From: a virus
Length of the DNA: 64,000 nucleotides
IMG/VR virus record: IMGVR_UViG_3300044966_000489
Direction: 5' to 3' (one strand)
The notes below the pieces were generated by a model that worked only from the letters and a program-made list of their open reading frames with translations, was not told the DNA's origin and searched no databases. The translations under genes were made by a program, and so were the position numbers. Positions 1-64,000 of this stretch are shown here, in pieces. Within the stretch, counting starts at the first letter, position 1; every line of letters starts with the position of its first letter.

Positions 1-299
1 ACAGGAACCGACAAAGTAAGCAGTCCGTTCTCAGCAGAAGCTTTCAAAAGAGAAGCGTCCGCTGCGGAAGGAATCCATAGCGAAGCTTCAGCTTTCCTCT
101 TCGCGTTAGAGGCTTTAACTGTGACTAAATCGCCAATCTCATCTCTCTTTACTGTAATATCTAAATCTTCTTTACTGAAACCCGGCACTTCAATTTCAGA
201 AACATATTCGTTGCTCATTTTGTCTAGCACGAATGAATCTTTATTGTAAAGATCTAGTTTTTGAGTTTGACCATTGCTTGATTGAATATAGTATATCAT
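1..299 (-). CDS. Small heat-shock protein (Hsp20/alpha-crystallin), 3' end outside window
   Basis: Not in the ORF track; my translation from ATG at 299: MIYYIQSSNGQTQKLDLYNKDSFVLDKMSNEYVSEIEVPGFSKEDLDITVKR...LLKASAENGLLTLSVP, with the Hsp20 motifs E-x-PGxxKED and NGxLxxxxP. Confidence 0.85.
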   Translation of the reverse strand, partial: MIYYIQSSNGQTQKLDLYNKDSFVLDKMSNEYVSEIEVPGFSKEDLDITVKRDEIGDLVTVKASNAKRKAEASLWIPSAADASLLKASAENGLLTLSVP

Positions 300-312
300 A
301 GAGTTTTTCCTC

Positions 313-330
313 TAGCAAAAACTGTGCCAA
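313..330 (-). promoter_or_regulatory. Sigma54 (-24/-12) promoter for Hsp20
   Basis: Minus strand TTGGCACAGTTTTTGCTA = GG-N10-GC matching the TGGCAC-N5-TTGC consensus, 13 nt upstream of the ATG. Confidence 0.75.
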
Positions 331-359
331 CTTTAAAAGCCGCCTTTTTACTGCTTATT

Positions 360-398
360 TGAGACATTCTGAGACAAAATTAGCTGTCACAGTGACAG
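360..398. promoter_or_regulatory. Candidate activator sites upstream of the sigma54 promoter
   Basis: Direct repeat TGAGACA-ttc-TGAGACA (360-376) and perfect palindrome CTGTCAC-a-GTGACAG (384-398). Confidence 0.4.
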
Positions 399-400
399 AG

Positions 401-886
401 TTACACTCCTGTACTTCCAAATCCGCCCGTTCTTTCGGTTGTAGACAAAGATTCAACCTGCTGCCAATCAACAGCATGATACTTTTCAATAATTAATTGA
501 GCGATCCGATCTCCAGCTTTAATATTAAAATCAAAATTTGAACCAGCAATGTTTGGAGTAAGCCCCATCATGCTTGCAAGATCAATACTTAGATTCATTA
601 ATACAACTTTAACTTCTCCACGATAGCTAGAGTCTACAACGCCAGCAAGGACATCAATGCCATTCTTAACTGCCAATCCGCTGCGAGGAGCAATTCTTGC
701 ATAATACCCTTGAGGCACTTCGATTGAAAGACCAGTGCTAACCAAAGCGCGACTCATTGGCTTGATCCTTACGCTCTCAGTTGCATAAAGATCGTAACCA
801 GCATCTCCAGTCTTTTGACGAGACGGGACAATTGCTAGATTGTTTAGTTTAACGAATTTAACTGGGACTATTGTTTCTATATCCAT
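401..886 (-). CDS. dut: dUTPase (trimeric)
   Basis: Motifs AGYDL, PRSGLA, GVVDSSYRGEV, GDRIAQL, RTGGFGSTG. Confidence 0.97.
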   Translation of the reverse strand: MDIETIVPVKFVKLNNLAIVPSRQKTGDAGYDLYATESVRIKPMSRALVSTGLSIEVPQGYYARIAPRSGLAVKNGIDVLAGVVDSSYRGEVKVVLMNLSIDLASMMGLTPNIAGSNFDFNIKAGDRIAQLIIEKYHAVDWQQVESLSTTERTGGFGSTGV

Positions 887-1335
887 AATTGTAAATGAGA
901 TTTAATTTTAGAAAAACTTTCGGGATTCAATTCCTTATAGTAAATTTTGTAATATTCAAATATTTCTTTGAACTTATTACATTGATCGTATTCCTTAATA
1001 TAAAATACTCTTTGAATTTCATGAGAAACTATATCCTTCGCGCAAGCGAAGCAAGGCGATATCGTCAAACATATAGTATCTGCATCTCCTTTTCTTATCA
1101 AAGACAAAGCGTTGGTTTCTGCATGGAGCATTATTTCGCGCTTCTTAGGACGATTTTTCTCCTCCTTCATCCAGTCTTTAACAGGGAAGCCTTTTTTAAG
1201 ACCGTTGTATCCTGTTGAAATTATTCTGCCCTCTTTATTTAAGATGCAAGCTCCAACCTTGGTGTGCGGATCTTCACTTCTAGACGAAGCAGCAAGAGCC
1301 ATCATGCACCCGTACTCATGCCAAGAAAGTCTCAT
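877..1335 (-). CDS. dCMP deaminase
   Basis: RSEDPHTKVGA, GYNG, HAETNAL, SPCFAC zinc motifs; start placed at MRLSW (1335), just downstream of a promoter-like sequence. Confidence 0.92.
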   Translation of the reverse strand: MRLSWHEYGCMMALAASSRSEDPHTKVGACILNKEGRIISTGYNGLKKGFPVKDWMKEEKNRPKKREIMLHAETNALSLIRKGDADTICLTISPCFACAKDIVSHEIQRVFYIKEYDQCNKFKEIFEYYKIYYKELNPESFSKIKSHLQLWI

Positions 1336-1412
1336 GGAAAGTATTCTCGCTGGAGCAAAACAAAAGATCAAGTTTATTTGGACCTTTTTCTGGCATTCTT
1401 GTATCATTGATT

Positions 1413-1832
1413 ATGACAATCGCTGATGCTTCAATTAAGTTATACCAATGGTATTTTAAAAATGATAGTTTTTGTGAAAATAATTTTATAAAGATTCTTG
1501 AGATTTCTGAACAACCAGAATCTGAAAGAGCTTGCATTTTATGCGCCCTTGAGGAATTTGAGAAAAATGGAGTCGTAAAGAAAGCCGTCTTTAATGAAAA
1601 TAATTATTGGATTCTTTCTAAGAAGTTCGATGCTTATGAACAGAATATCACAATCTCTCCTAAAACTGCTTTCGTAATCGCAGAAATTATTAATTCTTAC
1701 TGCACTTTAATTGAAAATGAATCTGAAAGATGCAACCCTGCTTCAGTCAGCGAGAAGGACATCAAGAACCTTCTGGTGATTTTCAACGAGATGCGCGAAA
1801 AGATTTTTGACAAAACCAAAAACCCTGAATAG
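1413..1832 (+). CDS. Hypothetical protein
   Basis: 139-aa ORF from ATG 1413, 5 nt after a TATCAT -10-like box. Confidence 0.7.
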   Translation: MTIADASIKLYQWYFKNDSFCENNFIKILEISEQPESERACILCALEEFEKNGVVKKAVFNENNYWILSKKFDAYEQNITISPKTAFVIAEIINSYCTLIENESERCNPASVSEKDIKNLLVIFNEMREKIFDKTKNPE

Positions 1833-1835
1833 GAT
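1807..1835 (+). promoter_or_regulatory. Sigma70-type promoter firing into the non-coding interval
   Basis: TTGACA-N17-TAGGAT. Confidence 0.7.
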
Positions 1836-1841
1836 GAGCTA

Positions 1842-2250
1842 GTTCTTTGTCTGGGTGAATAGCCTACTGGGGATATCCCAGTTTGAACGCATCAGAGACA
1901 TCAGGCCCGTAAAAAGACCCTAGTCAACTGGATCTAAGAAATCCAACGCCATTTCGGGAAAAGGCGACGTTCCGCAAGGAGAAGACTTTGAAAAGCTGAA
2001 ACCTCATTTTTCTCAAAAGAAAAAGCTGGCAGTTCGTCCTAAGAGAAATCCCACCCGTGAAGACAAAGAACTTAAACAAAGAGTTAGTCATTAGCTAGGC
2101 TCTCTTGAGAGGGCCGAAAGCCTGAGAAGCAGGTTGCGAAGGATTGAAATGGGTAACTCTTGATTATTTTAAAACTCTATAATTATTTTTAGAGATGACA
2201 GCCTTTTCCTATTTTAACTCAAAGAAAAATCATAAAGCTGGCAGTTCTCT
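1842..2250 (+). ncRNA. Candidate structured non-coding RNA (family not recognised; ends approximate)
   Basis: Largest ORF-free gap in the window, with its own promoter and hairpins at 1866-1882, 1929-1945, 1947-1966, 1971-1980 (TCC-GCAA-GGA, GNRA loop) and 2098-2115. Confidence 0.45.
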
Positions 2251-2278
2251 TTACAAACACATCTCTTCTGAATACTAT
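2250..2278 (+). promoter_or_regulatory. Sigma70-type promoter
   Basis: TTTACA-N17-TACTAT, 8 nt before ATG 2287. Confidence 0.55.
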
Positions 2279-2286
2279 GTTTTACT

Positions 2287-2919
2287 ATGTCTAACTTATT
2301 CCTAGGAATTGCTGGTGCTGCAACTGTAGGTAAGGATACTTACTATAGATTACTAAAGCAGATTTGCTCAGAAGAGTTTGGAGTGAATGTAATAAGATTT
2401 GCTCTTGCTGATTCGTTAAAGAATGATTTATATTCTTTGATCTTATATAAATACGGAGTTGACATTTTTAATTGTTCAACTGAGGATAAGAACAAGGTAA
2501 GACATTTATTAGTAAGTCACGCTAGAGTAATGCGTCAAAATACTAAAGGTAGGTATTGGATAGAAAAGCTTCAGTCTGAAATTGATGAGTACAAGAAATC
2601 TGAAAATTTTAAACCTTCAGATATTTTTTGTGTAACAGATATTAGACACTTCGAATATTCAAAAGACGAAGTTGTCTGGATAAAGGAAGAAAATAAAGGA
2701 GTTTTAATTTATGTTGAAAAATATTTTTCAGACGGTTCAATTTGCAATCCTGCAAACACTGATGAAAGCAGAAACGATCCCGCTCTTAGAGAACATTGCG
2801 ATTATTTGCTTCGTTGGATGCATGGATCTGACGAACAAACTTTGAAAATTTCCGTCAAAAAAAGTATTGACAACTTGATAAAACAAGGTAAGCTTTACAC
2901 ACATGATAGAATCAACTGA
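2287..2919 (+). CDS. Deoxynucleoside monophosphate kinase-like P-loop protein
   Basis: N-terminal GIAGAATVGKDT, FALADSLK, VTDIRH..E motifs typical of phage dNMP kinases. Confidence 0.75.
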   Translation: MSNLFLGIAGAATVGKDTYYRLLKQICSEEFGVNVIRFALADSLKNDLYSLILYKYGVDIFNCSTEDKNKVRHLLVSHARVMRQNTKGRYWIEKLQSEIDEYKKSENFKPSDIFCVTDIRHFEYSKDEVVWIKEENKGVLIYVEKYFSDGSICNPANTDESRNDPALREHCDYLLRWMHGSDEQTLKISVKKSIDNLIKQGKLYTHDRIN

Positions 2920-3490
2920 CAACGAACTTGTAACGAAGGTAAAACTTCATCAATGCAACCAATCATTAAAGACTCTGATAGATAGGCACTCTCCTCTCTG
3001 TTTTGATATATTTAAAAAGTATAATAAGATTCTTCAAGAAAGAGGCGTAAGCCCAGAAGATCTTGCTAATGAAAAAGATTACATTATTTACAAGTGTACT
3101 CTTAATTTTGACGAAACTCAAAATAGTAAATTCTCAACTTGGCTTGCTAATCACGTTAAATACAAATGCTTAACAAACATTACTAAACATAAGTGGACGC
3201 TTTCCATAGACGATGAAAACCAAAAGAATCTTGTAGCAAATCTTAGTCAAGAAACTAATGATTTTGAAGAGAAGAAGGAATATATATTTAATCTCCTTTC
3301 TCAAATGAAAGACAAGCGATTAGAGAAGATTATCATGTTGAGATACTATGGAGACAAACCTTCTCGTAAGTGGAAGAATATTTCAAAAGAACTAGGCGTA
3401 ACTTACCAGACGGCAATCACTTTACACAAAAAAGCCCTTGAGTTCTTGAAAACAAAAATAGAGAGTAAAGAAATGCAAGATTTTGTGTAA
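2903..3490 (+). CDS. Phage RNA polymerase sigma factor (sigma70 family, regions 2 and 4)
   Basis: NFDETQNSKFSTWL (region 2); C-terminal HTH WKNISKELGVTYQTAITLHKKALEFLK. Confidence 0.85.
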   Translation: MIESTDNELVTKVKLHQCNQSLKTLIDRHSPLCFDIFKKYNKILQERGVSPEDLANEKDYIIYKCTLNFDETQNSKFSTWLANHVKYKCLTNITKHKWTLSIDDENQKNLVANLSQETNDFEEKKEYIFNLLSQMKDKRLEKIIMLRYYGDKPSRKWKNISKELGVTYQTAITLHKKALEFLKTKIESKEMQDFV

Positions 3491-3496
3491 AAACTC

Positions 3497-3525
3497 TTTA
3501 CTTTTTTTGTTGGTACAGGTAGTAT
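3497..3525 (+). promoter_or_regulatory. Sigma70-type promoter
   Basis: TTTACT-N17-TAGTAT upstream of ATG 3541. Confidence 0.5.
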
Positions 3526-3540
3526 TTATTTGCATATCTT

Positions 3541-3897
3541 ATGCCTACTCCTAATACTAACAATACTGACAGTAATTCAATTCGACGCGAACTTGGCGCA
3601 CTTTGGAGCCGCAAAGGCTCTAGTGGTTCTGAGTATCTAACTGGTAAGTTCCGACTTAAGGACATCAAGGATAACTTTGATGAAGTTAAGATCATTGTGT
3701 TCCCAAATAACAAGAAGAAGAATGATGGGTCTCCCGATTTTCAGATCTTCATGGAGAAGGCTCAGTACGAAACCCTCACTGGAACTCAAGGCTCTCCCAC
3801 TCCTGCTCCAGCAGCAAAGGTCGCTCCTCGCGCAGTAGTTAAGCCTCTTGTAAAGGCCGCAGTCAGCCAAGTCAGCGCAGATGATGATTTGATCTAA
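3541..3897 (+). CDS. DUF736-like protein, possible ssDNA-binding protein
   Basis: GALWSRK..EYLTG..FPNNKK..PDFQI pattern, Pro/Ala linker, acidic tip ADDDLI. Confidence 0.55.
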   Translation: MPTPNTNNTDSNSIRRELGALWSRKGSSGSEYLTGKFRLKDIKDNFDEVKIIVFPNNKKKNDGSPDFQIFMEKAQYETLTGTQGSPTPAPAAKVAPRAVVKPLVKAAVSQVSADDDLI

Positions 3898-3898
3898 C

Positions 3899-4978
3899 AT
3901 GAAATTTGCCCTGCATCTTCCGATTAATACGACCAGTTTTGGTCAGGTCTCAATTCAGCTTCTCAAAGAGATTTATTCTTTGAAGTTGGAGCCATCTCTG
4001 TTTATGATTGGCAATCCTGATTTCGGTCAGGAAGAGATTACGGAAGATTTTAAGAATTGGTTTAATTCTTGTTTGAAGAAGGGTCTCCGATACCATTCAA
4101 GAAAAGATCCAGTTTTTAAACTGTGGCACATTAACGGCTCACTTGAGTCTTATAGTGATCGGCAGTTTTTACTTACTTTCCATGAACTTGATGCCCTCAC
4201 TCAGACTGAGATTAATATCTTAAAGAATAATGACAAGGTATTAGTTTCTTCCCCTTATTCAGTGAAGGTATTCAGTGAACATGGGGTAGGTAATGTAAGT
4301 TATTTACCCCTGTTCTTTGACGCAAAGAATTTCAAAGCTACAAACAAGACTTACTTTAATGACGGCAGAATCACTTTTAATCTTTGTGGCAAGTTTGAAA
4401 AGCGCAAGCATCATGTAAAGGCGATCCGTGCATGGATCAATAAGTACGCTAATAATAACAGCTACTCTTTACAGTGCGCTCTTTATAATAATTTTCTATC
4501 TCAAGAAGATAACACTAAATTGATTAACATGGCAGTTGAAGGCAAGAAATTCTTCAATGTCAGCTTCTTTGGGCATATGGCTCAAGTTAATCTTTATAAT
4601 GAATTTCTAAATTCAGCAGACGTTATTCTTGGAGCTTCAGGAGGTGAAGGTTGGGCTTTACCAGAATTTCAATCAGTTGCAATTGGAAAGCATTCTGTAA
4701 TTATTAATGCTCATGCTTATTCTGCTTGGGCTAATGATAAGAATTCAGTTTTAGTAAACCCCTCAAGCAAAATTCCTGCTTATGACAATATGTTCTTTCA
4801 CCAAGGACAAGAATTTAATCAGGGAAATATTTTTGACTGGTCAGAAGATGCTTTTATTGAAGGCTGCGAAAAGGCAATCGCAAGAGTAAAGCAAAGCAGA
4901 ATAAATCAAGAAGGTTTGAAGCTTCAAGAGCAGTTCACCGTCAGAAAGACAACTGAACAGATCCTTTCTCTTTTTTAA
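3899..4978 (+). CDS. Glycosyltransferase, GT4/GT-B fold
   Basis: GKFEKRKH and SGGEGWALPEFQ (EGFGLP-like) motifs. Confidence 0.8.
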   Translation: MKFALHLPINTTSFGQVSIQLLKEIYSLKLEPSLFMIGNPDFGQEEITEDFKNWFNSCLKKGLRYHSRKDPVFKLWHINGSLESYSDRQFLLTFHELDALTQTEINILKNNDKVLVSSPYSVKVFSEHGVGNVSYLPLFFDAKNFKATNKTYFNDGRITFNLCGKFEKRKHHVKAIRAWINKYANNNSYSLQCALYNNFLSQEDNTKLINMAVEGKKFFNVSFFGHMAQVNLYNEFLNSADVILGASGGEGWALPEFQSVAIGKHSVIINAHAYSAWANDKNSVLVNPSSKIPAYDNMFFHQGQEFNQGNIFDWSEDAFIEGCEKAIARVKQSRINQEGLKLQEQFTVRKTTEQILSLF

Positions 4979-4979
4979 T

Positions 4980-5324
4980 ATGCCAGTTTATATTTTTCAA
5001 AATCCTAAAACTAAAGAATACAAAGAAGTTTTTCTTTCTGTTGACGCAGAGAAAGTGTATTCTGAAGGAGGAGTAAAATGGCAAAGAATTTTCATCTCTC
5101 CTAATGTAAGTGTAGATACACAGATAGATGCGAACTCTGAGCGAGATTTTATTGAAAAAACTGCGAGAAAGAATTATAACGTTGGTGAGATGTGGGATTC
5201 CTCTAAAGAACTTTCTGAAAAACGAGAAAGAGAAAAAGGAATAGACCCCATTAAGGAAAAATCTCTAAAAGAGTATTCTAAGGTCCGTCGTGGCGCAAAA
5301 CACACGAACAAGGCTGGTATCTAA
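4980..5324 (+). CDS. FmdB-like small protein
   Basis: MPVYIFQN..T.E..EV N-terminus resembling the MPxYxY FmdB family, without cysteines. Confidence 0.5.
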   Translation: MPVYIFQNPKTKEYKEVFLSVDAEKVYSEGGVKWQRIFISPNVSVDTQIDANSERDFIEKTARKNYNVGEMWDSSKELSEKREREKGIDPIKEKSLKEYSKVRRGAKHTNKAGI

Positions 5325-5354
5325 TTTTTCGTTTCCCAAATCGGTTTTTCTTCG

Positions 5355-5367
5355 GTGTAATTATTAT
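5355..5367 (+). promoter_or_regulatory. Candidate phage-sigma promoter (GTGTAA motif)
   Basis: GTGTAATTATTAT 6 nt before the RNR ATG; same motif at 21875, 42102-42107 (minus strand) and 42114. Confidence 0.5.
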
Positions 5368-5373
5368 CCCTAT

Positions 5374-7341
5374 ATGAGCAAAGCTATTAACTTCCTAGAC
5401 GAAATGGCGAACTTTACGTTCGTAACAAAATACGCAAAATATGACGAAAAGAAGAAGCGCAGAGAGACATGGGACGAGACTGTTACAAGAGTCGAGACCA
5501 TGCACTTGAAGAGATTCAAGCACCTACCAAAAGAAGACAAGTATGAAATTTCAAGAGCTTTCGACTTGGTTAGAGAAAGGAAGGTTACTCCTTCAATGCG
5601 TAGTATGCAATTCGGCGGTAAAGCGGTTGAAGCGCATAATGGAAGAATCTTTAATTGCGCTGTACGTCATATTGATTCTATTCGTTCTTTTGCTGAATCT
5701 TTTTATACTTTGCTTTGTGGTACTGGCGTTGGATTTGGTATCACTGATAAGTTCCTCAATCGCCTACCTGATCTCGTTAACGCTAAAGATAAGACTGGGA
5801 CGGTAATTACTTATACAGTTAATGATAGCATTGAAGGGTGGGGCGACTCAATTGAAGCTTTGCTAAACTGCTATTTTAAGAATACCGCTTATTCTGGCCG
5901 TAAGATCGTATTTGATTACAGCAAAATTCGCCCAAAGGGAGCGAAGCTTAAGACTGGTGGAGGAAAAGCTCCCGGCTATAAAGGTCTCAAGAACTGCCAT
6001 TTCAAGGTTAAATTGCTACTTGATACTATTATTGAAGATAGCAATCAAACCCGCCTTAAGACTGTCAATGCTTATGATATTTTGATGCATTGTGCTGATG
6101 CCGTATTGTCTGGAGGTATTCGCCGTTCTGCTTGCAGCGTTATCTTTGACGCTCAAGATAAGGACATGATGAACGCCAAGACTGGCAATTGGTTCCTTGA
6201 TAACCCTCAGAGAGCTAGATCAAATAACTCTGCAATTATTATTCGCGGCAAGACTTCTTATGACGAGTTTGAAACTCTAATTAATAAGACTAAGGAATTT
6301 GGTGAGCCGGGATTCTTATATGTTGTTGATGAGAATCAGCTTTTGAATCCTTGTTTTGAGATTTCTTTTATTCCAATTACTAAAGATGGACGTTGCGGAT
6401 TCCAGTTCTGCAATCTCACTTCTATCAATGGAGCGAAAGTTAAGTCTCTAGAAGATTTTAAAAATGCTTCTTGGGCTGCGTCATTGATTGGAACGTTGCA
6501 AGCTGCATATACGACCTTCCCTTATCTCGGTCATACTTCCGAAGAGTTGACCGAAGAAGAAGCTCTGCTTGGAGTTTCTATTACTGGAATGATGGATAAT
6601 CCAGATATCCTTTTCAATCCAGAGTATCAAAGAGAAGCCGCCAAGGTTTCAGTAAACACTAACATTGAATGGGCCAAGAAGATTGGAATCAATCAAGCTT
6701 CTAGAGTTACTTGCATCAAGCCAGAGGGAACTAATTCCATTGTATTGTCTGCTGCTTCTGGAATTCATCCTCACCACGCTCGTAAGTACTTCCGCCGCAT
6801 TCAGGTCAATAAGGAAGATAATGTCTATAAGTTCTTCAAGATGTTTAATGAACACGCTTGCGAAGAGAGCGTTTGGAGCGCAAATAAGGTTGATGATGTT
6901 ATTACATTCCCTATTGAAGTAAGTGAGAATGTCAAGATTAAGTCTGAACTAAATGCAATTGAGCATTTGGAACTTATTAAATTGACACAAACTAACTGGG
7001 TTAATTGCGGCACAACTGCTTCAAACAAGAAGCCACTAAACCATTCAGTTAGCTGCACCGTTATTGTTAAAGACGACGAATGGAAGACCGTTACAGAGTA
7101 CCTTTATAACAATCAAGAGTACTTTACTGCCGTTTCTTTGCTTCCTTATTCTGGAGATAAGATCTATCAACAGGCTCCAATGGAAGCAATTGTAACGCCT
7201 GAAGATGAAGTTAAATTTAATAAACTTCAAGAAGAGTGGTCAAAGGTTGACTTTACTAAGCTTATTGAAGATGAGGATGAAACTAGTCATACTCAGGAAG
7301 TTGCTTGCGCTGGCGGAAAATGTGAGCCAGTAAGTCTATAA
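5374..7341 (+). CDS. nrdJ: Ribonucleotide reductase class II (AdoCbl-dependent, monomeric RTPR type)
   Basis: RRETWDETVTR, FNCA, GGIRRSA, NPCFEI, CNLT, TCIKPEGT, C-terminal CAGGKC; no NrdB gene adjacent; start placed at MSKAINF. Confidence 0.9.
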   Translation: MSKAINFLDEMANFTFVTKYAKYDEKKKRRETWDETVTRVETMHLKRFKHLPKEDKYEISRAFDLVRERKVTPSMRSMQFGGKAVEAHNGRIFNCAVRHIDSIRSFAESFYTLLCGTGVGFGITDKFLNRLPDLVNAKDKTGTVITYTVNDSIEGWGDSIEALLNCYFKNTAYSGRKIVFDYSKIRPKGAKLKTGGGKAPGYKGLKNCHFKVKLLLDTIIEDSNQTRLKTVNAYDILMHCADAVLSGGIRRSACSVIFDAQDKDMMNAKTGNWFLDNPQRARSNNSAIIIRGKTSYDEFETLINKTKEFGEPGFLYVVDENQLLNPCFEISFIPITKDGRCGFQFCNLTSINGAKVKSLEDFKNASWAASLIGTLQAAYTTFPYLGHTSEELTEEEALLGVSITGMMDNPDILFNPEYQREAAKVSVNTNIEWAKKIGINQASRVTCIKPEGTNSIVLSAASGIHPHHARKYFRRIQVNKEDNVYKFFKMFNEHACEESVWSANKVDDVITFPIEVSENVKIKSELNAIEHLELIKLTQTNWVNCGTTASNKKPLNHSVSCTVIVKDDEWKTVTEYLYNNQEYFTAVSLLPYSGDKIYQQAPMEAIVTPEDEVKFNKLQEEWSKVDFTKLIEDEDETSHTQEVACAGGKCEPVSL

Positions 7342-7358
7342 AATTTTTAGACTTTTTT

Positions 7359-7398
7359 GTGCTATAGTATTTTACAGAGTGTAGAATACTATATGCAC
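7359..7398. repeat. Long imperfect inverted repeat between RNR and the glycosylation island
   Basis: GTGC-TATAGTATTTTACA-gag-TGTAGAATACTATA-t-GCAC. Confidence 0.65.
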
Positions 7399-7425
7399 AT
7401 CATGATGGCTTTAAATAAGTAAAAT

Positions 7426-7710
7426 ATGAATACACCAGCAGCATCCATAGATTGGCAAACCTTATTTAATATTGCTTTCATGATCGCCGGTTTTTTAGCT
7501 GGATGGATCTTCAAAAGGACTTTTCATTTAATTGACAAGCAAGAGCAAAAGACGGAAGATCTTTCAAACAAACTTCACGCCATTGAAATATCTCTTCCAA
7601 AAGAATACGTTAACAAAGAAGATCTCAATAAATTCTCAGAACATATTAACGCTAGATTTGATAAAATAGAAGCTAAACTTGATAATATCATTGAGAGAAG
7701 CAAAACATGA
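7426..7710 (+). CDS. Small membrane protein with coiled coil (holin-like/unknown)
   Basis: One N-terminal TM segment (WQTLFNIAFMIAGFLAGWIF), YV.KED..RFDKIEAKLD tail common in phage membrane proteins. Confidence 0.55.
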   Translation: MNTPAASIDWQTLFNIAFMIAGFLAGWIFKRTFHLIDKQEQKTEDLSNKLHAIEISLPKEYVNKEDLNKFSEHINARFDKIEAKLDNIIERSKT

Positions 7711-8510
7711 TTTCATTTTTAGTTTTAAATTACAATAGACCTAAAGAAACAGAACTTTGTTTAAAATCAATTAAAAAATTTACTACCTTCTCTCACGAAG
7801 TAGTTTTACTAAATAATGGCGGACAAGATCACGATGCCATTTTTCAGTTTTTCAAAGATGGCTTGATTGACAAGCTAACTTTAAGATCAAAAAATTCAGG
7901 ATGTGGACTTGGCACAAGAGAACTATTCAATGATTTCAATTTAAGTAACGAATACGTTATTTACGTTCAGTGCGATCAGTTCATGATCCGTGAGTTCTCA
8001 GAGCAGGAAATAGCTAGTTACATTAACATTTTAAAGTCAGACGAATCAGTAAGCCATATTGATTTATCTGGAAATCAAGGAAACGGCAACTATTCTGAAA
8101 GAGCGCACCTAATAAACAAAAAGTTTTATAACAGTATCCCAAATACAATTGGTGGCCCCGGTCCATACGCAAATGAGATGTGGACTGAAGAAAGCCTTCA
8201 GAAATTCTTGAAAGCTAACAATAAGAGGTTTCTCGTTTCAAAGAATCTTTTATTTGCAGACAATGGTAAAGTATCTATTCGTGAATACCCTTGTGGCGGC
8301 GAATTGATACAATATACAGATACTAAAGAAGTATTTATTACAAAACCAATTAAGGCAAGAGTAGACTTTCCAAATATCCATTTAACTGATAAAGAATGGG
8401 AAATGATACTGTCTAATACATGGGTCGATGGAACTATTCCTCACAAGCATAGGGAAAACTCTTTTTTATTTTGGAAAAAACCATTCTATTCTGATATAAT
8501 GAATGGATGA
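7707..8510 (+). CDS. Glycosyltransferase family 2
   Basis: ISFLVLNYNRP..CLKSI..VVLLNNG..NSGCG. Confidence 0.8.
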   Translation: MISFLVLNYNRPKETELCLKSIKKFTTFSHEVVLLNNGGQDHDAIFQFFKDGLIDKLTLRSKNSGCGLGTRELFNDFNLSNEYVIYVQCDQFMIREFSEQEIASYINILKSDESVSHIDLSGNQGNGNYSERAHLINKKFYNSIPNTIGGPGPYANEMWTEESLQKFLKANNKRFLVSKNLLFADNGKVSIREYPCGGELIQYTDTKEVFITKPIKARVDFPNIHLTDKEWEMILSNTWVDGTIPHKHRENSFLFWKKPFYSDIMNG

Positions 8511-9352
8511 AGGTCTATCTTTGCGGTATAACGCAAAATCAACTTAAAAACATAGACGACCTAACTAAAAATTGCTATCAAGCTTTTGATGGTTTAATTT
8601 ATGTTGATGGTGGATCTACAGACGGTACAAAAGAACTTCTAGAAGAGAGAAAAGGCTGTGGTCAAGTTATTTACCGCAAATGGACTAACGACCATGACTT
8701 TCAAATGAATGAATTCTTGCGCCAAGGACCAATGGAAATTGGCGATTGGTTCGTCCTTAGAGATTCTAGAGAGAGATTCAATACTGAATGGATTGCCGAT
8801 ATCAAGAATCTCATTTCCAAAGCCAAGAACTCAGGAATTAGATCAATATATAATTACGGCAAAGGATTCGCTTTTGAATACTACGACGATATGTTCTTTC
8901 ATGGTTCTCCTCATTGGGGATTAGTTGGAGCCAGAAATCAAGCAGTAGACTTAAGTCAATTCTTTGATGAAAACAAGAAAGAGCATACTTGGAGATTAAG
9001 AGATGGAGAAGATGATCCAGAAAGAGACGAGTCTTACTATATCGATCACTTTTTTAAATATTACTACGTCTACGGAAGAAGTAATCATCTTCTATTGGGT
9101 CGAGAAAATGATAGAGAAGGTTTTCAGAAAGCTGAAGCTAGAAGAGTAGAGTTTAGAATGTATTGTCATTCTATCGGTTTAGAGTTTACAGCAGAGTCAT
9201 TTCTAAACTATTCAAAAAATTCTGGAGCAAATGATTTTAAGTTTAAGTCATTTATTAATTCAGAGGTTATTCTTAAAGATTTTTATAGAAAGAAAGTCCT
9301 AAACGAGCCTCTCAAAAGCATACAGGAAAACAAATTTTTAATCGTGACATGA
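8507..9352 (+). CDS. Glycosyltransferase family 2-like
   Basis: YVDGGSTDGT, W..DHDFQMN, LRDSRE (DxDE-like). Confidence 0.8.
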   Translation: MKVYLCGITQNQLKNIDDLTKNCYQAFDGLIYVDGGSTDGTKELLEERKGCGQVIYRKWTNDHDFQMNEFLRQGPMEIGDWFVLRDSRERFNTEWIADIKNLISKAKNSGIRSIYNYGKGFAFEYYDDMFFHGSPHWGLVGARNQAVDLSQFFDENKKEHTWRLRDGEDDPERDESYYIDHFFKYYYVYGRSNHLLLGRENDREGFQKAEARRVEFRMYCHSIGLEFTAESFLNYSKNSGANDFKFKSFINSEVILKDFYRKKVLNEPLKSIQENKFLIVT

Positions 9353-10110
9353 AATTTTCTTCATATACTTCCGCCTTTAATCTCATCAAGATGGGATTCG
9401 ATTGGCAGAACTCGCTTCTAAACTATTCTCAGTTTATGGACGAGGTAGTCCTAGCTATTAATAAATCAGAAGATAATACATTTGAAATAGTTAATCAGTT
9501 CATAGTTGATAGAGATATTTCAAACATTACTCTTTGTCAATGTAATTTTGATTATGATGACTTAGCGTTTGATGGCAAGATAAAGAATTTCGCTCTTCAG
9601 CACACTATTGGAGATATAAAAATTTCATGCGATATTGATGAAAGATTTCCGTTGTATCAGAAAGATCTGTGGAGAAGAGCCGCCGAATATCTACTTTCAC
9701 AAAACCAAGCTTCTGCATTTCTAATTCCAAGTATTAATTTATGCGGTGACATTTATCATTATAAAGATATTGGCTATAAGTGGTATATGCACAAAGATGG
9801 TTTATATCGTGGTGTTGTTAACTTTGCCAAGAAACAAGACGGAAAGATAGATACAGACAAAAGCGACACCTGTGAATTAATCGACGCAAACGGAAACCTT
9901 GTACAAACCCTTATGTTCAATAATTCAATAGAAAAGCTTAGAGAAGGAGAAACTCCTTATGTTTTCCATTATTGGGCCGTAGATAAAAAACAGAGAGAAA
10001 GACAAAATGAATTCTGGCAACCTGTTTGGTCTAATCGCGCAGGGAAAGAAATAAATACAAAAACTGATTTTTCAAAGATAGAAATAAAAGAGCATAGTTT
10101 AAAGATATGA
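9349..10110 (+). CDS. Glycosyltransferase family 2-like
   Basis: DEVVLA..SEDNT, KNFALQ, CDIDE (DxD). Confidence 0.8.
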   Translation: MKFSSYTSAFNLIKMGFDWQNSLLNYSQFMDEVVLAINKSEDNTFEIVNQFIVDRDISNITLCQCNFDYDDLAFDGKIKNFALQHTIGDIKISCDIDERFPLYQKDLWRRAAEYLLSQNQASAFLIPSINLCGDIYHYKDIGYKWYMHKDGLYRGVVNFAKKQDGKIDTDKSDTCELIDANGNLVQTLMFNNSIEKLREGETPYVFHYWAVDKKQRERQNEFWQPVWSNRAGKEINTKTDFSKIEIKEHSLKI

Positions 10111-10769
10111 AAAATTTTTTAATAAATCAGTGTATAGAATCTGTTTATAATTCAGACAGAAATATTTCAAAAGTCAGCAATGATATTTTAAATATAGAAG
10201 GGATGAGCAGTCCCAAAGTTAGACACTTAATGAATAATCTTTGCTCTTTTGATAATTGTAGATATTTAGAAGTAGGAAGCTGGATGGGATCAACCTTATG
10301 CTCTGCCGCATTTAAAAATAAAGGTCATTTTATAGGAGTAGATAATTTTAGCGAATTCCATTCTTCAGTAAATAGCGGACATAAAAACAGTCAAGAAACG
10401 ATAAAAAATAAATTAATAACCAATATCAGTTCTTTAAATCAAAGAAATATAGATTTCCAAGAAAAAGATTTTTTTAGTTCTAATCTTGAAATAAAAGATA
10501 AAATAAATGTCTTTTTTTATGACGGTGTTCACAGTAAGAAAAGTCAATACGAGAATTTAAGCATAGCAAAACCTTTTCTTGATGAGTATTTTATTTATCT
10601 TGTTGATGATTTTTATTGCCAAGTCAGTCTTCCAAAAGCTTGTTCTTTATTTGCAATAAACGATTTTAAATTTGAAGTCTTTTTCTACTGCGAATTGCCC
10701 AGTAATAAAAAGGATGAACCGCTTTATCATGGAGGAATAGGAATGTTTGTTTTGAAAAATTATTTTTAA
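10107..10769 (+). CDS. Class I SAM methyltransferase (Methyltransf_24-like)
   Basis: YLEVGSWMGST, GVDNF, FFYDGVH, LVDD. Confidence 0.85.
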   Translation: MKNFLINQCIESVYNSDRNISKVSNDILNIEGMSSPKVRHLMNNLCSFDNCRYLEVGSWMGSTLCSAAFKNKGHFIGVDNFSEFHSSVNSGHKNSQETIKNKLITNISSLNQRNIDFQEKDFFSSNLEIKDKINVFFYDGVHSKKSQYENLSIAKPFLDEYFIYLVDDFYCQVSLPKACSLFAINDFKFEVFFYCELPSNKKDEPLYHGGIGMFVLKNYF

Positions 10770-10772
10770 TAT

Positions 10773-11522
10773 ATGAATCAGCTCCCATTAAATTTATTAA
10801 TTTTTACTACTACTAGAGGTCACTTTGGATTTCAAGATGTTTACAAGACCTCTATTAATTTCATGGAAAAAAAGCTTGGAAGCTTAAATGTATTTTCCAA
10901 TCGCATTGCTCATATAAAGGTTAGAGGGAATGAAGTAGAAAGAGAAAGATTACCAGAGATGGTATCTTTTTTTAATTCAAAGAATATTGAGACAATAGTT
11001 ACTCATGGCGACTGGGAAAGAGGAATGTCTCATCAGAACGAATATCTTAAAGATATAAACAAGAGCGTTAACACTAAACAAATTCAATCTTCTCCATACA
11101 CTCTTTGGTTTGAAGACGATTCGCCAATAGAAGGCAAAGATGTTTTTGATTCTCTTTTTAAATCAATTCGCATTCTTGAGCAAAATCAAGAAGTCTTAAA
11201 TATAAGATACATAAGAGAAGGTCTAAAAGAAAACGAGCATTTTTATAAAATAGATCAGGAAATCTGCTTTTCAAATACTTTTGATTTTCAACCAAATGTT
11301 TCTAGATCTAGAGACCTACTGTGTGCTTCTAATTTAATAAATAGGAATTGGGAATACTTTAAAAATATACAGTGCGAAATGGCTTTTAGATTGGCGATGG
11401 AAAACTTCAGTGCTTCAAAATTTAAATTCTTAGGATTTAATCCTGATTTATATTTTTCGTATCATATTGGGACTCCAGAATATAATAAGTTTTTACAAGA
11501 TCATGCTGACTATCTCAAATAA
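10773..11522 (+). CDS. Putative GT-A glycosyltransferase
   Basis: YTLWFEDD motif, C-terminal YHIG; position within the GT cluster. Confidence 0.55.
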   Translation: MNQLPLNLLIFTTTRGHFGFQDVYKTSINFMEKKLGSLNVFSNRIAHIKVRGNEVERERLPEMVSFFNSKNIETIVTHGDWERGMSHQNEYLKDINKSVNTKQIQSSPYTLWFEDDSPIEGKDVFDSLFKSIRILEQNQEVLNIRYIREGLKENEHFYKIDQEICFSNTFDFQPNVSRSRDLLCASNLINRNWEYFKNIQCEMAFRLAMENFSASKFKFLGFNPDLYFSYHIGTPEYNKFLQDHADYLK

Positions 11523-12219
11523 CGCAGGTTCGTTAGGTGATTATCTAAGTTTAACCCCTTTATTTAATCACACTCAGTGTACTGTACAAATATTTGAAAA
11601 CGAAAGATCAAGAGAACTGTCAAAAGTTTACGATGGTCTTGCAGATATTGAATTTGTAAATCATCCCGTTCCTCCTGTTAATCAGACAGATGAAGAAGTC
11701 TGTTTTTCACAAAGAATCTTAAATTATTACAAAGCATTTGATCAAAGCCCAATTCCCAAAATAAAGATAACGAAAGAAGAAGAAGAATGGGCTACTGAGT
11801 TTTTGTCTAAGTATAAAAATCCAATATGTTTCAATAGAACGGTTGGCAAACCAGACACGGGACATCCTTTAGCCAAGTATAGACAGATCTCAGTAAACAT
11901 ATCTAAACAAATAATCTCTCAGTGCGAAAGCTCTGGATATACAGTTTTAAATTTTTGTCTATCTTCTAATTATGAAAAAATAAGCGATGAAATCCCTGTT
12001 TTAGATTTACCAATAAGAAAACTAGCCGCTTGTTTCTATAAAATAAAAAAGTACATTGGCTCAGACACAGGAGATTATCATTTAATGCTTTCTGTCGGTG
12101 GAAACGTAAAAGTTTTGGTTCCTCCATCTGACTGGCACTATGATCATAAAAAGCATTTGTATTTAGATTACGCTTGGAAAAACGAACCAAAGAGAGCAGA
12201 TTACTATTTAATAAAATGA
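11503..12219 (+). CDS. Glycosyltransferase family 9-like (heptosyltransferase fold)
   Basis: GSLGDYL N-terminus, YIGSDTGDYHL; start placed at MLTIS. Confidence 0.75.
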   Translation: MLTISNNAGSLGDYLSLTPLFNHTQCTVQIFENERSRELSKVYDGLADIEFVNHPVPPVNQTDEEVCFSQRILNYYKAFDQSPIPKIKITKEEEEWATEFLSKYKNPICFNRTVGKPDTGHPLAKYRQISVNISKQIISQCESSGYTVLNFCLSSNYEKISDEIPVLDLPIRKLAACFYKIKKYIGSDTGDYHLMLSVGGNVKVLVPPSDWHYDHKKHLYLDYAWKNEPKRADYYLIK

Positions 12220-12866
12220 ATATACAATCAAAAAACCAATACGCAAGATTTTCTGCGTTAAAACAAATAGGCTTTAATCCTAAAAGAATACTAGATATTG
12301 GAGCTTATCAAGGAGAATGGGCATTAATGGCGAAAAATATTTGGCCCGATTCAGAAATAACATTATTTGAAGCAAACAAATTTTGCGAAGCTAAGATAAA
12401 AGAAAATGGATTTACCAATTACTATATAGAGGTTCTTGGGGACGAGAATAAAGAAGTGGATTTCAACGTGTGCCTAACTGGATGCGGAGAAGGGAACTCT
12501 ATCTATAAAGAGCAATCTGTATTTCCATTTGACACAGTGAAGCGTCAAATGAAGCGACTTGATGACATAATCCAAAGTAAATTTGACTTTGTAAAAATGG
12601 ACACTCAAGGTTCTGAAAAAGCAATTATTGAAGGAGGGAAAAATGTTATTGCTAATGCTCCGCTAGTTCAAATAGAAACTCAAGTACAAGAATATAATAA
12701 AAATGCGCCTTTTGTAAACGATATTATTAATTATATGATGTCTTTAGACTATAGGATTCTTGATATAACTGATTTTCATTATAATTCAAGCAATGTTCTG
12801 ATTCAGGTAGACATTCTTTTTGCTAAGAAAAATATGCAGATTTTTAATTTGCCTTGCTATAGCTAA
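12216..12866 (+). CDS. FkbM family methyltransferase
   Basis: ILDIGAYQG, FEAN, RLDD, VKMDTQGSE. Confidence 0.9.
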   Translation: MNIQSKNQYARFSALKQIGFNPKRILDIGAYQGEWALMAKNIWPDSEITLFEANKFCEAKIKENGFTNYYIEVLGDENKEVDFNVCLTGCGEGNSIYKEQSVFPFDTVKRQMKRLDDIIQSKFDFVKMDTQGSEKAIIEGGKNVIANAPLVQIETQVQEYNKNAPFVNDIINYMMSLDYRILDITDFHYNSSNVLIQVDILFAKKNMQIFNLPCYS

Positions 12867-12867
12867 T

Positions 12868-13419
12868 ATGAAAAACGGCAAAACAGTACTAGCAGAAATT
12901 GGAGTTGGGCCTCTAAGCATGGCTTTTGGAAAATTAGTTTGGGACAGGCCAGACTTAGAAGTTTTAATGTTTGAACCTCATCCAAAATACTATGCAGATA
13001 TAGTTAAAGAGTGTAATGGAAGACCAAACGTTAAAATATTTAATTATGCAATTGGAGATTTTGATGGAGAATCATTTTTTTATGATGACGAAACATCGTC
13101 TTCTCTTGATGGCATCCAATCTCCCATAATTCAAAACGATACTCCAGAGCGAAATAAAAACAAAATAAAAGTAAACGTAAGGAAGATATCTAATTTTGAC
13201 GATGGTTCAATAGACTACTTAAGATTAGATACAGAAGGCGCAGAGTGGTTTACTTTAAAACATCTCGTTAGCAGACCAAGACAAATAACTGTAGAAATCT
13301 ATAACGATCTAGCAACATATATTAATCCTTACTTGCTTGAAATAGAACAATGGGCAGCATTAAACGGATACACTAGAGTAGCTGTACAAGATTCTGATTT
13401 TATTTATGAAAGACAGTAA
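12868..13419 (+). CDS. FkbM family methyltransferase
   Basis: EIGVG, FEPHP, NYAIG, LRLDTEGAE. Confidence 0.85.
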   Translation: MKNGKTVLAEIGVGPLSMAFGKLVWDRPDLEVLMFEPHPKYYADIVKECNGRPNVKIFNYAIGDFDGESFFYDDETSSSLDGIQSPIIQNDTPERNKNKIKVNVRKISNFDDGSIDYLRLDTEGAEWFTLKHLVSRPRQITVEIYNDLATYINPYLLEIEQWAALNGYTRVAVQDSDFIYERQ

Positions 13420-13696
13420 GCCAATAGAATTTTATCACGAACAAGTTAGCAAAATGATAACTATTACAATTATTAGATCTTTTATAAAAGACTCTAGTTG
13501 TAAAGAGCTTTCCGACATTTTATGGAGAATTTTTCATAAAAAAGAAAGGATTGTTAACAATATAGCTAAGTACGTTAAAGTAATGGTTGAAGAAAAAGAT
13601 AAAAACATTGATGATGTGTTAAACTCTGTTTCATTTTTTGCTTTTATTTTAAAAGAATATGCGTACAAAAACATAGGTCAACCTATTAATAAATAA
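13406..13696 (+). CDS. Hypothetical protein
   Basis: ORF overlapping its upstream neighbour within the operon. Confidence 0.6.
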   Translation: MKDSKPIEFYHEQVSKMITITIIRSFIKDSSCKELSDILWRIFHKKERIVNNIAKYVKVMVEEKDKNIDDVLNSVSFFAFILKEYAYKNIGQPINK

Positions 13697-13697
13697 T

Positions 13698-14306
13698 ATG
13701 TATCACGAAATCATTCCTTCTTTTATAGATGTGCCTTTTAAATTTCACAAACAGGCTGTCTTAGGGTCAAGCGACAATGATATTCTTTGCGAAGTTAACT
13801 GTTCTTTTTTTGGAAAGACATCTTGTTACGCTTTAGAGCTAATGTATTTAAATCAAAAAAAATGCAAGTTCTACTGTTTTGATTTATTTAATTGCGTTCC
13901 TCACCCTGTTGATGGAGAACCGATAAGAGAAAAAACCCCTTGGGGTGAAGATACTAATAAATGGTTAGATAGAGTTGGCGGCAATCATAAACTTTTAGAT
14001 GCTTTTGATTTTTATTTAGAAAACTTTCCTCATAATAAGCTTCTTACAAGCAGGGCGCAGTTTACTTCATGGCAAGCCGCTCATGAGTTTTTAGATAATT
14101 CCGTCTTCTATGTATTTATCAGATGCTCTGAAAACTATCAGCATACAAGAAATGATTTAATAGATTGGTTCAAAAAAATAAAGACTGGCGGCTCTATCGT
14201 TCTTTTCAATGCCAACAGCGAAGCAGTTAGAGCAATACACGATGTATCAAGAGAATTCGGTCTTAATAGTTCTTTTGAAGAAAACTGTTTTGTATTTAAT
14301 AAATGA
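13698..14306 (+). CDS. Degenerate SAM methyltransferase-like protein
   Basis: EVNCSFFGKT, CFDLF, F.DNSV.YVFI, DW..KIKTGG resemble Methyltransf_24 with altered catalytic motifs. Confidence 0.55.
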   Translation: MYHEIIPSFIDVPFKFHKQAVLGSSDNDILCEVNCSFFGKTSCYALELMYLNQKKCKFYCFDLFNCVPHPVDGEPIREKTPWGEDTNKWLDRVGGNHKLLDAFDFYLENFPHNKLLTSRAQFTSWQAAHEFLDNSVFYVFIRCSENYQHTRNDLIDWFKKIKTGGSIVLFNANSEAVRAIHDVSREFGLNSSFEENCFVFNK

Positions 14307-15124
14307 ATAGAATAATCTTAGGAAACCAAGGTCAATTTGGAGACCTATGTATAAATACAGTTGCCTTTAAAAAAATAAAGGAATTGAACCCAGAATCTTT
14401 TCTGGTAATGTCTATTAATAAAAAATATACTGAAATCTCTCCTATATTTTTAAACAATCCATTTATCGATTCTTTAATCGTTTGGGATCAATACGATGGC
14501 TGGCCTAACGAAAAAGATTTGCTGTTAATAAAAAATTATAAAAACACCACTTTATACCATCCCATGCCGCCGCATACTAATAACGCATGGTTTTTAAACT
14601 CTCATCAAACAGAAGAAGCGGCGTTCATGAACGGATACAGCGGGAATAGATTTCCAAATGGCGAGCAATGCATCTTAACAAAATGGTTCGATACTGATAA
14701 AAATTTAAACTTTGTGGCCTTTTCTCCTTTTGCGGGTTTCTATAGTCCCAATAATAAGAAAATGCTATCTATTGAAAACGCTCAAAAAATTGTTAATTTA
14801 ATTAAATCTAAAGGCTATAATGTAATACAATTAGGTGGGTCAAATGAACCTGTTCTTGATGGGGTAATAAAAGAAAACGGTTCCTTTTTCTCTTCGATTA
14901 AAACTGCTCTTTCTTGTAAATTTTATATTGGCACAGACACAGGGATGACTTGGATTTTGTCCGCTTACTCTCATCCAAGTCTTGGTCTTTATTCGTATGA
15001 ATATTACACAAAAGATTATGTAAAAAATATTCAACCAATAAATCCAAATGCAATTTATTTAAGTGAACCCAATGTAAATCAAATAACAATAGAACAAATA
15101 GAAGAATCAATAAAGAATTTTTAA
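14303..15124 (+). CDS. Glycosyltransferase family 9-like
   Basis: GQFGDLCI, NNPFID, IQLGG, YIGTDTGMTW. Confidence 0.8.
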   Translation: MNRIILGNQGQFGDLCINTVAFKKIKELNPESFLVMSINKKYTEISPIFLNNPFIDSLIVWDQYDGWPNEKDLLLIKNYKNTTLYHPMPPHTNNAWFLNSHQTEEAAFMNGYSGNRFPNGEQCILTKWFDTDKNLNFVAFSPFAGFYSPNNKKMLSIENAQKIVNLIKSKGYNVIQLGGSNEPVLDGVIKENGSFFSSIKTALSCKFYIGTDTGMTWILSAYSHPSLGLYSYEYYTKDYVKNIQPINPNAIYLSEPNVNQITIEQIEESIKNF

Positions 15125-15125
15125 T

Positions 15126-15725
15126 ATGGGAAATCTAAAAACATTTAATGTAGGATATTTTAAGTCAAAAGTAAATGCAACAGCGTTTTTTGAAACCGGA
15201 TTAGGATCTGGATCAGGATTATTATATGCTTCGATATTTGGATTTCAAACTCTTATTTCTACTGATATTGATAAAAATGCAATTCTAAGATTCAAAAGCC
15301 AATACGCCGAAGCTTTACAAAAAACAAACCAAGTTTTTTTATTTGAGGGCAATAGTGCAGAAGTTTTGGATAAAACGCTTCCTATTATAAGTAACCACAA
15401 TTCATGCATTTTTTGGTTAGATGCTCATTTCCCCGGAGAGACAAGCGGATACTCTTACGAGCATGAAAAAGATATATCGGTAAGACTTCCCCTAGAACAA
15501 GAAATAGAAATTATTTTAAAGCACAGGAAGTCTAATAAGGATATTTTAATAATTGATGATTTGCGTATTTATGAAAAAAGAAATTACGAAGCCAAGTCAT
15601 TAGACGATATAGGTCTTGGACATCTTGCTAAATACGATAATAAAGTAAATGAACTCTTAGCTCAAAAGTTTGATATTTATAAGTTTGATCTAGATACTGG
15701 ATTTGTAGTTTGCCTACCTAAATAA
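15126..15725 (+). CDS. SAM methyltransferase-like protein
   Basis: FFETGLGSG, GNSAEVL, FWLDAH, ILIIDDLR. Confidence 0.7.
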   Translation: MGNLKTFNVGYFKSKVNATAFFETGLGSGSGLLYASIFGFQTLISTDIDKNAILRFKSQYAEALQKTNQVFLFEGNSAEVLDKTLPIISNHNSCIFWLDAHFPGETSGYSYEHEKDISVRLPLEQEIEIILKHRKSNKDILIIDDLRIYEKRNYEAKSLDDIGLGHLAKYDNKVNELLAQKFDIYKFDLDTGFVVCLPK

Positions 15726-15726
15726 T

Positions 15727-16392
15727 ATGAAAAAATTTGGAATAAGAATGGATGGAAATGAAACTTCTATCGAAGAATCATTTAAGAAATATTTAGAAAC
15801 CAATGAAAGTGATTTTAAATATTTAGAAATTGGTGCCGCTGGCACAGTTTCTATGAAATCAATTTATGAAATTGTTTCTGAAAATATTAAACACAATAAC
15901 TGGGAAATTCATGGTTTGGATTTGCCAAATGGCTGGAGCTTAGATTGGAATCAAATTGCAAACTTTAATCATCCTCTTTGTCTATATATTAATGGAATTC
16001 AGAATTTAGCTAGATTTGATACTTTTGCTAAAGCTTCTTTGTGGCTTCAAAGTGATCCAAGAAAGTGGATTTCTGAACTAAAAGATGAGTCTATTGATGT
16101 GTGCTTTATTGATGGATGTCATGGCGCACCGTGCGTAACAGCAGATTTTAAAGCCGTGCAATCCAAAATTAAAAAAGGCGGAATTGTCTTTTTTCATGAT
16201 GCAGGAGAACCAGAGCAAGGAACAGACTGGCAAGGTCACTGTAATGAATATATCAATGTTAGAAAAGCTATAATAAACCTTGGATTATTTGAAAACAAAC
16301 TTGAAAACTGGCAATTTGTAAACGAAACAAACGGAAGCAGAAAAAATGGAGGAGACGGCAACAGTTGCGTTTTTATTAAAAAAATTAAATAA
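15727..16392 (+). CDS. Class I SAM methyltransferase (Methyltransf_24-like)
   Basis: YLEIGAA, FIDGCH, GGIVFFHD. Confidence 0.85.
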   Translation: MKKFGIRMDGNETSIEESFKKYLETNESDFKYLEIGAAGTVSMKSIYEIVSENIKHNNWEIHGLDLPNGWSLDWNQIANFNHPLCLYINGIQNLARFDTFAKASLWLQSDPRKWISELKDESIDVCFIDGCHGAPCVTADFKAVQSKIKKGGIVFFHDAGEPEQGTDWQGHCNEYINVRKAIINLGLFENKLENWQFVNETNGSRKNGGDGNSCVFIKKIK

Positions 16393-16394
16393 AT

Positions 16395-16952
16395 ATGAAT
16401 CAATATCTTAATCATTTTTTAAACTCAAAGGGAAATAGAGATTTAATATTTCAAGACGCATTAAACTCTTTTTCTGGAAAGTCTATTCGCATTCTTGAAA
16501 TTGGAGCCACAAGAAATTTAGACAATTATTCTAGAATGGCTGATGGCTGGAGTTCTCTGCATTATTATTCTTATATAAAAAAGAATGGAGGATCTTTGAC
16601 TATTTGCGACATAAGCGAATCTTCATTGAGCAATTGCAAAAAACTTTTTGAAAACCTAACATCAGATGTTGATGTAAAGTTTCTTTTAGCTGATGGTACA
16701 GCTTTAATAGATGATTCGTATGATCTTATTTATTTAGATGGAGGAGATGATCCAAAAGACATGGTAACTCAGCTTTCCAAAATTAATCTTAATTCTCAAA
16801 AAGTCCTATGCGATGACTTTCATACAAAAGGGTCTATAGCTAGAAATATTTTTTCAAATTGTACTCTTTATAAATGGGAAGGTCATAGTCACGAAATGGC
16901 TTTTTACAGACAGAATTACAAAGGGGTTATTTTTTGCAGTACCATACAGTAA
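16395..16952 (+). CDS. Class I SAM methyltransferase-like protein
   Basis: ILEIGATR, YDLIYLDG, LCDD. Confidence 0.75.
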   Translation: MNQYLNHFLNSKGNRDLIFQDALNSFSGKSIRILEIGATRNLDNYSRMADGWSSLHYYSYIKKNGGSLTICDISESSLSNCKKLFENLTSDVDVKFLLADGTALIDDSYDLIYLDGGDDPKDMVTQLSKINLNSQKVLCDDFHTKGSIARNIFSNCTLYKWEGHSHEMAFYRQNYKGVIFCSTIQ

Positions 16953-17807
16953 ATGAAAATTGCAAGCTTTGGTGCCGAACATTTTCTTGGTCAACTTCCT
17001 AGGATAAGAGAAGGTTGGCAATTTTTAGGTCATGAATGCTGCGAAGGCAAGACCGATATAATCTATTCTAATGACCCTTCTGGGTACGACAAAGCAATAC
17101 AAGCAAAAGAAGTTTATGGCGGAATACTTATTTTAAATGTTTTAGATATCCCTTTTCATCTTAATGAAATAAACAAAATACTTAATGAACTAAAACCAAA
17201 ACTTCAAAAAGCAGACATAATAACATCAATAAGTAAAACTACCGCTTTAGCTTTAAAAAAATACTTAGGGCTAAACTCTTATGTAATTTATAACCCAATA
17301 AAAGATGTAAGCTTTTTTAATTTAAAAAAAGAACACGCTTTTATGTCTGTTGGAAGACTAGCGGACCCAAATAAAAGATTTTATTTGACATTAAACTCTG
17401 TAAGCTTATTCAATCAAAAAATAAATATATTTGGATCAGATACTATTAATGTTCAAAACGACAAAATAAATGGACACGGCATAGTCTCAGACGAAGTGCT
17501 AGAAAAGTTTTATAACACCACAAAATTTTATCTAGCCACTTCTTATAACGAAGGATTGTGCCTCCCGATGATAGAGGCATTAGTTTGCGGCTGCATTCCA
17601 ATCGTATGCCGAGACATGACTACAGCAGAGGAATTTATTCCAGAAGAATTTTTATGTGATCCAGATCACAATAAAATAGCAGAAAAAATCTCAATAATTA
17701 ATCAAGAGTATGATTTATACCTTAAAATAGCATTAGCATTTGGAAAAAAGTACTCTAAAATATTTAACAAAAACTCTATAGCTAATAATATATTAAATCT
17801 ACTATGA
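16953..17807 (+). CDS. Glycosyltransferase family 4
   Basis: VGRLADPNK, SYNEGLCLPMIEALVCG. Confidence 0.85.
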   Translation: MKIASFGAEHFLGQLPRIREGWQFLGHECCEGKTDIIYSNDPSGYDKAIQAKEVYGGILILNVLDIPFHLNEINKILNELKPKLQKADIITSISKTTALALKKYLGLNSYVIYNPIKDVSFFNLKKEHAFMSVGRLADPNKRFYLTLNSVSLFNQKINIFGSDTINVQNDKINGHGIVSDEVLEKFYNTTKFYLATSYNEGLCLPMIEALVCGCIPIVCRDMTTAEEFIPEEFLCDPDHNKIAEKISIINQEYDLYLKIALAFGKKYSKIFNKNSIANNILNLL

Positions 17808-18565
17808 AAATAGGAATTCTAGGTTGTGGATATGACTGTGTTAACGATTTGGAACAGAGGCTAAAACCTTGGTTTGAAGCAGCGAAAGAATTTAATATTG
17901 TCTTTTCTTTTGTGTCTTGTATGTTTAAGGAATATAAAGACTTAAACGTTAACATAGACAATTCAAAAACAATTGAGTATTTTAACAATTTAAAAAGCAA
18001 TGGCACGATACAGCATTTCAATACCTCTTCAGAAGCTCTGCTTGAATCTGATGCAAGAAACTTAGCTTTATTTCCTCTATTATCTGACAATGTTGACTGC
18101 GTTTGGTTGCTAGATCTAAGTGATGAGTATTATTCTTTGAATGATATTAAGTCGATTATTTCTTATATTAAAAACGATAAGTTCAATCAATGGTACGGAA
18201 TTAATTTTAAAAACTACATCCTAGACGGAAAGCAATGGGTTGATGATTTCTGCCCACCAAGAATTTTCTTTAATTCAAGAGGATTAAAGATTGCTAAGTT
18301 TTACTGGGATAATGATCTTATTTATTCTAATGGTCGTGATGAATTAAACTATAAGTACTTAGTTAATCAAAAAATACCAAAACATTTTGCCCACGTTCGC
18401 CATATGACTTGGCTTCATTCCAATGGCAAACTAAAAGTAGAATATCAGAACAGGCACTTTGGGCATTGTTCATATAAATGGAATGATGCAAAAAATGAAT
18501 TAGAAATCGATAGAAACTTTTTTGTAAAAAATAATATCCCGCAACCTATAATACATTTAGATTAA
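17804..18565 (+). CDS. Putative GT-A glycosyltransferase
   Basis: ESDARN.AL, WLLDLSDEYY, PPRIF, HMTW. Confidence 0.6.
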   Translation: MKIGILGCGYDCVNDLEQRLKPWFEAAKEFNIVFSFVSCMFKEYKDLNVNIDNSKTIEYFNNLKSNGTIQHFNTSSEALLESDARNLALFPLLSDNVDCVWLLDLSDEYYSLNDIKSIISYIKNDKFNQWYGINFKNYILDGKQWVDDFCPPRIFFNSRGLKIAKFYWDNDLIYSNGRDELNYKYLVNQKIPKHFAHVRHMTWLHSNGKLKVEYQNRHFGHCSYKWNDAKNELEIDRNFFVKNNIPQPIIHLD

Positions 18566-18904
18566 ATGATTAACATTTGCGTAGATGAAGCTTATGCTTT
18601 TGATTATTTAAGCATATTACAAATAAAGAGCAGTCGTTCAGAACAAGCTAAACAAGCTTGGCAAAACTGCTATAATTATCTAAAAGCGCAATTGCCAAAT
18701 GACTTGTTTATCCAAATTATTAACTCACAAGAATATGAAAATCTGCTATCAGTTAATAAGAAAACTTTTGATGCTGTTGAGCTTGCTAGATATGGTAATA
18801 TCTCAGCAAAAGAAGTTGATAACGCAAACATGGAAAGACATCACGCGAAAGTAGTGTTACAAAAAAGATTTTTTCTCACTAATCTAACGGAACAAAAAAC
18901 ATGA
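18566..18904 (+). CDS. Conserved hypothetical protein associated with glycosylation loci
   Basis: D.LSILQIK..L..VN...FD..E..R...N.ER pattern. Confidence 0.55.
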   Translation: MINICVDEAYAFDYLSILQIKSSRSEQAKQAWQNCYNYLKAQLPNDLFIQIINSQEYENLLSVNKKTFDAVELARYGNISAKEVDNANMERHHAKVVLQKRFFLTNLTEQKT

Positions 18905-19950
18905 AAAACGTAATAATTACAGGAATTTCTGGCCAAGATGGTTCTTACATGGTAGACTATCTTATTGAGAATACTAATCTTAATATATTTGGAGCCGTTA
19001 GGAGACTTTCTAAACCAAACTATTCTAATTTTCAACAGCATCTTAATAATAAAAGATTTAACTTGGTGACTCTTGATCTTTCTGATTCTCAATCTATTGA
19101 TAATGTGGTAAGAGAAGTTAAGCCTGATTATTTTATTAATTTCGCTGCTCAATCTTTCGTAGGCTCAAGCTGGCAAATTCCAGAACAAACGTTTGACGCA
19201 GGAGCTATGGGCGTGATAAGATGCCTTGAGGCCATTCATAAACACTCTCCTTCTTGCAGATTTTATAACGCTGGAAGCTCTGAAGAGTTTGGAGATGTAA
19301 AGTATGCTCCTCAAGATGAAAAGCATCCTCTTTCACCAAGATCTCCTTATGGTGCTGCAAAATGCGCCGCAAGACACATTGTTAAAGTGTATCGTGAGTC
19401 TTACAATCTTTTTGCAATTCAAGGATATCTTTTTAATCACGAATCTCCAAGAAGAGGAGAAGAGTTTGTAACTAGAAAAGTTACTAAAGGCGTATCAAGA
19501 ATTATTAAGGCCATTAAAAAAGGAGAATCATTTGAACCAATTCGTCTTGGAAATGTTGACGCAAAGAGAGACTGGAGTCATGCTTTTGATTTCGTAGATG
19601 GTGTTTGGAAGATGTTAAATCAAGAAAAGCCAAACGAATACGTTCTCTCTAGCAATGAAACTCATACAATTAGAGAATTTATTGAGCTTGCTTTTAAAGA
19701 AGTAGGAGTAGAAGGTTTTTGGCATGGACAAGGCACTAATGAAGAATATTCTATTTCGACTGAATACGCCATCAGGAACGAAGTCAACTCATCTGTACTG
19801 GTCAAAATCGATCCAAAGTTCTTTCGACCAGCAGAAGTTGAGCTTTTGCTTGGTGACTCAAATAGAGCTAGACAAGAACTTGGCTGGAATCCAAAATGGT
19901 CCTTCCGCCAATTAGTAAAGGATATGGTCGCTTCTGATTTGAACTCTTAA
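18901..19950 (+). CDS. gmd: GDP-mannose 4,6-dehydratase
   Basis: ITGISGQDGSY, AAQSFV, SSEEFG, PRSPYGAAK, NHESPRRG..FVTRK, KRDW, FRPAEV. Confidence 0.96.
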   Translation: MKNVIITGISGQDGSYMVDYLIENTNLNIFGAVRRLSKPNYSNFQQHLNNKRFNLVTLDLSDSQSIDNVVREVKPDYFINFAAQSFVGSSWQIPEQTFDAGAMGVIRCLEAIHKHSPSCRFYNAGSSEEFGDVKYAPQDEKHPLSPRSPYGAAKCAARHIVKVYRESYNLFAIQGYLFNHESPRRGEEFVTRKVTKGVSRIIKAIKKGESFEPIRLGNVDAKRDWSHAFDFVDGVWKMLNQEKPNEYVLSSNETHTIREFIELAFKEVGVEGFWHGQGTNEEYSISTEYAIRNEVNSSVLVKIDPKFFRPAEVELLLGDSNRARQELGWNPKWSFRQLVKDMVASDLNS

Positions 19951-19951
19951 A

Positions 19952-20344
19952 ATGGCAAATTGTAAAGACATTGTTGTAAAATTTGTAAAAGAAGGACATA
20001 TAGACTGGTCTAGGGATATGAAAGCCGCTTCAAGGCTTTTGAAAAAATTCCCTAATAAGGATTTTTGGGATTGGGTCGAGCCTTATCCCTTGGTTCCTAA
20101 TCTTCACTTTTTACAGTCCAAAGAGAGTTTAGAAATACTAAACAATAGATATAAGCTTTTTCTTCAACAAAAAGACCTCAAGGAGTCTAAAGAAAAGCTC
20201 AAAGAAAGCTTTGACTCAAAGCTTGCGGTAGGCTATAATGAACTAAGCGGCAAAGTGGGCGAAGATATTCCCATTGTAAAAAAGCCCAAAACTTTAAAAG
20301 AATTCCTGAATTATGGCAAGACCTCCGAAACAGCAGCAAGCTGA
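19952..20344 (+). CDS. Hypothetical protein
   Basis: 130-aa ORF coupled to gmd and recA. Confidence 0.65.
   Translation: MANCKDIVVKFVKEGHIDWSRDMKAASRLLKKFPNKDFWDWVEPYPLVPNLHFLQSKESLEILNNRYKLFLQQKDLKESKEKLKESFDSKLAVGYNELSGKVGEDIPIVKKPKTLKEFLNYGKTSETAAS
20211..20239 (+). promoter_or_regulatory. Strong sigma70-type promoter upstream of recA, internal to the previous ORF
   Basis: TTGACT-N17-TATAAT. Confidence 0.7.
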
Positions 20345-21464
20345 AGAAAAAGTATCAACAGTTGGAGCTTCAAGCAGACTCCAAGCGATTTTAAATAATA
20401 AAGATCATAAAGATGATCATTTTAATTTTGAAGAAGCAGTTACTTGGAAGATCTCGACTGGCAGTCTTCTCTTGGATGCAGCAGTTGGTGGAGGCATCAC
20501 TCCTTCTCTAATTCGTCTTTGCGGACCAAATAACGAAGGCAAAACTCCGCAAGCTCTAGAAATTTGCAGAAATTTCCTTGCAGAAATCCCCAAGAGCAGA
20601 GTAGTTTGGGTGTTGGCAGAAGGACGTTTGTCCAAGGAGAACAGAGAGCGTTGCGGGATGAAGTTCGTTACCGACGCTTCTGAATGGACTGACGGCTCTG
20701 TCTTCATTCTAGAATCAAATGTCTATGATTTAGTAATTGACGTTATTAAAGATCTTGTTCTTAATAATGCAGAAGATCATCGCTATTGTTTTGTAATTGA
20801 TTCGATGGATGGCCTTATCTTGAAGAGAGACAAGGACACTAGTCCAGCAGATGCAAGCAAAGTCGCTGGAACTCAAGTCATCAGTAAAAAGCTTTTGCAG
20901 TCACTAAGTATTGGAATGTTCAAGCACGGTCACTTGATGATTGCTATTAGTCAGATTACTTCTGAAATTAAGATCGATCCTTATGCCAAGAATGCTCCAA
21001 GAGGAGGAATGTTTAGCGGCGGAAATGCGCTCTTGCATTGGGCAGACTTCATCCTAGAGTATAGCCCAACAGCGATGGGAGACTACATTCTCGACAATCC
21101 ATCTGGCAAAATGAATGATGGTAAGACTAAATCAATTGGAAAATATTCCAAAGTAATGATTCAGAAGTCTACCAGCGAAGCTACTCGCAAGAACATTATT
21201 CAGTATCCAATTAAATTCGGTAAAAAGCCCTCCGGTATTTGGGTCGAGTATGAGATTCTTGATTGCTTGTTGATGTGGGATCTTGTTGTTGCAAAAGGCG
21301 CATGGATCACCGTTGATGATTCTTTAATTGAAGAATTGAAGACTGTTGGAATTGATATGCCAAAGCAACATCAAGGAAGAGAGAATTTCAGAAAATGGCT
21401 TGAAGAAAATGCTGACGCAACTAAGCATTTGTTCAATAAGCTTAAAGCTGTTCAATCAAAATGA
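20313..21464 (+). CDS. recA: RecA/UvsX-like recombinase
   Basis: ISTGSLLLDAAVGGG, Walker A GPNNEGKT, VIDS, ISQI, SGGNALLH, KGAW. Confidence 0.88.
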   Translation: MARPPKQQQAEEKVSTVGASSRLQAILNNKDHKDDHFNFEEAVTWKISTGSLLLDAAVGGGITPSLIRLCGPNNEGKTPQALEICRNFLAEIPKSRVVWVLAEGRLSKENRERCGMKFVTDASEWTDGSVFILESNVYDLVIDVIKDLVLNNAEDHRYCFVIDSMDGLILKRDKDTSPADASKVAGTQVISKKLLQSLSIGMFKHGHLMIAISQITSEIKIDPYAKNAPRGGMFSGGNALLHWADFILEYSPTAMGDYILDNPSGKMNDGKTKSIGKYSKVMIQKSTSEATRKNIIQYPIKFGKKPSGIWVEYEILDCLLMWDLVVAKGAWITVDDSLIEELKTVGIDMPKQHQGRENFRKWLEENADATKHLFNKLKAVQSK

Positions 21465-21880
21465 AGCTTTATTCTGTAACCGGCAGAATAATTAACAAAA
21501 ATGTTTCTCAATTTTTAATAGATTGGGAAAAAGAGTCTCGTTCTAAAATTCAATTTCAAGTAAAGCAATTCTTGAAACCATTTTGGAAGACTCACGTTTG
21601 TTATGAAGAGTTTCCGGTTTTCGGAAGCAGAATGAAGGTTGATTTCATTAACATCTCTCGCAAAATAGCAATAGAAGTAAATGGCGACCAGCATTCTTCT
21701 TTTAATAAATTCTTTCATAACAACTCAAGATTAAATTACCTTAATTCTATTAAGAGAGACTACAAAAAGTCTGTGTGGCTAGAGAAGAATGGCTTTCAAC
21801 TAATAGAATTAGAGACCAGCGACTTAAATAAATTAAGCTATGATTACATAAATCATACATTTAATATATCGTTGGTGTAA
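21461..21880 (+). CDS. DUF559/Vsr-like endonuclease
   Basis: EEFPV..VDF..IAIEVNGDQH..RD..K..W. Confidence 0.75.
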   Translation: MKLYSVTGRIINKNVSQFLIDWEKESRSKIQFQVKQFLKPFWKTHVCYEEFPVFGSRMKVDFINISRKIAIEVNGDQHSSFNKFFHNNSRLNYLNSIKRDYKKSVWLEKNGFQLIELETSDLNKLSYDYINHTFNISLV

Positions 21881-21888
21881 TATAATCT

Positions 21889-22170
21889 GTGGCAAAAAAT
21901 AAAGAATTTCATTTCCCAGATAGCATTCTATCACAGATAGATGAATGCTCGCAGGGAGGATTCTTGCTGTTTACCTTTGACAAAAAGGGTATGCCTGAAG
22001 TAAGGTCTAAATTCGATAATGCACAAAACGCAATGGCGATGCATTATTATATTAATAATTGGCTTAGTGCTGTTGAGCAGATTAATTTAGAGAACACTAT
22101 TCACAACATTATTGCCTCTGATCAAGAAGATGAAGACGGTGAAGATGAAGACGGTCCTACTAGTAAGTAA
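21889..22170 (+). CDS. Hypothetical protein with acidic tail
   Basis: GTG start directly after GTGTAATATAAT. Confidence 0.6.
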   Translation: MAKNKEFHFPDSILSQIDECSQGGFLLFTFDKKGMPEVRSKFDNAQNAMAMHYYINNWLSAVEQINLENTIHNIIASDQEDEDGEDEDGPTSK

Positions 22171-22186
22171 CTCTTTTTTTAGTTAA

Positions 22187-23671
22187 ATGAAGCTTTCCTC
22201 TATTAAAGTAGAGCAGCACTTGCTTGGTGCGCTCATTAAAAACCCAGAAGCATTCTACGATTTAGATCATTTTATATCAGAAATTGATTTTACAAATGAT
22301 GTAAATGGAACAGTTTATTCTGTAATTCGACAACTTTGTAATTCCAAAGAGAAAATTGACAAAGTAATATTAGCTCAAAAGATTCAGAATCTTGGAATCT
22401 CATTTCAAGAAGATCTTGATATATATGATTATATTGACTGTATTTCTTTGCCAGTATCAAATAAAGAATCTGCTCTTAAATACGCTCAAGAGTTAAAGCA
22501 GTTTTCTATTCGCCGTGATATAAAAGGGATGGCGCAAAGAATCATAGAAACTGTTTCTACTAATCCTGATAAAAATGTTAATCAATTAATAGCTGAAGTA
22601 GATTCAATATATGGCGAAAAGATTAATTCTTTTGATGCTACTGAAGAGATTAGGAATATCTTTGAGGACATAGAGGCGTTCATAGAAGAAAAAGGCAATA
22701 ATCCTCAAGATGAAGCAGGCATAGAATTACATTATCCAGAGTTTGCAAGACTCTATGGCGGGTTAAGAAATGGAAACGTCTACGCTATTGTAAGCCGCCC
22801 CGGTCAAGGCAAAAGCTCCTTCTTAGTTGAGATGTCTCTCGGAGCTTATTTAAAGAATAAAAAAGTTAGCGTTCTTTACCTTGATACTGAAATGTTCTCA
22901 GAAGATGTTAAACTTCGTATTGCAGCAGCAAAGACCGGAGTTCCTTTCTGGTACATTGACACAGGAAACTGGCGTAAGAATCCTGAAATGGTAACTAAAG
23001 TCAGAGGCTTCTTAAAAGAATTTAGTAAATATAATTATACTCATCATTGTGTTGGTAATAAAGGTATTGATGAGATTGTTTCTTTTATTCGTAGATGGTA
23101 TTATAGCAAAGTTGGAAGAGGAAACCCTGCTCTTATTTGCTATGATTATGTTAAGCTCACCGGAGAAAAGGTAGGCCAAAACTGGGCAGAACATCAAGTA
23201 ATTGGCGAAAAGATAGATAAACTTAAAAAGATTTCAGAAGAAATTAATGCCACTCTATTCACTGCAATGCAAATGAATAGATCTGGCGAAAATTTTAATA
23301 GAAATGCTGGAGATGTAACCGATGATAGCTCCGCAATCGCCTTGTCTGATCGGCTTCAATGGTTCGCCAGCTATGTTGCGATTTTCCGAAGAAAAACTCT
23401 TGACGAAATAGAGCGCGATACGCCAGACTTTGGGACTCATAAGTTGATAACTTTGAAGAGTCGATTCCAAGGCAAAGATGCCGCTGGACATCAAGATCTT
23501 CTTAGAAGAAGGAATGAACATGGTGATGAAAAATATGTTCAGAACTTTATCAACTTTCAGATCAACAATTTCAGTGTAGAAGAGAGAGGTTCCTTGGGCG
23601 ATATCATTGAGAGAGAGCGTCAAACATTCTCGTTGAATGATGCTAATCCCAATGACGGCACTTTGTTATGA
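22187..23671 (+). CDS. dnaB: Replicative DNA helicase, DnaB family
   Basis: EQHLLGAL, SRPGQGKS, DTEM, YDYVKL, QMNR, KSR. Confidence 0.93.
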   Translation: MKLSSIKVEQHLLGALIKNPEAFYDLDHFISEIDFTNDVNGTVYSVIRQLCNSKEKIDKVILAQKIQNLGISFQEDLDIYDYIDCISLPVSNKESALKYAQELKQFSIRRDIKGMAQRIIETVSTNPDKNVNQLIAEVDSIYGEKINSFDATEEIRNIFEDIEAFIEEKGNNPQDEAGIELHYPEFARLYGGLRNGNVYAIVSRPGQGKSSFLVEMSLGAYLKNKKVSVLYLDTEMFSEDVKLRIAAAKTGVPFWYIDTGNWRKNPEMVTKVRGFLKEFSKYNYTHHCVGNKGIDEIVSFIRRWYYSKVGRGNPALICYDYVKLTGEKVGQNWAEHQVIGEKIDKLKKISEEINATLFTAMQMNRSGENFNRNAGDVTDDSSAIALSDRLQWFASYVAIFRRKTLDEIERDTPDFGTHKLITLKSRFQGKDAAGHQDLLRRRNEHGDEKYVQNFINFQINNFSVEERGSLGDIIERERQTFSLNDANPNDGTLL

Positions 23672-24585
23672 GCGATATAAAAGAAATACTTCAAAACATC
23701 GGTTATCAAAATCTTAAAGACTTCGGCGGTTGGTACAGAACTAGACCAATCTACAGGAGTTCAGATAATGATACAGTTCTAGCAATCAATAAAAATACTG
23801 GTTATTGGTATGATTATAAACTTTGCCGAGGGGGTAAGTTAAGCGAATTAGTTCAAATCACACTTAATCTAAACGATCTAGATTATGCGGATAAGATGCT
23901 CGCCGAGAAGTTTAACTTCACGGGAATTGTCGTAAATCAAGAAAAAAATACCATCAATCAAGTAAAGATTTACGATGAATCAATGCTCGTCAGCCTTGAA
24001 AAGAATCATGGATACTGGCTTAATAGAGGAGTCAAAGAAGAGATCGTAGCAGAGTTTAAAGGTGGAATAGCTAAAAAAGGAAACATGATTAATCGTTATG
24101 TGTTTCCTATTTATAATCCATCTGGAAAAATTGTAGGATTTAGTGGCAGGTCACTGGTTGATTCAAAAAGACCTGATTTCATTAAATGGAAACACCTTGG
24201 AACCAAGAAGGAATGGGTCTATCCAGCCTTCTTTAGTAAAAATGCTATATCTGAAAGCGGCAGAGTTTTCTTGATTGAAAGTATTGGAGATATGCTGGCT
24301 TTGTGGCAAGCTGGCTACAAGAATGTAATTATTACTTTTGGATTGGCAATCTCTCCCAAGATCACAAAATTTCTATTAGAGAACTCTGTCCAAGAAGTGG
24401 TTATTGCTTTTAATAATGATTCTTTTAATAATTCTGCTGGTAATGAAGCGGCGAAAAAAGCAAAGTCTAAGCTCTTGATGTTCTTCGACGAAAATCAAGT
24501 TAAGATAAAGTTGCCTTCCAAAAAAGATTTTGGATTAATGAGCAAAAATGAGATAGACTTATATATGAAGGAATTCAATGGATAA
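23668..24585 (+). CDS. DNA primase (DnaG-type TOPRIM)
   Basis: YVFPI..GKIVGFSGR, KWKH, LIESIGD, AFNND..G. Confidence 0.85.
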   Translation: MSDIKEILQNIGYQNLKDFGGWYRTRPIYRSSDNDTVLAINKNTGYWYDYKLCRGGKLSELVQITLNLNDLDYADKMLAEKFNFTGIVVNQEKNTINQVKIYDESMLVSLEKNHGYWLNRGVKEEIVAEFKGGIAKKGNMINRYVFPIYNPSGKIVGFSGRSLVDSKRPDFIKWKHLGTKKEWVYPAFFSKNAISESGRVFLIESIGDMLALWQAGYKNVIITFGLAISPKITKFLLENSVQEVVIAFNNDSFNNSAGNEAAKKAKSKLLMFFDENQVKIKLPSKKDFGLMSKNEIDLYMKEFNG

Positions 24586-25504
24586 AAAAGAAGTCTACCT
24601 ATCTGCCTCGCGCATTAAAGCTCTTGAGACTTGTTCATGGTCTTACTATTGCAAGTACCATTTAAATATTCCTGAGAAGTCTAATTCAGGAGCAAAGCGC
24701 GGCACAATTTGCCATTTAGTATTTGAGGTGCTTCTTAATCCTCGTCATAAGGATATCTATAAGCAGATTATCTCTTCTGGCGATGCTCTTTCTTGCCCAC
24801 CAATATCCAGATTAGTAAATAAACACGCAACAAAGGAAGGTATTAATAACCCTGAAGACATGGCGTTAATCAATAAAATGATTCTTGTCGGTCTTAAAAG
24901 CGACTTCTTTCCAAAAGGCGGCGACATTCAAGAACCAGAGTTCGAATTTAAAATCGAAAGAGACGGCTACAAGGCTAGAGGGTTCATTGATCTTCCCATC
25001 CTTTATAAAAAAGAAAAGAAGAGCAAGATTAGAGATTACAAGTCTAGCAAAGCGAAATTCAAGGGAGAAGAGTTGACAGCCAATGTACAGGCCATGCTAT
25101 ACTCTATTGCTTCTAAGATCTATTGGCCTGACTATGACCCAGAAGTAGAATTCGTATTTCTCAGGTTTCCTAAAGAACCAGTTCAGCCGGTAAAATTCTC
25201 TGATGATGAATTGTCTGGATTTGAAACTTATCTTAAGTATGTTTACGAAAAAGTAACTAATTTCACTGAGCAAGATGCAAAGCAAAATTTCGCCGCAGAT
25301 GACATAAAGAGCAAATGGCTTTGCCAAGCAGGAGCTACTTGGGTTTGCCCATTTAAGAATGAGATGTGGTTTTATTCTATTTACGATAAGGATGATAATT
25401 TTGTAAAGAGCTACTTTACCGCAGAAGAAGCTAAAGCAGCAAAGAAAGACGACGCTCAAGTCATCAAAAAGTTTAAGTATGAAGGTTGCCCCAGATGGAA
25501 ATAA
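24578..25504 (+). CDS. PD-(D/E)xK exonuclease (RecB/Cas4-like, PDDEXK_1)
   Basis: LSASRI..C, GTICH, E.EF, RGFID, RDYKSS, Q..LY, C-terminal cysteines. Confidence 0.85.
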   Translation: MDKKEVYLSASRIKALETCSWSYYCKYHLNIPEKSNSGAKRGTICHLVFEVLLNPRHKDIYKQIISSGDALSCPPISRLVNKHATKEGINNPEDMALINKMILVGLKSDFFPKGGDIQEPEFEFKIERDGYKARGFIDLPILYKKEKKSKIRDYKSSKAKFKGEELTANVQAMLYSIASKIYWPDYDPEVEFVFLRFPKEPVQPVKFSDDELSGFETYLKYVYEKVTNFTEQDAKQNFAADDIKSKWLCQAGATWVCPFKNEMWFYSIYDKDDNFVKSYFTAEEAKAAKKDDAQVIKKFKYEGCPRWK

Positions 25505-25513
25505 CTCTTAATC

Positions 25514-26266
25514 ATGAAAATACTACCGCTTTTTAAAAGCCATTACAGCATAGGTAAGTCAATCTTAACTCTAGACAAAGCAGGGACTTCATCCAAAGAA
25601 GGATCTTCTTCAATCGTAGACATAGCTAAAGATAATAAACTAGAGCAAATATTCTTAGTAGAAGAGAATATGAGTTCTTTTCTTGATGCTTTTAAGAACT
25701 TTAAGATTCCATTTTATTATGGCTTGAGGCTTGAATTATGCCCTGACATTAATGACAAGACAGAAGAGTCTCTTAAAAAATCTAGTAAAATTATAGTCTT
25801 TGCAAAAAATGGGAGTGGCTACAAGAAACTAATTAAGATATTTAGTATTGCCGCCACAAATGGTTTTTATTACGCCCCAAGAATAGACGAAAAGACCTTG
25901 ACTCAAGAGTGGGATGAGTCTAGCCTGAAGTTGTGTGTGCCATTCTATGATTCATTCTTGTTTAATAACACAATGTCTTATTCCTTGTGCTGCCCAGAAT
26001 TAAAGTTCACTAAACCTACGTTTCTGGTAGAAGATAACGGTCTTCCATTTGATCACATTGTAAAACAGAAAGTAATTAACTTCTGCAAAGATGAGTACGA
26101 GATGGTTCCTGCAAAAAGTATTTACTATAACACAAGAGAAGATTTTAAATCGTATCTGACGTTTAGATGCATCAATAATAGAACAACTCTTAATAAGCCA
26201 AACTTAGAACATATGTGTAGCGCAGAATTTAGCTTTGAAAGCTGGAAGGAGGCCAATGCTGTATGA
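25514..26266 (+). CDS. Stand-alone PHP domain of DNA polymerase III alpha
   Basis: KSHYSIGKSIL, AKNGSGYKKLIKI.S.A..GFYYAPRID, characteristic of the DnaE N-terminus. Confidence 0.8.
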   Translation: MKILPLFKSHYSIGKSILTLDKAGTSSKEGSSSIVDIAKDNKLEQIFLVEENMSSFLDAFKNFKIPFYYGLRLELCPDINDKTEESLKKSSKIIVFAKNGSGYKKLIKIFSIAATNGFYYAPRIDEKTLTQEWDESSLKLCVPFYDSFLFNNTMSYSLCCPELKFTKPTFLVEDNGLPFDHIVKQKVINFCKDEYEMVPAKSIYYNTREDFKSYLTFRCINNRTTLNKPNLEHMCSAEFSFESWKEANAV

Positions 26267-26901
26267 TGGAGAATTTACTTCGTTACGATAAGGATAAAGT
26301 TTACACTTTTATAGACTTAGAAACCGAGAATCTTTGTCTAAGTTTTATTAATAATCGCCCTTGGCAGTGCGGCATGATTAGAGTCAAGGGAAATGAAATT
26401 TTAGAAACTTCTGATATCTACATCAAATGGGATAAGCCTATTAATGTCAGCAAAGAGGCGGCAGTAATTACCCGTTTTGATCAGTATAAATATAATAAAA
26501 TTGCAGTACACTCAAGCGAAGCAATCAAGACGATTGATCAGTGGCTAGAGAAGTGCGATTATATTGTTGGGCATAATGTCCTTAATTTTGATATTTATTT
26601 AATCAAGGACTATTACGAAACATATGGAAAAGAATGGAAGCATTTAGTTAATAAGGTTATCGACACAAATTGCCTAGCCAAAGGCATCAAATACGAGATC
26701 CCTTATTCTAAGGATATTAGCCTAATTGAATATCAGTATAGAATACTGAACGAAAGACGCAAAGGAGTAAAAACTAATTTAACTGCACTTGGAAAAGAAT
26801 ACGATATTGATCACGATTACGAAACCTTGCACGACGCACTTAACGACTTACATTTAAACATCAAAGTATGGAACAAGCTCAAATTCCAGATCGCAATATG
26901 A
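26263..26901 (+). CDS. DEDDh 3'-5' exonuclease (DnaQ/epsilon-like)
   Basis: ExoI IDLETE, ExoII GHNVLNFD, ExoIII HDALND. Confidence 0.9.
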   Translation: MMENLLRYDKDKVYTFIDLETENLCLSFINNRPWQCGMIRVKGNEILETSDIYIKWDKPINVSKEAAVITRFDQYKYNKIAVHSSEAIKTIDQWLEKCDYIVGHNVLNFDIYLIKDYYETYGKEWKHLVNKVIDTNCLAKGIKYEIPYSKDISLIEYQYRILNERRKGVKTNLTALGKEYDIDHDYETLHDALNDLHLNIKVWNKLKFQIAI

Positions 26902-29456
26902 ATTTTACTAAAGACTTTCAAAAGTATGACCTTGGCTTGCACGGTCTTAGAATGCCTGTCTTTGAAATTGATCAAAGGCATAAGGCTAGGCTTAATCTAG
27001 TCGCCGCTACTTCTAATTATGACTTCTTAAGGAGTCTAGCTAGAGAAGGGTTTTATAAGCTTAATCTTGAAAAAGGTAGCGAGCTTTATAAGAGGTATGT
27101 TGATCGCGTTAATTATGAATTGCAAATTCTGCAAGAGCTAGAGTTCATTGATTACATTATCCTTATTTGGGATGTAATTAACTATTGCAGAGAGAATAAC
27201 ATTCCCACTGGACCGGGAAGAGGATCTTGCGCTGGTTCACTTCTATTATTTCTCATTGACGTAACCAAAATTGACCCCATTAAGTATGAACTGTTCTTTG
27301 AGCGTTTCATCTCTAAAGCTAGAGCAAAGAAAACTGTGATAGAAGGAGTTACATATTTCGATGGCTCCCTATTCCCTGACGTTGACCTAGATATCTGTTA
27401 TTATAATCGCCATAAAGTTATTACTTATCTTGAAGAAAAGTTCAAGGGCAAGACTTCTAAAATCTTAACTCTTAATACTTTAAGTTCAAAACTCTGCATT
27501 AAGGAATCAGGAAAAGTAGTGGCGGAAAAGCAGGAAAGCGAGATGAATGATGTCTCGTCTTATATTCCAAAACTATTCGGACAAGTTAAGAGTCTTGAGG
27601 ATGCGATTACAGAAAGCGAAAAGTTCGCTGAGTGGGCAGGAGATAATGAAGAGGTTTATAAAATCGCCTTAAAACTTCAAAATCTTAACAAGAACAAAGG
27701 CGTTCACCCTTCTGGTCTTTTGCTCGCCCACTCTCCTCTTGAAGAGTCTTGTCCTGTAGAGCTTTCTTCTGATAAGCAGATTGTATCCAGCTATGACATG
27801 AATAATGTTACGGCATACAATATCAAACTTGATTTGCTAGGTTTAAGAGGCGTTTCGGTTGTTGATGACGTTTGTAAATCTCTTGGTATTAGATATGAGG
27901 ACATTGATGTAAATGATGTTTTCATATATCAGCAACTGCAAGATTTCAAACTTCCTCATGGGTTATTCCAAATTGAGGCAGAAACGAACTTTAAAGTCTG
28001 CCAAAAGGTAAAACCAAAAAACCTTGAGCAACTAAGCGGCGTATTGGCTCTTGCTCGCCCCGGCGCACTTCAGTTCATTGATAAGTACGCCAACTATACT
28101 AACAATGATCATTATGAAAGCATCCATCCTTTCTTTGATGACATCTTAGGTGTAACTGGAGGCGTTTGCTTGTATCAAGAACAGTTGATGAAGATGGTGA
28201 GCAAAGTTGGCTTTTCTCTTGACGAAGCAGAAATCGTTCGACGCTGCGTAGGCAAAAAGAAGGTCGAAGAGATGAAAGAATGGGAGCAGAAGATTAAAGA
28301 CAAGATTTCTGAACAAAAGCTTGATCCTAAGATTGGCGAAGTCCTCTGGAGAATTGCTAATGACTCTGCTAATTACCAATTCAATAAATCTCATTCTGTG
28401 GCTTATGCTGCTCTCGCCGCAATCTCAATCTATCTAAAATTCAAATACCCCCAGCAGTTCTTCTTGTCTCTCCTCAAGATGAGCAAGCATGAACCAGATC
28501 CAATTGGAGAAATTTCTAAAATTGAAAAGGAACTTGTGTATTTCAATATTAAACTTCTTCCCCCTCATCTATTAAAATCAAAAGAAGAGTTCTGTATTGA
28601 AGGCGAGAATATTCGTTTTGGACTTCTGTCTGTTAAAGGAATCAGCGAGAAGACTGTCAAAGCTGTTAATGAGTTCAGAAAAGAATTTCAAAACAAGTTC
28701 GACATCTTTGAGACTGCATCTCAAGCCAATCTGAATATTGGAGTCCTTTGCGCCTTGATTCAAGCTGGTGCTTTGGATGGTGACTTCAAGCAGTCTAGAA
28801 GTAAAATAGTATATGAAGCCCAGCTTTGGAACGTCTTAACTAATAAGGAGAAGATTAATGCAAAGCTATTTGGTGAGACTTTTGATTATGACTTAGTTAA
28901 AATCCTTATGCACATGAAGGACAATAAGGATGTTCAAGGCAAACCTTATATTAAAGAATCAAGACTTCAGACCCTGCGAACCAAAGCAGATCCCTATAAA
29001 AAGATCTATGAAATCAATAGCAAGTCAGAGAGTTTTGCTAATTGGTTTTATGAGAATTCTATTATTGGATATAGCGTCAGAAATAAACTGAGAGAAGTTT
29101 TTATTTCAAAGAAAGATGATCTAGTTTACATTAAAGACATCGCGGACTTTGCCGAGAAAGATGAAGTCTCATTTATTGGAGTTATTCAAGAGTGTAAGTC
29201 AGGAGTTTCAAGAGAGAAGAAGACTAGATACTTCAAGATGCAAATCTCAGATGAAACTGCATCAGTCAACGTCATGATCTTCTCTGACAAGATCGATGAT
29301 ATGCAGAATCTGAATAATAGAATGCCAAAAGAAGAAGATATCGTTATCGTTACTGGACAGAAGTTTGGAGACTCTGTATTTGCAAGACTTGTCGCCATTC
29401 AAACTCATACAGTTTACACTAAGCTTTCCCAATTAAAAGCCGAAAAAAATAATTGA
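26898..29456 (+). CDS. dnaE: DNA polymerase III alpha, catalytic core plus OB fold (lacks PHP)
   Basis: GPGRGSCAGSL, FERF, PDVDLD, KLDLLGL, YQEQLM, FNKSHSVAY, IRFGL..VKG; start placed at MNFTK. Confidence 0.93.
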   Translation: MNFTKDFQKYDLGLHGLRMPVFEIDQRHKARLNLVAATSNYDFLRSLAREGFYKLNLEKGSELYKRYVDRVNYELQILQELEFIDYIILIWDVINYCRENNIPTGPGRGSCAGSLLLFLIDVTKIDPIKYELFFERFISKARAKKTVIEGVTYFDGSLFPDVDLDICYYNRHKVITYLEEKFKGKTSKILTLNTLSSKLCIKESGKVVAEKQESEMNDVSSYIPKLFGQVKSLEDAITESEKFAEWAGDNEEVYKIALKLQNLNKNKGVHPSGLLLAHSPLEESCPVELSSDKQIVSSYDMNNVTAYNIKLDLLGLRGVSVVDDVCKSLGIRYEDIDVNDVFIYQQLQDFKLPHGLFQIEAETNFKVCQKVKPKNLEQLSGVLALARPGALQFIDKYANYTNNDHYESIHPFFDDILGVTGGVCLYQEQLMKMVSKVGFSLDEAEIVRRCVGKKKVEEMKEWEQKIKDKISEQKLDPKIGEVLWRIANDSANYQFNKSHSVAYAALAAISIYLKFKYPQQFFLSLLKMSKHEPDPIGEISKIEKELVYFNIKLLPPHLLKSKEEFCIEGENIRFGLLSVKGISEKTVKAVNEFRKEFQNKFDIFETASQANLNIGVLCALIQAGALDGDFKQSRSKIVYEAQLWNVLTNKEKINAKLFGETFDYDLVKILMHMKDNKDVQGKPYIKESRLQTLRTKADPYKKIYEINSKSESFANWFYENSIIGYSVRNKLREVFISKKDDLVYIKDIADFAEKDEVSFIGVIQECKSGVSREKKTRYFKMQISDETASVNVMIFSDKIDDMQNLNNRMPKEEDIVIVTGQKFGDSVFARLVAIQTHTVYTKLSQLKAEKNN

Positions 29457-29490
29457 TAAATCACGTTTTTTCAGGCAAAATAATGTCTGA

Positions 29491-30075
29491 ATGAACCTAC
29501 AATTTTATAAGGGAAATGCAAAAGTAACTGGAACCGCTTGCTCTTTTCAAACGAAGGATACCTCTTTGTTTGTTAATTTTATCAAGCAGCACTCTTGGAA
29601 CGAAGCCAAGAAGCTTGGGTCTTTTCGTGAGAACGCAAAGAACCCAGAGAAGACTACTGTATTAAAGTTTAATGCAGTCGAAGCAGCAGGTATCGTAGAT
29701 GCAATCAACAGAAATGCTGAGTACAAGTTCTATCATACCGCTCCTAACTCAAATGCAATGGGCAAATTCTGCCCGTATCTCAGAGACAATAATCAGATTG
29801 GATTTTCTTTCAATGCCTCAAAGGAGCAAAAGGGAGATTCAGTTAATAAGGTTAGCTTTTTGATTGGCTTCACTTTTGCAGAAGCAATTCTCGTCAAAGA
29901 GTTCTTGCAAGAGTTTATCAGAAACTCTTTCTATGCTCAAGACAAAGCCGCTTCAGCCCCAAAGGAGGCTCAAGAAGAGGAAGCCCCAAAGAAGCCAGCT
30001 TATAATAAAATTCAACTAAATCAAACTGCTGCCCAAACTGAAGCAGAGGCTCAAGCAGAAGAACTCGTATTCTAA
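29491..30075 (+). CDS. Hypothetical protein, possible ssDNA-binding protein
   Basis: Located after dnaE; beta-rich aromatic core with an acidic tail ending EAQAEELVF. Confidence 0.5.
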   Translation: MNLQFYKGNAKVTGTACSFQTKDTSLFVNFIKQHSWNEAKKLGSFRENAKNPEKTTVLKFNAVEAAGIVDAINRNAEYKFYHTAPNSNAMGKFCPYLRDNNQIGFSFNASKEQKGDSVNKVSFLIGFTFAEAILVKEFLQEFIRNSFYAQDKAASAPKEAQEEEAPKKPAYNKIQLNQTAAQTEAEAQAEELVF

Positions 30076-31982
30076 TGCGAAAGAAAAAGATAGTAATTCA
30101 AACGGATTGGTGCCTCGCTAAAACTGGATTCGGTAGGGCAGCGAAGGAACTAGTCTCTTACCTGTATAACACTGGTAAGTATGATATTATCCATTACTGC
30201 GGGGGAACCCAAGTGGGTTCTCCCGCTTTATCCAAGACTCCTTGGAAGAGTCTTGGAAGTGTCCCTACCGATCCCAATGAGATCAATAGGATAAATGCTG
30301 ATCCCGCCCTCGCTAGAGATGTATCCTATGGATCTTATTATATTGATCAAGTAATCAAGGAAGAGAAGCCTGATATTTGGATTGGAGCGCAAGATCCTTG
30401 GGCTTTCACTCAATACTATAATAAACACTGGTATAAGAATATCACTTCTCTTCTTTGGGTTACCCTTGATTCTCTTCCGATCTATGATGAAGCAATAAAT
30501 CAAGCAAAAAAGTCTTCTCAATACTGGATCTGGAGTGAGTTTGCTACAAAAGAAATGCATAAAATTGGCATCAATAATGCCAGAACCATGCATGGTCCAG
30601 TAAATCATTCTAAATTTAGTTATTTGGGAGCCGAGAAAAAGAAGCAACTTAAGGCACGTTTTGGTCTTAGTGATTCTTTTATTGTCGGTTTCGTATTTAG
30701 AAATCAACTTCGCAAGTCTGTACCTAACCTGTTAGAAGGTTTTAGAGACTTTACTAAAAATCATCCCGATGTAAAAAACGCAAAGCTATTACTCCATACT
30801 CATTGGGGCGAAGGCTGGGATATTCATAAGCTTGCAGACGAATATCAAATAGATAAAAAAGATATCTATACGACTTATGTTTGCAATAAATGTAAAAATT
30901 ACTTCATTACGCCTTTTCAAGGCCAAGAATTAAAGTGTCCATCTTGTAATTCTGATAAAAGCTGTTCTACAACAAATACTGGATTTGGTGTAACCGAAGA
31001 ACAGTTGTGTGAGGTTTATAATTTGATGGATGTTTATTGTCATCCGTTTACTAGCGGCGGACAAGAGATTCCAATCCAAGAAGCAAAATATTGTGAGCTT
31101 GTAACTTTAGTAACTAACTATAGTTGCGGAGAAGATATGTGTCACCCTGATGCTGCTTCTATTGCTCTTGAATGGTCAGAGTATAGAGAGCATGGCACTC
31201 AGTTTAGAAAAGCTTCTACTTATCCTCAGTCTATAGCAAAACAGTTGTATCATGTCTACAAGATGCCAGAGTCTGAAAAGAGACAAATGGGTCAAAAGGC
31301 TAGAAAATGGGCTATAGAAAACTATTCTGTTCCTGTTATTGGAAAGATGTTCGAACAGTATATCGACTCTATTCCTTTCACATCTTATGACTTCTCCTTG
31401 AAGGAAGAAGAAAAAGACCCTAATGCCAGCGTCCCAAATATTACCGATAATGGAGAATGGCTAATCTTCATGTATCATAATATTCTGAAGATGAAGCAGG
31501 TCAATCAGAATGATGATGGATACAAGCATTGGATGAAAAAACTTTCTGAAGGAGAAAGCCGCCAGAATGTTGAAAACTATTTCCGCCAAGTAGCCGCACA
31601 AGAAAATCAAAAAAATAGGAAAATTGATTTTGAAGAAATTCTAGATCCTAATGACAAAGGAAAGAGAATTCTTTTTGTAATGCCAGAAAGCATTGGAGAT
31701 ATTTATCTCTGTACCGCTCTTCTTGAGTCAATAAAAGAAACCTATCCTGACCATAATCTATACTTCGCCACTAAGAAAGATTATTTCTCTATCATCGAAG
31801 GTAATCCTTATGTCCATAGAATTATAGAATATATTCCTCAAATGGATAGCTTGCTGTGGCTAGAAGGATATGGAGACCATCAGGGGTATTTTGAAATAGC
31901 TTTCTTGCCTCACATAGGTACTCAAAAAATGCTAAACTATCTTCATAACGGCAAAGACAAGATCGCATTCGATATTAAATAA
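30075..31982 (+). CDS. GT4 glycosyltransferase with zinc ribbon, fused to a GT9-like N-terminal segment
   Basis: TGFGR, FRNQLRK, SGGQEIPIQEA; CNKC..CPSC; C-terminal SIGDIYL..IKETYPD..GNPYV. Confidence 0.8.
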   Translation: MRKKKIVIQTDWCLAKTGFGRAAKELVSYLYNTGKYDIIHYCGGTQVGSPALSKTPWKSLGSVPTDPNEINRINADPALARDVSYGSYYIDQVIKEEKPDIWIGAQDPWAFTQYYNKHWYKNITSLLWVTLDSLPIYDEAINQAKKSSQYWIWSEFATKEMHKIGINNARTMHGPVNHSKFSYLGAEKKKQLKARFGLSDSFIVGFVFRNQLRKSVPNLLEGFRDFTKNHPDVKNAKLLLHTHWGEGWDIHKLADEYQIDKKDIYTTYVCNKCKNYFITPFQGQELKCPSCNSDKSCSTTNTGFGVTEEQLCEVYNLMDVYCHPFTSGGQEIPIQEAKYCELVTLVTNYSCGEDMCHPDAASIALEWSEYREHGTQFRKASTYPQSIAKQLYHVYKMPESEKRQMGQKARKWAIENYSVPVIGKMFEQYIDSIPFTSYDFSLKEEEKDPNASVPNITDNGEWLIFMYHNILKMKQVNQNDDGYKHWMKKLSEGESRQNVENYFRQVAAQENQKNRKIDFEEILDPNDKGKRILFVMPESIGDIYLCTALLESIKETYPDHNLYFATKKDYFSIIEGNPYVHRIIEYIPQMDSLLWLEGYGDHQGYFEIAFLPHIGTQKMLNYLHNGKDKIAFDIK

Positions 31983-31983
31983 T

Positions 31984-33156
31984 ATGCACCTTTTAGAGCA
32001 ATATTCTCTAGCTTCTGGAGTTAAGATTAAGAAGCCTTATATCTACGAAAAATTTTTTCCTGTTACCGCTGACAAATATATCACTTTTCATCCAAGCTCT
32101 AAGCCTTCAAAGACTTATGATTATTGGCAGGAAGTAGTTAATCTTATTTTTCCTATTCTAAATGAAAAAGGAATAAAAATTATCCAGCTTGGACAAGACA
32201 AAGAAAAGGTTTACAGCAATGTTCTAAGTTTTGTTGGATTAACTAATATTAATCAAACAGCTTTCGTTCTAAAAGACTCACTTCTTCATTTTGGAGCAGA
32301 TAGCTTCCCTACTCATATTGCTTCTGGTTATGGTAAAAAGATTGTAGCATTGTATTCCAATAACTACATCAATTGCGTGAAGCCTTTCTTCGGAGACCCT
32401 AAAGACCATATTTTGCTTGAGCCGAAGAGGACTAACAAGCCAACGTTTTCTTTTGAGGAGAATCCCAAAACAATCAATTCAATAAAGCCAGAGCATATTG
32501 CTAATAGTATTCTAAAATTACTAGGCATCCCTCATAACAACTCTATCCAAACTCTTTATTTCGGCACCGAATACAATAACATGAGATTAGAAATGGTGCC
32601 TAATCAAATTGTAAACCCAAAACAGTTTAATTCTAATAATATTGTTGTTAGAATGGACTTGGAGCATAACGAGAAATTCCTCAACGAACAGCTTCAAGTT
32701 TGTCAATGCTTTATAATCACAGACAAACCTATTGATCCAAATATTATTATTAATAATAAAAATAATATTGGAAGAATTTTTTACGAAATTAAAGAAAACA
32801 ACAACATAGGATTTGCAGACTTTTTAGCATCTAGTAATATTTCTTATCAATTGTTTACTTATTTAGAAGGCAAGGAATTAGAAGAAATTAAACTTAAATA
32901 CCTTGAACAAGAGCATATTACTCAAATGCCAATTAATCTAAAAAAGAAAACTGGCATCGAATATACTTCCAACGCTTTCTATAAATCAAACAAGAGATTA
33001 ATTAGTAATGGCAAAGTTTACTTGAGTGAATCTTCTTTAAAAAATGGAATTGAAGCAAAGCAGCTTGCTGAACCCGTTATCGACTGTCCAGAGTTCTGGA
33101 AAGAGGTTGAGAATTTCTGGATTTTTAGAGTTGATAAGTCCGCAGTTTCGGCATAG
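31984..33156 (+). CDS. GT9-like glycosyltransferase domain plus unknown C-terminal domain
   Basis: YITFHP..K.YDYWQEV, IIQLG, HFGADSFPTHIA. Confidence 0.7.
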   Translation: MHLLEQYSLASGVKIKKPYIYEKFFPVTADKYITFHPSSKPSKTYDYWQEVVNLIFPILNEKGIKIIQLGQDKEKVYSNVLSFVGLTNINQTAFVLKDSLLHFGADSFPTHIASGYGKKIVALYSNNYINCVKPFFGDPKDHILLEPKRTNKPTFSFEENPKTINSIKPEHIANSILKLLGIPHNNSIQTLYFGTEYNNMRLEMVPNQIVNPKQFNSNNIVVRMDLEHNEKFLNEQLQVCQCFIITDKPIDPNIIINNKNNIGRIFYEIKENNNIGFADFLASSNISYQLFTYLEGKELEEIKLKYLEQEHITQMPINLKKKTGIEYTSNAFYKSNKRLISNGKVYLSESSLKNGIEAKQLAEPVIDCPEFWKEVENFWIFRVDKSAVSA

Positions 33157-33159
33157 TAT
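33131..33159 (+). promoter_or_regulatory. Sigma70-type promoter, leaderless arrangement
   Basis: TTGATA-N17-TAGTAT, 6 nt before GTG 33166. Confidence 0.6.
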
Positions 33160-33165
33160 ATCTAT

Positions 33166-33864
33166 GTGAATACTGTAAAGAAACTTGTTCGTTCCTCTGA
33201 AGGTCTCATTGAAGGTGTAGAATATCACTTTAATGATGACGGTTCTATTAACTGGCGAAAAATGATCAAGCCAGAATTCCTTGTTCCAAACAGGGATAAG
33301 ACCAATGAAACTGATGTTACTAAGCTAGAAGATAAAGATCTACTCATCCTTCTAGCTGGAATTAAATATGTAGCACAACTTAGAGGATTTCACTCTGTTG
33401 ATTACACCGTAACCTCTCCAAGTTCAGACTATGTAGTAGCAGTTTGTAAAATAGACTGGATTTCAAACTATGAAACAGAAGGAAATTGCATTACATTTTC
33501 TTCTATTGGAGATGCTTCTCCCGGTAACACTAAGGACTTTGCTCGTCATTTCTTGGGTCCAATTGCCGAAAATAGAGCGTTTATTCGCTGCGTCCGAAAC
33601 TTCTTAAAGATCAACATCGTTGGTCAAGATGAAATTGGCAAGTCGAAGAACAATGTTGTTGATGATTCCGCCGAGTCTTCAGCCATCTTTGAGCCTCATG
33701 CTATTCTTGAAAAAGTAATGAAAGAGAAGAGCGTTACTTTTACGAAGCTTAAAGAAAAATTGATTAAAGAAAACTATACTAACGCTGATTCTCTTATGTC
33801 AATAGCTGACATTCCAAAGATTAAAATCTTTGAATTGATTGAAAGAATTCAAAAGCTTAAGTAA
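33166..33864 (+). CDS. Putative Rad52/Sak-like ssDNA annealing protein
   Basis: LAGI..AQ.RG, SIGDAS..N, IAENRAFIRCVR resemble the AExRA helix of phage annealases. Confidence 0.45.
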   Translation: MNTVKKLVRSSEGLIEGVEYHFNDDGSINWRKMIKPEFLVPNRDKTNETDVTKLEDKDLLILLAGIKYVAQLRGFHSVDYTVTSPSSDYVVAVCKIDWISNYETEGNCITFSSIGDASPGNTKDFARHFLGPIAENRAFIRCVRNFLKINIVGQDEIGKSKNNVVDDSAESSAIFEPHAILEKVMKEKSVTFTKLKEKLIKENYTNADSLMSIADIPKIKIFELIERIQKLK

Positions 33865-36800
33865 TTAAGAAACTCCGATTCCGGGCGAGCTAGAACCTGC
33901 TCCTACTGAACCTGCAAATATTTTACTTGAAGAGCTTACTGTTCCTAATCCTTTAAATAGAGAAGCTTCTGAATTAATAGTTTCAATTCTAAGTTTTAAG
34001 TATTTAGAGTCAATTGGATCATTTGCAATGACGTAATCTCCAGACGGAGGAATATTGGTAGAAAAATCTACTCTTAAATATTTTCCATTCTTGGAAGGTT
34101 TAGTTGTGGTAAGCATAAACCTCTTTCCGTTATACCCAGTGGGATAAAGGATTGAGGTTTTTAATTGTAAATCCATGCTATTAAAATCAGCATCGTCATT
34201 AGAATAAATCTCATCATATCTAAGTGTTAAATTATTTTTACCAACATATTGATTACCCGTTAAAATAATATCAGCTATTCTTGCGAAGTTATTTGGATTT
34301 TGAATAGTTAAAAATGGCTGATCTGTTGTTTCATAAACTGCTCCATAGTTAGCTAATCTCATGTCTAGTTTTTCACCAACCACGAAACCGTTATCCAATG
34401 GAAACGTAACTGACGGGCTATAATAAGCATAGTATTTAGAACCATCTCCACTTTGTGCAGCAAAGTTGTTTCCAGAAAAAATTAAGTTCGCAGGTGGATT
34501 TTTTAATATAAACCCAGAAGAAGGATTTGATACTATAGCGTTATTGCCTTGCCAGAAATTTGGAGTAGAAGAAGTTGGATTAAATATTATATCTACTCCT
34601 GTAACTTGACCAACATATGGAGGCATGAAAGAAACTAAAGCGTTTGCAGTTGGAACTCCTGCTCCTCCATCTGTAAAGCCTATTGATATTGCAGATGATG
34701 CATAACCAGCACCTCCACTAATAATACTGTATCCAGTAATATTTCCGCCAGCAGAATTAAAGAAATTTATCTTTGCCTGTTTTTTATTAAATTGGAAGAC
34801 TGTTGGGAAATTTTCTACTAGCACTCCATTTACTTTTGTAAAAAAGTTAACACCAGTCAAATACCTAACTCCTTCACCATTGAAAGTAATAACAGAGCCA
34901 TCCCATCCGCTAACCTGAGTTGTTCCATCTAGTCTATATGTTAAGTTATTGTTTAGATAAGCGTCATTGATTGAGATGAATGGAATATAATTAAAATTAC
35001 CAGTAACAGGATACTCTTCTCCTAAATAAGTTTGGAGATAGAACATTCCAGAGATTGGCCTTATGTCTTCTACGTCTTTGCCATGTAAATTCTTTCCTGC
35101 CATTGATGGAGGATAGAATTTTAACTGACCATAATCTTTATAAATAACACTACTATTTAAGTCTCTAGAATCAGTTACTACTGTTATTCCTGATTTATAA
35201 TTAACTGCTAAATAAGGGAAAGACGTAGCTATTGCTCCAGAAGCTCCTCTAGCAAGAGTACCAACTCCCTCAAATTTAATTCCTGTTACATAATTAAGAT
35301 TTTCTCCAGTTAAAGTAATTAGTGATCTATATGTACCTGTTAGAATGTTTAAAGATGAAGTAGAAATAGATGGAGCTTTAATTGTGATAGTTTTGTACAT
35401 GTTATCTGCATCAAAGCTATTTCTTTGGAAAAATATCTGACCACTTCCAACATATCCATCTAAAGTTATGTAACTATTTGAACTTACTGTGGTTCCAATG
35501 CCAATCGTATCTGAACCACTGAGTAGCAATCCTAAGTCAGGTATTTGAGAAGAAACGTCTGATACAATATTTAAATTTCCAGAAAGAATAGAGTATCCAG
35601 TATAAGGTTGAGCTAATCCAGAAAGGGTAGAGATGTCAGCAACTGACATTGCTTGAGAAATTAAATACTGACCTGTTTTATTTGTTAGATTATTAAATCC
35701 ACTAATGTAAAGGTCTCTTGTTTGAAAATTATGAGCATTGATTCCTGTAACTAATATAATATCTCTAGTTCTATAAGTATCAGTATTTGAACCAGAAACA
35801 GTTGTGCTTGGATTAAATGAAGGAGAAAATCCTTTTATTTCAACAGTGGTGCCTGAATTAAAAAATCTAAAAACCCCTTTCTTTACATCTCTCGGCACTC
35901 TTATCAAAGCTCCAGTTGAAGTAGGAGCTACAACATGAGGATATTTTATTATTTCATTATTAAATCCAACGCCATAAAAATCAAGACTACTTAAATTACT
36001 ACCAGACAGAGTTATTGAATCATTAAAATAAGCAGAGTTTGGAGTTATTTTTGAGATAATAGGGTTAATAAAAGTTAAAGAATCTGTCGTAGTTACTCTT
36101 GTACTACCATTAACAACTATTGGACCATCTGTAATATCATAAACTTGAGGAATGAAAAAGCTTAATCCGCTAATGCTTTGCCTTCTAAAAGCTGTAATTA
36201 CCTTGTAAGCACCATCTTGTCTGCCTAGTTCTATAGAAGTAACTGTATTTAAAAATTTTCCAGATAGGGTAATTAAAGTATTTGCGACCCCAGTTATTGG
36301 AGAAAATCCATCTACAACAAGAGTTCCGCTCGCTATAGGCAAACCACTTGGATAAGTATAATTATAGTAATTAGAATTGATAGAAAGAGAATCGCCGCTT
36401 TGAGCAAAATCAGGAACAGTAAATACTATTCTTTGAGAAAACTCTGAACCATCTTGAGATATAGTATAATTGCTAACAGGATAACTTCCTATGTTAATTG
36501 AACCTACATAGTAGATGTCGCTTCCGTATCCAGTTGCTGGCTGACCTTGGGTTAATAATGCGGGATATATTCCTGTTATTGTTGGAGTTTTAAGGAATGT
36601 GAATTGTTTATCAAACCCACCAGTAATTCTAGAATATGTGTTATCTAATACTAAATTAGTTTTTCTAGTTGAAGATAAGTTAGGAGTATTAAGACTTAAA
36701 TAACCGAAAGTCCTAACGTTATCATCTATTAAGTCAGCATTTGCATGAATTAAAACCTCTGTATTTGAATTATTTCTGGCTCTCCTAATAGGAGCAAAAT

Positions 36801-39375
36801 TAGAATATTGATAAGGATTTTCTCTTACAACTCTAACTTCATCTATATAACCGCTCCAATAATTAGCAGGAGTATTTGCATAATCTCTTCCAATATAAAT
36901 ATCAAAAACTGGATTTGTTAAACTCTTGTCGGCATTTAAACTAAAATCAAGATTAGAAGTAGCAAAGTTCAAATTGTAATTAATTCCAGATAAATTAATT
37001 GGTGCGCCATTCAATAATATCTTTCCACTAATACTGCTTCTATTAAAGTAGCTCTTACAAATTGAAAGTCGATTCCAGTCGCTTGTATTTATTTGTCCAG
37101 AAAAGTTTGAATTAAATCCATCCCAATCAATACCAGACACGACTAATTGATTAGAAGTGACAAAGACATTTAATCCACTTTGACTACCTATCAAGAATTT
37201 TTTATCTGAAGAAGAAAAACTAGCCAATGGTCTAAAGTCTAACTCCACTGCAAAAGTGTTTCCATAGCTTAAAGGAATGTTTGGAGATTGACCAGTAATA
37301 GAAAACTTAATGTATGGTCCGGGGCTTCCAGAAAATAAGAAGCTTCTGTCGTCATATTTTGACGTATTGTTGCTTATTCTTACAGAGCTAGAAGCTGTTA
37401 AATCTTTTGCGTTTCTAAATGTCGATTGATAAGAATAGCTATTTGAATTTTCTGTAGCCTCAACTAATGAATTAGCGTCTCCAGTGTCTTGGAAAAGAAT
37501 TTGCGTTTCTGGATACATATTGTGACCAATGATTTCTACTGAACCGCCAATGTAATTTTCAAATGTAGAAACATTTTTTATCATTGGATCTGCTTTTATT
37601 ATTTCAAAATTCTTAAACAAGAAGTCTCTTCCTCCTGAATTTTTTATCGTAATATCGTAACATCCAGCATCAGCATTCGTTCCAGTAAAAGTTAAACTAG
37701 AACCAACAGAGTTTTTTACAAAAGCAGAGATTGGAAATACCTTGTTATAAAGTCCATAATTGTAATCTTCTACATAACCAGATATGTCTCTAATCTTAGA
37801 TAGTTGAGTTCTATCTCCTCTATAATCATAATCAGAATAATTACCTTGCAGCAATATAACTGTATTTTGAGTATCAAATAATCCAGAACCAGTCATTACT
37901 TGACCAATAGAACTATATAATCCAGCACCTTTAATAATTCTGAAATCTTCTATATATCCAGAAAATGGATTTACTCCATAAGCTCCATAAGAACCCGTAT
38001 TATGAGTTCCAATAAATAAGCCGCTACCCGCTGTTATTGTATAAGGAGTTCCAGCAGAAACAGTAGAAAAAGATTGCCTATTAGTACCGCTTATTGCCAC
38101 AAATGTATCACCATTTGCAGAAGTTCTAGATATTATTACTTTAGTCCATTGATTTGCTGGAATCAAAGAAGTCGCAATTGTAGCTTTAGCTGAATTACTA
38201 GCGTAAAATGTCCAATTAGTGCTTGCAGCAGCTTTATAAAAATAAAAACCATTTCCATCCCATCCTTGATCTTGGAACATATCAATTCTTGGAGTTGAAG
38301 TGTATGGCAATGGATTAACTGAAAATTCTATAGTAAATGGATCTGCTCCAAAACTAAAATCACCACCAGAAGGAGAAGGAATTTGCAGATAAGAACTTCC
38401 GCTAAACAGTAAAGATCTACCAAAAAGCCCAACTTGAGAACTTCTAACTCCGCTATTTAATATAGTTTTTGGTTGTCTATAGTTTAGTCCGCTTAGAGTA
38501 ATTCCAGTAGCGTAATTAAAGTTTTTACCGATGGCAATATTAGATTGTCCAGAATTTAAATAGTAATTTAAAGCATTAAATACAACAGGAGCTTTAAGAA
38601 CAGTTATTTGATTTCTGGAAGTAAAAGTAGTGTCGTCTTTTGAATTTATTGTTACAAATCCAGCATTAGCATTTACAGGAACAACGCCCGAAATAATATC
38701 TCCACCTCCAGTAAAAGGAGCAGTCACAAATCCAGTAACTCCATTGTCTACAGAAGTAGTAAAGTTGACAGGGAAGTAGCTTTGATTTACATAAGACAAG
38801 TTAAAATTATTTCCAGATATTCTAAGTATGTCTCCTTCATATGGCAGATTATCACTAAATCCACTTATATAAATGCGACCATAAAAATTAAAATCACTAG
38901 CTACGGAAACTATTCCAGTATTATTATAACCGCTAACTCTAATTGGACCTGTTGTATAACCACTTGGAACCTTAACTAATAGAACGCCGCTATCTGGTTG
39001 ATAAGATAGATTTGTTCCAGTGATATTATTAAAGGATACATATTGTACGCCACTTAATGATTTGCCACTTACTGCAACAAATTGACCAACCTCTTGTGTT
39101 TGTGGTATTATGGCATCCAATCTTGGTATTGGAAAAAAGTCTACTCCACTTACATACATTGGAGAAGAGACCGAATTTCCAGTAATAAAATAAAATTTAG
39201 CCTGACCAAAAGCTACATTTTCTGGAACGTTAAATTCAATATATTCTGGTGAAGCGTCGTAATAAGAAAAATCAATGAAGCCAGCACCGGGAAGCTGCAA
39301 TCCACTTACTGCATAAAGACCCGCGCCCGTGACGCGCATCTTTTGATTTATTAAACCTGTATTGTAGCTTGGCAT
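33865..39375 (-). CDS. Large virion fibre/adhesin with IPT/TIG repeats and two LamG-like domains
   Basis: Repeated P..G..ITLSGxNL/F; DFSFGADPFTIEF..FSGYIEDFRI and WSGYIDEVRV LamG signatures. Confidence 0.75.
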   Translation of the reverse strand: MPSYNTGLINQKMRVTGAGLYAVSGLQLPGAGFIDFSYYDASPEYIEFNVPENVAFGQAKFYFITGNSVSSPMYVSGVDFFPIPRLDAIIPQTQEVGQFVAVSGKSLSGVQYVSFNNITGTNLSYQPDSGVLLVKVPSGYTTGPIRVSGYNNTGIVSVASDFNFYGRIYISGFSDNLPYEGDILRISGNNFNLSYVNQSYFPVNFTTSVDNGVTGFVTAPFTGGGDIISGVVPVNANAGFVTINSKDDTTFTSRNQITVLKAPVVFNALNYYLNSGQSNIAIGKNFNYATGITLSGLNYRQPKTILNSGVRSSQVGLFGRSLLFSGSSYLQIPSPSGGDFSFGADPFTIEFSVNPLPYTSTPRIDMFQDQGWDGNGFYFYKAAASTNWTFYASNSAKATIATSLIPANQWTKVIISRTSANGDTFVAISGTNRQSFSTVSAGTPYTITAGSGLFIGTHNTGSYGAYGVNPFSGYIEDFRIIKGAGLYSSIGQVMTGSGLFDTQNTVILLQGNYSDYDYRGDRTQLSKIRDISGYVEDYNYGLYNKVFPISAFVKNSVGSSLTFTGTNADAGCYDITIKNSGGRDFLFKNFEIIKADPMIKNVSTFENYIGGSVEIIGHNMYPETQILFQDTGDANSLVEATENSNSYSYQSTFRNAKDLTASSSVRISNNTSKYDDRSFLFSGSPGPYIKFSITGQSPNIPLSYGNTFAVELDFRPLASFSSSDKKFLIGSQSGLNVFVTSNQLVVSGIDWDGFNSNFSGQINTSDWNRLSICKSYFNRSSISGKILLNGAPINLSGINYNLNFATSNLDFSLNADKSLTNPVFDIYIGRDYANTPANYWSGYIDEVRVVRENPYQYSNFAPIRRARNNSNTEVLIHANADLIDDNVRTFGYLSLNTPNLSSTRKTNLVLDNTYSRITGGFDKQFTFLKTPTITGIYPALLTQGQPATGYGSDIYYVGSINIGSYPVSNYTISQDGSEFSQRIVFTVPDFAQSGDSLSINSNYYNYTYPSGLPIASGTLVVDGFSPITGVANTLITLSGKFLNTVTSIELGRQDGAYKVITAFRRQSISGLSFFIPQVYDITDGPIVVNGSTRVTTTDSLTFINPIISKITPNSAYFNDSITLSGSNLSSLDFYGVGFNNEIIKYPHVVAPTSTGALIRVPRDVKKGVFRFFNSGTTVEIKGFSPSFNPSTTVSGSNTDTYRTRDIILVTGINAHNFQTRDLYISGFNNLTNKTGQYLISQAMSVADISTLSGLAQPYTGYSILSGNLNIVSDVSSQIPDLGLLLSGSDTIGIGTTVSSNSYITLDGYVGSGQIFFQRNSFDADNMYKTITIKAPSISTSSLNILTGTYRSLITLTGENLNYVTGIKFEGVGTLARGASGAIATSFPYLAVNYKSGITVVTDSRDLNSSVIYKDYGQLKFYPPSMAGKNLHGKDVEDIRPISGMFYLQTYLGEEYPVTGNFNYIPFISINDAYLNNNLTYRLDGTTQVSGWDGSVITFNGEGVRYLTGVNFFTKVNGVLVENFPTVFQFNKKQAKINFFNSAGGNITGYSIISGGAGYASSAISIGFTDGGAGVPTANALVSFMPPYVGQVTGVDIIFNPTSSTPNFWQGNNAIVSNPSSGFILKNPPANLIFSGNNFAAQSGDGSKYYAYYSPSVTFPLDNGFVVGEKLDMRLANYGAVYETTDQPFLTIQNPNNFARIADIILTGNQYVGKNNLTLRYDEIYSNDDADFNSMDLQLKTSILYPTGYNGKRFMLTTTKPSKNGKYLRVDFSTNIPPSGDYVIANDPIDSKYLKLRIETINSEASLFKGLGTVSSSSKIFAGSVGAGSSSPGIGVS

Positions 39376-39376
39376 A

Positions 39377-40456
39377 TTATAATCCTTGAAACTGCGTAGA
39401 TAATCTTATATCATTAACAGATACACTTGTTTTAAAGTTAAAAATAGAAGAAGAAGTCGTCTCTTCTGTCTCTATGAAAATAGCAGCAGCACCTTTTAAA
39501 CTTGTAGGAGCAACCGCAGTAAGCAAAGAAGTAGAAACCGGAGTAAAAGAAGCTGCCTCTGTGTTTCCAAAAAGAATCCTTTTAACGTTTATAAAATTAC
39601 TTCCATTTATTGTCACGGTGGCTCCGGGCAATATAACTCTTGGAGTGAAATCAGTTATTGCTGGTCTAAAATGCGAGAAGTCTTGTTTTAAAGAAAACTC
39701 AGATCTTATGTATCCTTGAGACTCGACAGAAGATCTTTTAGAGGAAATTATTCCCGCAAAAGACAATGTATCAAGAGGAACTGCCCCTGTTTGAAGCGAA
39801 ATATAAAAGTCGCAAGGAACTCCAGAATATGGGAGAGAAACATTAAAGTTATCTATCTCAAAAGAAACCGATTGAGACCTCTTTCCAAGATAAGCCCTAC
39901 CGCTTTGATCAAAAGTAGAAGCTCCTTCTTTATTGTACTTCTGGACCTCTCTTTGGTATTGATAGCTAAAATTTGTAAAATTATAACCGTTAGAATCAAA
40001 AGCAGTACCATCTAGATTTCCAGACAGATAAAAATTTGAAAAATTTAAGGGTGTAATTTCTGGCACATTGGCCGGGGCAGTAGGAGAAAAAGAGCCTTTT
40101 AATGTTTCAAAAACTTTAAGCTCAAGATCTACTTTAGCTAAAGAATCTGGAGACCCTTTTATAGAATAGCTTGTAACGTAACCACTTTGGAAATATAGAC
40201 CACAAAAATTTCCAGAAATACCCTGCTCAGAATTTGCGCCTAAAAGATATTCCTTAACAAAGTCTTTTCCTGTCAAGTAATAAGAAATAGAAAAACTTGT
40301 ATCTACTGTATCTTCTGGAGAATATGTATAAGAGTTCTTTTTAAATTCTTCATTATAAACAGGAGTGTTACTTGAATCAAGAGACATATTTACATTAGTG
40401 GCTAGTATGTCTACGCCACTTAGCTTAAATGTGCAATTTTTATAGTTGAAAAACAT
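39377..40456 (-). CDS. Tail tube-like structural protein with C-terminal IPT/TIG domain
   Basis: FQSGYVTSYS motif shared with 41270-42088; ITDFTP..GATVTINGSNF. Confidence 0.5.
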   Translation of the reverse strand: MFFNYKNCTFKLSGVDILATNVNMSLDSSNTPVYNEEFKKNSYTYSPEDTVDTSFSISYYLTGKDFVKEYLLGANSEQGISGNFCGLYFQSGYVTSYSIKGSPDSLAKVDLELKVFETLKGSFSPTAPANVPEITPLNFSNFYLSGNLDGTAFDSNGYNFTNFSYQYQREVQKYNKEGASTFDQSGRAYLGKRSQSVSFEIDNFNVSLPYSGVPCDFYISLQTGAVPLDTLSFAGIISSKRSSVESQGYIRSEFSLKQDFSHFRPAITDFTPRVILPGATVTINGSNFINVKRILFGNTEAASFTPVSTSLLTAVAPTSLKGAAAIFIETEETTSSSIFNFKTSVSVNDIRLSTQFQGL

Positions 40457-41260
40457 TTAGAAACTCCTTTTTAATGATATTTTATTTTTAGCGAAATCGT
40501 CAATATTAATTGATAGATTGGAAGAGTCAATCTTACTTCCTGAAGTGTTGATAATCATTATTGATTGATCGCCAAAAGTAGTTATGTTTATCTTGGCGTT
40601 TTCTGCTGTTGATAAGTCTGCGTTAGAGAAATTTGAATTAAAATTTTCTACAGTAAAATCAAACGTTTCTTCTCCAGCGGACAAATCAACTTGTCTTGGT
40701 CTTTGTTGACCGACTGAATAAATTGGATTCCAGTTGATAGAGATGCCGTAGTTGAAGTCTAAAACATTATAAAGAGCGGCTGTTCCTGAGACTTTAGCAT
40801 TCCACGAATGAGCTATGCCTGATCCGCTGGCTAAATTATTAATTGCAGTTTTGTCATTAATACTTCCAGAAAGATTAGAAAAACTAGAAAGAGAAACAGA
40901 AGCTTGTACTTTTGAATTAGGATTTACTGTCAATGAATATCTAGAAGGATAAAAAGACCCACTTACCCCTGCCAAAACAACCTGAACAGGAACAACTGCT
41001 TCAGGAAAGCTACCAGTAAAAATTCCTGTTTTTATGTAATCGAAACATTTATATATAGGATCAGAGATGTTTGGAAAATAAGTAAACTCAATATTAGTCT
41101 CATCTGCTTTAGTTTTAAACATCTGAGACGAGTTTTGTCTTCCGATTACATAAGTAGAATTTATGTTTCTATTTACTCCAATAGAAGTATTCTGAGCCAG
41201 AACTAGTCCTGACCCAAAACGCGAATTAAATATTACTTCACACTCATTAAAATATTTCAT
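40457..41260 (-). CDS. Tail tube-like structural protein
   Basis: Beta-rich, similar layout to its neighbours (Y.IG, YP..YSL, NPIYSVG). Confidence 0.45.
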   Translation of the reverse strand: MKYFNECEVIFNSRFGSGLVLAQNTSIGVNRNINSTYVIGRQNSSQMFKTKADETNIEFTYFPNISDPIYKCFDYIKTGIFTGSFPEAVVPVQVVLAGVSGSFYPSRYSLTVNPNSKVQASVSLSSFSNLSGSINDKTAINNLASGSGIAHSWNAKVSGTAALYNVLDFNYGISINWNPIYSVGQQRPRQVDLSAGEETFDFTVENFNSNFSNADLSTAENAKINITTFGDQSIMIINTSGSKIDSSNLSINIDDFAKNKISLKRSF

Positions 41261-41269
41261 CCTTTTGCC

Positions 41270-42088
41270 TTATTTCAGATAGCCCCTGTACCTTACCGTT
41301 ATTCCTACAGGAGAATTTACACTAGCAGAGAAGTCTTCGGAAACGTCAATGAAATAACATAACGAACTTCCAAAATTAAAGTTTACTGAATTACCATTAA
41401 AATCTTTAGTGTTAATATAAAAATTACTTATATTCTTCAAGTTATAAGACAAATCAGACAGCTTTTGAAGCACATAGTTGTCTTGAGCTATATTAAAATC
41501 ACAACTCACTTCAAGAGGGTAAATACTTTTAACAGAAAAAGGAGTGGAAGAGCCTAAGTAATAGGCGGGATTTCTATTAACTGCTATGCTTAAATTGAAA
41601 GAATTGACTCTATTTGTTGTGAAATCATTTATTCCTATATCAATAGTGTTTGAGTTTACCAATGCTGTTGAGCTAGTTTGATTAAAAGAACCCGCCGAAG
41701 AAATTGAACCAGCATCATTAAAAATTTGAAAATCTGCTCTAACAGTAGGAATTTCTCCGATTTGGGCACCGCAAGTATAAGAAGTTAAATATCCACTTTG
41801 AAATCCAAATAGGATATTAGAACTAGGATTAGCCTTCTTGGTTACGAAGCCATAATTTCCAGCTTCCCCTGTGCAACCAAGAAAATCATTGGACGTTGTT
41901 AATAAACTAGTCACAGACAAATTAGCAGCCTTTGCTCCTTCTGGAGTGTAAAAGCTGCTATTCATACCAAGATATTTGGTATGTTGAACTGGCATTTGAT
42001 AGGAAGCCTGAATCTCCTGAACGCCATGAACTTGGCTTTGATTCAAGTAAAAATCCAAGTTCTGCTTATTTAGTCGAGATAATGCCAT
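41270..42088 (-). CDS. Tail tube-like structural protein
   Basis: GVQ.I..SY, FQSGYLTSY, R.P.YYLG..P. Confidence 0.45.
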   Translation of the reverse strand: MALSRLNKQNLDFYLNQSQVHGVQEIQASYQMPVQHTKYLGMNSSFYTPEGAKAANLSVTSLLTTSNDFLGCTGEAGNYGFVTKKANPSSNILFGFQSGYLTSYTCGAQIGEIPTVRADFQIFNDAGSISSAGSFNQTSSTALVNSNTIDIGINDFTTNRVNSFNLSIAVNRNPAYYLGSSTPFSVKSIYPLEVSCDFNIAQDNYVLQKLSDLSYNLKNISNFYINTKDFNGNSVNFNFGSSLCYFIDVSEDFSASVNSPVGITVRYRGYLK

Positions 42089-42093
42089 CTTAT

Positions 42094-42125
42094 TTTATTA
42101 TTTACACAAAAAAGTGTAATAATAA
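42094..42125. promoter_or_regulatory. Back-to-back candidate late promoters between divergent tail operons
   Basis: TTATTATTTACAC-aaaaaa-GTGTAATAATAA, i.e. GTGTAA(A)TAATAA on both strands. Confidence 0.6.
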
Positions 42126-42145
42126 GTTGGTAAAAGGTAAAAGGT

Positions 42146-42700
42146 ATGTCTAGTTCAATTTTTAATATTAGCTCATGGAGCAATTCTGTCGCATACAATA
42201 AGCATGACATTATTGTGTATACAGATAATCGATACTATTATGCCAAAGCTGGCGTACCCACAAATAATCCTCCAGTCTATTCTAATGTAATCTCTAATAC
42301 TGATGCTTACTGGGGAGGATATTTTCAACACCCAGTCGTCAAGAAAGACTACCCTTTGTTTATTTGGAAGCCTTCTTATCAAACTCAAGCAAATTTTGAT
42401 CCCAAAGTTAATGTAATAAAATATGGAGATGGATACGAAAAGAGAGTTAGCGATCAAATAAACTTTAATCTTCTTAATTTTGAATTAAACTTTGATGGAT
42501 TAACTCTAGATGAATGTACTGCAATACTGCACTTTTTAAGTGCTAGATCTGCGAAAACAGCTTTCATTTACTACCCATCTGCGCCTTATTCAGTTGCATC
42601 AACTGATGCCAAGCTATTTGTTTGTAGAAGATGGAGTTCATCTAATCCATTTTTTAATAACTTTTCCATAAAGGCTACGTTCGAAGAAGTACCAGCATAA
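42146..42700 (+). CDS. Minor tail protein, lambda gpM-like
   Basis: PKV..IKYGDGYE.R, FL.AR....F.Y.P, C..W, IKATFEEV. Confidence 0.85.
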   Translation: MSSSIFNISSWSNSVAYNKHDIIVYTDNRYYYAKAGVPTNNPPVYSNVISNTDAYWGGYFQHPVVKKDYPLFIWKPSYQTQANFDPKVNVIKYGDGYEKRVSDQINFNLLNFELNFDGLTLDECTAILHFLSARSAKTAFIYYPSAPYSVASTDAKLFVCRRWSSSNPFFNNFSIKATFEEVPA

Positions 42701-42704
42701 TCCT

Positions 42705-43826
42705 ATGGCTACTCAACAAGACAAAGATTCATCTTTAAAAGTAAACAGAGAGTTCTTTTCTCTTGAGCCTTCTTCGATAATTTCTTTATTTGAAGTAGAC
42801 TTAACTGAAATTGGATTTGATACTGCTTCTCAGTTTGTAGTTAACATTAAGAATTTTCAAATATCATTGCCGGGAGCAGAAACTGGTGTTTTTAATTATA
42901 GGGTAATTCGCCTTCATAATAATTTAAAGCTCGGAAGAAACATCATTTACTGGAAAGGAAATGCGTATCTACCTGCTCCGCTTTCTACAGAGGGTTTTGA
43001 AATAGCTTCAAGAGGCGTATTTCCTAAGCCTAAAGTTCAGATCAGTTTTTCTGATGATATGCTTGATGTGTTTAGCTTATTTAGAGGAACTGTTAATTTT
43101 GGAGATTTAATTGGAGCTAAGTTTACTAGAATTAGAACATTTGCTAAATTTCTTGACAGATCAAATTTCTATCAAAACGACGGAACCTCTCCTCTGTCGC
43201 CAGATAGACTTATAATACCAGAAGGATTTGATCCTGATCCTAATTGCGAGTTTCCTAGGGATATTTATTATTTTGATAGAAAATCTTCTGAAAACAAAAA
43301 TAGTATTCAATTTGAACTATCAAGTGCTATAGATCTAGACAGAGCTAAACTCCCTAAACGAAGAGTATTAAGTTATATTTGTCCTTGGCAATATAGAGGA
43401 GAAGGCTGTCTCTATGAATATAAAGAAAAACTAACTGAAGATACTCATGGCACTATAACTCCAATACCAAATAAAAGCGATTCTACTGGAGAAAAAGCTC
43501 CTGTTTGCGCCACTGAAGATGATCAAATAATCTCAAAGATGCCAATCTTTTCTGGCACAACAGTAGGAACTAATAAAATAGAATCTTGGAAACTCTCAAC
43601 AACTTATAACAAAGGCGACGTAGTAGTTATTAATAAGAAAAATATTAATTTCTATTTTGTTGCCAAGACAAACGTTCCCATGAATATCCCACCTCCAAAT
43701 GGACAATACTGGATAGCTGACCAATGCTCTAAGAGTATAAAAGGATGTAAGATTAGATTTGGAGAAAATGCTTTACCTTTTGGCGGATTCTATGGAGTAT
43801 CTAATTACAATAGAGGAGCATTGTAA
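42705..43826 (+). CDS. Minor tail protein, lambda gpL-like
   Basis: RTFAKFLD..NF, DP..EFP, FELSS, CPWQYRGEGC and DQCSKSIKGCKIRF..LPFGGF (four Fe-S cysteines). Confidence 0.9.
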   Translation: MATQQDKDSSLKVNREFFSLEPSSIISLFEVDLTEIGFDTASQFVVNIKNFQISLPGAETGVFNYRVIRLHNNLKLGRNIIYWKGNAYLPAPLSTEGFEIASRGVFPKPKVQISFSDDMLDVFSLFRGTVNFGDLIGAKFTRIRTFAKFLDRSNFYQNDGTSPLSPDRLIIPEGFDPDPNCEFPRDIYYFDRKSSENKNSIQFELSSAIDLDRAKLPKRRVLSYICPWQYRGEGCLYEYKEKLTEDTHGTITPIPNKSDSTGEKAPVCATEDDQIISKMPIFSGTTVGTNKIESWKLSTTYNKGDVVVINKKNINFYFVAKTNVPMNIPPPNGQYWIADQCSKSIKGCKIRFGENALPFGGFYGVSNYNRGAL

Positions 43827-44584
43827 TGGTTTCGGATGAAATAAAAGCAAAAATAAAAGAACACGCACTAAAGGAAAATCCTGAAGAATGCTGCGGTCTT
43901 TTAGTGCTGAATAGAAAAAATATCCTAGAAGCATTTCCATGCAGGAATGTTGCCCAAGATAAAGAAAACGAATTCATTGTATGTCAAATGGACTACTTGA
44001 AAGCAACGATGAATGGCAGAATTACTGGAATTTATCATTCACACTGCATACAAGATAACTCTTTTTCAGAACTAGACAAACAAATAAGCCATAAACTTAA
44101 TCTAAAGAATGTAGTATATATACTAAAAAAAGACTCTTTTGAAGAATATTCTCCAGAAAACTACTATAATAAATACATAAATAAAAACTTTGTTATAAAT
44201 CAATCTGACTGTTTATCAATAGTAGAAAATTACTATAACGAAGAATTTGGAGTTAAAATTTTTCATTACGAAAGAGGCGCAGATTGGGACAAAAACTATC
44301 CAGAATTTGTTAAAAACAAGTTGATCGCGTTTTGTGAATCAGAGGACTTTGATAAGTTTTTTGAAAAAGAAAACTTCATTAAAATAGAAGGTATAGAAAA
44401 CGCTAAAAAACATGATATTATTGTGTTCAAGTATTTAGATAACTATCCTTCTCATTTTGGTATTTACCTTGAACAAGGTTATATCCTACATCAACCAAGA
44501 AATAAAAAGTCAGTAATAGAAAAACTAACAGACGCAGAGAAGAGAAGAATCTATTGTTTTGCAAGGAGTAAACAATTATGCTAA
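43826..44584 (+). CDS. Tail assembly protein, lambda gpK-like (JAB/MPN plus NlpC/P60), copy 1
   Basis: EECCG, YHSH-x7-S-x2-D, DCLS, HFGIY..ILH. Confidence 0.88.
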   Translation: MVSDEIKAKIKEHALKENPEECCGLLVLNRKNILEAFPCRNVAQDKENEFIVCQMDYLKATMNGRITGIYHSHCIQDNSFSELDKQISHKLNLKNVVYILKKDSFEEYSPENYYNKYINKNFVINQSDCLSIVENYYNEEFGVKIFHYERGADWDKNYPEFVKNKLIAFCESEDFDKFFEKENFIKIEGIENAKKHDIIVFKYLDNYPSHFGIYLEQGYILHQPRNKKSVIEKLTDAEKRRIYCFARSKQLC

Positions 44585-45324
44585 CAGAAGAGCTTAAAAA
44601 TAAAATCATAGAACACGCTAATACTTCTAATAATGAAGTATGTGGCGTTTTAGTACATACAGATAACGGACTAGAGGTACAAAAGAAAGATAACCTTATT
44701 AATTCAGCTACTGAATTTGCGATGGATATTTATAGCCAATCTAATTTTGCGGCTTATTATCATTCTCATATTAATTTTGATTCTATTTCTGATGCAGATA
44801 TAATTGTTTCGGAAAGACTAGGTTTACCTTGTATAGTTTACAATAAACAGAGCGGAACTTTCCATAACTATTATCCCAATGGATACAAAATCCAATACAC
44901 TAAAAGACCTTTCCTTTTAGGATTTGCTGATTGCCTTTGGCTAGTAAAAGATTATTTCTGTCACGATTTAAATATCCATCTATGCCCAGAATTAGAAGTT
45001 CTAAAAGAATCTGTATCTGAAGAAGAATATAACGAGGTCTCGACCAAGAGATTTATAGACGAAGAAGGAGCATTAAAAGAAAAAGATAATTACTTAAAAA
45101 GGTATTTTGAATATAACGGATTTAAAGAAGTTTTTGATTTTAAAAAGAATGATGTTCTAATAATGAGAACAAAAGCTTATAATTTTCCAATACACTGCGC
45201 TGTTTATATTGGAGAAGACACTATTTTGCATCATCCCGGAAATAAGCGTTCTCTTACCGAAAAGCTTTCTAACCAATACAAAAAATGGGTAATTTATATA
45301 ATGAGACATCACCTTTATGACTAG
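44578..45324 (+). CDS. Tail assembly protein, lambda gpK-like (JAB/MPN plus NlpC/P60), copy 2
   Basis: EVCG, YHSH..S..D, RPF..G..DC..LV.DY, HCAVY..ILHH. Confidence 0.88.
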   Translation: MLTEELKNKIIEHANTSNNEVCGVLVHTDNGLEVQKKDNLINSATEFAMDIYSQSNFAAYYHSHINFDSISDADIIVSERLGLPCIVYNKQSGTFHNYYPNGYKIQYTKRPFLLGFADCLWLVKDYFCHDLNIHLCPELEVLKESVSEEEYNEVSTKRFIDEEGALKEKDNYLKRYFEYNGFKEVFDFKKNDVLIMRTKAYNFPIHCAVYIGEDTILHHPGNKRSLTEKLSNQYKKWVIYIMRHHLYD

Positions 45325-46042
45325 TATTACCTTACACGGAGAAATAGCAGAACAAGTAGGAAGAGAAAGTTGGAATTTAAAAGTAAATTCCATAAAGGAA
45401 GCATTGCGAGCTATTCAGGTCTTGTCTAAAGGCAAGCTCTTAAAATATCTAATAGGAGCAGCAGAAAAAAGCGTAGAGTACAAAGTGCTTGTTAATAAGA
45501 GAGAAATAATGAATCCAGAAAATATTTCTCTAGAAAAACCAGACTCTATTCTCAATTCTGAATTAGTAATGATTAATGAAAAGCTAGAAACCTTAGATAT
45601 CGTTCCAATTATTAGGGGTGCTGGTGGGGGAGGCGGAAACAATACAACCAAAGGAGTCTTAGCTTTAGTTCTTGGCGTTTTGTTAATAGCTACAGGCGTT
45701 TTTGCACCTGCTGCATTAGGCTTTGTTGCTGGTTCTACAACAAGCGCAACGATTGCAGGAGCGATGATTGGAGCAGGTATAGGATTAGCTGTAACAGGTA
45801 TTACATTATTAATGATGTCGCCTCCAAAATTTGATGATTTTAGAAAAATACAAGAAGACGGCAGCAAGCCAAACTACTTATTTGATGGACCTTCTAACAT
45901 TCTTGGAGAAGGCGGTCCAGTTCCAATTGGTTACGGTAGAATGAAAATAGGATCTCAGACAGTTGAAGTATCTGTCAATAACATTGAGTTAGATAATAAA
46001 TCAACGGCAGCAGACGTAAAAGCTCAAATAAATAATATATAA
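45317..46042 (+). CDS. Tail assembly protein, lambda gpI-like (ubiquitin-like)
   Basis: ITLHG, IVPIIRGAGGG, hydrophobic stretch, YLFDGP.N..G.PVPIGYG..IGS. Confidence 0.9.
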   Translation: MTSITLHGEIAEQVGRESWNLKVNSIKEALRAIQVLSKGKLLKYLIGAAEKSVEYKVLVNKREIMNPENISLEKPDSILNSELVMINEKLETLDIVPIIRGAGGGGGNNTTKGVLALVLGVLLIATGVFAPAALGFVAGSTTSATIAGAMIGAGIGLAVTGITLLMMSPPKFDDFRKIQEDGSKPNYLFDGPSNILGEGGPVPIGYGRMKIGSQTVEVSVNNIELDNKSTAADVKAQINNI

Positions 46043-46043
46043 A

Positions 46044-49000
46044 ATGAACAATCTTGAAGATTTTAAATACATAAAAGGTTTTGGTGGAGGTGGAGGTGGA
46101 GCAAGTGCAGCCCCAACGCCAACTGCTGCATATGAAGATGCTGAAGGATTTGTATATGATGGACTTACTTATAACGTATACCAATTTGCTAAAGTAAAAG
46201 ATCTTTTGTCAGAGGGACCAATTGAAGGTCTTCTTGAGGGACAATATAGCTTTTCAGGTCAAGTTGGAGACCTAGGATTTAAAAAAGTTACTTATAATGA
46301 ATACCCATCAGTTGTGGGTAGCGATGGAGAATCAAAATATTTAAGATCAGTTCAATGGAATCAAACCCCTCTTTTAGACAGCCAAGATAAATACAACTTC
46401 CAGCAAATAAACATTCAAGCAACTAATGGAACCCCAGAAGGGACTTCATCTGGAGGAGAGTTTGACAATGTTTCTTATATCCGCTCAATAGGAGAGAGAC
46501 TTAGAGGTCCAAATCTACTAGCTTCAACTGAAGATGAAACTCTTGATTATCAAAGAACTTATCGCATTTTAAACAGGGAATGCAAAAAGATTTCTCTTAA
46601 TTTTAGAATTTCTTCTCTTTATGTCAGTTTAAAATATCAGGATTTAAAACCAATATCAGAAGGCACTTTAAAAATAGAAGGAGTAACAAGTGCCAATCAA
46701 AGCAGCAGCACATTTACATTAGATCCAGCAAGTAGAGATGTTGAATTAACTAATGGACAAACATTAGATGCTGGGGTGGGTTCTGTAATCCGTCATAACT
46801 TTAAAATAAGAATTAGAATTTCGCCAATTTACAAAGAAGGCTATAATAGCAACTCCGCAGTACTTGATCTAATTTCAGACAAAGCCAAAGTAATTGATGA
46901 TTCTAAAGACTTAGCTGTCACAGTGGACACTTTCCCTCAAATATTCGAACTAGAGTCGAAAGGAAAAATTACTCAAGGATATTCTAAACAAATTATTTTT
47001 GACACCTCTTCCAAGTTTCTATCATTGAACGAAAATGAAAATTGGTTAGGTTGGGATATATCAGTATTAAAGATTACTCCAGAAGACACTTATTCTTCAA
47101 GAGCTTCTTTTATAAATCTAGAAAGCATTACTGAAATATATTCTTCTTCGTTTAGATATACGAATTCTGCTATTGTAACTTCTAAGTTTAATGCTGCCTA
47201 TTTCTCAAAGATTCCAGAAAGATCTTATGATGTTAAACTATTAAAGGTTAAGGTTCCTGCTAATTATGATCCAATAACAAAAACCTATGGAAATACGACT
47301 CCGCTTTCAATTACAGCCACTAATTCATTCGCTAAGACTGATAAAGTAATTACAACAGATTTCTTTGTTGGAGAAAATAACGTATATACAAATTCAGACA
47401 ATGTTAACCCTCCAATTACAGATGGACTAATTGCTCAGTTTGACGCAAGTAATGCTTCTTTAACCACTTCAACAGGATCAGTAACTAATTGGCCCAATAC
47501 TGTAGCTGGATCAACTATAAAATGCGTTTTAGGAAATGGAACTTACGCATCTCCAAATGGAAGTGCTAACAAGCCAACATACGGATCAACATATTCAGAG
47601 CAAAGCCCGAATGGAACTTATGGTGTTTCATTTACGACCACTCAGAAAGCAAGATTCGTTTACCAAACCGAAACAAGTCCATTAGCTGACGCTAGTAATA
47701 ACTATACTGTATTTGCTGTCTGTAAATGGCACGACAGCGCAACCAACACAGAAAGGAATAGGATAATTTCTTCTTATAGTTTGGAAAATACTTTTGTTTT
47801 GGGGTTTGATGGTAAATTTAATAATGCTTTTACAGTAGGTAGTCAAATCTATGGAGTAATGCCTGTTAATTTTTATCAATTCAACCGTTCTAATTATTGG
47901 AATGATGCCAATGATACAAATACCTATATCGTAGGAACAAGCGTAAGCAATTTAAAAGATGTAAATATTTTCTGGCAAAATACTAACTACTTTGTAAGAC
48001 CTATAAATGCAGTAGCTGCTCCAAAAGGTTTAGCTATTAATTCTTCAGCGAGTACAAGTAGATGCACTGTTTTTGAAATATTGGTTTACAATAAAGCTTT
48101 ATCAAAATCAGATGGAATCAAGATAAGAAATTGGTTAAATAAAAAATGGAATCTAATTTCTAGCAATCTATCTTACTCTACATCTGTAGCTGGATCATAT
48201 AATACAAACGTTCTTAATGTAGCATCAAACACTTATTTGAAGATGCCTCTTAAAACTCTATGCGCCAATGGACAAAGAACAAAGGCTTATAGTTATGCTG
48301 GAGGCAGTTTGGCTACTTCGGATTATTATGAATTTGATTTAATACCTCAGAGATATTGGAAAAATTGGAAAACCCCACAAAACTTTTCTTTAAAAGATCA
48401 AGGATTTTGCAGTTTTTATTGCGATTTCTTTATTAAACTAGGAAGCATTGGAGACGGAAATTATACTCTAATTCATAGAAGTAATCAGTTTAATCTTTCT
48501 ATGACTATATCTGGAGAAAACGTAAGTCTAATACTTACAGTTATTTCTCCAAATGAAAGCAAAAATTACACCATAACAAAAGCCCTAGATCCAGCGAAAT
48601 ATTCGACAACCAAACTTAAAGAAAATTTCACAAGAATTAGTTTTTATATACTTCCAAAAGTAGTAAAACCAAGCATATCGTACACCACAAACGCAAGCAA
48701 AGTAAATAACATAAATATATCAGATAGGACTTGGACTAATGACTATATAACAGTCAGAAGAGCAACGGCTGACGGAAACGAAAGAGCATTAGCGCAAGAA
48801 CTAAAAGATTTTTATTTAGTAAAAGCAGTAAGCTTTAAAGAAGATACTTCGTACAGTAGCAATATTAATAACTTACCAGAAACTTGTTATAAATATATAT
48901 ACTGCAATTTTAATGCAGCCTCACAACAGACAGGAGGAAGGTCTTCAACTTTTGTTCCTGTTATTGAAAGAAGACTTACTAAAGAATACTTCCCAGACAT

Positions 49001-52000
49001 ATTGAATGCAGAAATAGACGTTCTAGTTAACCTAGAAAAGCAGATTCAATGCAATATAAATATTTCAAATTACGCTGCTTATCAAACTCTTTGTGTTGGA
49101 GCTTTATATAGACCCGCTACAGATCCTGTTTGGCAAAATGAAATAAATCAAAGGGCACAGATAGCTCCACTTGCTCAAGAAGCCTTAAATACCTACAATA
49201 AACAGGAATACCATAAAACATTTGACGGTTCTTCTACTTCAGTAAGTTTAAGCTCTTCTCAGAGTGAAATTAAAGTACTTATTCCTCTTGCTGCTGGACA
49301 AATTTACGACGCAGTAAATACAAAAACTGGACCTTTTATTCCTTCTTATTTCATAACTAATAATAATCAAATAGAAATCTTTACATCACCCGCTGGTTTC
49401 GGCGGCAAAATAGAAGGCTATGCTGATTCTATTAGAGTAAATCAAATTGATTTTGATAGACTTTCTTTGTCTAAAGCATTTGCAAGAAATCTTTTCTCAG
49501 AAGGTCTTTCTAGAAAAACCACTGTTTATGATGCAGCAGGAGTTTTACCTTATTCTACATCAAATGATTATTGGGATGGAGAATTTAAAACTGAAAAAGA
49601 ATGGACGGACAATCCAGCTTGGTGCTTCTACGATCTTTTAACAAACAAAAGATATGGAGTAGGTAACTATGTCACAGAAAATGACGTAGACAAATGGTCT
49701 CTTTATCAAATAGCTAAATATTGCGATGAACTTGTTTCAGATGGATTTGGAGGAGTAGAACCAAGATTTACATGTAATGTTTATTTACAAACACAAGACG
49801 ATGCTCTTAAAGTGTTGTCTGATATGGCTTCTGTATTTAGGGGAATGTTCTATTATTCAAATGGATTCATTTACGCCATAAATGATATGCCAGAAGATAC
49901 CCCTATTTATTCTTTCACTAATTCAAATGTATCTGATGGTAATTTTACTTACGAATCTACATCATTAAAAGATAGAAATTCTGTAGTCTATATTAGATAT
50001 ATTGATAAGAATAATTTTTATAAACCAGCAGTAGAATATGTAGAAAATATTGAGGCTGTCAGGAAATTTGGTTTTAAAGAAACTGAATTAACCGCCTTTG
50101 GATGCACAAGCAGAGGTCAAGCTCAAAGACTTGGCAGGTGGTTATTAGCTTCAGAATACAATGAAACAGAAACAGTTTCTTTTGAAGCTGGTCCAGAGTG
50201 CGTATACTTAAAACCCGGAGACGTAATTAAAGTTTACGATTACAATAGAAAATATAAAACAGTAGGCGGAAGATTAAATAATATTAACATTTCTGGAGAC
50301 ACAAATGTAACTACTGGAATACTAACTCTAGATAGAAAACTTGATTTTAACTTTTCTGGAAATCAAAATTATAAGCTAACCATACTTTCTCCCAAGTATA
50401 ATCTAGATCCTAGCTTTAAAGACGCAGCAGGAGACAGTATCGTTACTAGTAACCTTGATTATAATGATTATAGAAAGCCTCTTACTAATTCATTCATAGT
50501 AGGAAGCGGCAACTTAATTACTGGTCAATATTATGATTCAATTAGAATTACGGGTCTAGCACCAGTAATGGCTTCTGGATTAAACGTAACTGGACTATCT
50601 TATTTTACTGGAGCGTCTGGAATGTCTCCTAAATCAATAACTTGGGCTTTAGAAAACTCTGGAAACCTTAATGGATCTACTGATAGCGATTATGATTTTT
50701 ATAGAGTATTTAGAATACAAGAGTCTACAGAGGGAAGTAATTATACAGTAATTGGCTCGCAGATGTATCACTTAAAGTATGCTCAAATAGAATCTGGATT
50801 AAATATCACACCAGCAAAACCACCAGCACCAGAAGCTTCTGCGCCTTCAAGAGCATTATTTACTCTTGGCGTTGCAGAGGCTAATGGAGTAATAGATCAA
50901 AGCAAAGTATTGATTGAAATCTTTTATGACTCTTCTATAAAAGACACTACGATAGGCTTCAAGATATTTAACAAAGCCTTTTATGGATCAGACTTTAACC
51001 CAAATAGCTCTAGTGATTTTAAATTTGTTCCAATCGATATTTATGAATCTTATGTAAACACTGTTCTAGACAAGAGCAACATCAAAGGTTCTATAAGAAT
51101 TTATGGAGCAAATATTAATAATAGCTCTCCATTAACTTATGTTGAAGCTTCAAATTCTCAAAACTCAAATGAATTATTTGTCTCTCCAGTTGTTGCGATT
51201 ACTTATGACGATGTAAATACAAGTTCATCTATCACTTTGAATAATAAAGTTTATGCTTTTACCTCTCCAATTGATTTAACGAAAGCACAATACTTTCAGT
51301 CAACAGCACCTTCTCAAATTCAATCTGTTAAACCTCCAGAGTCTTTATCGTTCAACATCCCCTTGCAATTCATAAAGAATCCAAATAAATTCAACAATCT
51401 TGATTACCCTTATAGAATAGCAATAATACCAGAGAAAGTAGACACAAAAGACGCTTTCGGCACTGTTTACAACAAGTACCTTAATGTTTCAAACTGGGAA
51501 GACTATTTAACGTTTGATGAAGATCAAACTAGTGACAATATATACAACTACAAAACTTCAAATGTTTTTGCTAAGTATAGGAACTTCTCTTTGGCAATTG
51601 ATAAAATGACATTTACAGATGTTGGAATGAAATCTACTTCTAATGATTTTAAGAATGTAGATGGATTTTTACTAGTAACTTACGACAATCAAGATGCTGA
51701 TTTAAAAAAATCTTTAAATGCAATTTTAAAAGACACAAGAGCGACCTACTCTATTGTTACAAGCCAAGGATCAAATAGATTAAAATTTACTATTCAGCAA
51801 GATACAGCGAGTTCTTTTATTAACGCTTTTTATCTATTACTAATGCCTAGTGAAAATATATTTGAATTTGGAAAAAATTCAATAAATCACAATCCTGATG
51901 GAAGCCCATTGTCTGTTAACGATAATACTGGAAAAGAAATCATTGACTCTCACTTTATAACAATATCAAATAACCAATCTATATTTAATTTCAATGACTT

Positions 52001-53414
52001 AAGCGATGACAACGGTAAGGGATTTGATTCTACTCAATATAATGCTTATTTGATAGCTGTAGATTCATTCATGTTCGCTTGGCAGTTTAACTCAAATGCA
52101 GCAACAGCAAGAAATATCTTAGACTATTATTCTTCTTTCATTGATAAAGATAATAACATAGGTAAAATTTACCCTCAAATTAGTGACCCAATTGTTATAA
52201 AACAAGAATCATCTACTCCATTATCTTTCTCTCTAGAGTCTGTATTAAAAGATGCTGATACTAGATATCTCCATTTTACAATTAATAAAACTGTACTAAC
52301 TGAAAATATATTTGATACTAGCGTAAATACGCTCCCTTCACCAGCTTATGCAATTTCTAGAAAGAGCGTAATTTATAAGCCTACTACAAACGCAAACCTA
52401 GCAGCAGGAGCTAAAGATGATAGAGTATTATCTTCAGATCCAGACGGCACTATGGCTTATTACAAACTCTCTTTACAAAATAGAGATAATATACCAAATG
52501 CATCATTATCACCGAAAATACCCACTGGCAAGAGAGCTTATGTTTTAAATGGCAATAAAATTTTTACAAGAGCTTTAGTTCCTGACGCAAATACTGTTTC
52601 TTTAAGAGCAGTAGAATCAGAAACAGCTAATGCTTTTAAGTCTAAAGCTAAAATAACAAATAGCTCTTTTGGCGAAGGAAACGAAGAGTTTTTCGACATC
52701 TCTATAACAAGATTAACTAATAGCACGTTTACTGGAAATATAAAGAGTTTAATTCCTGATTATACAAATACTTATTTAATTCCTATAAACGCCTCAAATT
52801 CAAACACTGAAGAAAATGCAAAAAGCAATTTTAATAGTTTATTAAATGATGGATTGCTCAATTCATCTTTCAATGCTATAAACGTTACTCCTGAAAACAA
52901 CTTTTCTGAACTTGGAGTCAATACTAAAAATGTTCAAATGTTGATAAATGCAGAACCAAACAATTTCACTGTTTATACTATAAATCAGCAAACAGCTAAT
53001 TCGTTTAATTTTGGTATAGCAAATTCTTCTTTCTATGCTGGAGTTCCAGTATTAGAAAATGAATCTTTGTCTATTTTCTTTACAATTGGAAGCGTCAACA
53101 AAACAAAAGCTATAAAGGTATATTGCTTTATTGGAGAAGATTTTGTAGCTAGTGAAGTAGATAAAACCCAAATAATACCGGGAGACGATAACATAATTAA
53201 GGTTACATTAAAAAATGTTCCTTATGCAAATTATTACGCCAACGCTTCTTCTTATTCTGCTGATGCATCAATAACTAATCCAACTTTCTGGAAATTCAAG
53301 AGTGCTAAAAACTTAGCTTTTGCACATTTGTCCGCAAGATCTAACAATAGATCATTTCCATTATATAATTTCCATATCCAAGCACTAGAACTATCAGTAG
53401 TAATAACTTACTAA
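46044..53414 (+). CDS. Tail tip/host specificity protein, lambda gpJ-like
   Basis: DLLSEGPIEGL, KVKVPANYDP, WTDNPAWCFYDLLTNKRYG, YCDELV.DG.GG.EPRF, AFGCTSRGQAQR.GRW, PGDVI. Confidence 0.92.
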   Translation: MNNLEDFKYIKGFGGGGGGASAAPTPTAAYEDAEGFVYDGLTYNVYQFAKVKDLLSEGPIEGLLEGQYSFSGQVGDLGFKKVTYNEYPSVVGSDGESKYLRSVQWNQTPLLDSQDKYNFQQINIQATNGTPEGTSSGGEFDNVSYIRSIGERLRGPNLLASTEDETLDYQRTYRILNRECKKISLNFRISSLYVSLKYQDLKPISEGTLKIEGVTSANQSSSTFTLDPASRDVELTNGQTLDAGVGSVIRHNFKIRIRISPIYKEGYNSNSAVLDLISDKAKVIDDSKDLAVTVDTFPQIFELESKGKITQGYSKQIIFDTSSKFLSLNENENWLGWDISVLKITPEDTYSSRASFINLESITEIYSSSFRYTNSAIVTSKFNAAYFSKIPERSYDVKLLKVKVPANYDPITKTYGNTTPLSITATNSFAKTDKVITTDFFVGENNVYTNSDNVNPPITDGLIAQFDASNASLTTSTGSVTNWPNTVAGSTIKCVLGNGTYASPNGSANKPTYGSTYSEQSPNGTYGVSFTTTQKARFVYQTETSPLADASNNYTVFAVCKWHDSATNTERNRIISSYSLENTFVLGFDGKFNNAFTVGSQIYGVMPVNFYQFNRSNYWNDANDTNTYIVGTSVSNLKDVNIFWQNTNYFVRPINAVAAPKGLAINSSASTSRCTVFEILVYNKALSKSDGIKIRNWLNKKWNLISSNLSYSTSVAGSYNTNVLNVASNTYLKMPLKTLCANGQRTKAYSYAGGSLATSDYYEFDLIPQRYWKNWKTPQNFSLKDQGFCSFYCDFFIKLGSIGDGNYTLIHRSNQFNLSMTISGENVSLILTVISPNESKNYTITKALDPAKYSTTKLKENFTRISFYILPKVVKPSISYTTNASKVNNINISDRTWTNDYITVRRATADGNERALAQELKDFYLVKAVSFKEDTSYSSNINNLPETCYKYIYCNFNAASQQTGGRSSTFVPVIERRLTKEYFPDILNAEIDVLVNLEKQIQCNINISNYAAYQTLCVGALYRPATDPVWQNEINQRAQIAPLAQEALNTYNKQEYHKTFDGSSTSVSLSSSQSEIKVLIPLAAGQIYDAVNTKTGPFIPSYFITNNNQIEIFTSPAGFGGKIEGYADSIRVNQIDFDRLSLSKAFARNLFSEGLSRKTTVYDAAGVLPYSTSNDYWDGEFKTEKEWTDNPAWCFYDLLTNKRYGVGNYVTENDVDKWSLYQIAKYCDELVSDGFGGVEPRFTCNVYLQTQDDALKVLSDMASVFRGMFYYSNGFIYAINDMPEDTPIYSFTNSNVSDGNFTYESTSLKDRNSVVYIRYIDKNNFYKPAVEYVENIEAVRKFGFKETELTAFGCTSRGQAQRLGRWLLASEYNETETVSFEAGPECVYLKPGDVIKVYDYNRKYKTVGGRLNNINISGDTNVTTGILTLDRKLDFNFSGNQNYKLTILSPKYNLDPSFKDAAGDSIVTSNLDYNDYRKPLTNSFIVGSGNLITGQYYDSIRITGLAPVMASGLNVTGLSYFTGASGMSPKSITWALENSGNLNGSTDSDYDFYRVFRIQESTEGSNYTVIGSQMYHLKYAQIESGLNITPAKPPAPEASAPSRALFTLGVAEANGVIDQSKVLIEIFYDSSIKDTTIGFKIFNKAFYGSDFNPNSSSDFKFVPIDIYESYVNTVLDKSNIKGSIRIYGANINNSSPLTYVEASNSQNSNELFVSPVVAITYDDVNTSSSITLNNKVYAFTSPIDLTKAQYFQSTAPSQIQSVKPPESLSFNIPLQFIKNPNKFNNLDYPYRIAIIPEKVDTKDAFGTVYNKYLNVSNWEDYLTFDEDQTSDNIYNYKTSNVFAKYRNFSLAIDKMTFTDVGMKSTSNDFKNVDGFLLVTYDNQDADLKKSLNAILKDTRATYSIVTSQGSNRLKFTIQQDTASSFINAFYLLLMPSENIFEFGKNSINHNPDGSPLSVNDNTGKEIIDSHFITISNNQSIFNFNDLSDDNGKGFDSTQYNAYLIAVDSFMFAWQFNSNAATARNILDYYSSFIDKDNNIGKIYPQISDPIVIKQESSTPLSFSLESVLKDADTRYLHFTINKTVLTENIFDTSVNTLPSPAYAISRKSVIYKPTTNANLAAGAKDDRVLSSDPDGTMAYYKLSLQNRDNIPNASLSPKIPTGKRAYVLNGNKIFTRALVPDANTVSLRAVESETANAFKSKAKITNSSFGEGNEEFFDISITRLTNSTFTGNIKSLIPDYTNTYLIPINASNSNTEENAKSNFNSLLNDGLLNSSFNAINVTPENNFSELGVNTKNVQMLINAEPNNFTVYTINQQTANSFNFGIANSSFYAGVPVLENESLSIFFTIGSVNKTKAIKVYCFIGEDFVASEVDKTQIIPGDDNIIKVTLKNVPYANYYANASSYSADASITNPTFWKFKSAKNLAFAHLSARSNNRSFPLYNFHIQALELSVVITY

Positions 53415-53415
53415 A

Positions 53416-54114
53416 ATGAAACACTACATCGTATATTTTATAAATGGCAGTCACAAATACCTCCAATCTTCTCTCGACTTGATGGAAAATTTAGATCGCC
53501 TAAAGCTTGTAGGAATAGAGTATGAAGTTGTAGACTACATTGTACCTTTAGAAAAACACATTGACCAAAGCATATTAGAACATAGAAAATTTCTTCCTGA
53601 TGGAAACTCTATATGGAAAAAAGAAAATCTCATTGATAAAAAAGTTAAAGAAATGACTGCAAAAAGAAACACTTTATTGCAGAAGCTTGATATTGACTTC
53701 ATTATCTCTCTAGAGACTCCCAACAATAAACAAACAGAAGTCATTAAAAATAACAAAAAGTTTCTAAGAGAACTCTCTTGTAGAACTGAAATGCAACACA
53801 TTCATGATTGCGAAAAGATAAACAAGTTTAACGCCTTTCATAATATTGTTGATATACAAATTATTGACCCCGGATATGGATGCTCAGAACCTGTTCCTTG
53901 CGTCACCATCTCTCCTCCTGAAGAAACCGAATACAACTACGGCTTAACCGCTTCTGCTCATGCTGTTAGAGGCTCAAAAGGAGAGCTACTTTCTTTAACA
54001 ATGGAGAAATTAGGTTGTGGTTATATTTCAGATCCAGAGATTAAAATAAGTGGATATGAATCAGAAAGCGCAAAACATCCTATTGTAAAAGCAGTGATTG
54101 GCAATATAATGTAA
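53416..54114 (+). CDS. Tail fibre assembly-like/structural hypothetical protein
   Basis: R..LL.KLD...K..LREL segment and G.GY...P.V.I repeats found in phage tail proteins. Confidence 0.5.
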   Translation: MKHYIVYFINGSHKYLQSSLDLMENLDRLKLVGIEYEVVDYIVPLEKHIDQSILEHRKFLPDGNSIWKKENLIDKKVKEMTAKRNTLLQKLDIDFIISLETPNNKQTEVIKNNKKFLRELSCRTEMQHIHDCEKINKFNAFHNIVDIQIIDPGYGCSEPVPCVTISPPEETEYNYGLTASAHAVRGSKGELLSLTMEKLGCGYISDPEIKISGYESESAKHPIVKAVIGNIM

Positions 54115-54117
54115 CAT

Positions 54118-54945
54118 ATGACGGATGTATTATTTTCTTTTGGCGACGAATACATATATTCTAACAACCTAGCAAACTGGTCTACAATAGAACCCAGTAA
54201 AGAAATAGAAATTATTGGCAACCCAGAGAAGTTCTCTGTTGTGCGAACTGCCGTCATTAACTACAGCAAGCCTTTTACTGTAGAATCAAGTTTATTAATT
54301 AAATTTAGCGGCACAATTAAAGATTTAATCTTAGATGGAGACACTATTGATTGCTATTTTGCTCTTTACTATGCTGCATTAATTAATGACATTACTGAAT
54401 CTGGATCTGGATACAAAGTAAATGAATATGTAACTATTGGTAAAAATTCTTACTTTGAATCGTCCATAGATAAAAACCAAAAAGCTGTCCTTCAAATTAA
54501 AGCTGTCAATAGTGATGGCGGTATTACTGAACTCCATTTAATTAACAATGGAAAATTTACTCAAAATTTTACTGAAGCAGAATTAGAAGGCGGATCTGGT
54601 AAAGGCGCAAAAGTAAGCTTGATTTTGGGTAAAGACAACAAGAAGGCTCTTAAGTTTTTTTCTGTATTGGACGTAAAGCGAGAAAACGCTTCTACTCTTG
54701 TAATGTTAAATGAAAAGATTAAAGACGACTTCCTTACAGGAGAAGTCTATATAAAACGATACCGCATTACATTAAATAAGGCTACGGGCAAGGAATACCT
54801 GAATCAAGCCTTCATTGTAAAGGTAGACAAGACTCCTTTTCTTAATCTACCATTAGCCAAAGACAACAATATAGAGCAAATCTATAATCAGGCTATACTA
54901 ACTATAGATTCTAAGATTAAAGAATTATCTGCTGGCGTAAAGTAA
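54118..54945 (+). CDS. Hypothetical virion-associated protein
   Basis: I.ESGSGYKV, GGSGKGA motifs seen in tail proteins. Confidence 0.5.
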   Translation: MTDVLFSFGDEYIYSNNLANWSTIEPSKEIEIIGNPEKFSVVRTAVINYSKPFTVESSLLIKFSGTIKDLILDGDTIDCYFALYYAALINDITESGSGYKVNEYVTIGKNSYFESSIDKNQKAVLQIKAVNSDGGITELHLINNGKFTQNFTEAELEGGSGKGAKVSLILGKDNKKALKFFSVLDVKRENASTLVMLNEKIKDDFLTGEVYIKRYRITLNKATGKEYLNQAFIVKVDKTPFLNLPLAKDNNIEQIYNQAILTIDSKIKELSAGVK

Positions 54946-57900
54946 TCCTCCGGGTCTCTTCTGCTCGACCAATACTTCAACGACTTTGCTTCTGAGTAGT
55001 TCAGCGAGTTTAGCATTGTTTTGAATATTGTTCTGATCTTTATTAGTATTGGAGCCACCATTTTGAGTGGTAGCATTAGCTTCAGAAGTGACTTCGCCGC
55101 TTTGAGCAACATTAATTGAAATGTTATTAACTACAGACATTCCAGATTCTTGATTTGCTCCAGCAGCAGAAATTTTACCTGACTCAGCTTGGGTGATGTC
55201 ATTGCCCTTGGAAAGGTTTTCATTCAATGTATTAAGAGCAGCGACTAGTTCGGTCACGCTAGATTCAGGAGTATTTTGACCTGCTGTATAACTTGTACCA
55301 ACCATTCCTCCGCTGGCATACTTAGGCAATGTACCAGTATTCAATTGATTCATGAAGTCTCTGCCGTACATATCTACAGCTTTCTTGTTCATGACATATT
55401 CGCCGCCCATTAACAAGGCAGGAATATTATCTTTACCTGTTGATCCACCGCCAGCAAATCTAGCTATATAGCCGCCATTTGACCTAAGATTTCTTGCATA
55501 TTGAGCGTTTAATTGAGCTTGAGTTAAGTTGCCTCCGGGTTCTAGACCTCTTGCAGCAGATGTTGCTGCATTAGTTCTCATATTAGCTGCTCCAACCGTA
55601 AGACCAGCAGCACCTAATTGAACAGCAGCAGCAGTTAAACCTGAATAGAAAGTGCTATTTACTTGATTTTTGTAATTTTTAATAGCTTGCTGTTTGTCTT
55701 TCTCATACTGCGATCTGTCTTGCAAGTATTGATCAAGTTTTTCATAGCGATCTTGTCTTAATCTATTTTGAGGATTATTCTCGTCAGTTAAAGCTGCGGC
55801 TGATAGTCTAGAATCAACAGCAAACTCCCCAGAAGTTGGACGATCAGGATTATCATATAAGAACTCATTTTGTAATGGACCCATTGAGAACCCACCTACT
55901 GCATATTTGGGAACAAGTCCGCCATTCAAGGCTCTTAAATAATCAGAACCGTATTTTTTAACAGAAGACTTCTTGATAACGTATTCGCCGCCACTCATCA
56001 TAGCGGGTACATCATCTTTCATTCCAGAGCCACCAACAACCATACCTCCAGAATTATAACCTCTGATTAATCCACCATCTTTTCTGCCAGTTGCAGCTTT
56101 ACCAAAAGCAAATAAAGCATCAACTCCCATCTCTAAAGACTTATCAAGCATTCTATTTAAGATGCCTTGGAACATATCTCTAAATGCATCCTTAAGAGTT
56201 TTAGTTCCTTTGATAGCTTCACCAAATGCACTAGCAATACCTGATTTGAAATCAGTTTGGAAAGTGTCGATCAATTGACCAGTATCTCTAGCAAAATCGG
56301 CTCTATTGTAAGTAGTATTTTTTTCTGTTATAGCTCCAATAGCTACTCTTCCTTGACGAGCTTCATTTTCAATTCTAGCATTAGCAAAAGCCGCTCTTTC
56401 ATCCTTAAAGAAAGTTTCTCCAAACGAACCTTTGTAATATAAATTATACAACTCTTCTGCGACCTTACCTTCTTGCTCTAAAGTTTTCTTTCTTAGCTCA
56501 GTCTGAAGTTTAATTAGGTCTTCTCTTTTCTTTGTATCATTTAGGTCTTCTTTTAAAAGGTTATTTACTTTTTCGTTAAGATCGACAAGCTGTTTATCAT
56601 TTTCTAATCTAGCCAAAAGCAAATTATTGATACTATCTAGATTTGCTCTTCCTTGAGCTAATTGAGTTGGTAAATTTCTTTTAGCACCGCCTTGATCTGC
56701 TAAACCATATTTATCAATGATATCTTGTAAAGAAGGCGCAGTTGATTTATTGCCTACTGACATTAAAGGAGAAGCCGAGTCTAATCTTCTTAACTCTTCT
56801 TGTGCAGATTTAATAGACTTTACAGTCTCCTCTGCCATAGAGACTTTAAAATCTCTATTTATATCTTGAGTTAATCCTTTATAGGTTCCTGAGAGGTTAA
56901 TCTCTGGACGACCAATTGATTTTTCGCGTGAAGCGATTAATTGCTCTAATCTTTTTTGATTTCTTAATTGATCTTCATAGGAAGAGCCTAGATCTTCCTG
57001 CAACACAACTGCATTATTTATAGTTTCTCTAGAAGTACCAGTCCCGTAATAGCCTTTTCCATAGCTAACACCTCCAGTAATATTCCCATAATCATCTCTT
57101 GAAACTTTAGATGGATCTCCAATTAAATTTTTATAAGCTTCTGTAAAAGCTCCTTCTGCTCCGGTTACTGTTACTAAATCAAAACTCTTAAAATAATCTT
57201 GTAATTTTTTAATCTCTTTTTCTCTTGCTAGTCTTATTCCTGCTTCGGCGTTGTTAGTCTGCATAGATATGGACCCTTCTGTATCTCTTAAATTTTGTGA
57301 CGCAGCTATTCTATTCAATATTGCTTGTCTATCTGCTGGAGATACGTCAGCAGGAAGCTTATTAAACATTTCGGATTCAAGAGCGTTTCTTTTTGTAGCA
57401 ACTCCTAATTTGTTAATAACTCCCTGTAATGAAGTAGTTAAGCTATCTAATTTGCTGCCTACTTGTTCTGTTATAACTCTATTAAAGTTCTCATTTATAG
57501 TAGTTGGCAATGTTTTTTCTAAAATAGAATTTTGATCTTGTGTTAGGTCATTTAAGAATCTAGCTTCTTGTTGTAATACGTCAAGATAGTTCCCCATATT
57601 CTCTAACTTAAACTGAGAAGTAATTTGATCTAAAGCAGTTTTAACTGCGCCTTCTTTTGCTTGGTCAAAAGCCGTTCCTAAAGCAGTACCGGCTGTTGGT
57701 TTACCCATTTGAATTTCAGTAACTCTGCGAGCTAAATCTACGCTTTCTCTTATTTGCTGCACTCTGCCAGCAATAGCTGTTCCTACCAAAGGATTTAAAT
57801 CAGAAGACACTTGATTATTAAAAGCACTTCCACTGGCACTGGGTCCAATGAATCCGCTTGGTTGACCAATGCTTCTATTTAATTGTAATTGATTAGTTAA

Positions 57901-60900
57901 TACATCAAGCAATTTAAAAGCACTAGATCCCCTTTGAGCAGCATTTCCAGCAACGTTAGTTTGTCTAAATTCTGAAACTAATTCAGAAATATTATCAAAA
58001 AGTTCAGAAACCCCCGCTTTACCAGTGGAACTCAAAGCTTGTGCGCCACCAGCAAAAGAAAGTCTTTGATTTAGCTCCAAAGACTGTTTTTGATATTCTC
58101 TTTGGGCTTCTTGAATTTGAATATCTATATCGCCTTGAGCTTTTATTTCGGCGAGAGTATTTTGAAACTCTCCAAAAGATACTTCAAGAGTTTGCACAAG
58201 AACATCTCTTTCTTCTGGCTTGAATTGAGAAAATCCTCTTATGTTATTTATTAAATTTGTTTGTATATCTCCTATATTACCACCAGAATTTATTTGTTTT
58301 AATGATTCAGCAATTAAAGGAGTTAATTTCTGAATTTGATTTTGGAAGACGGCTCTTTCTTGTTGAATAGCATTTTCAGACTTGGCACCCTCAATAGCAG
58401 GAATAACTTTTGATCTAGCTTCTTCTGATTTTTTAATTATCGTATTTGAGAAAGAATCTAAAAGTTTATTAGAAGCCTCTTGAATTTTAGAATTTTGTCT
58501 AGAAGTTATCTCATTTAGATCTAATTGATTTTGGATGTCCGATTTTGAAGACTCGCTAATAAATGGAGTAGCTGATTCTAAAAGACCTTTAACTCTAGCT
58601 CTTTGGATTGAAACCGCGCCTTCTGCTTGAATTTTATTTATCTCTCTAATAGTTTGAGCGCGATTTTTTTCTATATCAATTTGATTAGAGATTTGAAGAT
58701 TGATGCTATTGTATTGAGAATTTAAAGATTTAAGAACTTCTTCATTTTCTTTAAGTCTCTTAGTGTTTTCTGCTAAAATTTCTCCAAGGTTTTTCGATCT
58801 TTTGGCGAAATCAAAAACGTCTATTCCTGCTTTTTTGAGCGAGTCGAATAAAGAACTTAATGCTACAGTATCAAATTCAGCAAAAGCTTTGTCAAGCTGA
58901 TCAATTATTTCTTCAGGAATAACTGTATTCTGTTTTAACTGAGCTTTTATATTTTCTACGCTCTCTTTATTAACCATTGGTTGTGCGCCTATGCGGGAAC
59001 CATAAGGCCCAATAGTCTCTTGACTATAAATAATTGCTTGAGATTTTAAAGAATCAATAAATTTAGAAAAGTCTGCTGCGGCATTTTCTCCAGTAAATTT
59101 TTTAGTTATATCTTCTGATCTAATAGAAGAGGTGAATAATCTATTAAACACTTCTTGATCTTTTGGCTTTAAACTACTTCTACCCAAAAAAGAAGATTGC
59201 TTTTCAATAAATTGCGTGATAGCTAATTGTCGCTCTAAATTCTTTTGCGTATTGGCCATTTCTTTATTTACTTCACCAATAGCTTCAGTAACCTTACTTA
59301 TCTCCGTCCCTGCGGCTAACACTTTACTTCTGAACTGTTCAGGAATACTATTTAAAGCTTCTGTTAAATTATTTTGAAACTTTAATAGTGCTTCAGGCTT
59401 TGTCTTAGGATCATTTAAAGCGTTTTGTAAACCTTCTAAAGAAGTAGAGTAATTTTGAGCGGCACCAGAAAACTCAGCAGATCTTTCTTTTGTCTCTCCC
59501 AAAGATTTATTAATTTTATCAATAGCCTCTTCAGCTTTGGCATCTTTTAATTTAATAAGAGCAGATCCAGCTCCTAAAATTACTCCTGCTATTGCTCCGT
59601 AAGGGCCAAACTGTGCCCCTAAGCCAGCAAAAGAAGCTATGTCTCCTAAGCCAGAAGCTGCGGCTCTTCCTGTTTTATTTTCTGGAGATATGAATTGTCC
59701 ACCAATATTTGAAGCTACACTACCAATTAAACCAATTTGAGTGCCAAGCCCTCTAACGTATCTATCTGCTTGCCCTCCAGACGCAAAACTTGCTCTTGAA
59801 AATACAGGAGCTTGAGCCTGTCTTATATTTTCTTGCGCTTGTCTTCGTCCTTCTCTAGCAGCAGATAATTCTTCTCTTGCTTTTTTTCTTAGTTCAGATT
59901 GTTGTTTTCTTAACTCTTCTAATCTAGCTACTTGTTCTGGAGACGCAGCAACAGGAGAGCTTGTAACAATACCAAATTGATCTCTAGTTGTTTTCCCTAC
60001 TAAAGGACCAGTAGCAGTGCCTTGAAGCTTTAAAGTCGTTTTATTTACATTTGTAAATGTTCTTTCAATCTCATCGGATATTGCTTTTTGACTCTTTTTG
60101 AAGTCTTTTGGTATTTGTCCTATCTGTTGAGAATAAGAAGCGGCAGCAGAAGCATTTGATTTAATTAAAGTATCAGAACTACCTTTTAAAGTTCTAAGGC
60201 TTCCTGCAACTTCTTTTAAAGCAGTACTAAGAGTTCCAAAAGCAGCAATTAATATAAAAGCATCTGCGCCCCCAAACTCAGCAAAATTAGGAATATGTCC
60301 TCTTGCAGACATTCCTTTTGTCTTAGGGTCTATTCCAGCTTTCTCTGCCAAGCCAATTCCATTATTAAGAGATCCTTCTGTAGAATTATAAACACCCAAT
60401 CCCATTGGATTGAAGCTAGTCTTTAATTTATCGCTTCTACCTAATCTAACCTGAGAAGCAGAATATCCAGCAGACATCTCTCTATTCATTGCCTCCATAA
60501 CTGGATTAAAATTAGGAATATAACCTGAAGCAAATCTAAAATCATCTTCGTATCCGAGACTACCTAAAGAAGATTTTCTCTTAGAAGCTAGGCCGCTTCC
60601 TAGATTAAACATTCCTGTATCAACTATACTAACTTTACCACCTTTAGTAAAAATAGAGCTTAAAATTCTGTCAATTTGAGCTTCTGCATCTTTGTTGTCT
60701 TTTGATTCAATAGACTTTAGTAATTTCTCATAATTTCTTCTAGAAATCTTCGACAAGATACCTTCAGCTACTTGATTATACATCATATTGCCAAGGTTTT
60801 GAGTTAAATCAACTGCCTCCATTCTACCTCCTGCATTAATTTGAGAAGTAGCTCTGTCGGCTATGATTTCTGCGAGTTGGACAAATCCTCTTCTTTCTCC

Positions 60901-63900
60901 AGTATATTCGTCTAAATTTTCAGAAATTTCTTGTGCTGTTTTTCCAGAAAAAATCTCTTTATAAATAGCACTCTTTTGTATAGCTTTTGACAATGCTCCG
61001 TAAATCTTAGGAGTTTCAAAAATTGGGTTTAATTGTTCTGCATCAATCATCTGGCCAAGTTCTTGTGAAGCTAAGTATTCATTTGCTACATTAGATTTTG
61101 TAGATGATTCGTTATCTGGGAATTGTTTTACTCCTAGATTTCCTCTTAATGCAGAAAATGTTCCAAAAAATCCGGGTTTTCCTAATTGCATTCTAGCAAA
61201 GTTAGGAATATGACCCGATGAATAATTAGATACGAAATCTCTAAACTTTGAAGCTTTGCCCTCATCAATAATAGATTTGTTTTGCTTATAAGTAGAAATG
61301 ATGAAGTTCATCAACTCGGGAGTCAGAGAACCTTGAATTTCTTTTAAATAAGAACCCACTTGCTCTGCGTTAGCTGCCCAAACGCTTGCCATTGATTTAG
61401 CATGAGCTTCTCCTTCTGTTCTATTAACTTGGTGAGCGGCTTCATGAAAAACAGTATCTAATATTTCTCTAGAATAGATGTCTCTAAATTTACCAACTGA
61501 TTTTATTTTCTTTCCTTGTTTAGCTTTTTCTTGAGAAATCTTTCTAATTCTATCTATAACTGTCTCTACATGAGCAAATGGTTCAACTATAGATTTCGTA
61601 CCTACTTCTTTTGATGAAGCAGTATTTAAACCCATCCAATTAGCTCCAACAGCTAAACCTCTAAATGAAGCATTAGCCATTCTTGGATCAAAAATCTCAG
61701 AAGCCTGTCCAATTGTTTGTTCAAAAACGCTTTTTAAAGCAGCACCAAAATTTTGGAATTTAGGATTTCCAGCAATACTCTCCATTGTTCCTTTAGGCAA
61801 AGAAGAAGAAACATCAAGAAGCTCAAGATCAGAACCCATTTGATAAGAAGGGACATTCCTAACGCTATCTTCTTGAGCGCGTTTTAATTGTGCAGCTAAA
61901 TCCTGTACGGCAGATTTTGCCATTTTGCCTAATGGCCCTCTTAACTCAGTTCTGTCAGTATTCCAAGGATAATTTGGATCACCTGCACCAACATTACTCC
62001 TAACATTAAACATTAAACTTTTAGGAATATAGTCTACTCCTTCTACTTTATAGTTAGCATACTTCATTCCCTCTGACAGCATGGGAATCTGAGCGTATCC
62101 ATAAGTTTTTTGAGGATCTCCTTGAGGATCAAACAATATATCTACTTCTCCACCTTCTGCCGTTAAAGTTCTTTGTACTGAAGATTTACTAGGATCAAAT
62201 TTAGAAAAATAATATTTTCTATAGCTAGGATCTTCATTTCTAGTATTAATTGTTTGCCTCAATAAACCAGAAGAAGCAGTAGTAAATTTAAATGGAAGTT
62301 CTGCTACTTTTCCTGCTCTATTCTCTAAATAACTTCCATAAGATATATAACCCTCTTTAGAAGGAGAAGCAGCGAAAGTGGTTCCCATTATTGGAGTATT
62401 CTTTTTTTCTGGATTGACTTCTCTCCAAAACATTTTTAACCCATCAAAATTTAAATCACCTCTTGGTTGATTAAAAAGAGTTTCATCTAAACTTATTTTG
62501 CCCTTTTGTATGAAATTATTCCATCCTTCTGGGGTTCCAGAAACAATTGTTCTTATCTTTCTACCATTTATTTCTTTTATAGTATCAAGAAGGAACTTCT
62601 TGGAACCCATGAAAATAGAAGCTTTTCCCATTCCAAATCCAGATAATCCTTTATTACCTCCTTCATTTCCTGTTTGAGCATATGGTAAAAATTTAGTGAA
62701 TACATCTTCTGGAGACATTCCAGTGCCAACATCACTAATTGCAAACTCATTTGGCTTTCCATATCCGCTTACTCCAATGAAAACTCCCTTTTCTTGTCCT
62801 GATTGACCGTGAGCGACAGCGTTTTGCAAAGACTCTCTAAATACTGTTTCGGGATTAATATCCATTTGTGCTAAATTAATTCCCATTAATCTAGCAGTAT
62901 TTACTGTTTGAAAGTCTTTTTGAGCAAAATTTGGTATAAAACCTTTTGAAAATCCAGTACTAAGTTGACTTACCTTTTTTTCTTGAGCCTTAAAATGCTC
63001 TGCCATTTGTAGGCCGAATTTCTTCTTAACTTTACCAATAAACGATCTTACAGCATCATCATTATTTCTTAATTTATAATCTCCATATTGATCTCCAAAT
63101 CCGGGGAAAAACTGTCTTACATTTCCAATATTTCCCCCAATTACGTCAAAATCTCCAACACCACCACCAGATTGATCTCTTGTGTAATTAGCGGCTAAAT
63201 TAGTAGAAGCTTCAAAAATAGTACCAGCAAGAACAGAATAATTTTTACCTGCCTTATTAAAAAATTCATCAACAGAAGCATCCGAATATTCTCCGGGTCT
63301 AATATAATTAGCAATTTGTTTTGTTGTTCTGCGAGAGAAATCTGCTGTTTGTGTAATTAGATTAGTTTTTTCTTCGTTTTGAGAAGACGAATTTAAAGCA
63401 TAAGATTTAATCTTAAAAGCTCTTCCGTCTTCTTTTCTCTTAGTTAATATTTCTTCGGTCTTTTCATCTGCAAATAGTTCCTTATTTTTTGCATCTAAAT
63501 CAAATACAAGCATTGAAGCAGGAGGAACATAAGGATCATAAACTTGCTTAATTCCTTCTTTGATATTTTCTTGACCTGCTATTTTCTTTCCGGGTGCAAA
63601 GTCGCGTCTAATAGCGTTTAAATCTGATATAGCTCCAGATTTCCATCTTGGATCATCTTTTAAAAGACTATCTGGAACATACTTTCTAATGTCTCCATAA
63701 GTAGCCCCTCTTCTCACAAATGTATTTAAATCATTTGCAGTAAAAGCAGAACCATCAGTTTTATAAAAACCTTTATCTTGACTCCAAGCTGCCGATGTTC
63801 CAGTTGTAATTTGAGAAAGAGAAACGGGAGCAGATAGACCAGACCCAAGCCACCAATCATTATCTCCATAAGAAGGATTGGTTAAAGGTTTTGGAGCAAA

Positions 63901-64000
63901 ATTAGGAATGAATCCTTTAGCCATGTAAGGATTAATTCCATTTTTAGCCATGGATTTTGAAGCTAATTGAGTTGCTGCGCGAGATCCTTGAGGAGGAAGA
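54925..64000 (-). CDS. Giant tape measure protein with embedded enzyme-like cargo domains (5' end outside window)
   Basis: Frame stays open from 63951 to 64000 (LPPQGSRAATQLASKSM); long helical Ala/Gln/Lys/Glu core, Gly-rich hydrophobic segments, C-terminal GG..G..D.VPAM..GEYV and E.R.GG.L motifs typical of TMPs. Confidence 0.85.
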   Translation of the reverse strand, partial: LPPQGSRAATQLASKSMAKNGINPYMAKGFIPNFAPKPLTNPSYGDNDWWLGSGLSAPVSLSQITTGTSAAWSQDKGFYKTDGSAFTANDLNTFVRRGATYGDIRKYVPDSLLKDDPRWKSGAISDLNAIRRDFAPGKKIAGQENIKEGIKQVYDPYVPPASMLVFDLDAKNKELFADEKTEEILTKRKEDGRAFKIKSYALNSSSQNEEKTNLITQTADFSRRTTKQIANYIRPGEYSDASVDEFFNKAGKNYSVLAGTIFEASTNLAANYTRDQSGGGVGDFDVIGGNIGNVRQFFPGFGDQYGDYKLRNNDDAVRSFIGKVKKKFGLQMAEHFKAQEKKVSQLSTGFSKGFIPNFAQKDFQTVNTARLMGINLAQMDINPETVFRESLQNAVAHGQSGQEKGVFIGVSGYGKPNEFAISDVGTGMSPEDVFTKFLPYAQTGNEGGNKGLSGFGMGKASIFMGSKKFLLDTIKEINGRKIRTIVSGTPEGWNNFIQKGKISLDETLFNQPRGDLNFDGLKMFWREVNPEKKNTPIMGTTFAASPSKEGYISYGSYLENRAGKVAELPFKFTTASSGLLRQTINTRNEDPSYRKYYFSKFDPSKSSVQRTLTAEGGEVDILFDPQGDPQKTYGYAQIPMLSEGMKYANYKVEGVDYIPKSLMFNVRSNVGAGDPNYPWNTDRTELRGPLGKMAKSAVQDLAAQLKRAQEDSVRNVPSYQMGSDLELLDVSSSLPKGTMESIAGNPKFQNFGAALKSVFEQTIGQASEIFDPRMANASFRGLAVGANWMGLNTASSKEVGTKSIVEPFAHVETVIDRIRKISQEKAKQGKKIKSVGKFRDIYSREILDTVFHEAAHQVNRTEGEAHAKSMASVWAANAEQVGSYLKEIQGSLTPELMNFIISTYKQNKSIIDEGKASKFRDFVSNYSSGHIPNFARMQLGKPGFFGTFSALRGNLGVKQFPDNESSTKSNVANEYLASQELGQMIDAEQLNPIFETPKIYGALSKAIQKSAIYKEIFSGKTAQEISENLDEYTGERRGFVQLAEIIADRATSQINAGGRMEAVDLTQNLGNMMYNQVAEGILSKISRRNYEKLLKSIESKDNKDAEAQIDRILSSIFTKGGKVSIVDTGMFNLGSGLASKRKSSLGSLGYEDDFRFASGYIPNFNPVMEAMNREMSAGYSASQVRLGRSDKLKTSFNPMGLGVYNSTEGSLNNGIGLAEKAGIDPKTKGMSARGHIPNFAEFGGADAFILIAAFGTLSTALKEVAGSLRTLKGSSDTLIKSNASAAASYSQQIGQIPKDFKKSQKAISDEIERTFTNVNKTTLKLQGTATGPLVGKTTRDQFGIVTSSPVAASPEQVARLEELRKQQSELRKKAREELSAAREGRRQAQENIRQAQAPVFSRASFASGGQADRYVRGLGTQIGLIGSVASNIGGQFISPENKTGRAAASGLGDIASFAGLGAQFGPYGAIAGVILGAGSALIKLKDAKAEEAIDKINKSLGETKERSAEFSGAAQNYSTSLEGLQNALNDPKTKPEALLKFQNNLTEALNSIPEQFRSKVLAAGTEISKVTEAIGEVNKEMANTQKNLERQLAITQFIEKQSSFLGRSSLKPKDQEVFNRLFTSSIRSEDITKKFTGENAAADFSKFIDSLKSQAIIYSQETIGPYGSRIGAQPMVNKESVENIKAQLKQNTVIPEEIIDQLDKAFAEFDTVALSSLFDSLKKAGIDVFDFAKRSKNLGEILAENTKRLKENEEVLKSLNSQYNSINLQISNQIDIEKNRAQTIREINKIQAEGAVSIQRARVKGLLESATPFISESSKSDIQNQLDLNEITSRQNSKIQEASNKLLDSFSNTIIKKSEEARSKVIPAIEGAKSENAIQQERAVFQNQIQKLTPLIAESLKQINSGGNIGDIQTNLINNIRGFSQFKPEERDVLVQTLEVSFGEFQNTLAEIKAQGDIDIQIQEAQREYQKQSLELNQRLSFAGGAQALSSTGKAGVSELFDNISELVSEFRQTNVAGNAAQRGSSAFKLLDVLTNQLQLNRSIGQPSGFIGPSASGSAFNNQVSSDLNPLVGTAIAGRVQQIRESVDLARRVTEIQMGKPTAGTALGTAFDQAKEGAVKTALDQITSQFKLENMGNYLDVLQQEARFLNDLTQDQNSILEKTLPTTINENFNRVITEQVGSKLDSLTTSLQGVINKLGVATKRNALESEMFNKLPADVSPADRQAILNRIAASQNLRDTEGSISMQTNNAEAGIRLAREKEIKKLQDYFKSFDLVTVTGAEGAFTEAYKNLIGDPSKVSRDDYGNITGGVSYGKGYYGTGTSRETINNAVVLQEDLGSSYEDQLRNQKRLEQLIASREKSIGRPEINLSGTYKGLTQDINRDFKVSMAEETVKSIKSAQEELRRLDSASPLMSVGNKSTAPSLQDIIDKYGLADQGGAKRNLPTQLAQGRANLDSINNLLLARLENDKQLVDLNEKVNNLLKEDLNDTKKREDLIKLQTELRKKTLEQEGKVAEELYNLYYKGSFGETFFKDERAAFANARIENEARQGRVAIGAITEKNTTYNRADFARDTGQLIDTFQTDFKSGIASAFGEAIKGTKTLKDAFRDMFQGILNRMLDKSLEMGVDALFAFGKAATGRKDGGLIRGYNSGGMVVGGSGMKDDVPAMMSGGEYVIKKSSVKKYGSDYLRALNGGLVPKYAVGGFSMGPLQNEFLYDNPDRPTSGEFAVDSRLSAAALTDENNPQNRLRQDRYEKLDQYLQDRSQYEKDKQQAIKNYKNQVNSTFYSGLTAAAVQLGAAGLTVGAANMRTNAATSAARGLEPGGNLTQAQLNAQYARNLRSNGGYIARFAGGGSTGKDNIPALLMGGEYVMNKKAVDMYGRDFMNQLNTGTLPKYASGGMVGTSYTAGQNTPESSVTELVAALNTLNENLSKGNDITQAESGKISAAGANQESGMSVVNNISINVAQSGEVTSEANATTQNGGSNTNKDQNNIQNNAKLAELLRSKVVEVLVEQKRPGGLLYASR
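60280..63915 (-). repeat. Five dispersed G[FHY]IPNF[AN] peptide repeats in the TMP
   Basis: 63895-63915 GFIPNFA, 62923-62943 GFIPNFA, 61195-61215 GHIPNFA, 60505-60525 GYIPNFN, 60280-60300 GHIPNFA. Confidence 0.9.

Follow-up and report, generated by a model that had tools for sequence, protein, structure and literature searches.

A minimal kinase-like domain with conserved catalytic residues within a phage tail tape measure protein

Analysis of a 64,000-nucleotide stretch of DNA from an uncultured phage (IMG/VR virus record IMGVR_UViG_3300044966_000489; hereafter, the window) revealed a segment of a tape measure protein (TMP) gene, on the minus strand at positions 60526–61194, which almost certainly encodes a kinase-like fold with intact catalytic residues. 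Our preferred reading, to which we assign a probability of roughly 55%, is that this segment specifies a minimal kinase with catalytic competence that belongs to the protein-kinase-like (PKL) superfamily, forms part of an N-proximal array of cargo in a siphophage TMP and is delivered to modify the host. Sequence and structural model make it probable that the domain is a real phosphotransferase, and its injection and action on a host target, proposed by analogy, is a more tentative notion to which we would give somewhat short of even odds.

The kinase-like domain is embedded in a tape measure protein

The carrier gene (minus strand, 54925..63999) is 5′-truncated at the window end. Judging from its sequence, the product is a phage tail TMP: the N-terminus matches PF10145, the C-terminus matches the TMP family PHROG 3547, and the N-terminal 620 aa resemble, in tblastn searches, proteins annotated as TMPs in phages of Bacillus and Lactococcus. 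The carrier also shows a long helical body and hydrophobic Gly-rich segments, and the nearby genes encode gpL-like, gpJ-like and tube proteins. The full-length carrier (P0002; 3623 aa) is found in a near-identical record, and a 100% identical copy of the kinase-like domain is contained in the near-identical record G001. The GC content is 34.5%.

The kinase-like domain corresponds to a 223-residue block (residues 936–1158 in P0001, the truncated product of the window ORF, and 1535–1757 in full-length P0002) located exactly between two GxIPNF linker motifs, GHIPNFA upstream (minus strand, 61195–61215) and GYIPNFN downstream (60505..60525), in agreement with the first-pass annotation, which had the block start immediately after GHIPNFA. 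The upstream motif precedes 31 of the 34 family copies. In the model built with flanking sequence, the linker motifs have pLDDT values below 50 and no secondary structure, which ruled them out as strands of the kinase fold.

Exhaustive phmmer searches yielded 22 matches, nearly all within proteins of 2500–5300 aa. Two of these, P0021 and P0023, were repetitive low-score matches and were set aside, the number of relatives after the exhaustive search being approximately 20; 20 and 34 copies were used in the alignments. A TMP core is common to all carriers of the homologues. The kinase module occurs at variable positions, in 1 to 3 copies per TMP with the catalytic residues intact in each, sits among unrelated swappable modules, and is absent from the TMPs of cultured relatives with the same N-terminal core. 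Obligate pairing with the neighboring GHKL-HExxH module was considered and rejected, since that neighbor is common to only one relative, P0019. In tblastn and megablast searches, none of 50,697 phage records (cultured or deposited) matched the domain or the gene, and the family is so far known from metagenomes only. No stand-alone forms were found in a word-limited, alignment-based search of proteins of 104–412 aa and also of 413–2000 aa, which is a weak negative result, and a feature-based protein search returned no usable match.

Catalytic residues are maintained in a divergent family

All motif strings noted in the first-pass annotation could be located in the minus-strand frame of the ORF 54925–63999, namely, LGKPGFFGTF (61156–61185), GVKQF (61120–61134), NEYLAS (61066–61083), PKIY (61000–61011), DLTQNLGNMM (60781–60810) and IVDTG (60613..60627), although the span originally given for DLTQNLGNMM, 60787–60810, is slightly short, taking in 8 of the 10 residues. 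The kinase roles proposed for these motifs are borne out by conservation, profile alignment and the structural model, which agree on the Gly loop, β3 Lys, αC Glu, catalytic Asp and Asn, and DFG-equivalent Asp. Specifically, the Gly-rich loop GKPGFFG (61162..61182) matches the GxGxxG loop of kinases in the profile alignment; Lys958 (61126..61128), the equivalent of the ATP-binding Lys of β3, is invariant and pairs with the Lys of the VAIK motif of CDPK; and Glu974 (61078..61080), likewise invariant, lies within model helix 32–51 and pairs with the αC Glu. The catalytic loop, AVDLTQNLGNMMYN (60775..60816), pairs with HRDLKPEN of solved kinases and includes Asp1064 (60808–60810), Asn1071 (60787–60789) and Asn1075, and Asp1127 (60619–60621), within the DFG-equivalent IVDTG, takes the place of the Mg-binding Asp (DxG).

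The alignment of 34 copies has a mean identity of approximately 29% and no conserved stretch of 7–10 columns; in it, as in the 20-copy alignment, the columns without variation coincide with the canonical catalytic sites of kinases. Columns conserved at 100% include K958, E974, N1071, N1075, D1127, P997 and G943, and high conservation extends to D1064 (97%), G940 and G946 (94–97%), and the Gly of DxG (97%). That 34 copies at such low identity keep precisely the residues picked as catalytic indicates that the resemblance to kinases goes beyond chance. The nucleotide-binding and catalytic blocks are the best kept (pairwise identity of 0.39–0.49), and the αD–αE region and the insert are variable (0.13–0.20). 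This family-specific insert, located between β7 and β8 (residues 1076–1118; 60646..60774), consists of three helices (model residues 141–153, 155–163 and 167–183, according to DSSP) and measures 43 aa in the window copy and 35–56 aa across the family, with a pairwise identity of 0.20.

Profile and structural comparisons point to a kinase fold lacking most of the C-lobe

Queried with the domain as a single sequence, Pfam, PHROG, NCBIfam and the PDB yielded no kinase match, only noise (MIF4G, LegC3_N and MexC). By contrast, the family HMM matched approximately 250 sequences in the PDB, almost all of which are protein kinases, including the Ser/Thr protein kinases CDPK (the best match, E = 1e-4), CaMKII, DAPK and S6K. 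The 2 top PDB matches of profile A2, de novo TIM barrels in which 4 weak repeats were summed on the KKGGxISIVD block, were rejected.

The AlphaFold (AF2) model of the domain (pLDDT of 91.1, pTM of 0.86), the core of which stays the same when flanking sequence is included, comprises an N-lobe with a five-stranded β-sheet and αC, followed by a hinge, αD and αE, the catalytic loop, and the β7–β8/DFG region. Foldseek searches against the PDB retrieved Ark1 (8yv5, E = 4e-4), PRPK/Bud32, Rio2, Wee1, RET and Src as the best matches, and the top 50 of the 48,161 chains compared using VIA were all kinase-like (Z of 10.5–8.2, rmsd of approximately 3 Å, 123–165 residues aligned). The top structural matches, which include BRAF, Rio1/2, Bud32, APH(2''), ADCK3 and Ark1, span model residues 1 to approximately 200, and the neighbors in BFVD and ESM-Atlas are also kinases. 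Thus, the features of the PKL superfamily, that is, the fold, Gly loop, Lys/Glu pair, catalytic Asp/Asn and metal-binding Asp, are all present, and the initial protein-kinase-like assignment is upheld by family conservation, profile alignment to solved kinases, and a pLDDT-91 model matching kinases. However, while all best structural matches are kinases, the domain is not fully bilobal, with the C-lobe ending at the DFG-equivalent.

Indeed, the VIA alignments to BRAF, PknB and PKR terminate just past the DFG motif of the target, and neither an activation segment nor αF–αI can be recognized in the AF2 model or the VIA alignments. The domain stops approximately 30 aa past DxG, running into a linker predicted to be disordered. 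Given that the HRD His and Arg (replaced by A-V ahead of the catalytic Asp), the activation segment and αF–αI are all missing, the canonical peptide-binding platform is absent. The window copy is atypical in further respects: its Gly loop exceeds GxGxxG by one residue (LGxGxFG being the consensus across the family), two extra residues in its catalytic loop place the Asn at +7 from the Asp rather than at +5 as in canonical kinases and short-loop relatives, and Asn occupies the phosphate-contact position where relatives display His or Lys. In a sister clade, the catalytic loop reads DLVGKPEN, conforming to the ePK-type DL(VG)KPEN.

Possible functions and delivery of the domain

If the domain is active, ATP-Mg would be bound between the lobes as in other kinases and the γ-phosphate passed to a hydroxyl of the target, which would be recognized through the variable αD–αE surface and the helical insert. 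As part of the TMP, the kinase would be stored in the tail tube, probably in an unfolded or extended state, would exit the tail before the DNA, refold on the cytoplasmic side beside the hydrophobic Gly-zipper segments of the TMP, and, ahead of all phage gene expression, modify some component of the host, in all likelihood a protein. As a point against this reading, the TMP of phage T5 is trimeric (PMC10038345), and the tube dimensions together with a trimeric TMP imply that three 25-kDa globular copies cannot fit folded side by side in the tail-tube lumen. Virion delivery and action ahead of gene expression are suggested by the carrier being a TMP and by the precedent of the RNA polymerase fused to the TMP of Thermus phage P23-45 (see below). 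Also counting against a delivered kinase, ATP is available only in the cytoplasm, which this part of the TMP would have to reach across the inner membrane. On a still wider reading, the giant TMPs of siphophages might be multi-effector injection platforms, with 1 to 3 diversified kinases per TMP entering the cytoplasm before the DNA does and, within seconds of adsorption, phosphorylating components of host defense or gene expression before any phage transcription; target specificity would reside in the variable helical insert, whereas phages could exchange entire modules by way of the GxIPNF linkers. We regard this broader scenario as speculative and rather doubtful.

Several alternatives have to be weighed. 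Among small proteins, those closest in structure fall outside the classical protein kinases: Rio and Bud32 function mostly as ATPases, while the substrate is RNA for Ark1 and small molecules for APH. The domain might be a genuine, TMP-delivered enzyme with a non-protein substrate, such as RNA or tRNA (as for Ark1), a nucleotide or second messenger of host defense, or another small molecule or a lipid (as for APH and choline kinases). The missing peptide-binding C-lobe is consistent with this possibility, as are the archaeal RNA kinase Ark1 being the best Foldseek match and the high structural ranks of APH(2''), ADCK3/UbiB, PsiK, MTR kinase and ChoK-like phage proteins. Nevertheless, we consider it unlikely, because Ser/Thr protein kinases give the best profile alignments, the sister clade has an ePK-type loop, the His of the Brenner-type HxDxxxxN motif is absent from the family, and the prominence of Ark1 and Bud32 may stem from their small size alone.

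The domain could also be a Rio/Bud32-like nucleotide switch or ATPase serving the TMP itself, during tail assembly or during refolding or membrane insertion on ejection, rather than a host effector. Rio1/2 and Bud32/PRPK, which are mainly ATPases within larger assemblies, are among the closest structures (Z of 9.3–10), and the domain is always a covalent part of a TMP; yet a module that is optional, mobile and present in 1 to 3 copies does not resemble a core mechanical part, and the TMPs of cultured relatives do without it, making such a role quite improbable. Pseudokinases typically have lost at least one of the K, E, D, N and D residues, whereas in this family all five are invariant or nearly so, including in proteins with multiple copies, while the rest of the sequence drifts. 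Hence, even though the Gly and catalytic loops of the window copy are not canonically spaced and a fold by itself demonstrates no function, a pseudokinase or a structural spacer, kept as a filler or docking module that is compact, length-neutral and devoid of catalysis, appears very unlikely. Finally, a chance likeness of motifs in a helical TMP segment, for which the lack of kinase matches in single-sequence searches might speak, is hardly credible in the face of profile searches, two independent structural aligners, two predicted-structure libraries and conservation, all of which agree on a kinase fold.

Accordingly, we favor a minimal kinase delivered by the TMP. TMPs are usually viewed as rulers or channel formers, with enzymatic add-ons that only attack the cell wall. 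The virion RNA polymerase of P23-45 is one experimental case of a TMP carrying a cytoplasmic enzyme, and a kinase family found essentially only in TMPs would, if active, extend TMP cargo to host-modifying effectors. As suggested by sequence and model, the phage may bring a ready-made kinase into its host. At approximately 220 aa, the domain is small and should be easy to express, which makes it suitable for putting the polyvalent protein hypothesis (Iyer et al. 2017) to the test. Furthermore, the family has no Pfam or PHROG model, and building one would allow giant phage proteins in metagenomes to be annotated better.

Comparison with known systems

Kinase-PolyVal (PF18762), a precedent for the present domain, comprises truncated Ser/Thr/Tyr-type kinase domains predicted in polyvalent proteins of phages and plasmids, with host proteins as their presumed targets (Iyer, Burroughs, Anand, de Souza, Aravind 2017, PMC5512222). 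Similar to Kinase-PolyVal, the domain described here belongs to the kinase superfamily and resides inside a giant multi-enzyme phage protein, has lost the C-terminal subdomain while retaining the ATP-binding and phosphotransfer residues, and contains an insert between the position of the catalytic-loop His and the metal-binding Asp (here, from DLHxxN to DxG). However, none of the 20 family members matches the PF18762 HMM at E ≤ 1, and a six-frame search of record G001 with this model gave no match at E ≤ 10. As mapped from the published description (PMC5512222), the Glu preceding strand 2 of Kinase-PolyVal has no conserved equivalent ahead of the Gly loop or strand 2 in the present family, and the last N-lobe strand, which carries a Gln in Kinase-PolyVal, reads I-G-K-E-V with the invariant Lys1014. 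Moreover, the Kinase-PolyVal paper (PMC5512222) nowhere mentions tape measure, which is the carrier in our case.

The family also falls outside the canonical eukaryotic-like protein kinases (PF00069): only 2 of the 20 members touch the corresponding HMM with an E-value of 0.005, under the gathering cut-off, and the HRD motif, APE-type activation segment and αF–αI that define canonical kinases are missing. RIO, Bud32/PRPK and Ark1 are similarly reduced, with kinase cores of approximately 170–250 aa in which both the activation segment and the substrate-binding lobe are missing; they rank at or near the top of the structural matches (Foldseek E of 4e-4 to 4e-3, VIA Z of 9.1–10.0), and the window copy shares with them a DLT-type catalytic loop. 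Unlike these proteins, the domain contains the 43-aa three-helix insert between β7 and β8 and has no His ahead of the catalytic Asp; it also appears to be without the RIO N-terminal helices, is without KEOPS partners and occurs in the context of a virion protein. No sequence match to PF01163 (RIO1) was found among the 20 family members.

The kinase gp0.7 of phage T7, cited in PMC5512222, phosphorylates host machinery early in infection. Rather than being a virion component, it is synthesized from an early gene as a free protein once the DNA has entered, whereas the kinase-like domain is part of a TMP, and no sequence or structural match between the two was seen. With respect to the carrier, the parallel is gp96 of Thermus phage P23-45, a 5002-aa TMP, the N-terminal part of which, a virion RNA polymerase, transcribes the pre-early genes and has been shown experimentally to act at the very start of infection (Chaban et al. 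2024, PMC10770324). In both cases, a giant TMP of a siphophage contains, in its N-proximal part, an enzyme acting in the cytoplasm (as predicted here), but gp96 carries a single N-terminal enzyme, an RNA polymerase, whereas the TMP described here has several linker-delimited modules following a canonical TMP core, with a predicted kinase among them.

Kinase-like domain in a giant tape measure protein

The giant open reading frame P0001 (54925-63999, minus strand), which runs off the end of the window, contains a kinase-like block of exactly 223 aa (residues 936-1158; 60526-61194, minus strand), bordered by the motifs GHIPNFA upstream (61195-61215, minus strand) and GYIPNFN downstream (60505-60525, minus strand), both of the G-x-IPNF type. 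The first-pass annotation had placed a protein-kinase-like domain immediately after GHIPNFA, and the block indeed adjoins this motif. The motif strings quoted in its support were all recovered in the minus-strand frame at the positions given, except that DLTQNLGNMM, although present in frame, spans 60781-60810 rather than 60787-60810.

The near-identical IMG/VR record G001 contains the segment, with 100% identity, within a 3623-aa ORF (P0002), which represents the full-length protein. Residues 1 to approximately 545 of P0002 constitute a canonical tape measure protein (TMP) core, which matches Pfam PF10145 as well as, in tblastn searches, proteins annotated as TMPs in Bacillus phages Staley, Slash and Kirov and in Lactococcus phage phiL47, and the C-terminus of the carrier matches PHROG 3547 ("tail length tape measure protein"). 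The genes adjoining the TMP gene are tail genes, encoding the tube, gpL-like and gpJ-like proteins. From the N-terminus, the TMP core of the carrier is followed by an array of linker-bounded modules of approximately 1200 aa, a conserved piece of 68 aa and hydrophobic Gly-rich segments; next come a long helical body and, at the C-terminus, TMP repeats. The 68-aa segment that follows the kinase-like domain (60301-60504, minus strand) is this framework piece and not cargo; it is present in most related TMPs, after the variable array and directly before the hydrophobic Gly-rich segments.

The TMP gene (54925-63999, minus strand) and the tail-tip genes (42146-54945, plus strand; gpL-like and gpJ-like with Phage-tail_3) are convergent, with their ends overlapping by approximately 20 nt, a layout that is unusual for a siphophage tail module. 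The same phage encodes a DnaE-type Pol III alpha subunit (26868-29456), a class II (B12) ribonucleotide reductase (5290-7341) and a DnaB helicase (22187-23671), all on the plus strand. The GC content of the window is 34.5%, and the largest of the TMP-bearing contigs is 167.8 kb.

Conservation and profile matches

Searches with the window sequence alone against Pfam, PHROGs, NCBIfam and PDB sequences yielded only noise and no kinase match, and none of the cultured or deposited phage records matched the domain. An exhaustive phmmer search of 1.84 billion representatives produced 22 matches (9 with E ≤ 1e-10), almost all within proteins of 2500-5300 aa, and a word-indexed search added 10 further copies, 57% identical, inside proteins of 3100-3900 aa named "TP901 family phage tail tape measure protein" in their source.

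In the family alignment of 20 sequences (mean identity 29%), 13 columns are invariant, including the Gly-loop G, K23, E39, D129, N136 and D192 (domain numbering). All of 34 non-identical copies retain K958, E974, P997, K1014, N1071, N1075 and D1127 (P0001 numbering), and 97% retain D1064. The consensus consists of the blocks LGxGxFGxF, IGKKxF, IAxEY, PKVxG, RIGKEVxxGKT and DLHxxNxxLN and, after a further 35-56 aa, KKGGRxSxIDPGxF. Judged from the alignment, the order of these blocks is that of the Gly loop, beta3 Lys, alphaC Glu, beta4/beta5-hinge, catalytic loop and DFG, in agreement with the motif assignments of the first-pass annotation. In the 57%-identical sister clade, the catalytic loop reads DLVGKPEN, that is, the ePK signature DLKPEN with 2 additional residues.

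A profile HMM built from the 20-sequence alignment retrieved 258 different sequences from PDB (E ≤ 10); these are almost exclusively protein kinases, led by CDPK (1e-4) and followed by CaMKII, DAPK, S6K and MLCK. In these alignments, the invariant Lys is matched to the Lys of VAIK, the Glu to its counterpart in alphaC and the D...N pair to HRDLKPEN. The profile of a deeper alignment gave the same kinase picture; its 2 best matches, de novo TIM barrels, are obviously spurious and repeat-derived. When the 20 members were scanned against Pfam, 2 touched Pkinase (E = 0.005) and 2 touched ABC1, all below the curated cut-offs.

Predicted structure

Structure prediction, which had been proposed as a check against the PKL fold, supports the kinase assignment. 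The AlphaFold2 model based on the 20-sequence alignment (mean pLDDT 91.1, pTM 0.86) comprises beta1-beta3, a long alphaC, beta4, a short helix, beta5, alphaD, alphaE, beta6/catalytic loop/beta7, 3 helices, beta8 and a terminal helix. Foldseek searches against PDB retrieved only kinase-like proteins, with Ark1 RNA kinase, PRPK/Bud32, Rio2, Wee1, RET and Src as the best matches (E 4e-4 to 1e-2). VIA, a structural search independent of Foldseek, was run against 48,161 representatives, and all of the best 50 chains (Z 10.5-8.2, 123-165 aligned residues, rmsd ~3 Å) were kinase-like, including BRAF, ULK4, Rv3197, Rio1, Rio2, Bud32, APH(2''), RIOK3, ADCK3 and Ark1. Because the VIA-aligned ranges of BRAF (460-600), PknB (14-163) and PKR (270-439) end just beyond the respective DFG, D1127 occupies the DFG position in the model. 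Structural neighbors in the viral BFVD and in ESM-Atlas are kinases as well, the best ESM-Atlas match being an unnamed 381-aa cluster, commonest in Verrucomicrobiota.

The domain ends approximately 30 residues past the DxG, and the activation segment, the APE motif and alphaF-alphaI are absent from the model. In ordinary kinases, beta7 and beta8 form a tight hairpin, whereas here they are separated by a three-helix insert (P0001 residues 1076-1118). Variation within the domain is concentrated in this insert and in the alphaD-alphaE region (pairwise identity 0.20 and 0.13, respectively), which also differ in length, whereas the blocks for nucleotide binding and catalysis are conserved (0.39-0.49). 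In the window copy, the Gly loop contains one inserted residue, the catalytic loop exceeds the canonical length by 2 residues, and Asn occupies the position of His or Lys in its relatives.

A linker-bounded, mobile module

The TMP core is common to all carriers, and the position of the kinase-like domain ranges from residue ~620 to ~1940. Carriers contain 1, 2 (P0005 and P0008) or 3 (P0003) copies, and the neighboring modules differ. In 31 of the 34 copies, the domain starts 6-9 residues past the start of a GxIPNF-type motif, and in most copies it ends ≤10 residues from the next one. When modeled with both flanking motifs, the kinase core retains pLDDT >90, and the motif-containing residues 1-19 and 241-261 have pLDDT <50 and no secondary structure. 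Collectively, these results show that the domain is a mobile, linker-bounded module embedded in TMPs. In P0003, P0005 and P0008, the 2 or 3 copies are arranged in tandem or dispersed, with the catalytic residues intact in every copy.

In the visible protein, the cargo modules are delimited by 5 linkers of the form G-[FHY]-IPNF-[AN], with predicted disorder (63895-63915, 62923-62943, 61195-61215, 60505-60525 and 60280-60300, minus strand), with look-alikes at 55900-55920 and 55315-55335 (minus strand). The linkers resemble G[LT][VL]PKYA, which ends each classical C-terminal TMP repeat of the same protein; given this likeness, they may have arisen from an ordinary repeat element of TMPs and not as a dedicated protease site. 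The module preceding the kinase (61216-62922, minus strand) shows weak, sub-threshold matches to Pfam HATPase_c and HATPase_c_3 (E 3e-4 and 7e-4) and contains an HExxH motif (FHEAAHQV); among the kinase-bearing relatives, this GHKL-HExxH module is shared only with P0019. Other unnamed modules in related TMPs correspond to Pfam PF23802 (DUF7178) and PF26092 (P0026-P0035 and P0004; P0006/P0009), and 2 of these TMPs additionally show a weak, sub-threshold match (E 0.002) to the metallopeptidase domain of the anthrax-lethal-factor type.

Proposed function and relation to known kinases

The predicted fold is kinase-like and the catalytic residues are under strong purifying selection. The domain would bind ATP-Mg and transfer phosphate, with target specificity probably provided by its variable periphery. 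As part of the TMP, it would exit the tail before the DNA and act in the infected cell. This proposal draws on several precedents: the TMP of T5 is metastable in the tube lumen and is expelled upon receptor binding (PMC10038345), in phage P23-45, pre-early genes are transcribed by a virion RNA polymerase that forms the N-terminal part of the TMP (PMC10770324), and the truncated kinases of phage polyvalent proteins are predicted to modify host proteins, like T7 gp0.7 (PMC5512222). The location of the cargo array directly upstream of the hydrophobic Gly-rich segments is a further basis for the proposal. A kinase with a non-protein substrate, similar to Ark1 or APH, both represented among the structural neighbors, is a possible alternative, as is a role as ATPase or switch in the service of the TMP, in the manner of Rio and Bud32, which were retrieved in the same searches. 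A pseudokinase acting as a spacer is less likely, given the conserved catalytic residues.

A phosphate-transferring domain delivered with the TMP would work like the truncated kinases of polyvalent proteins. However, the TMP domain is not detectable with the Pfam Kinase-PolyVal model and, compared by published description only, lacks 2 signature residues of that family. The absence of HRD, an activation segment and a C-lobe also sets it apart from a canonical Pkinase, and its likeness to Rio, Bud32 and Ark1 is confined to size and structure. Our literature searches turned up no publication that connects a kinase domain with a tape measure protein. Given these differences, we regard the domain as a putative effector module of the kinase type in giant phage proteins, placed in a new carrier and representing an unnamed family.
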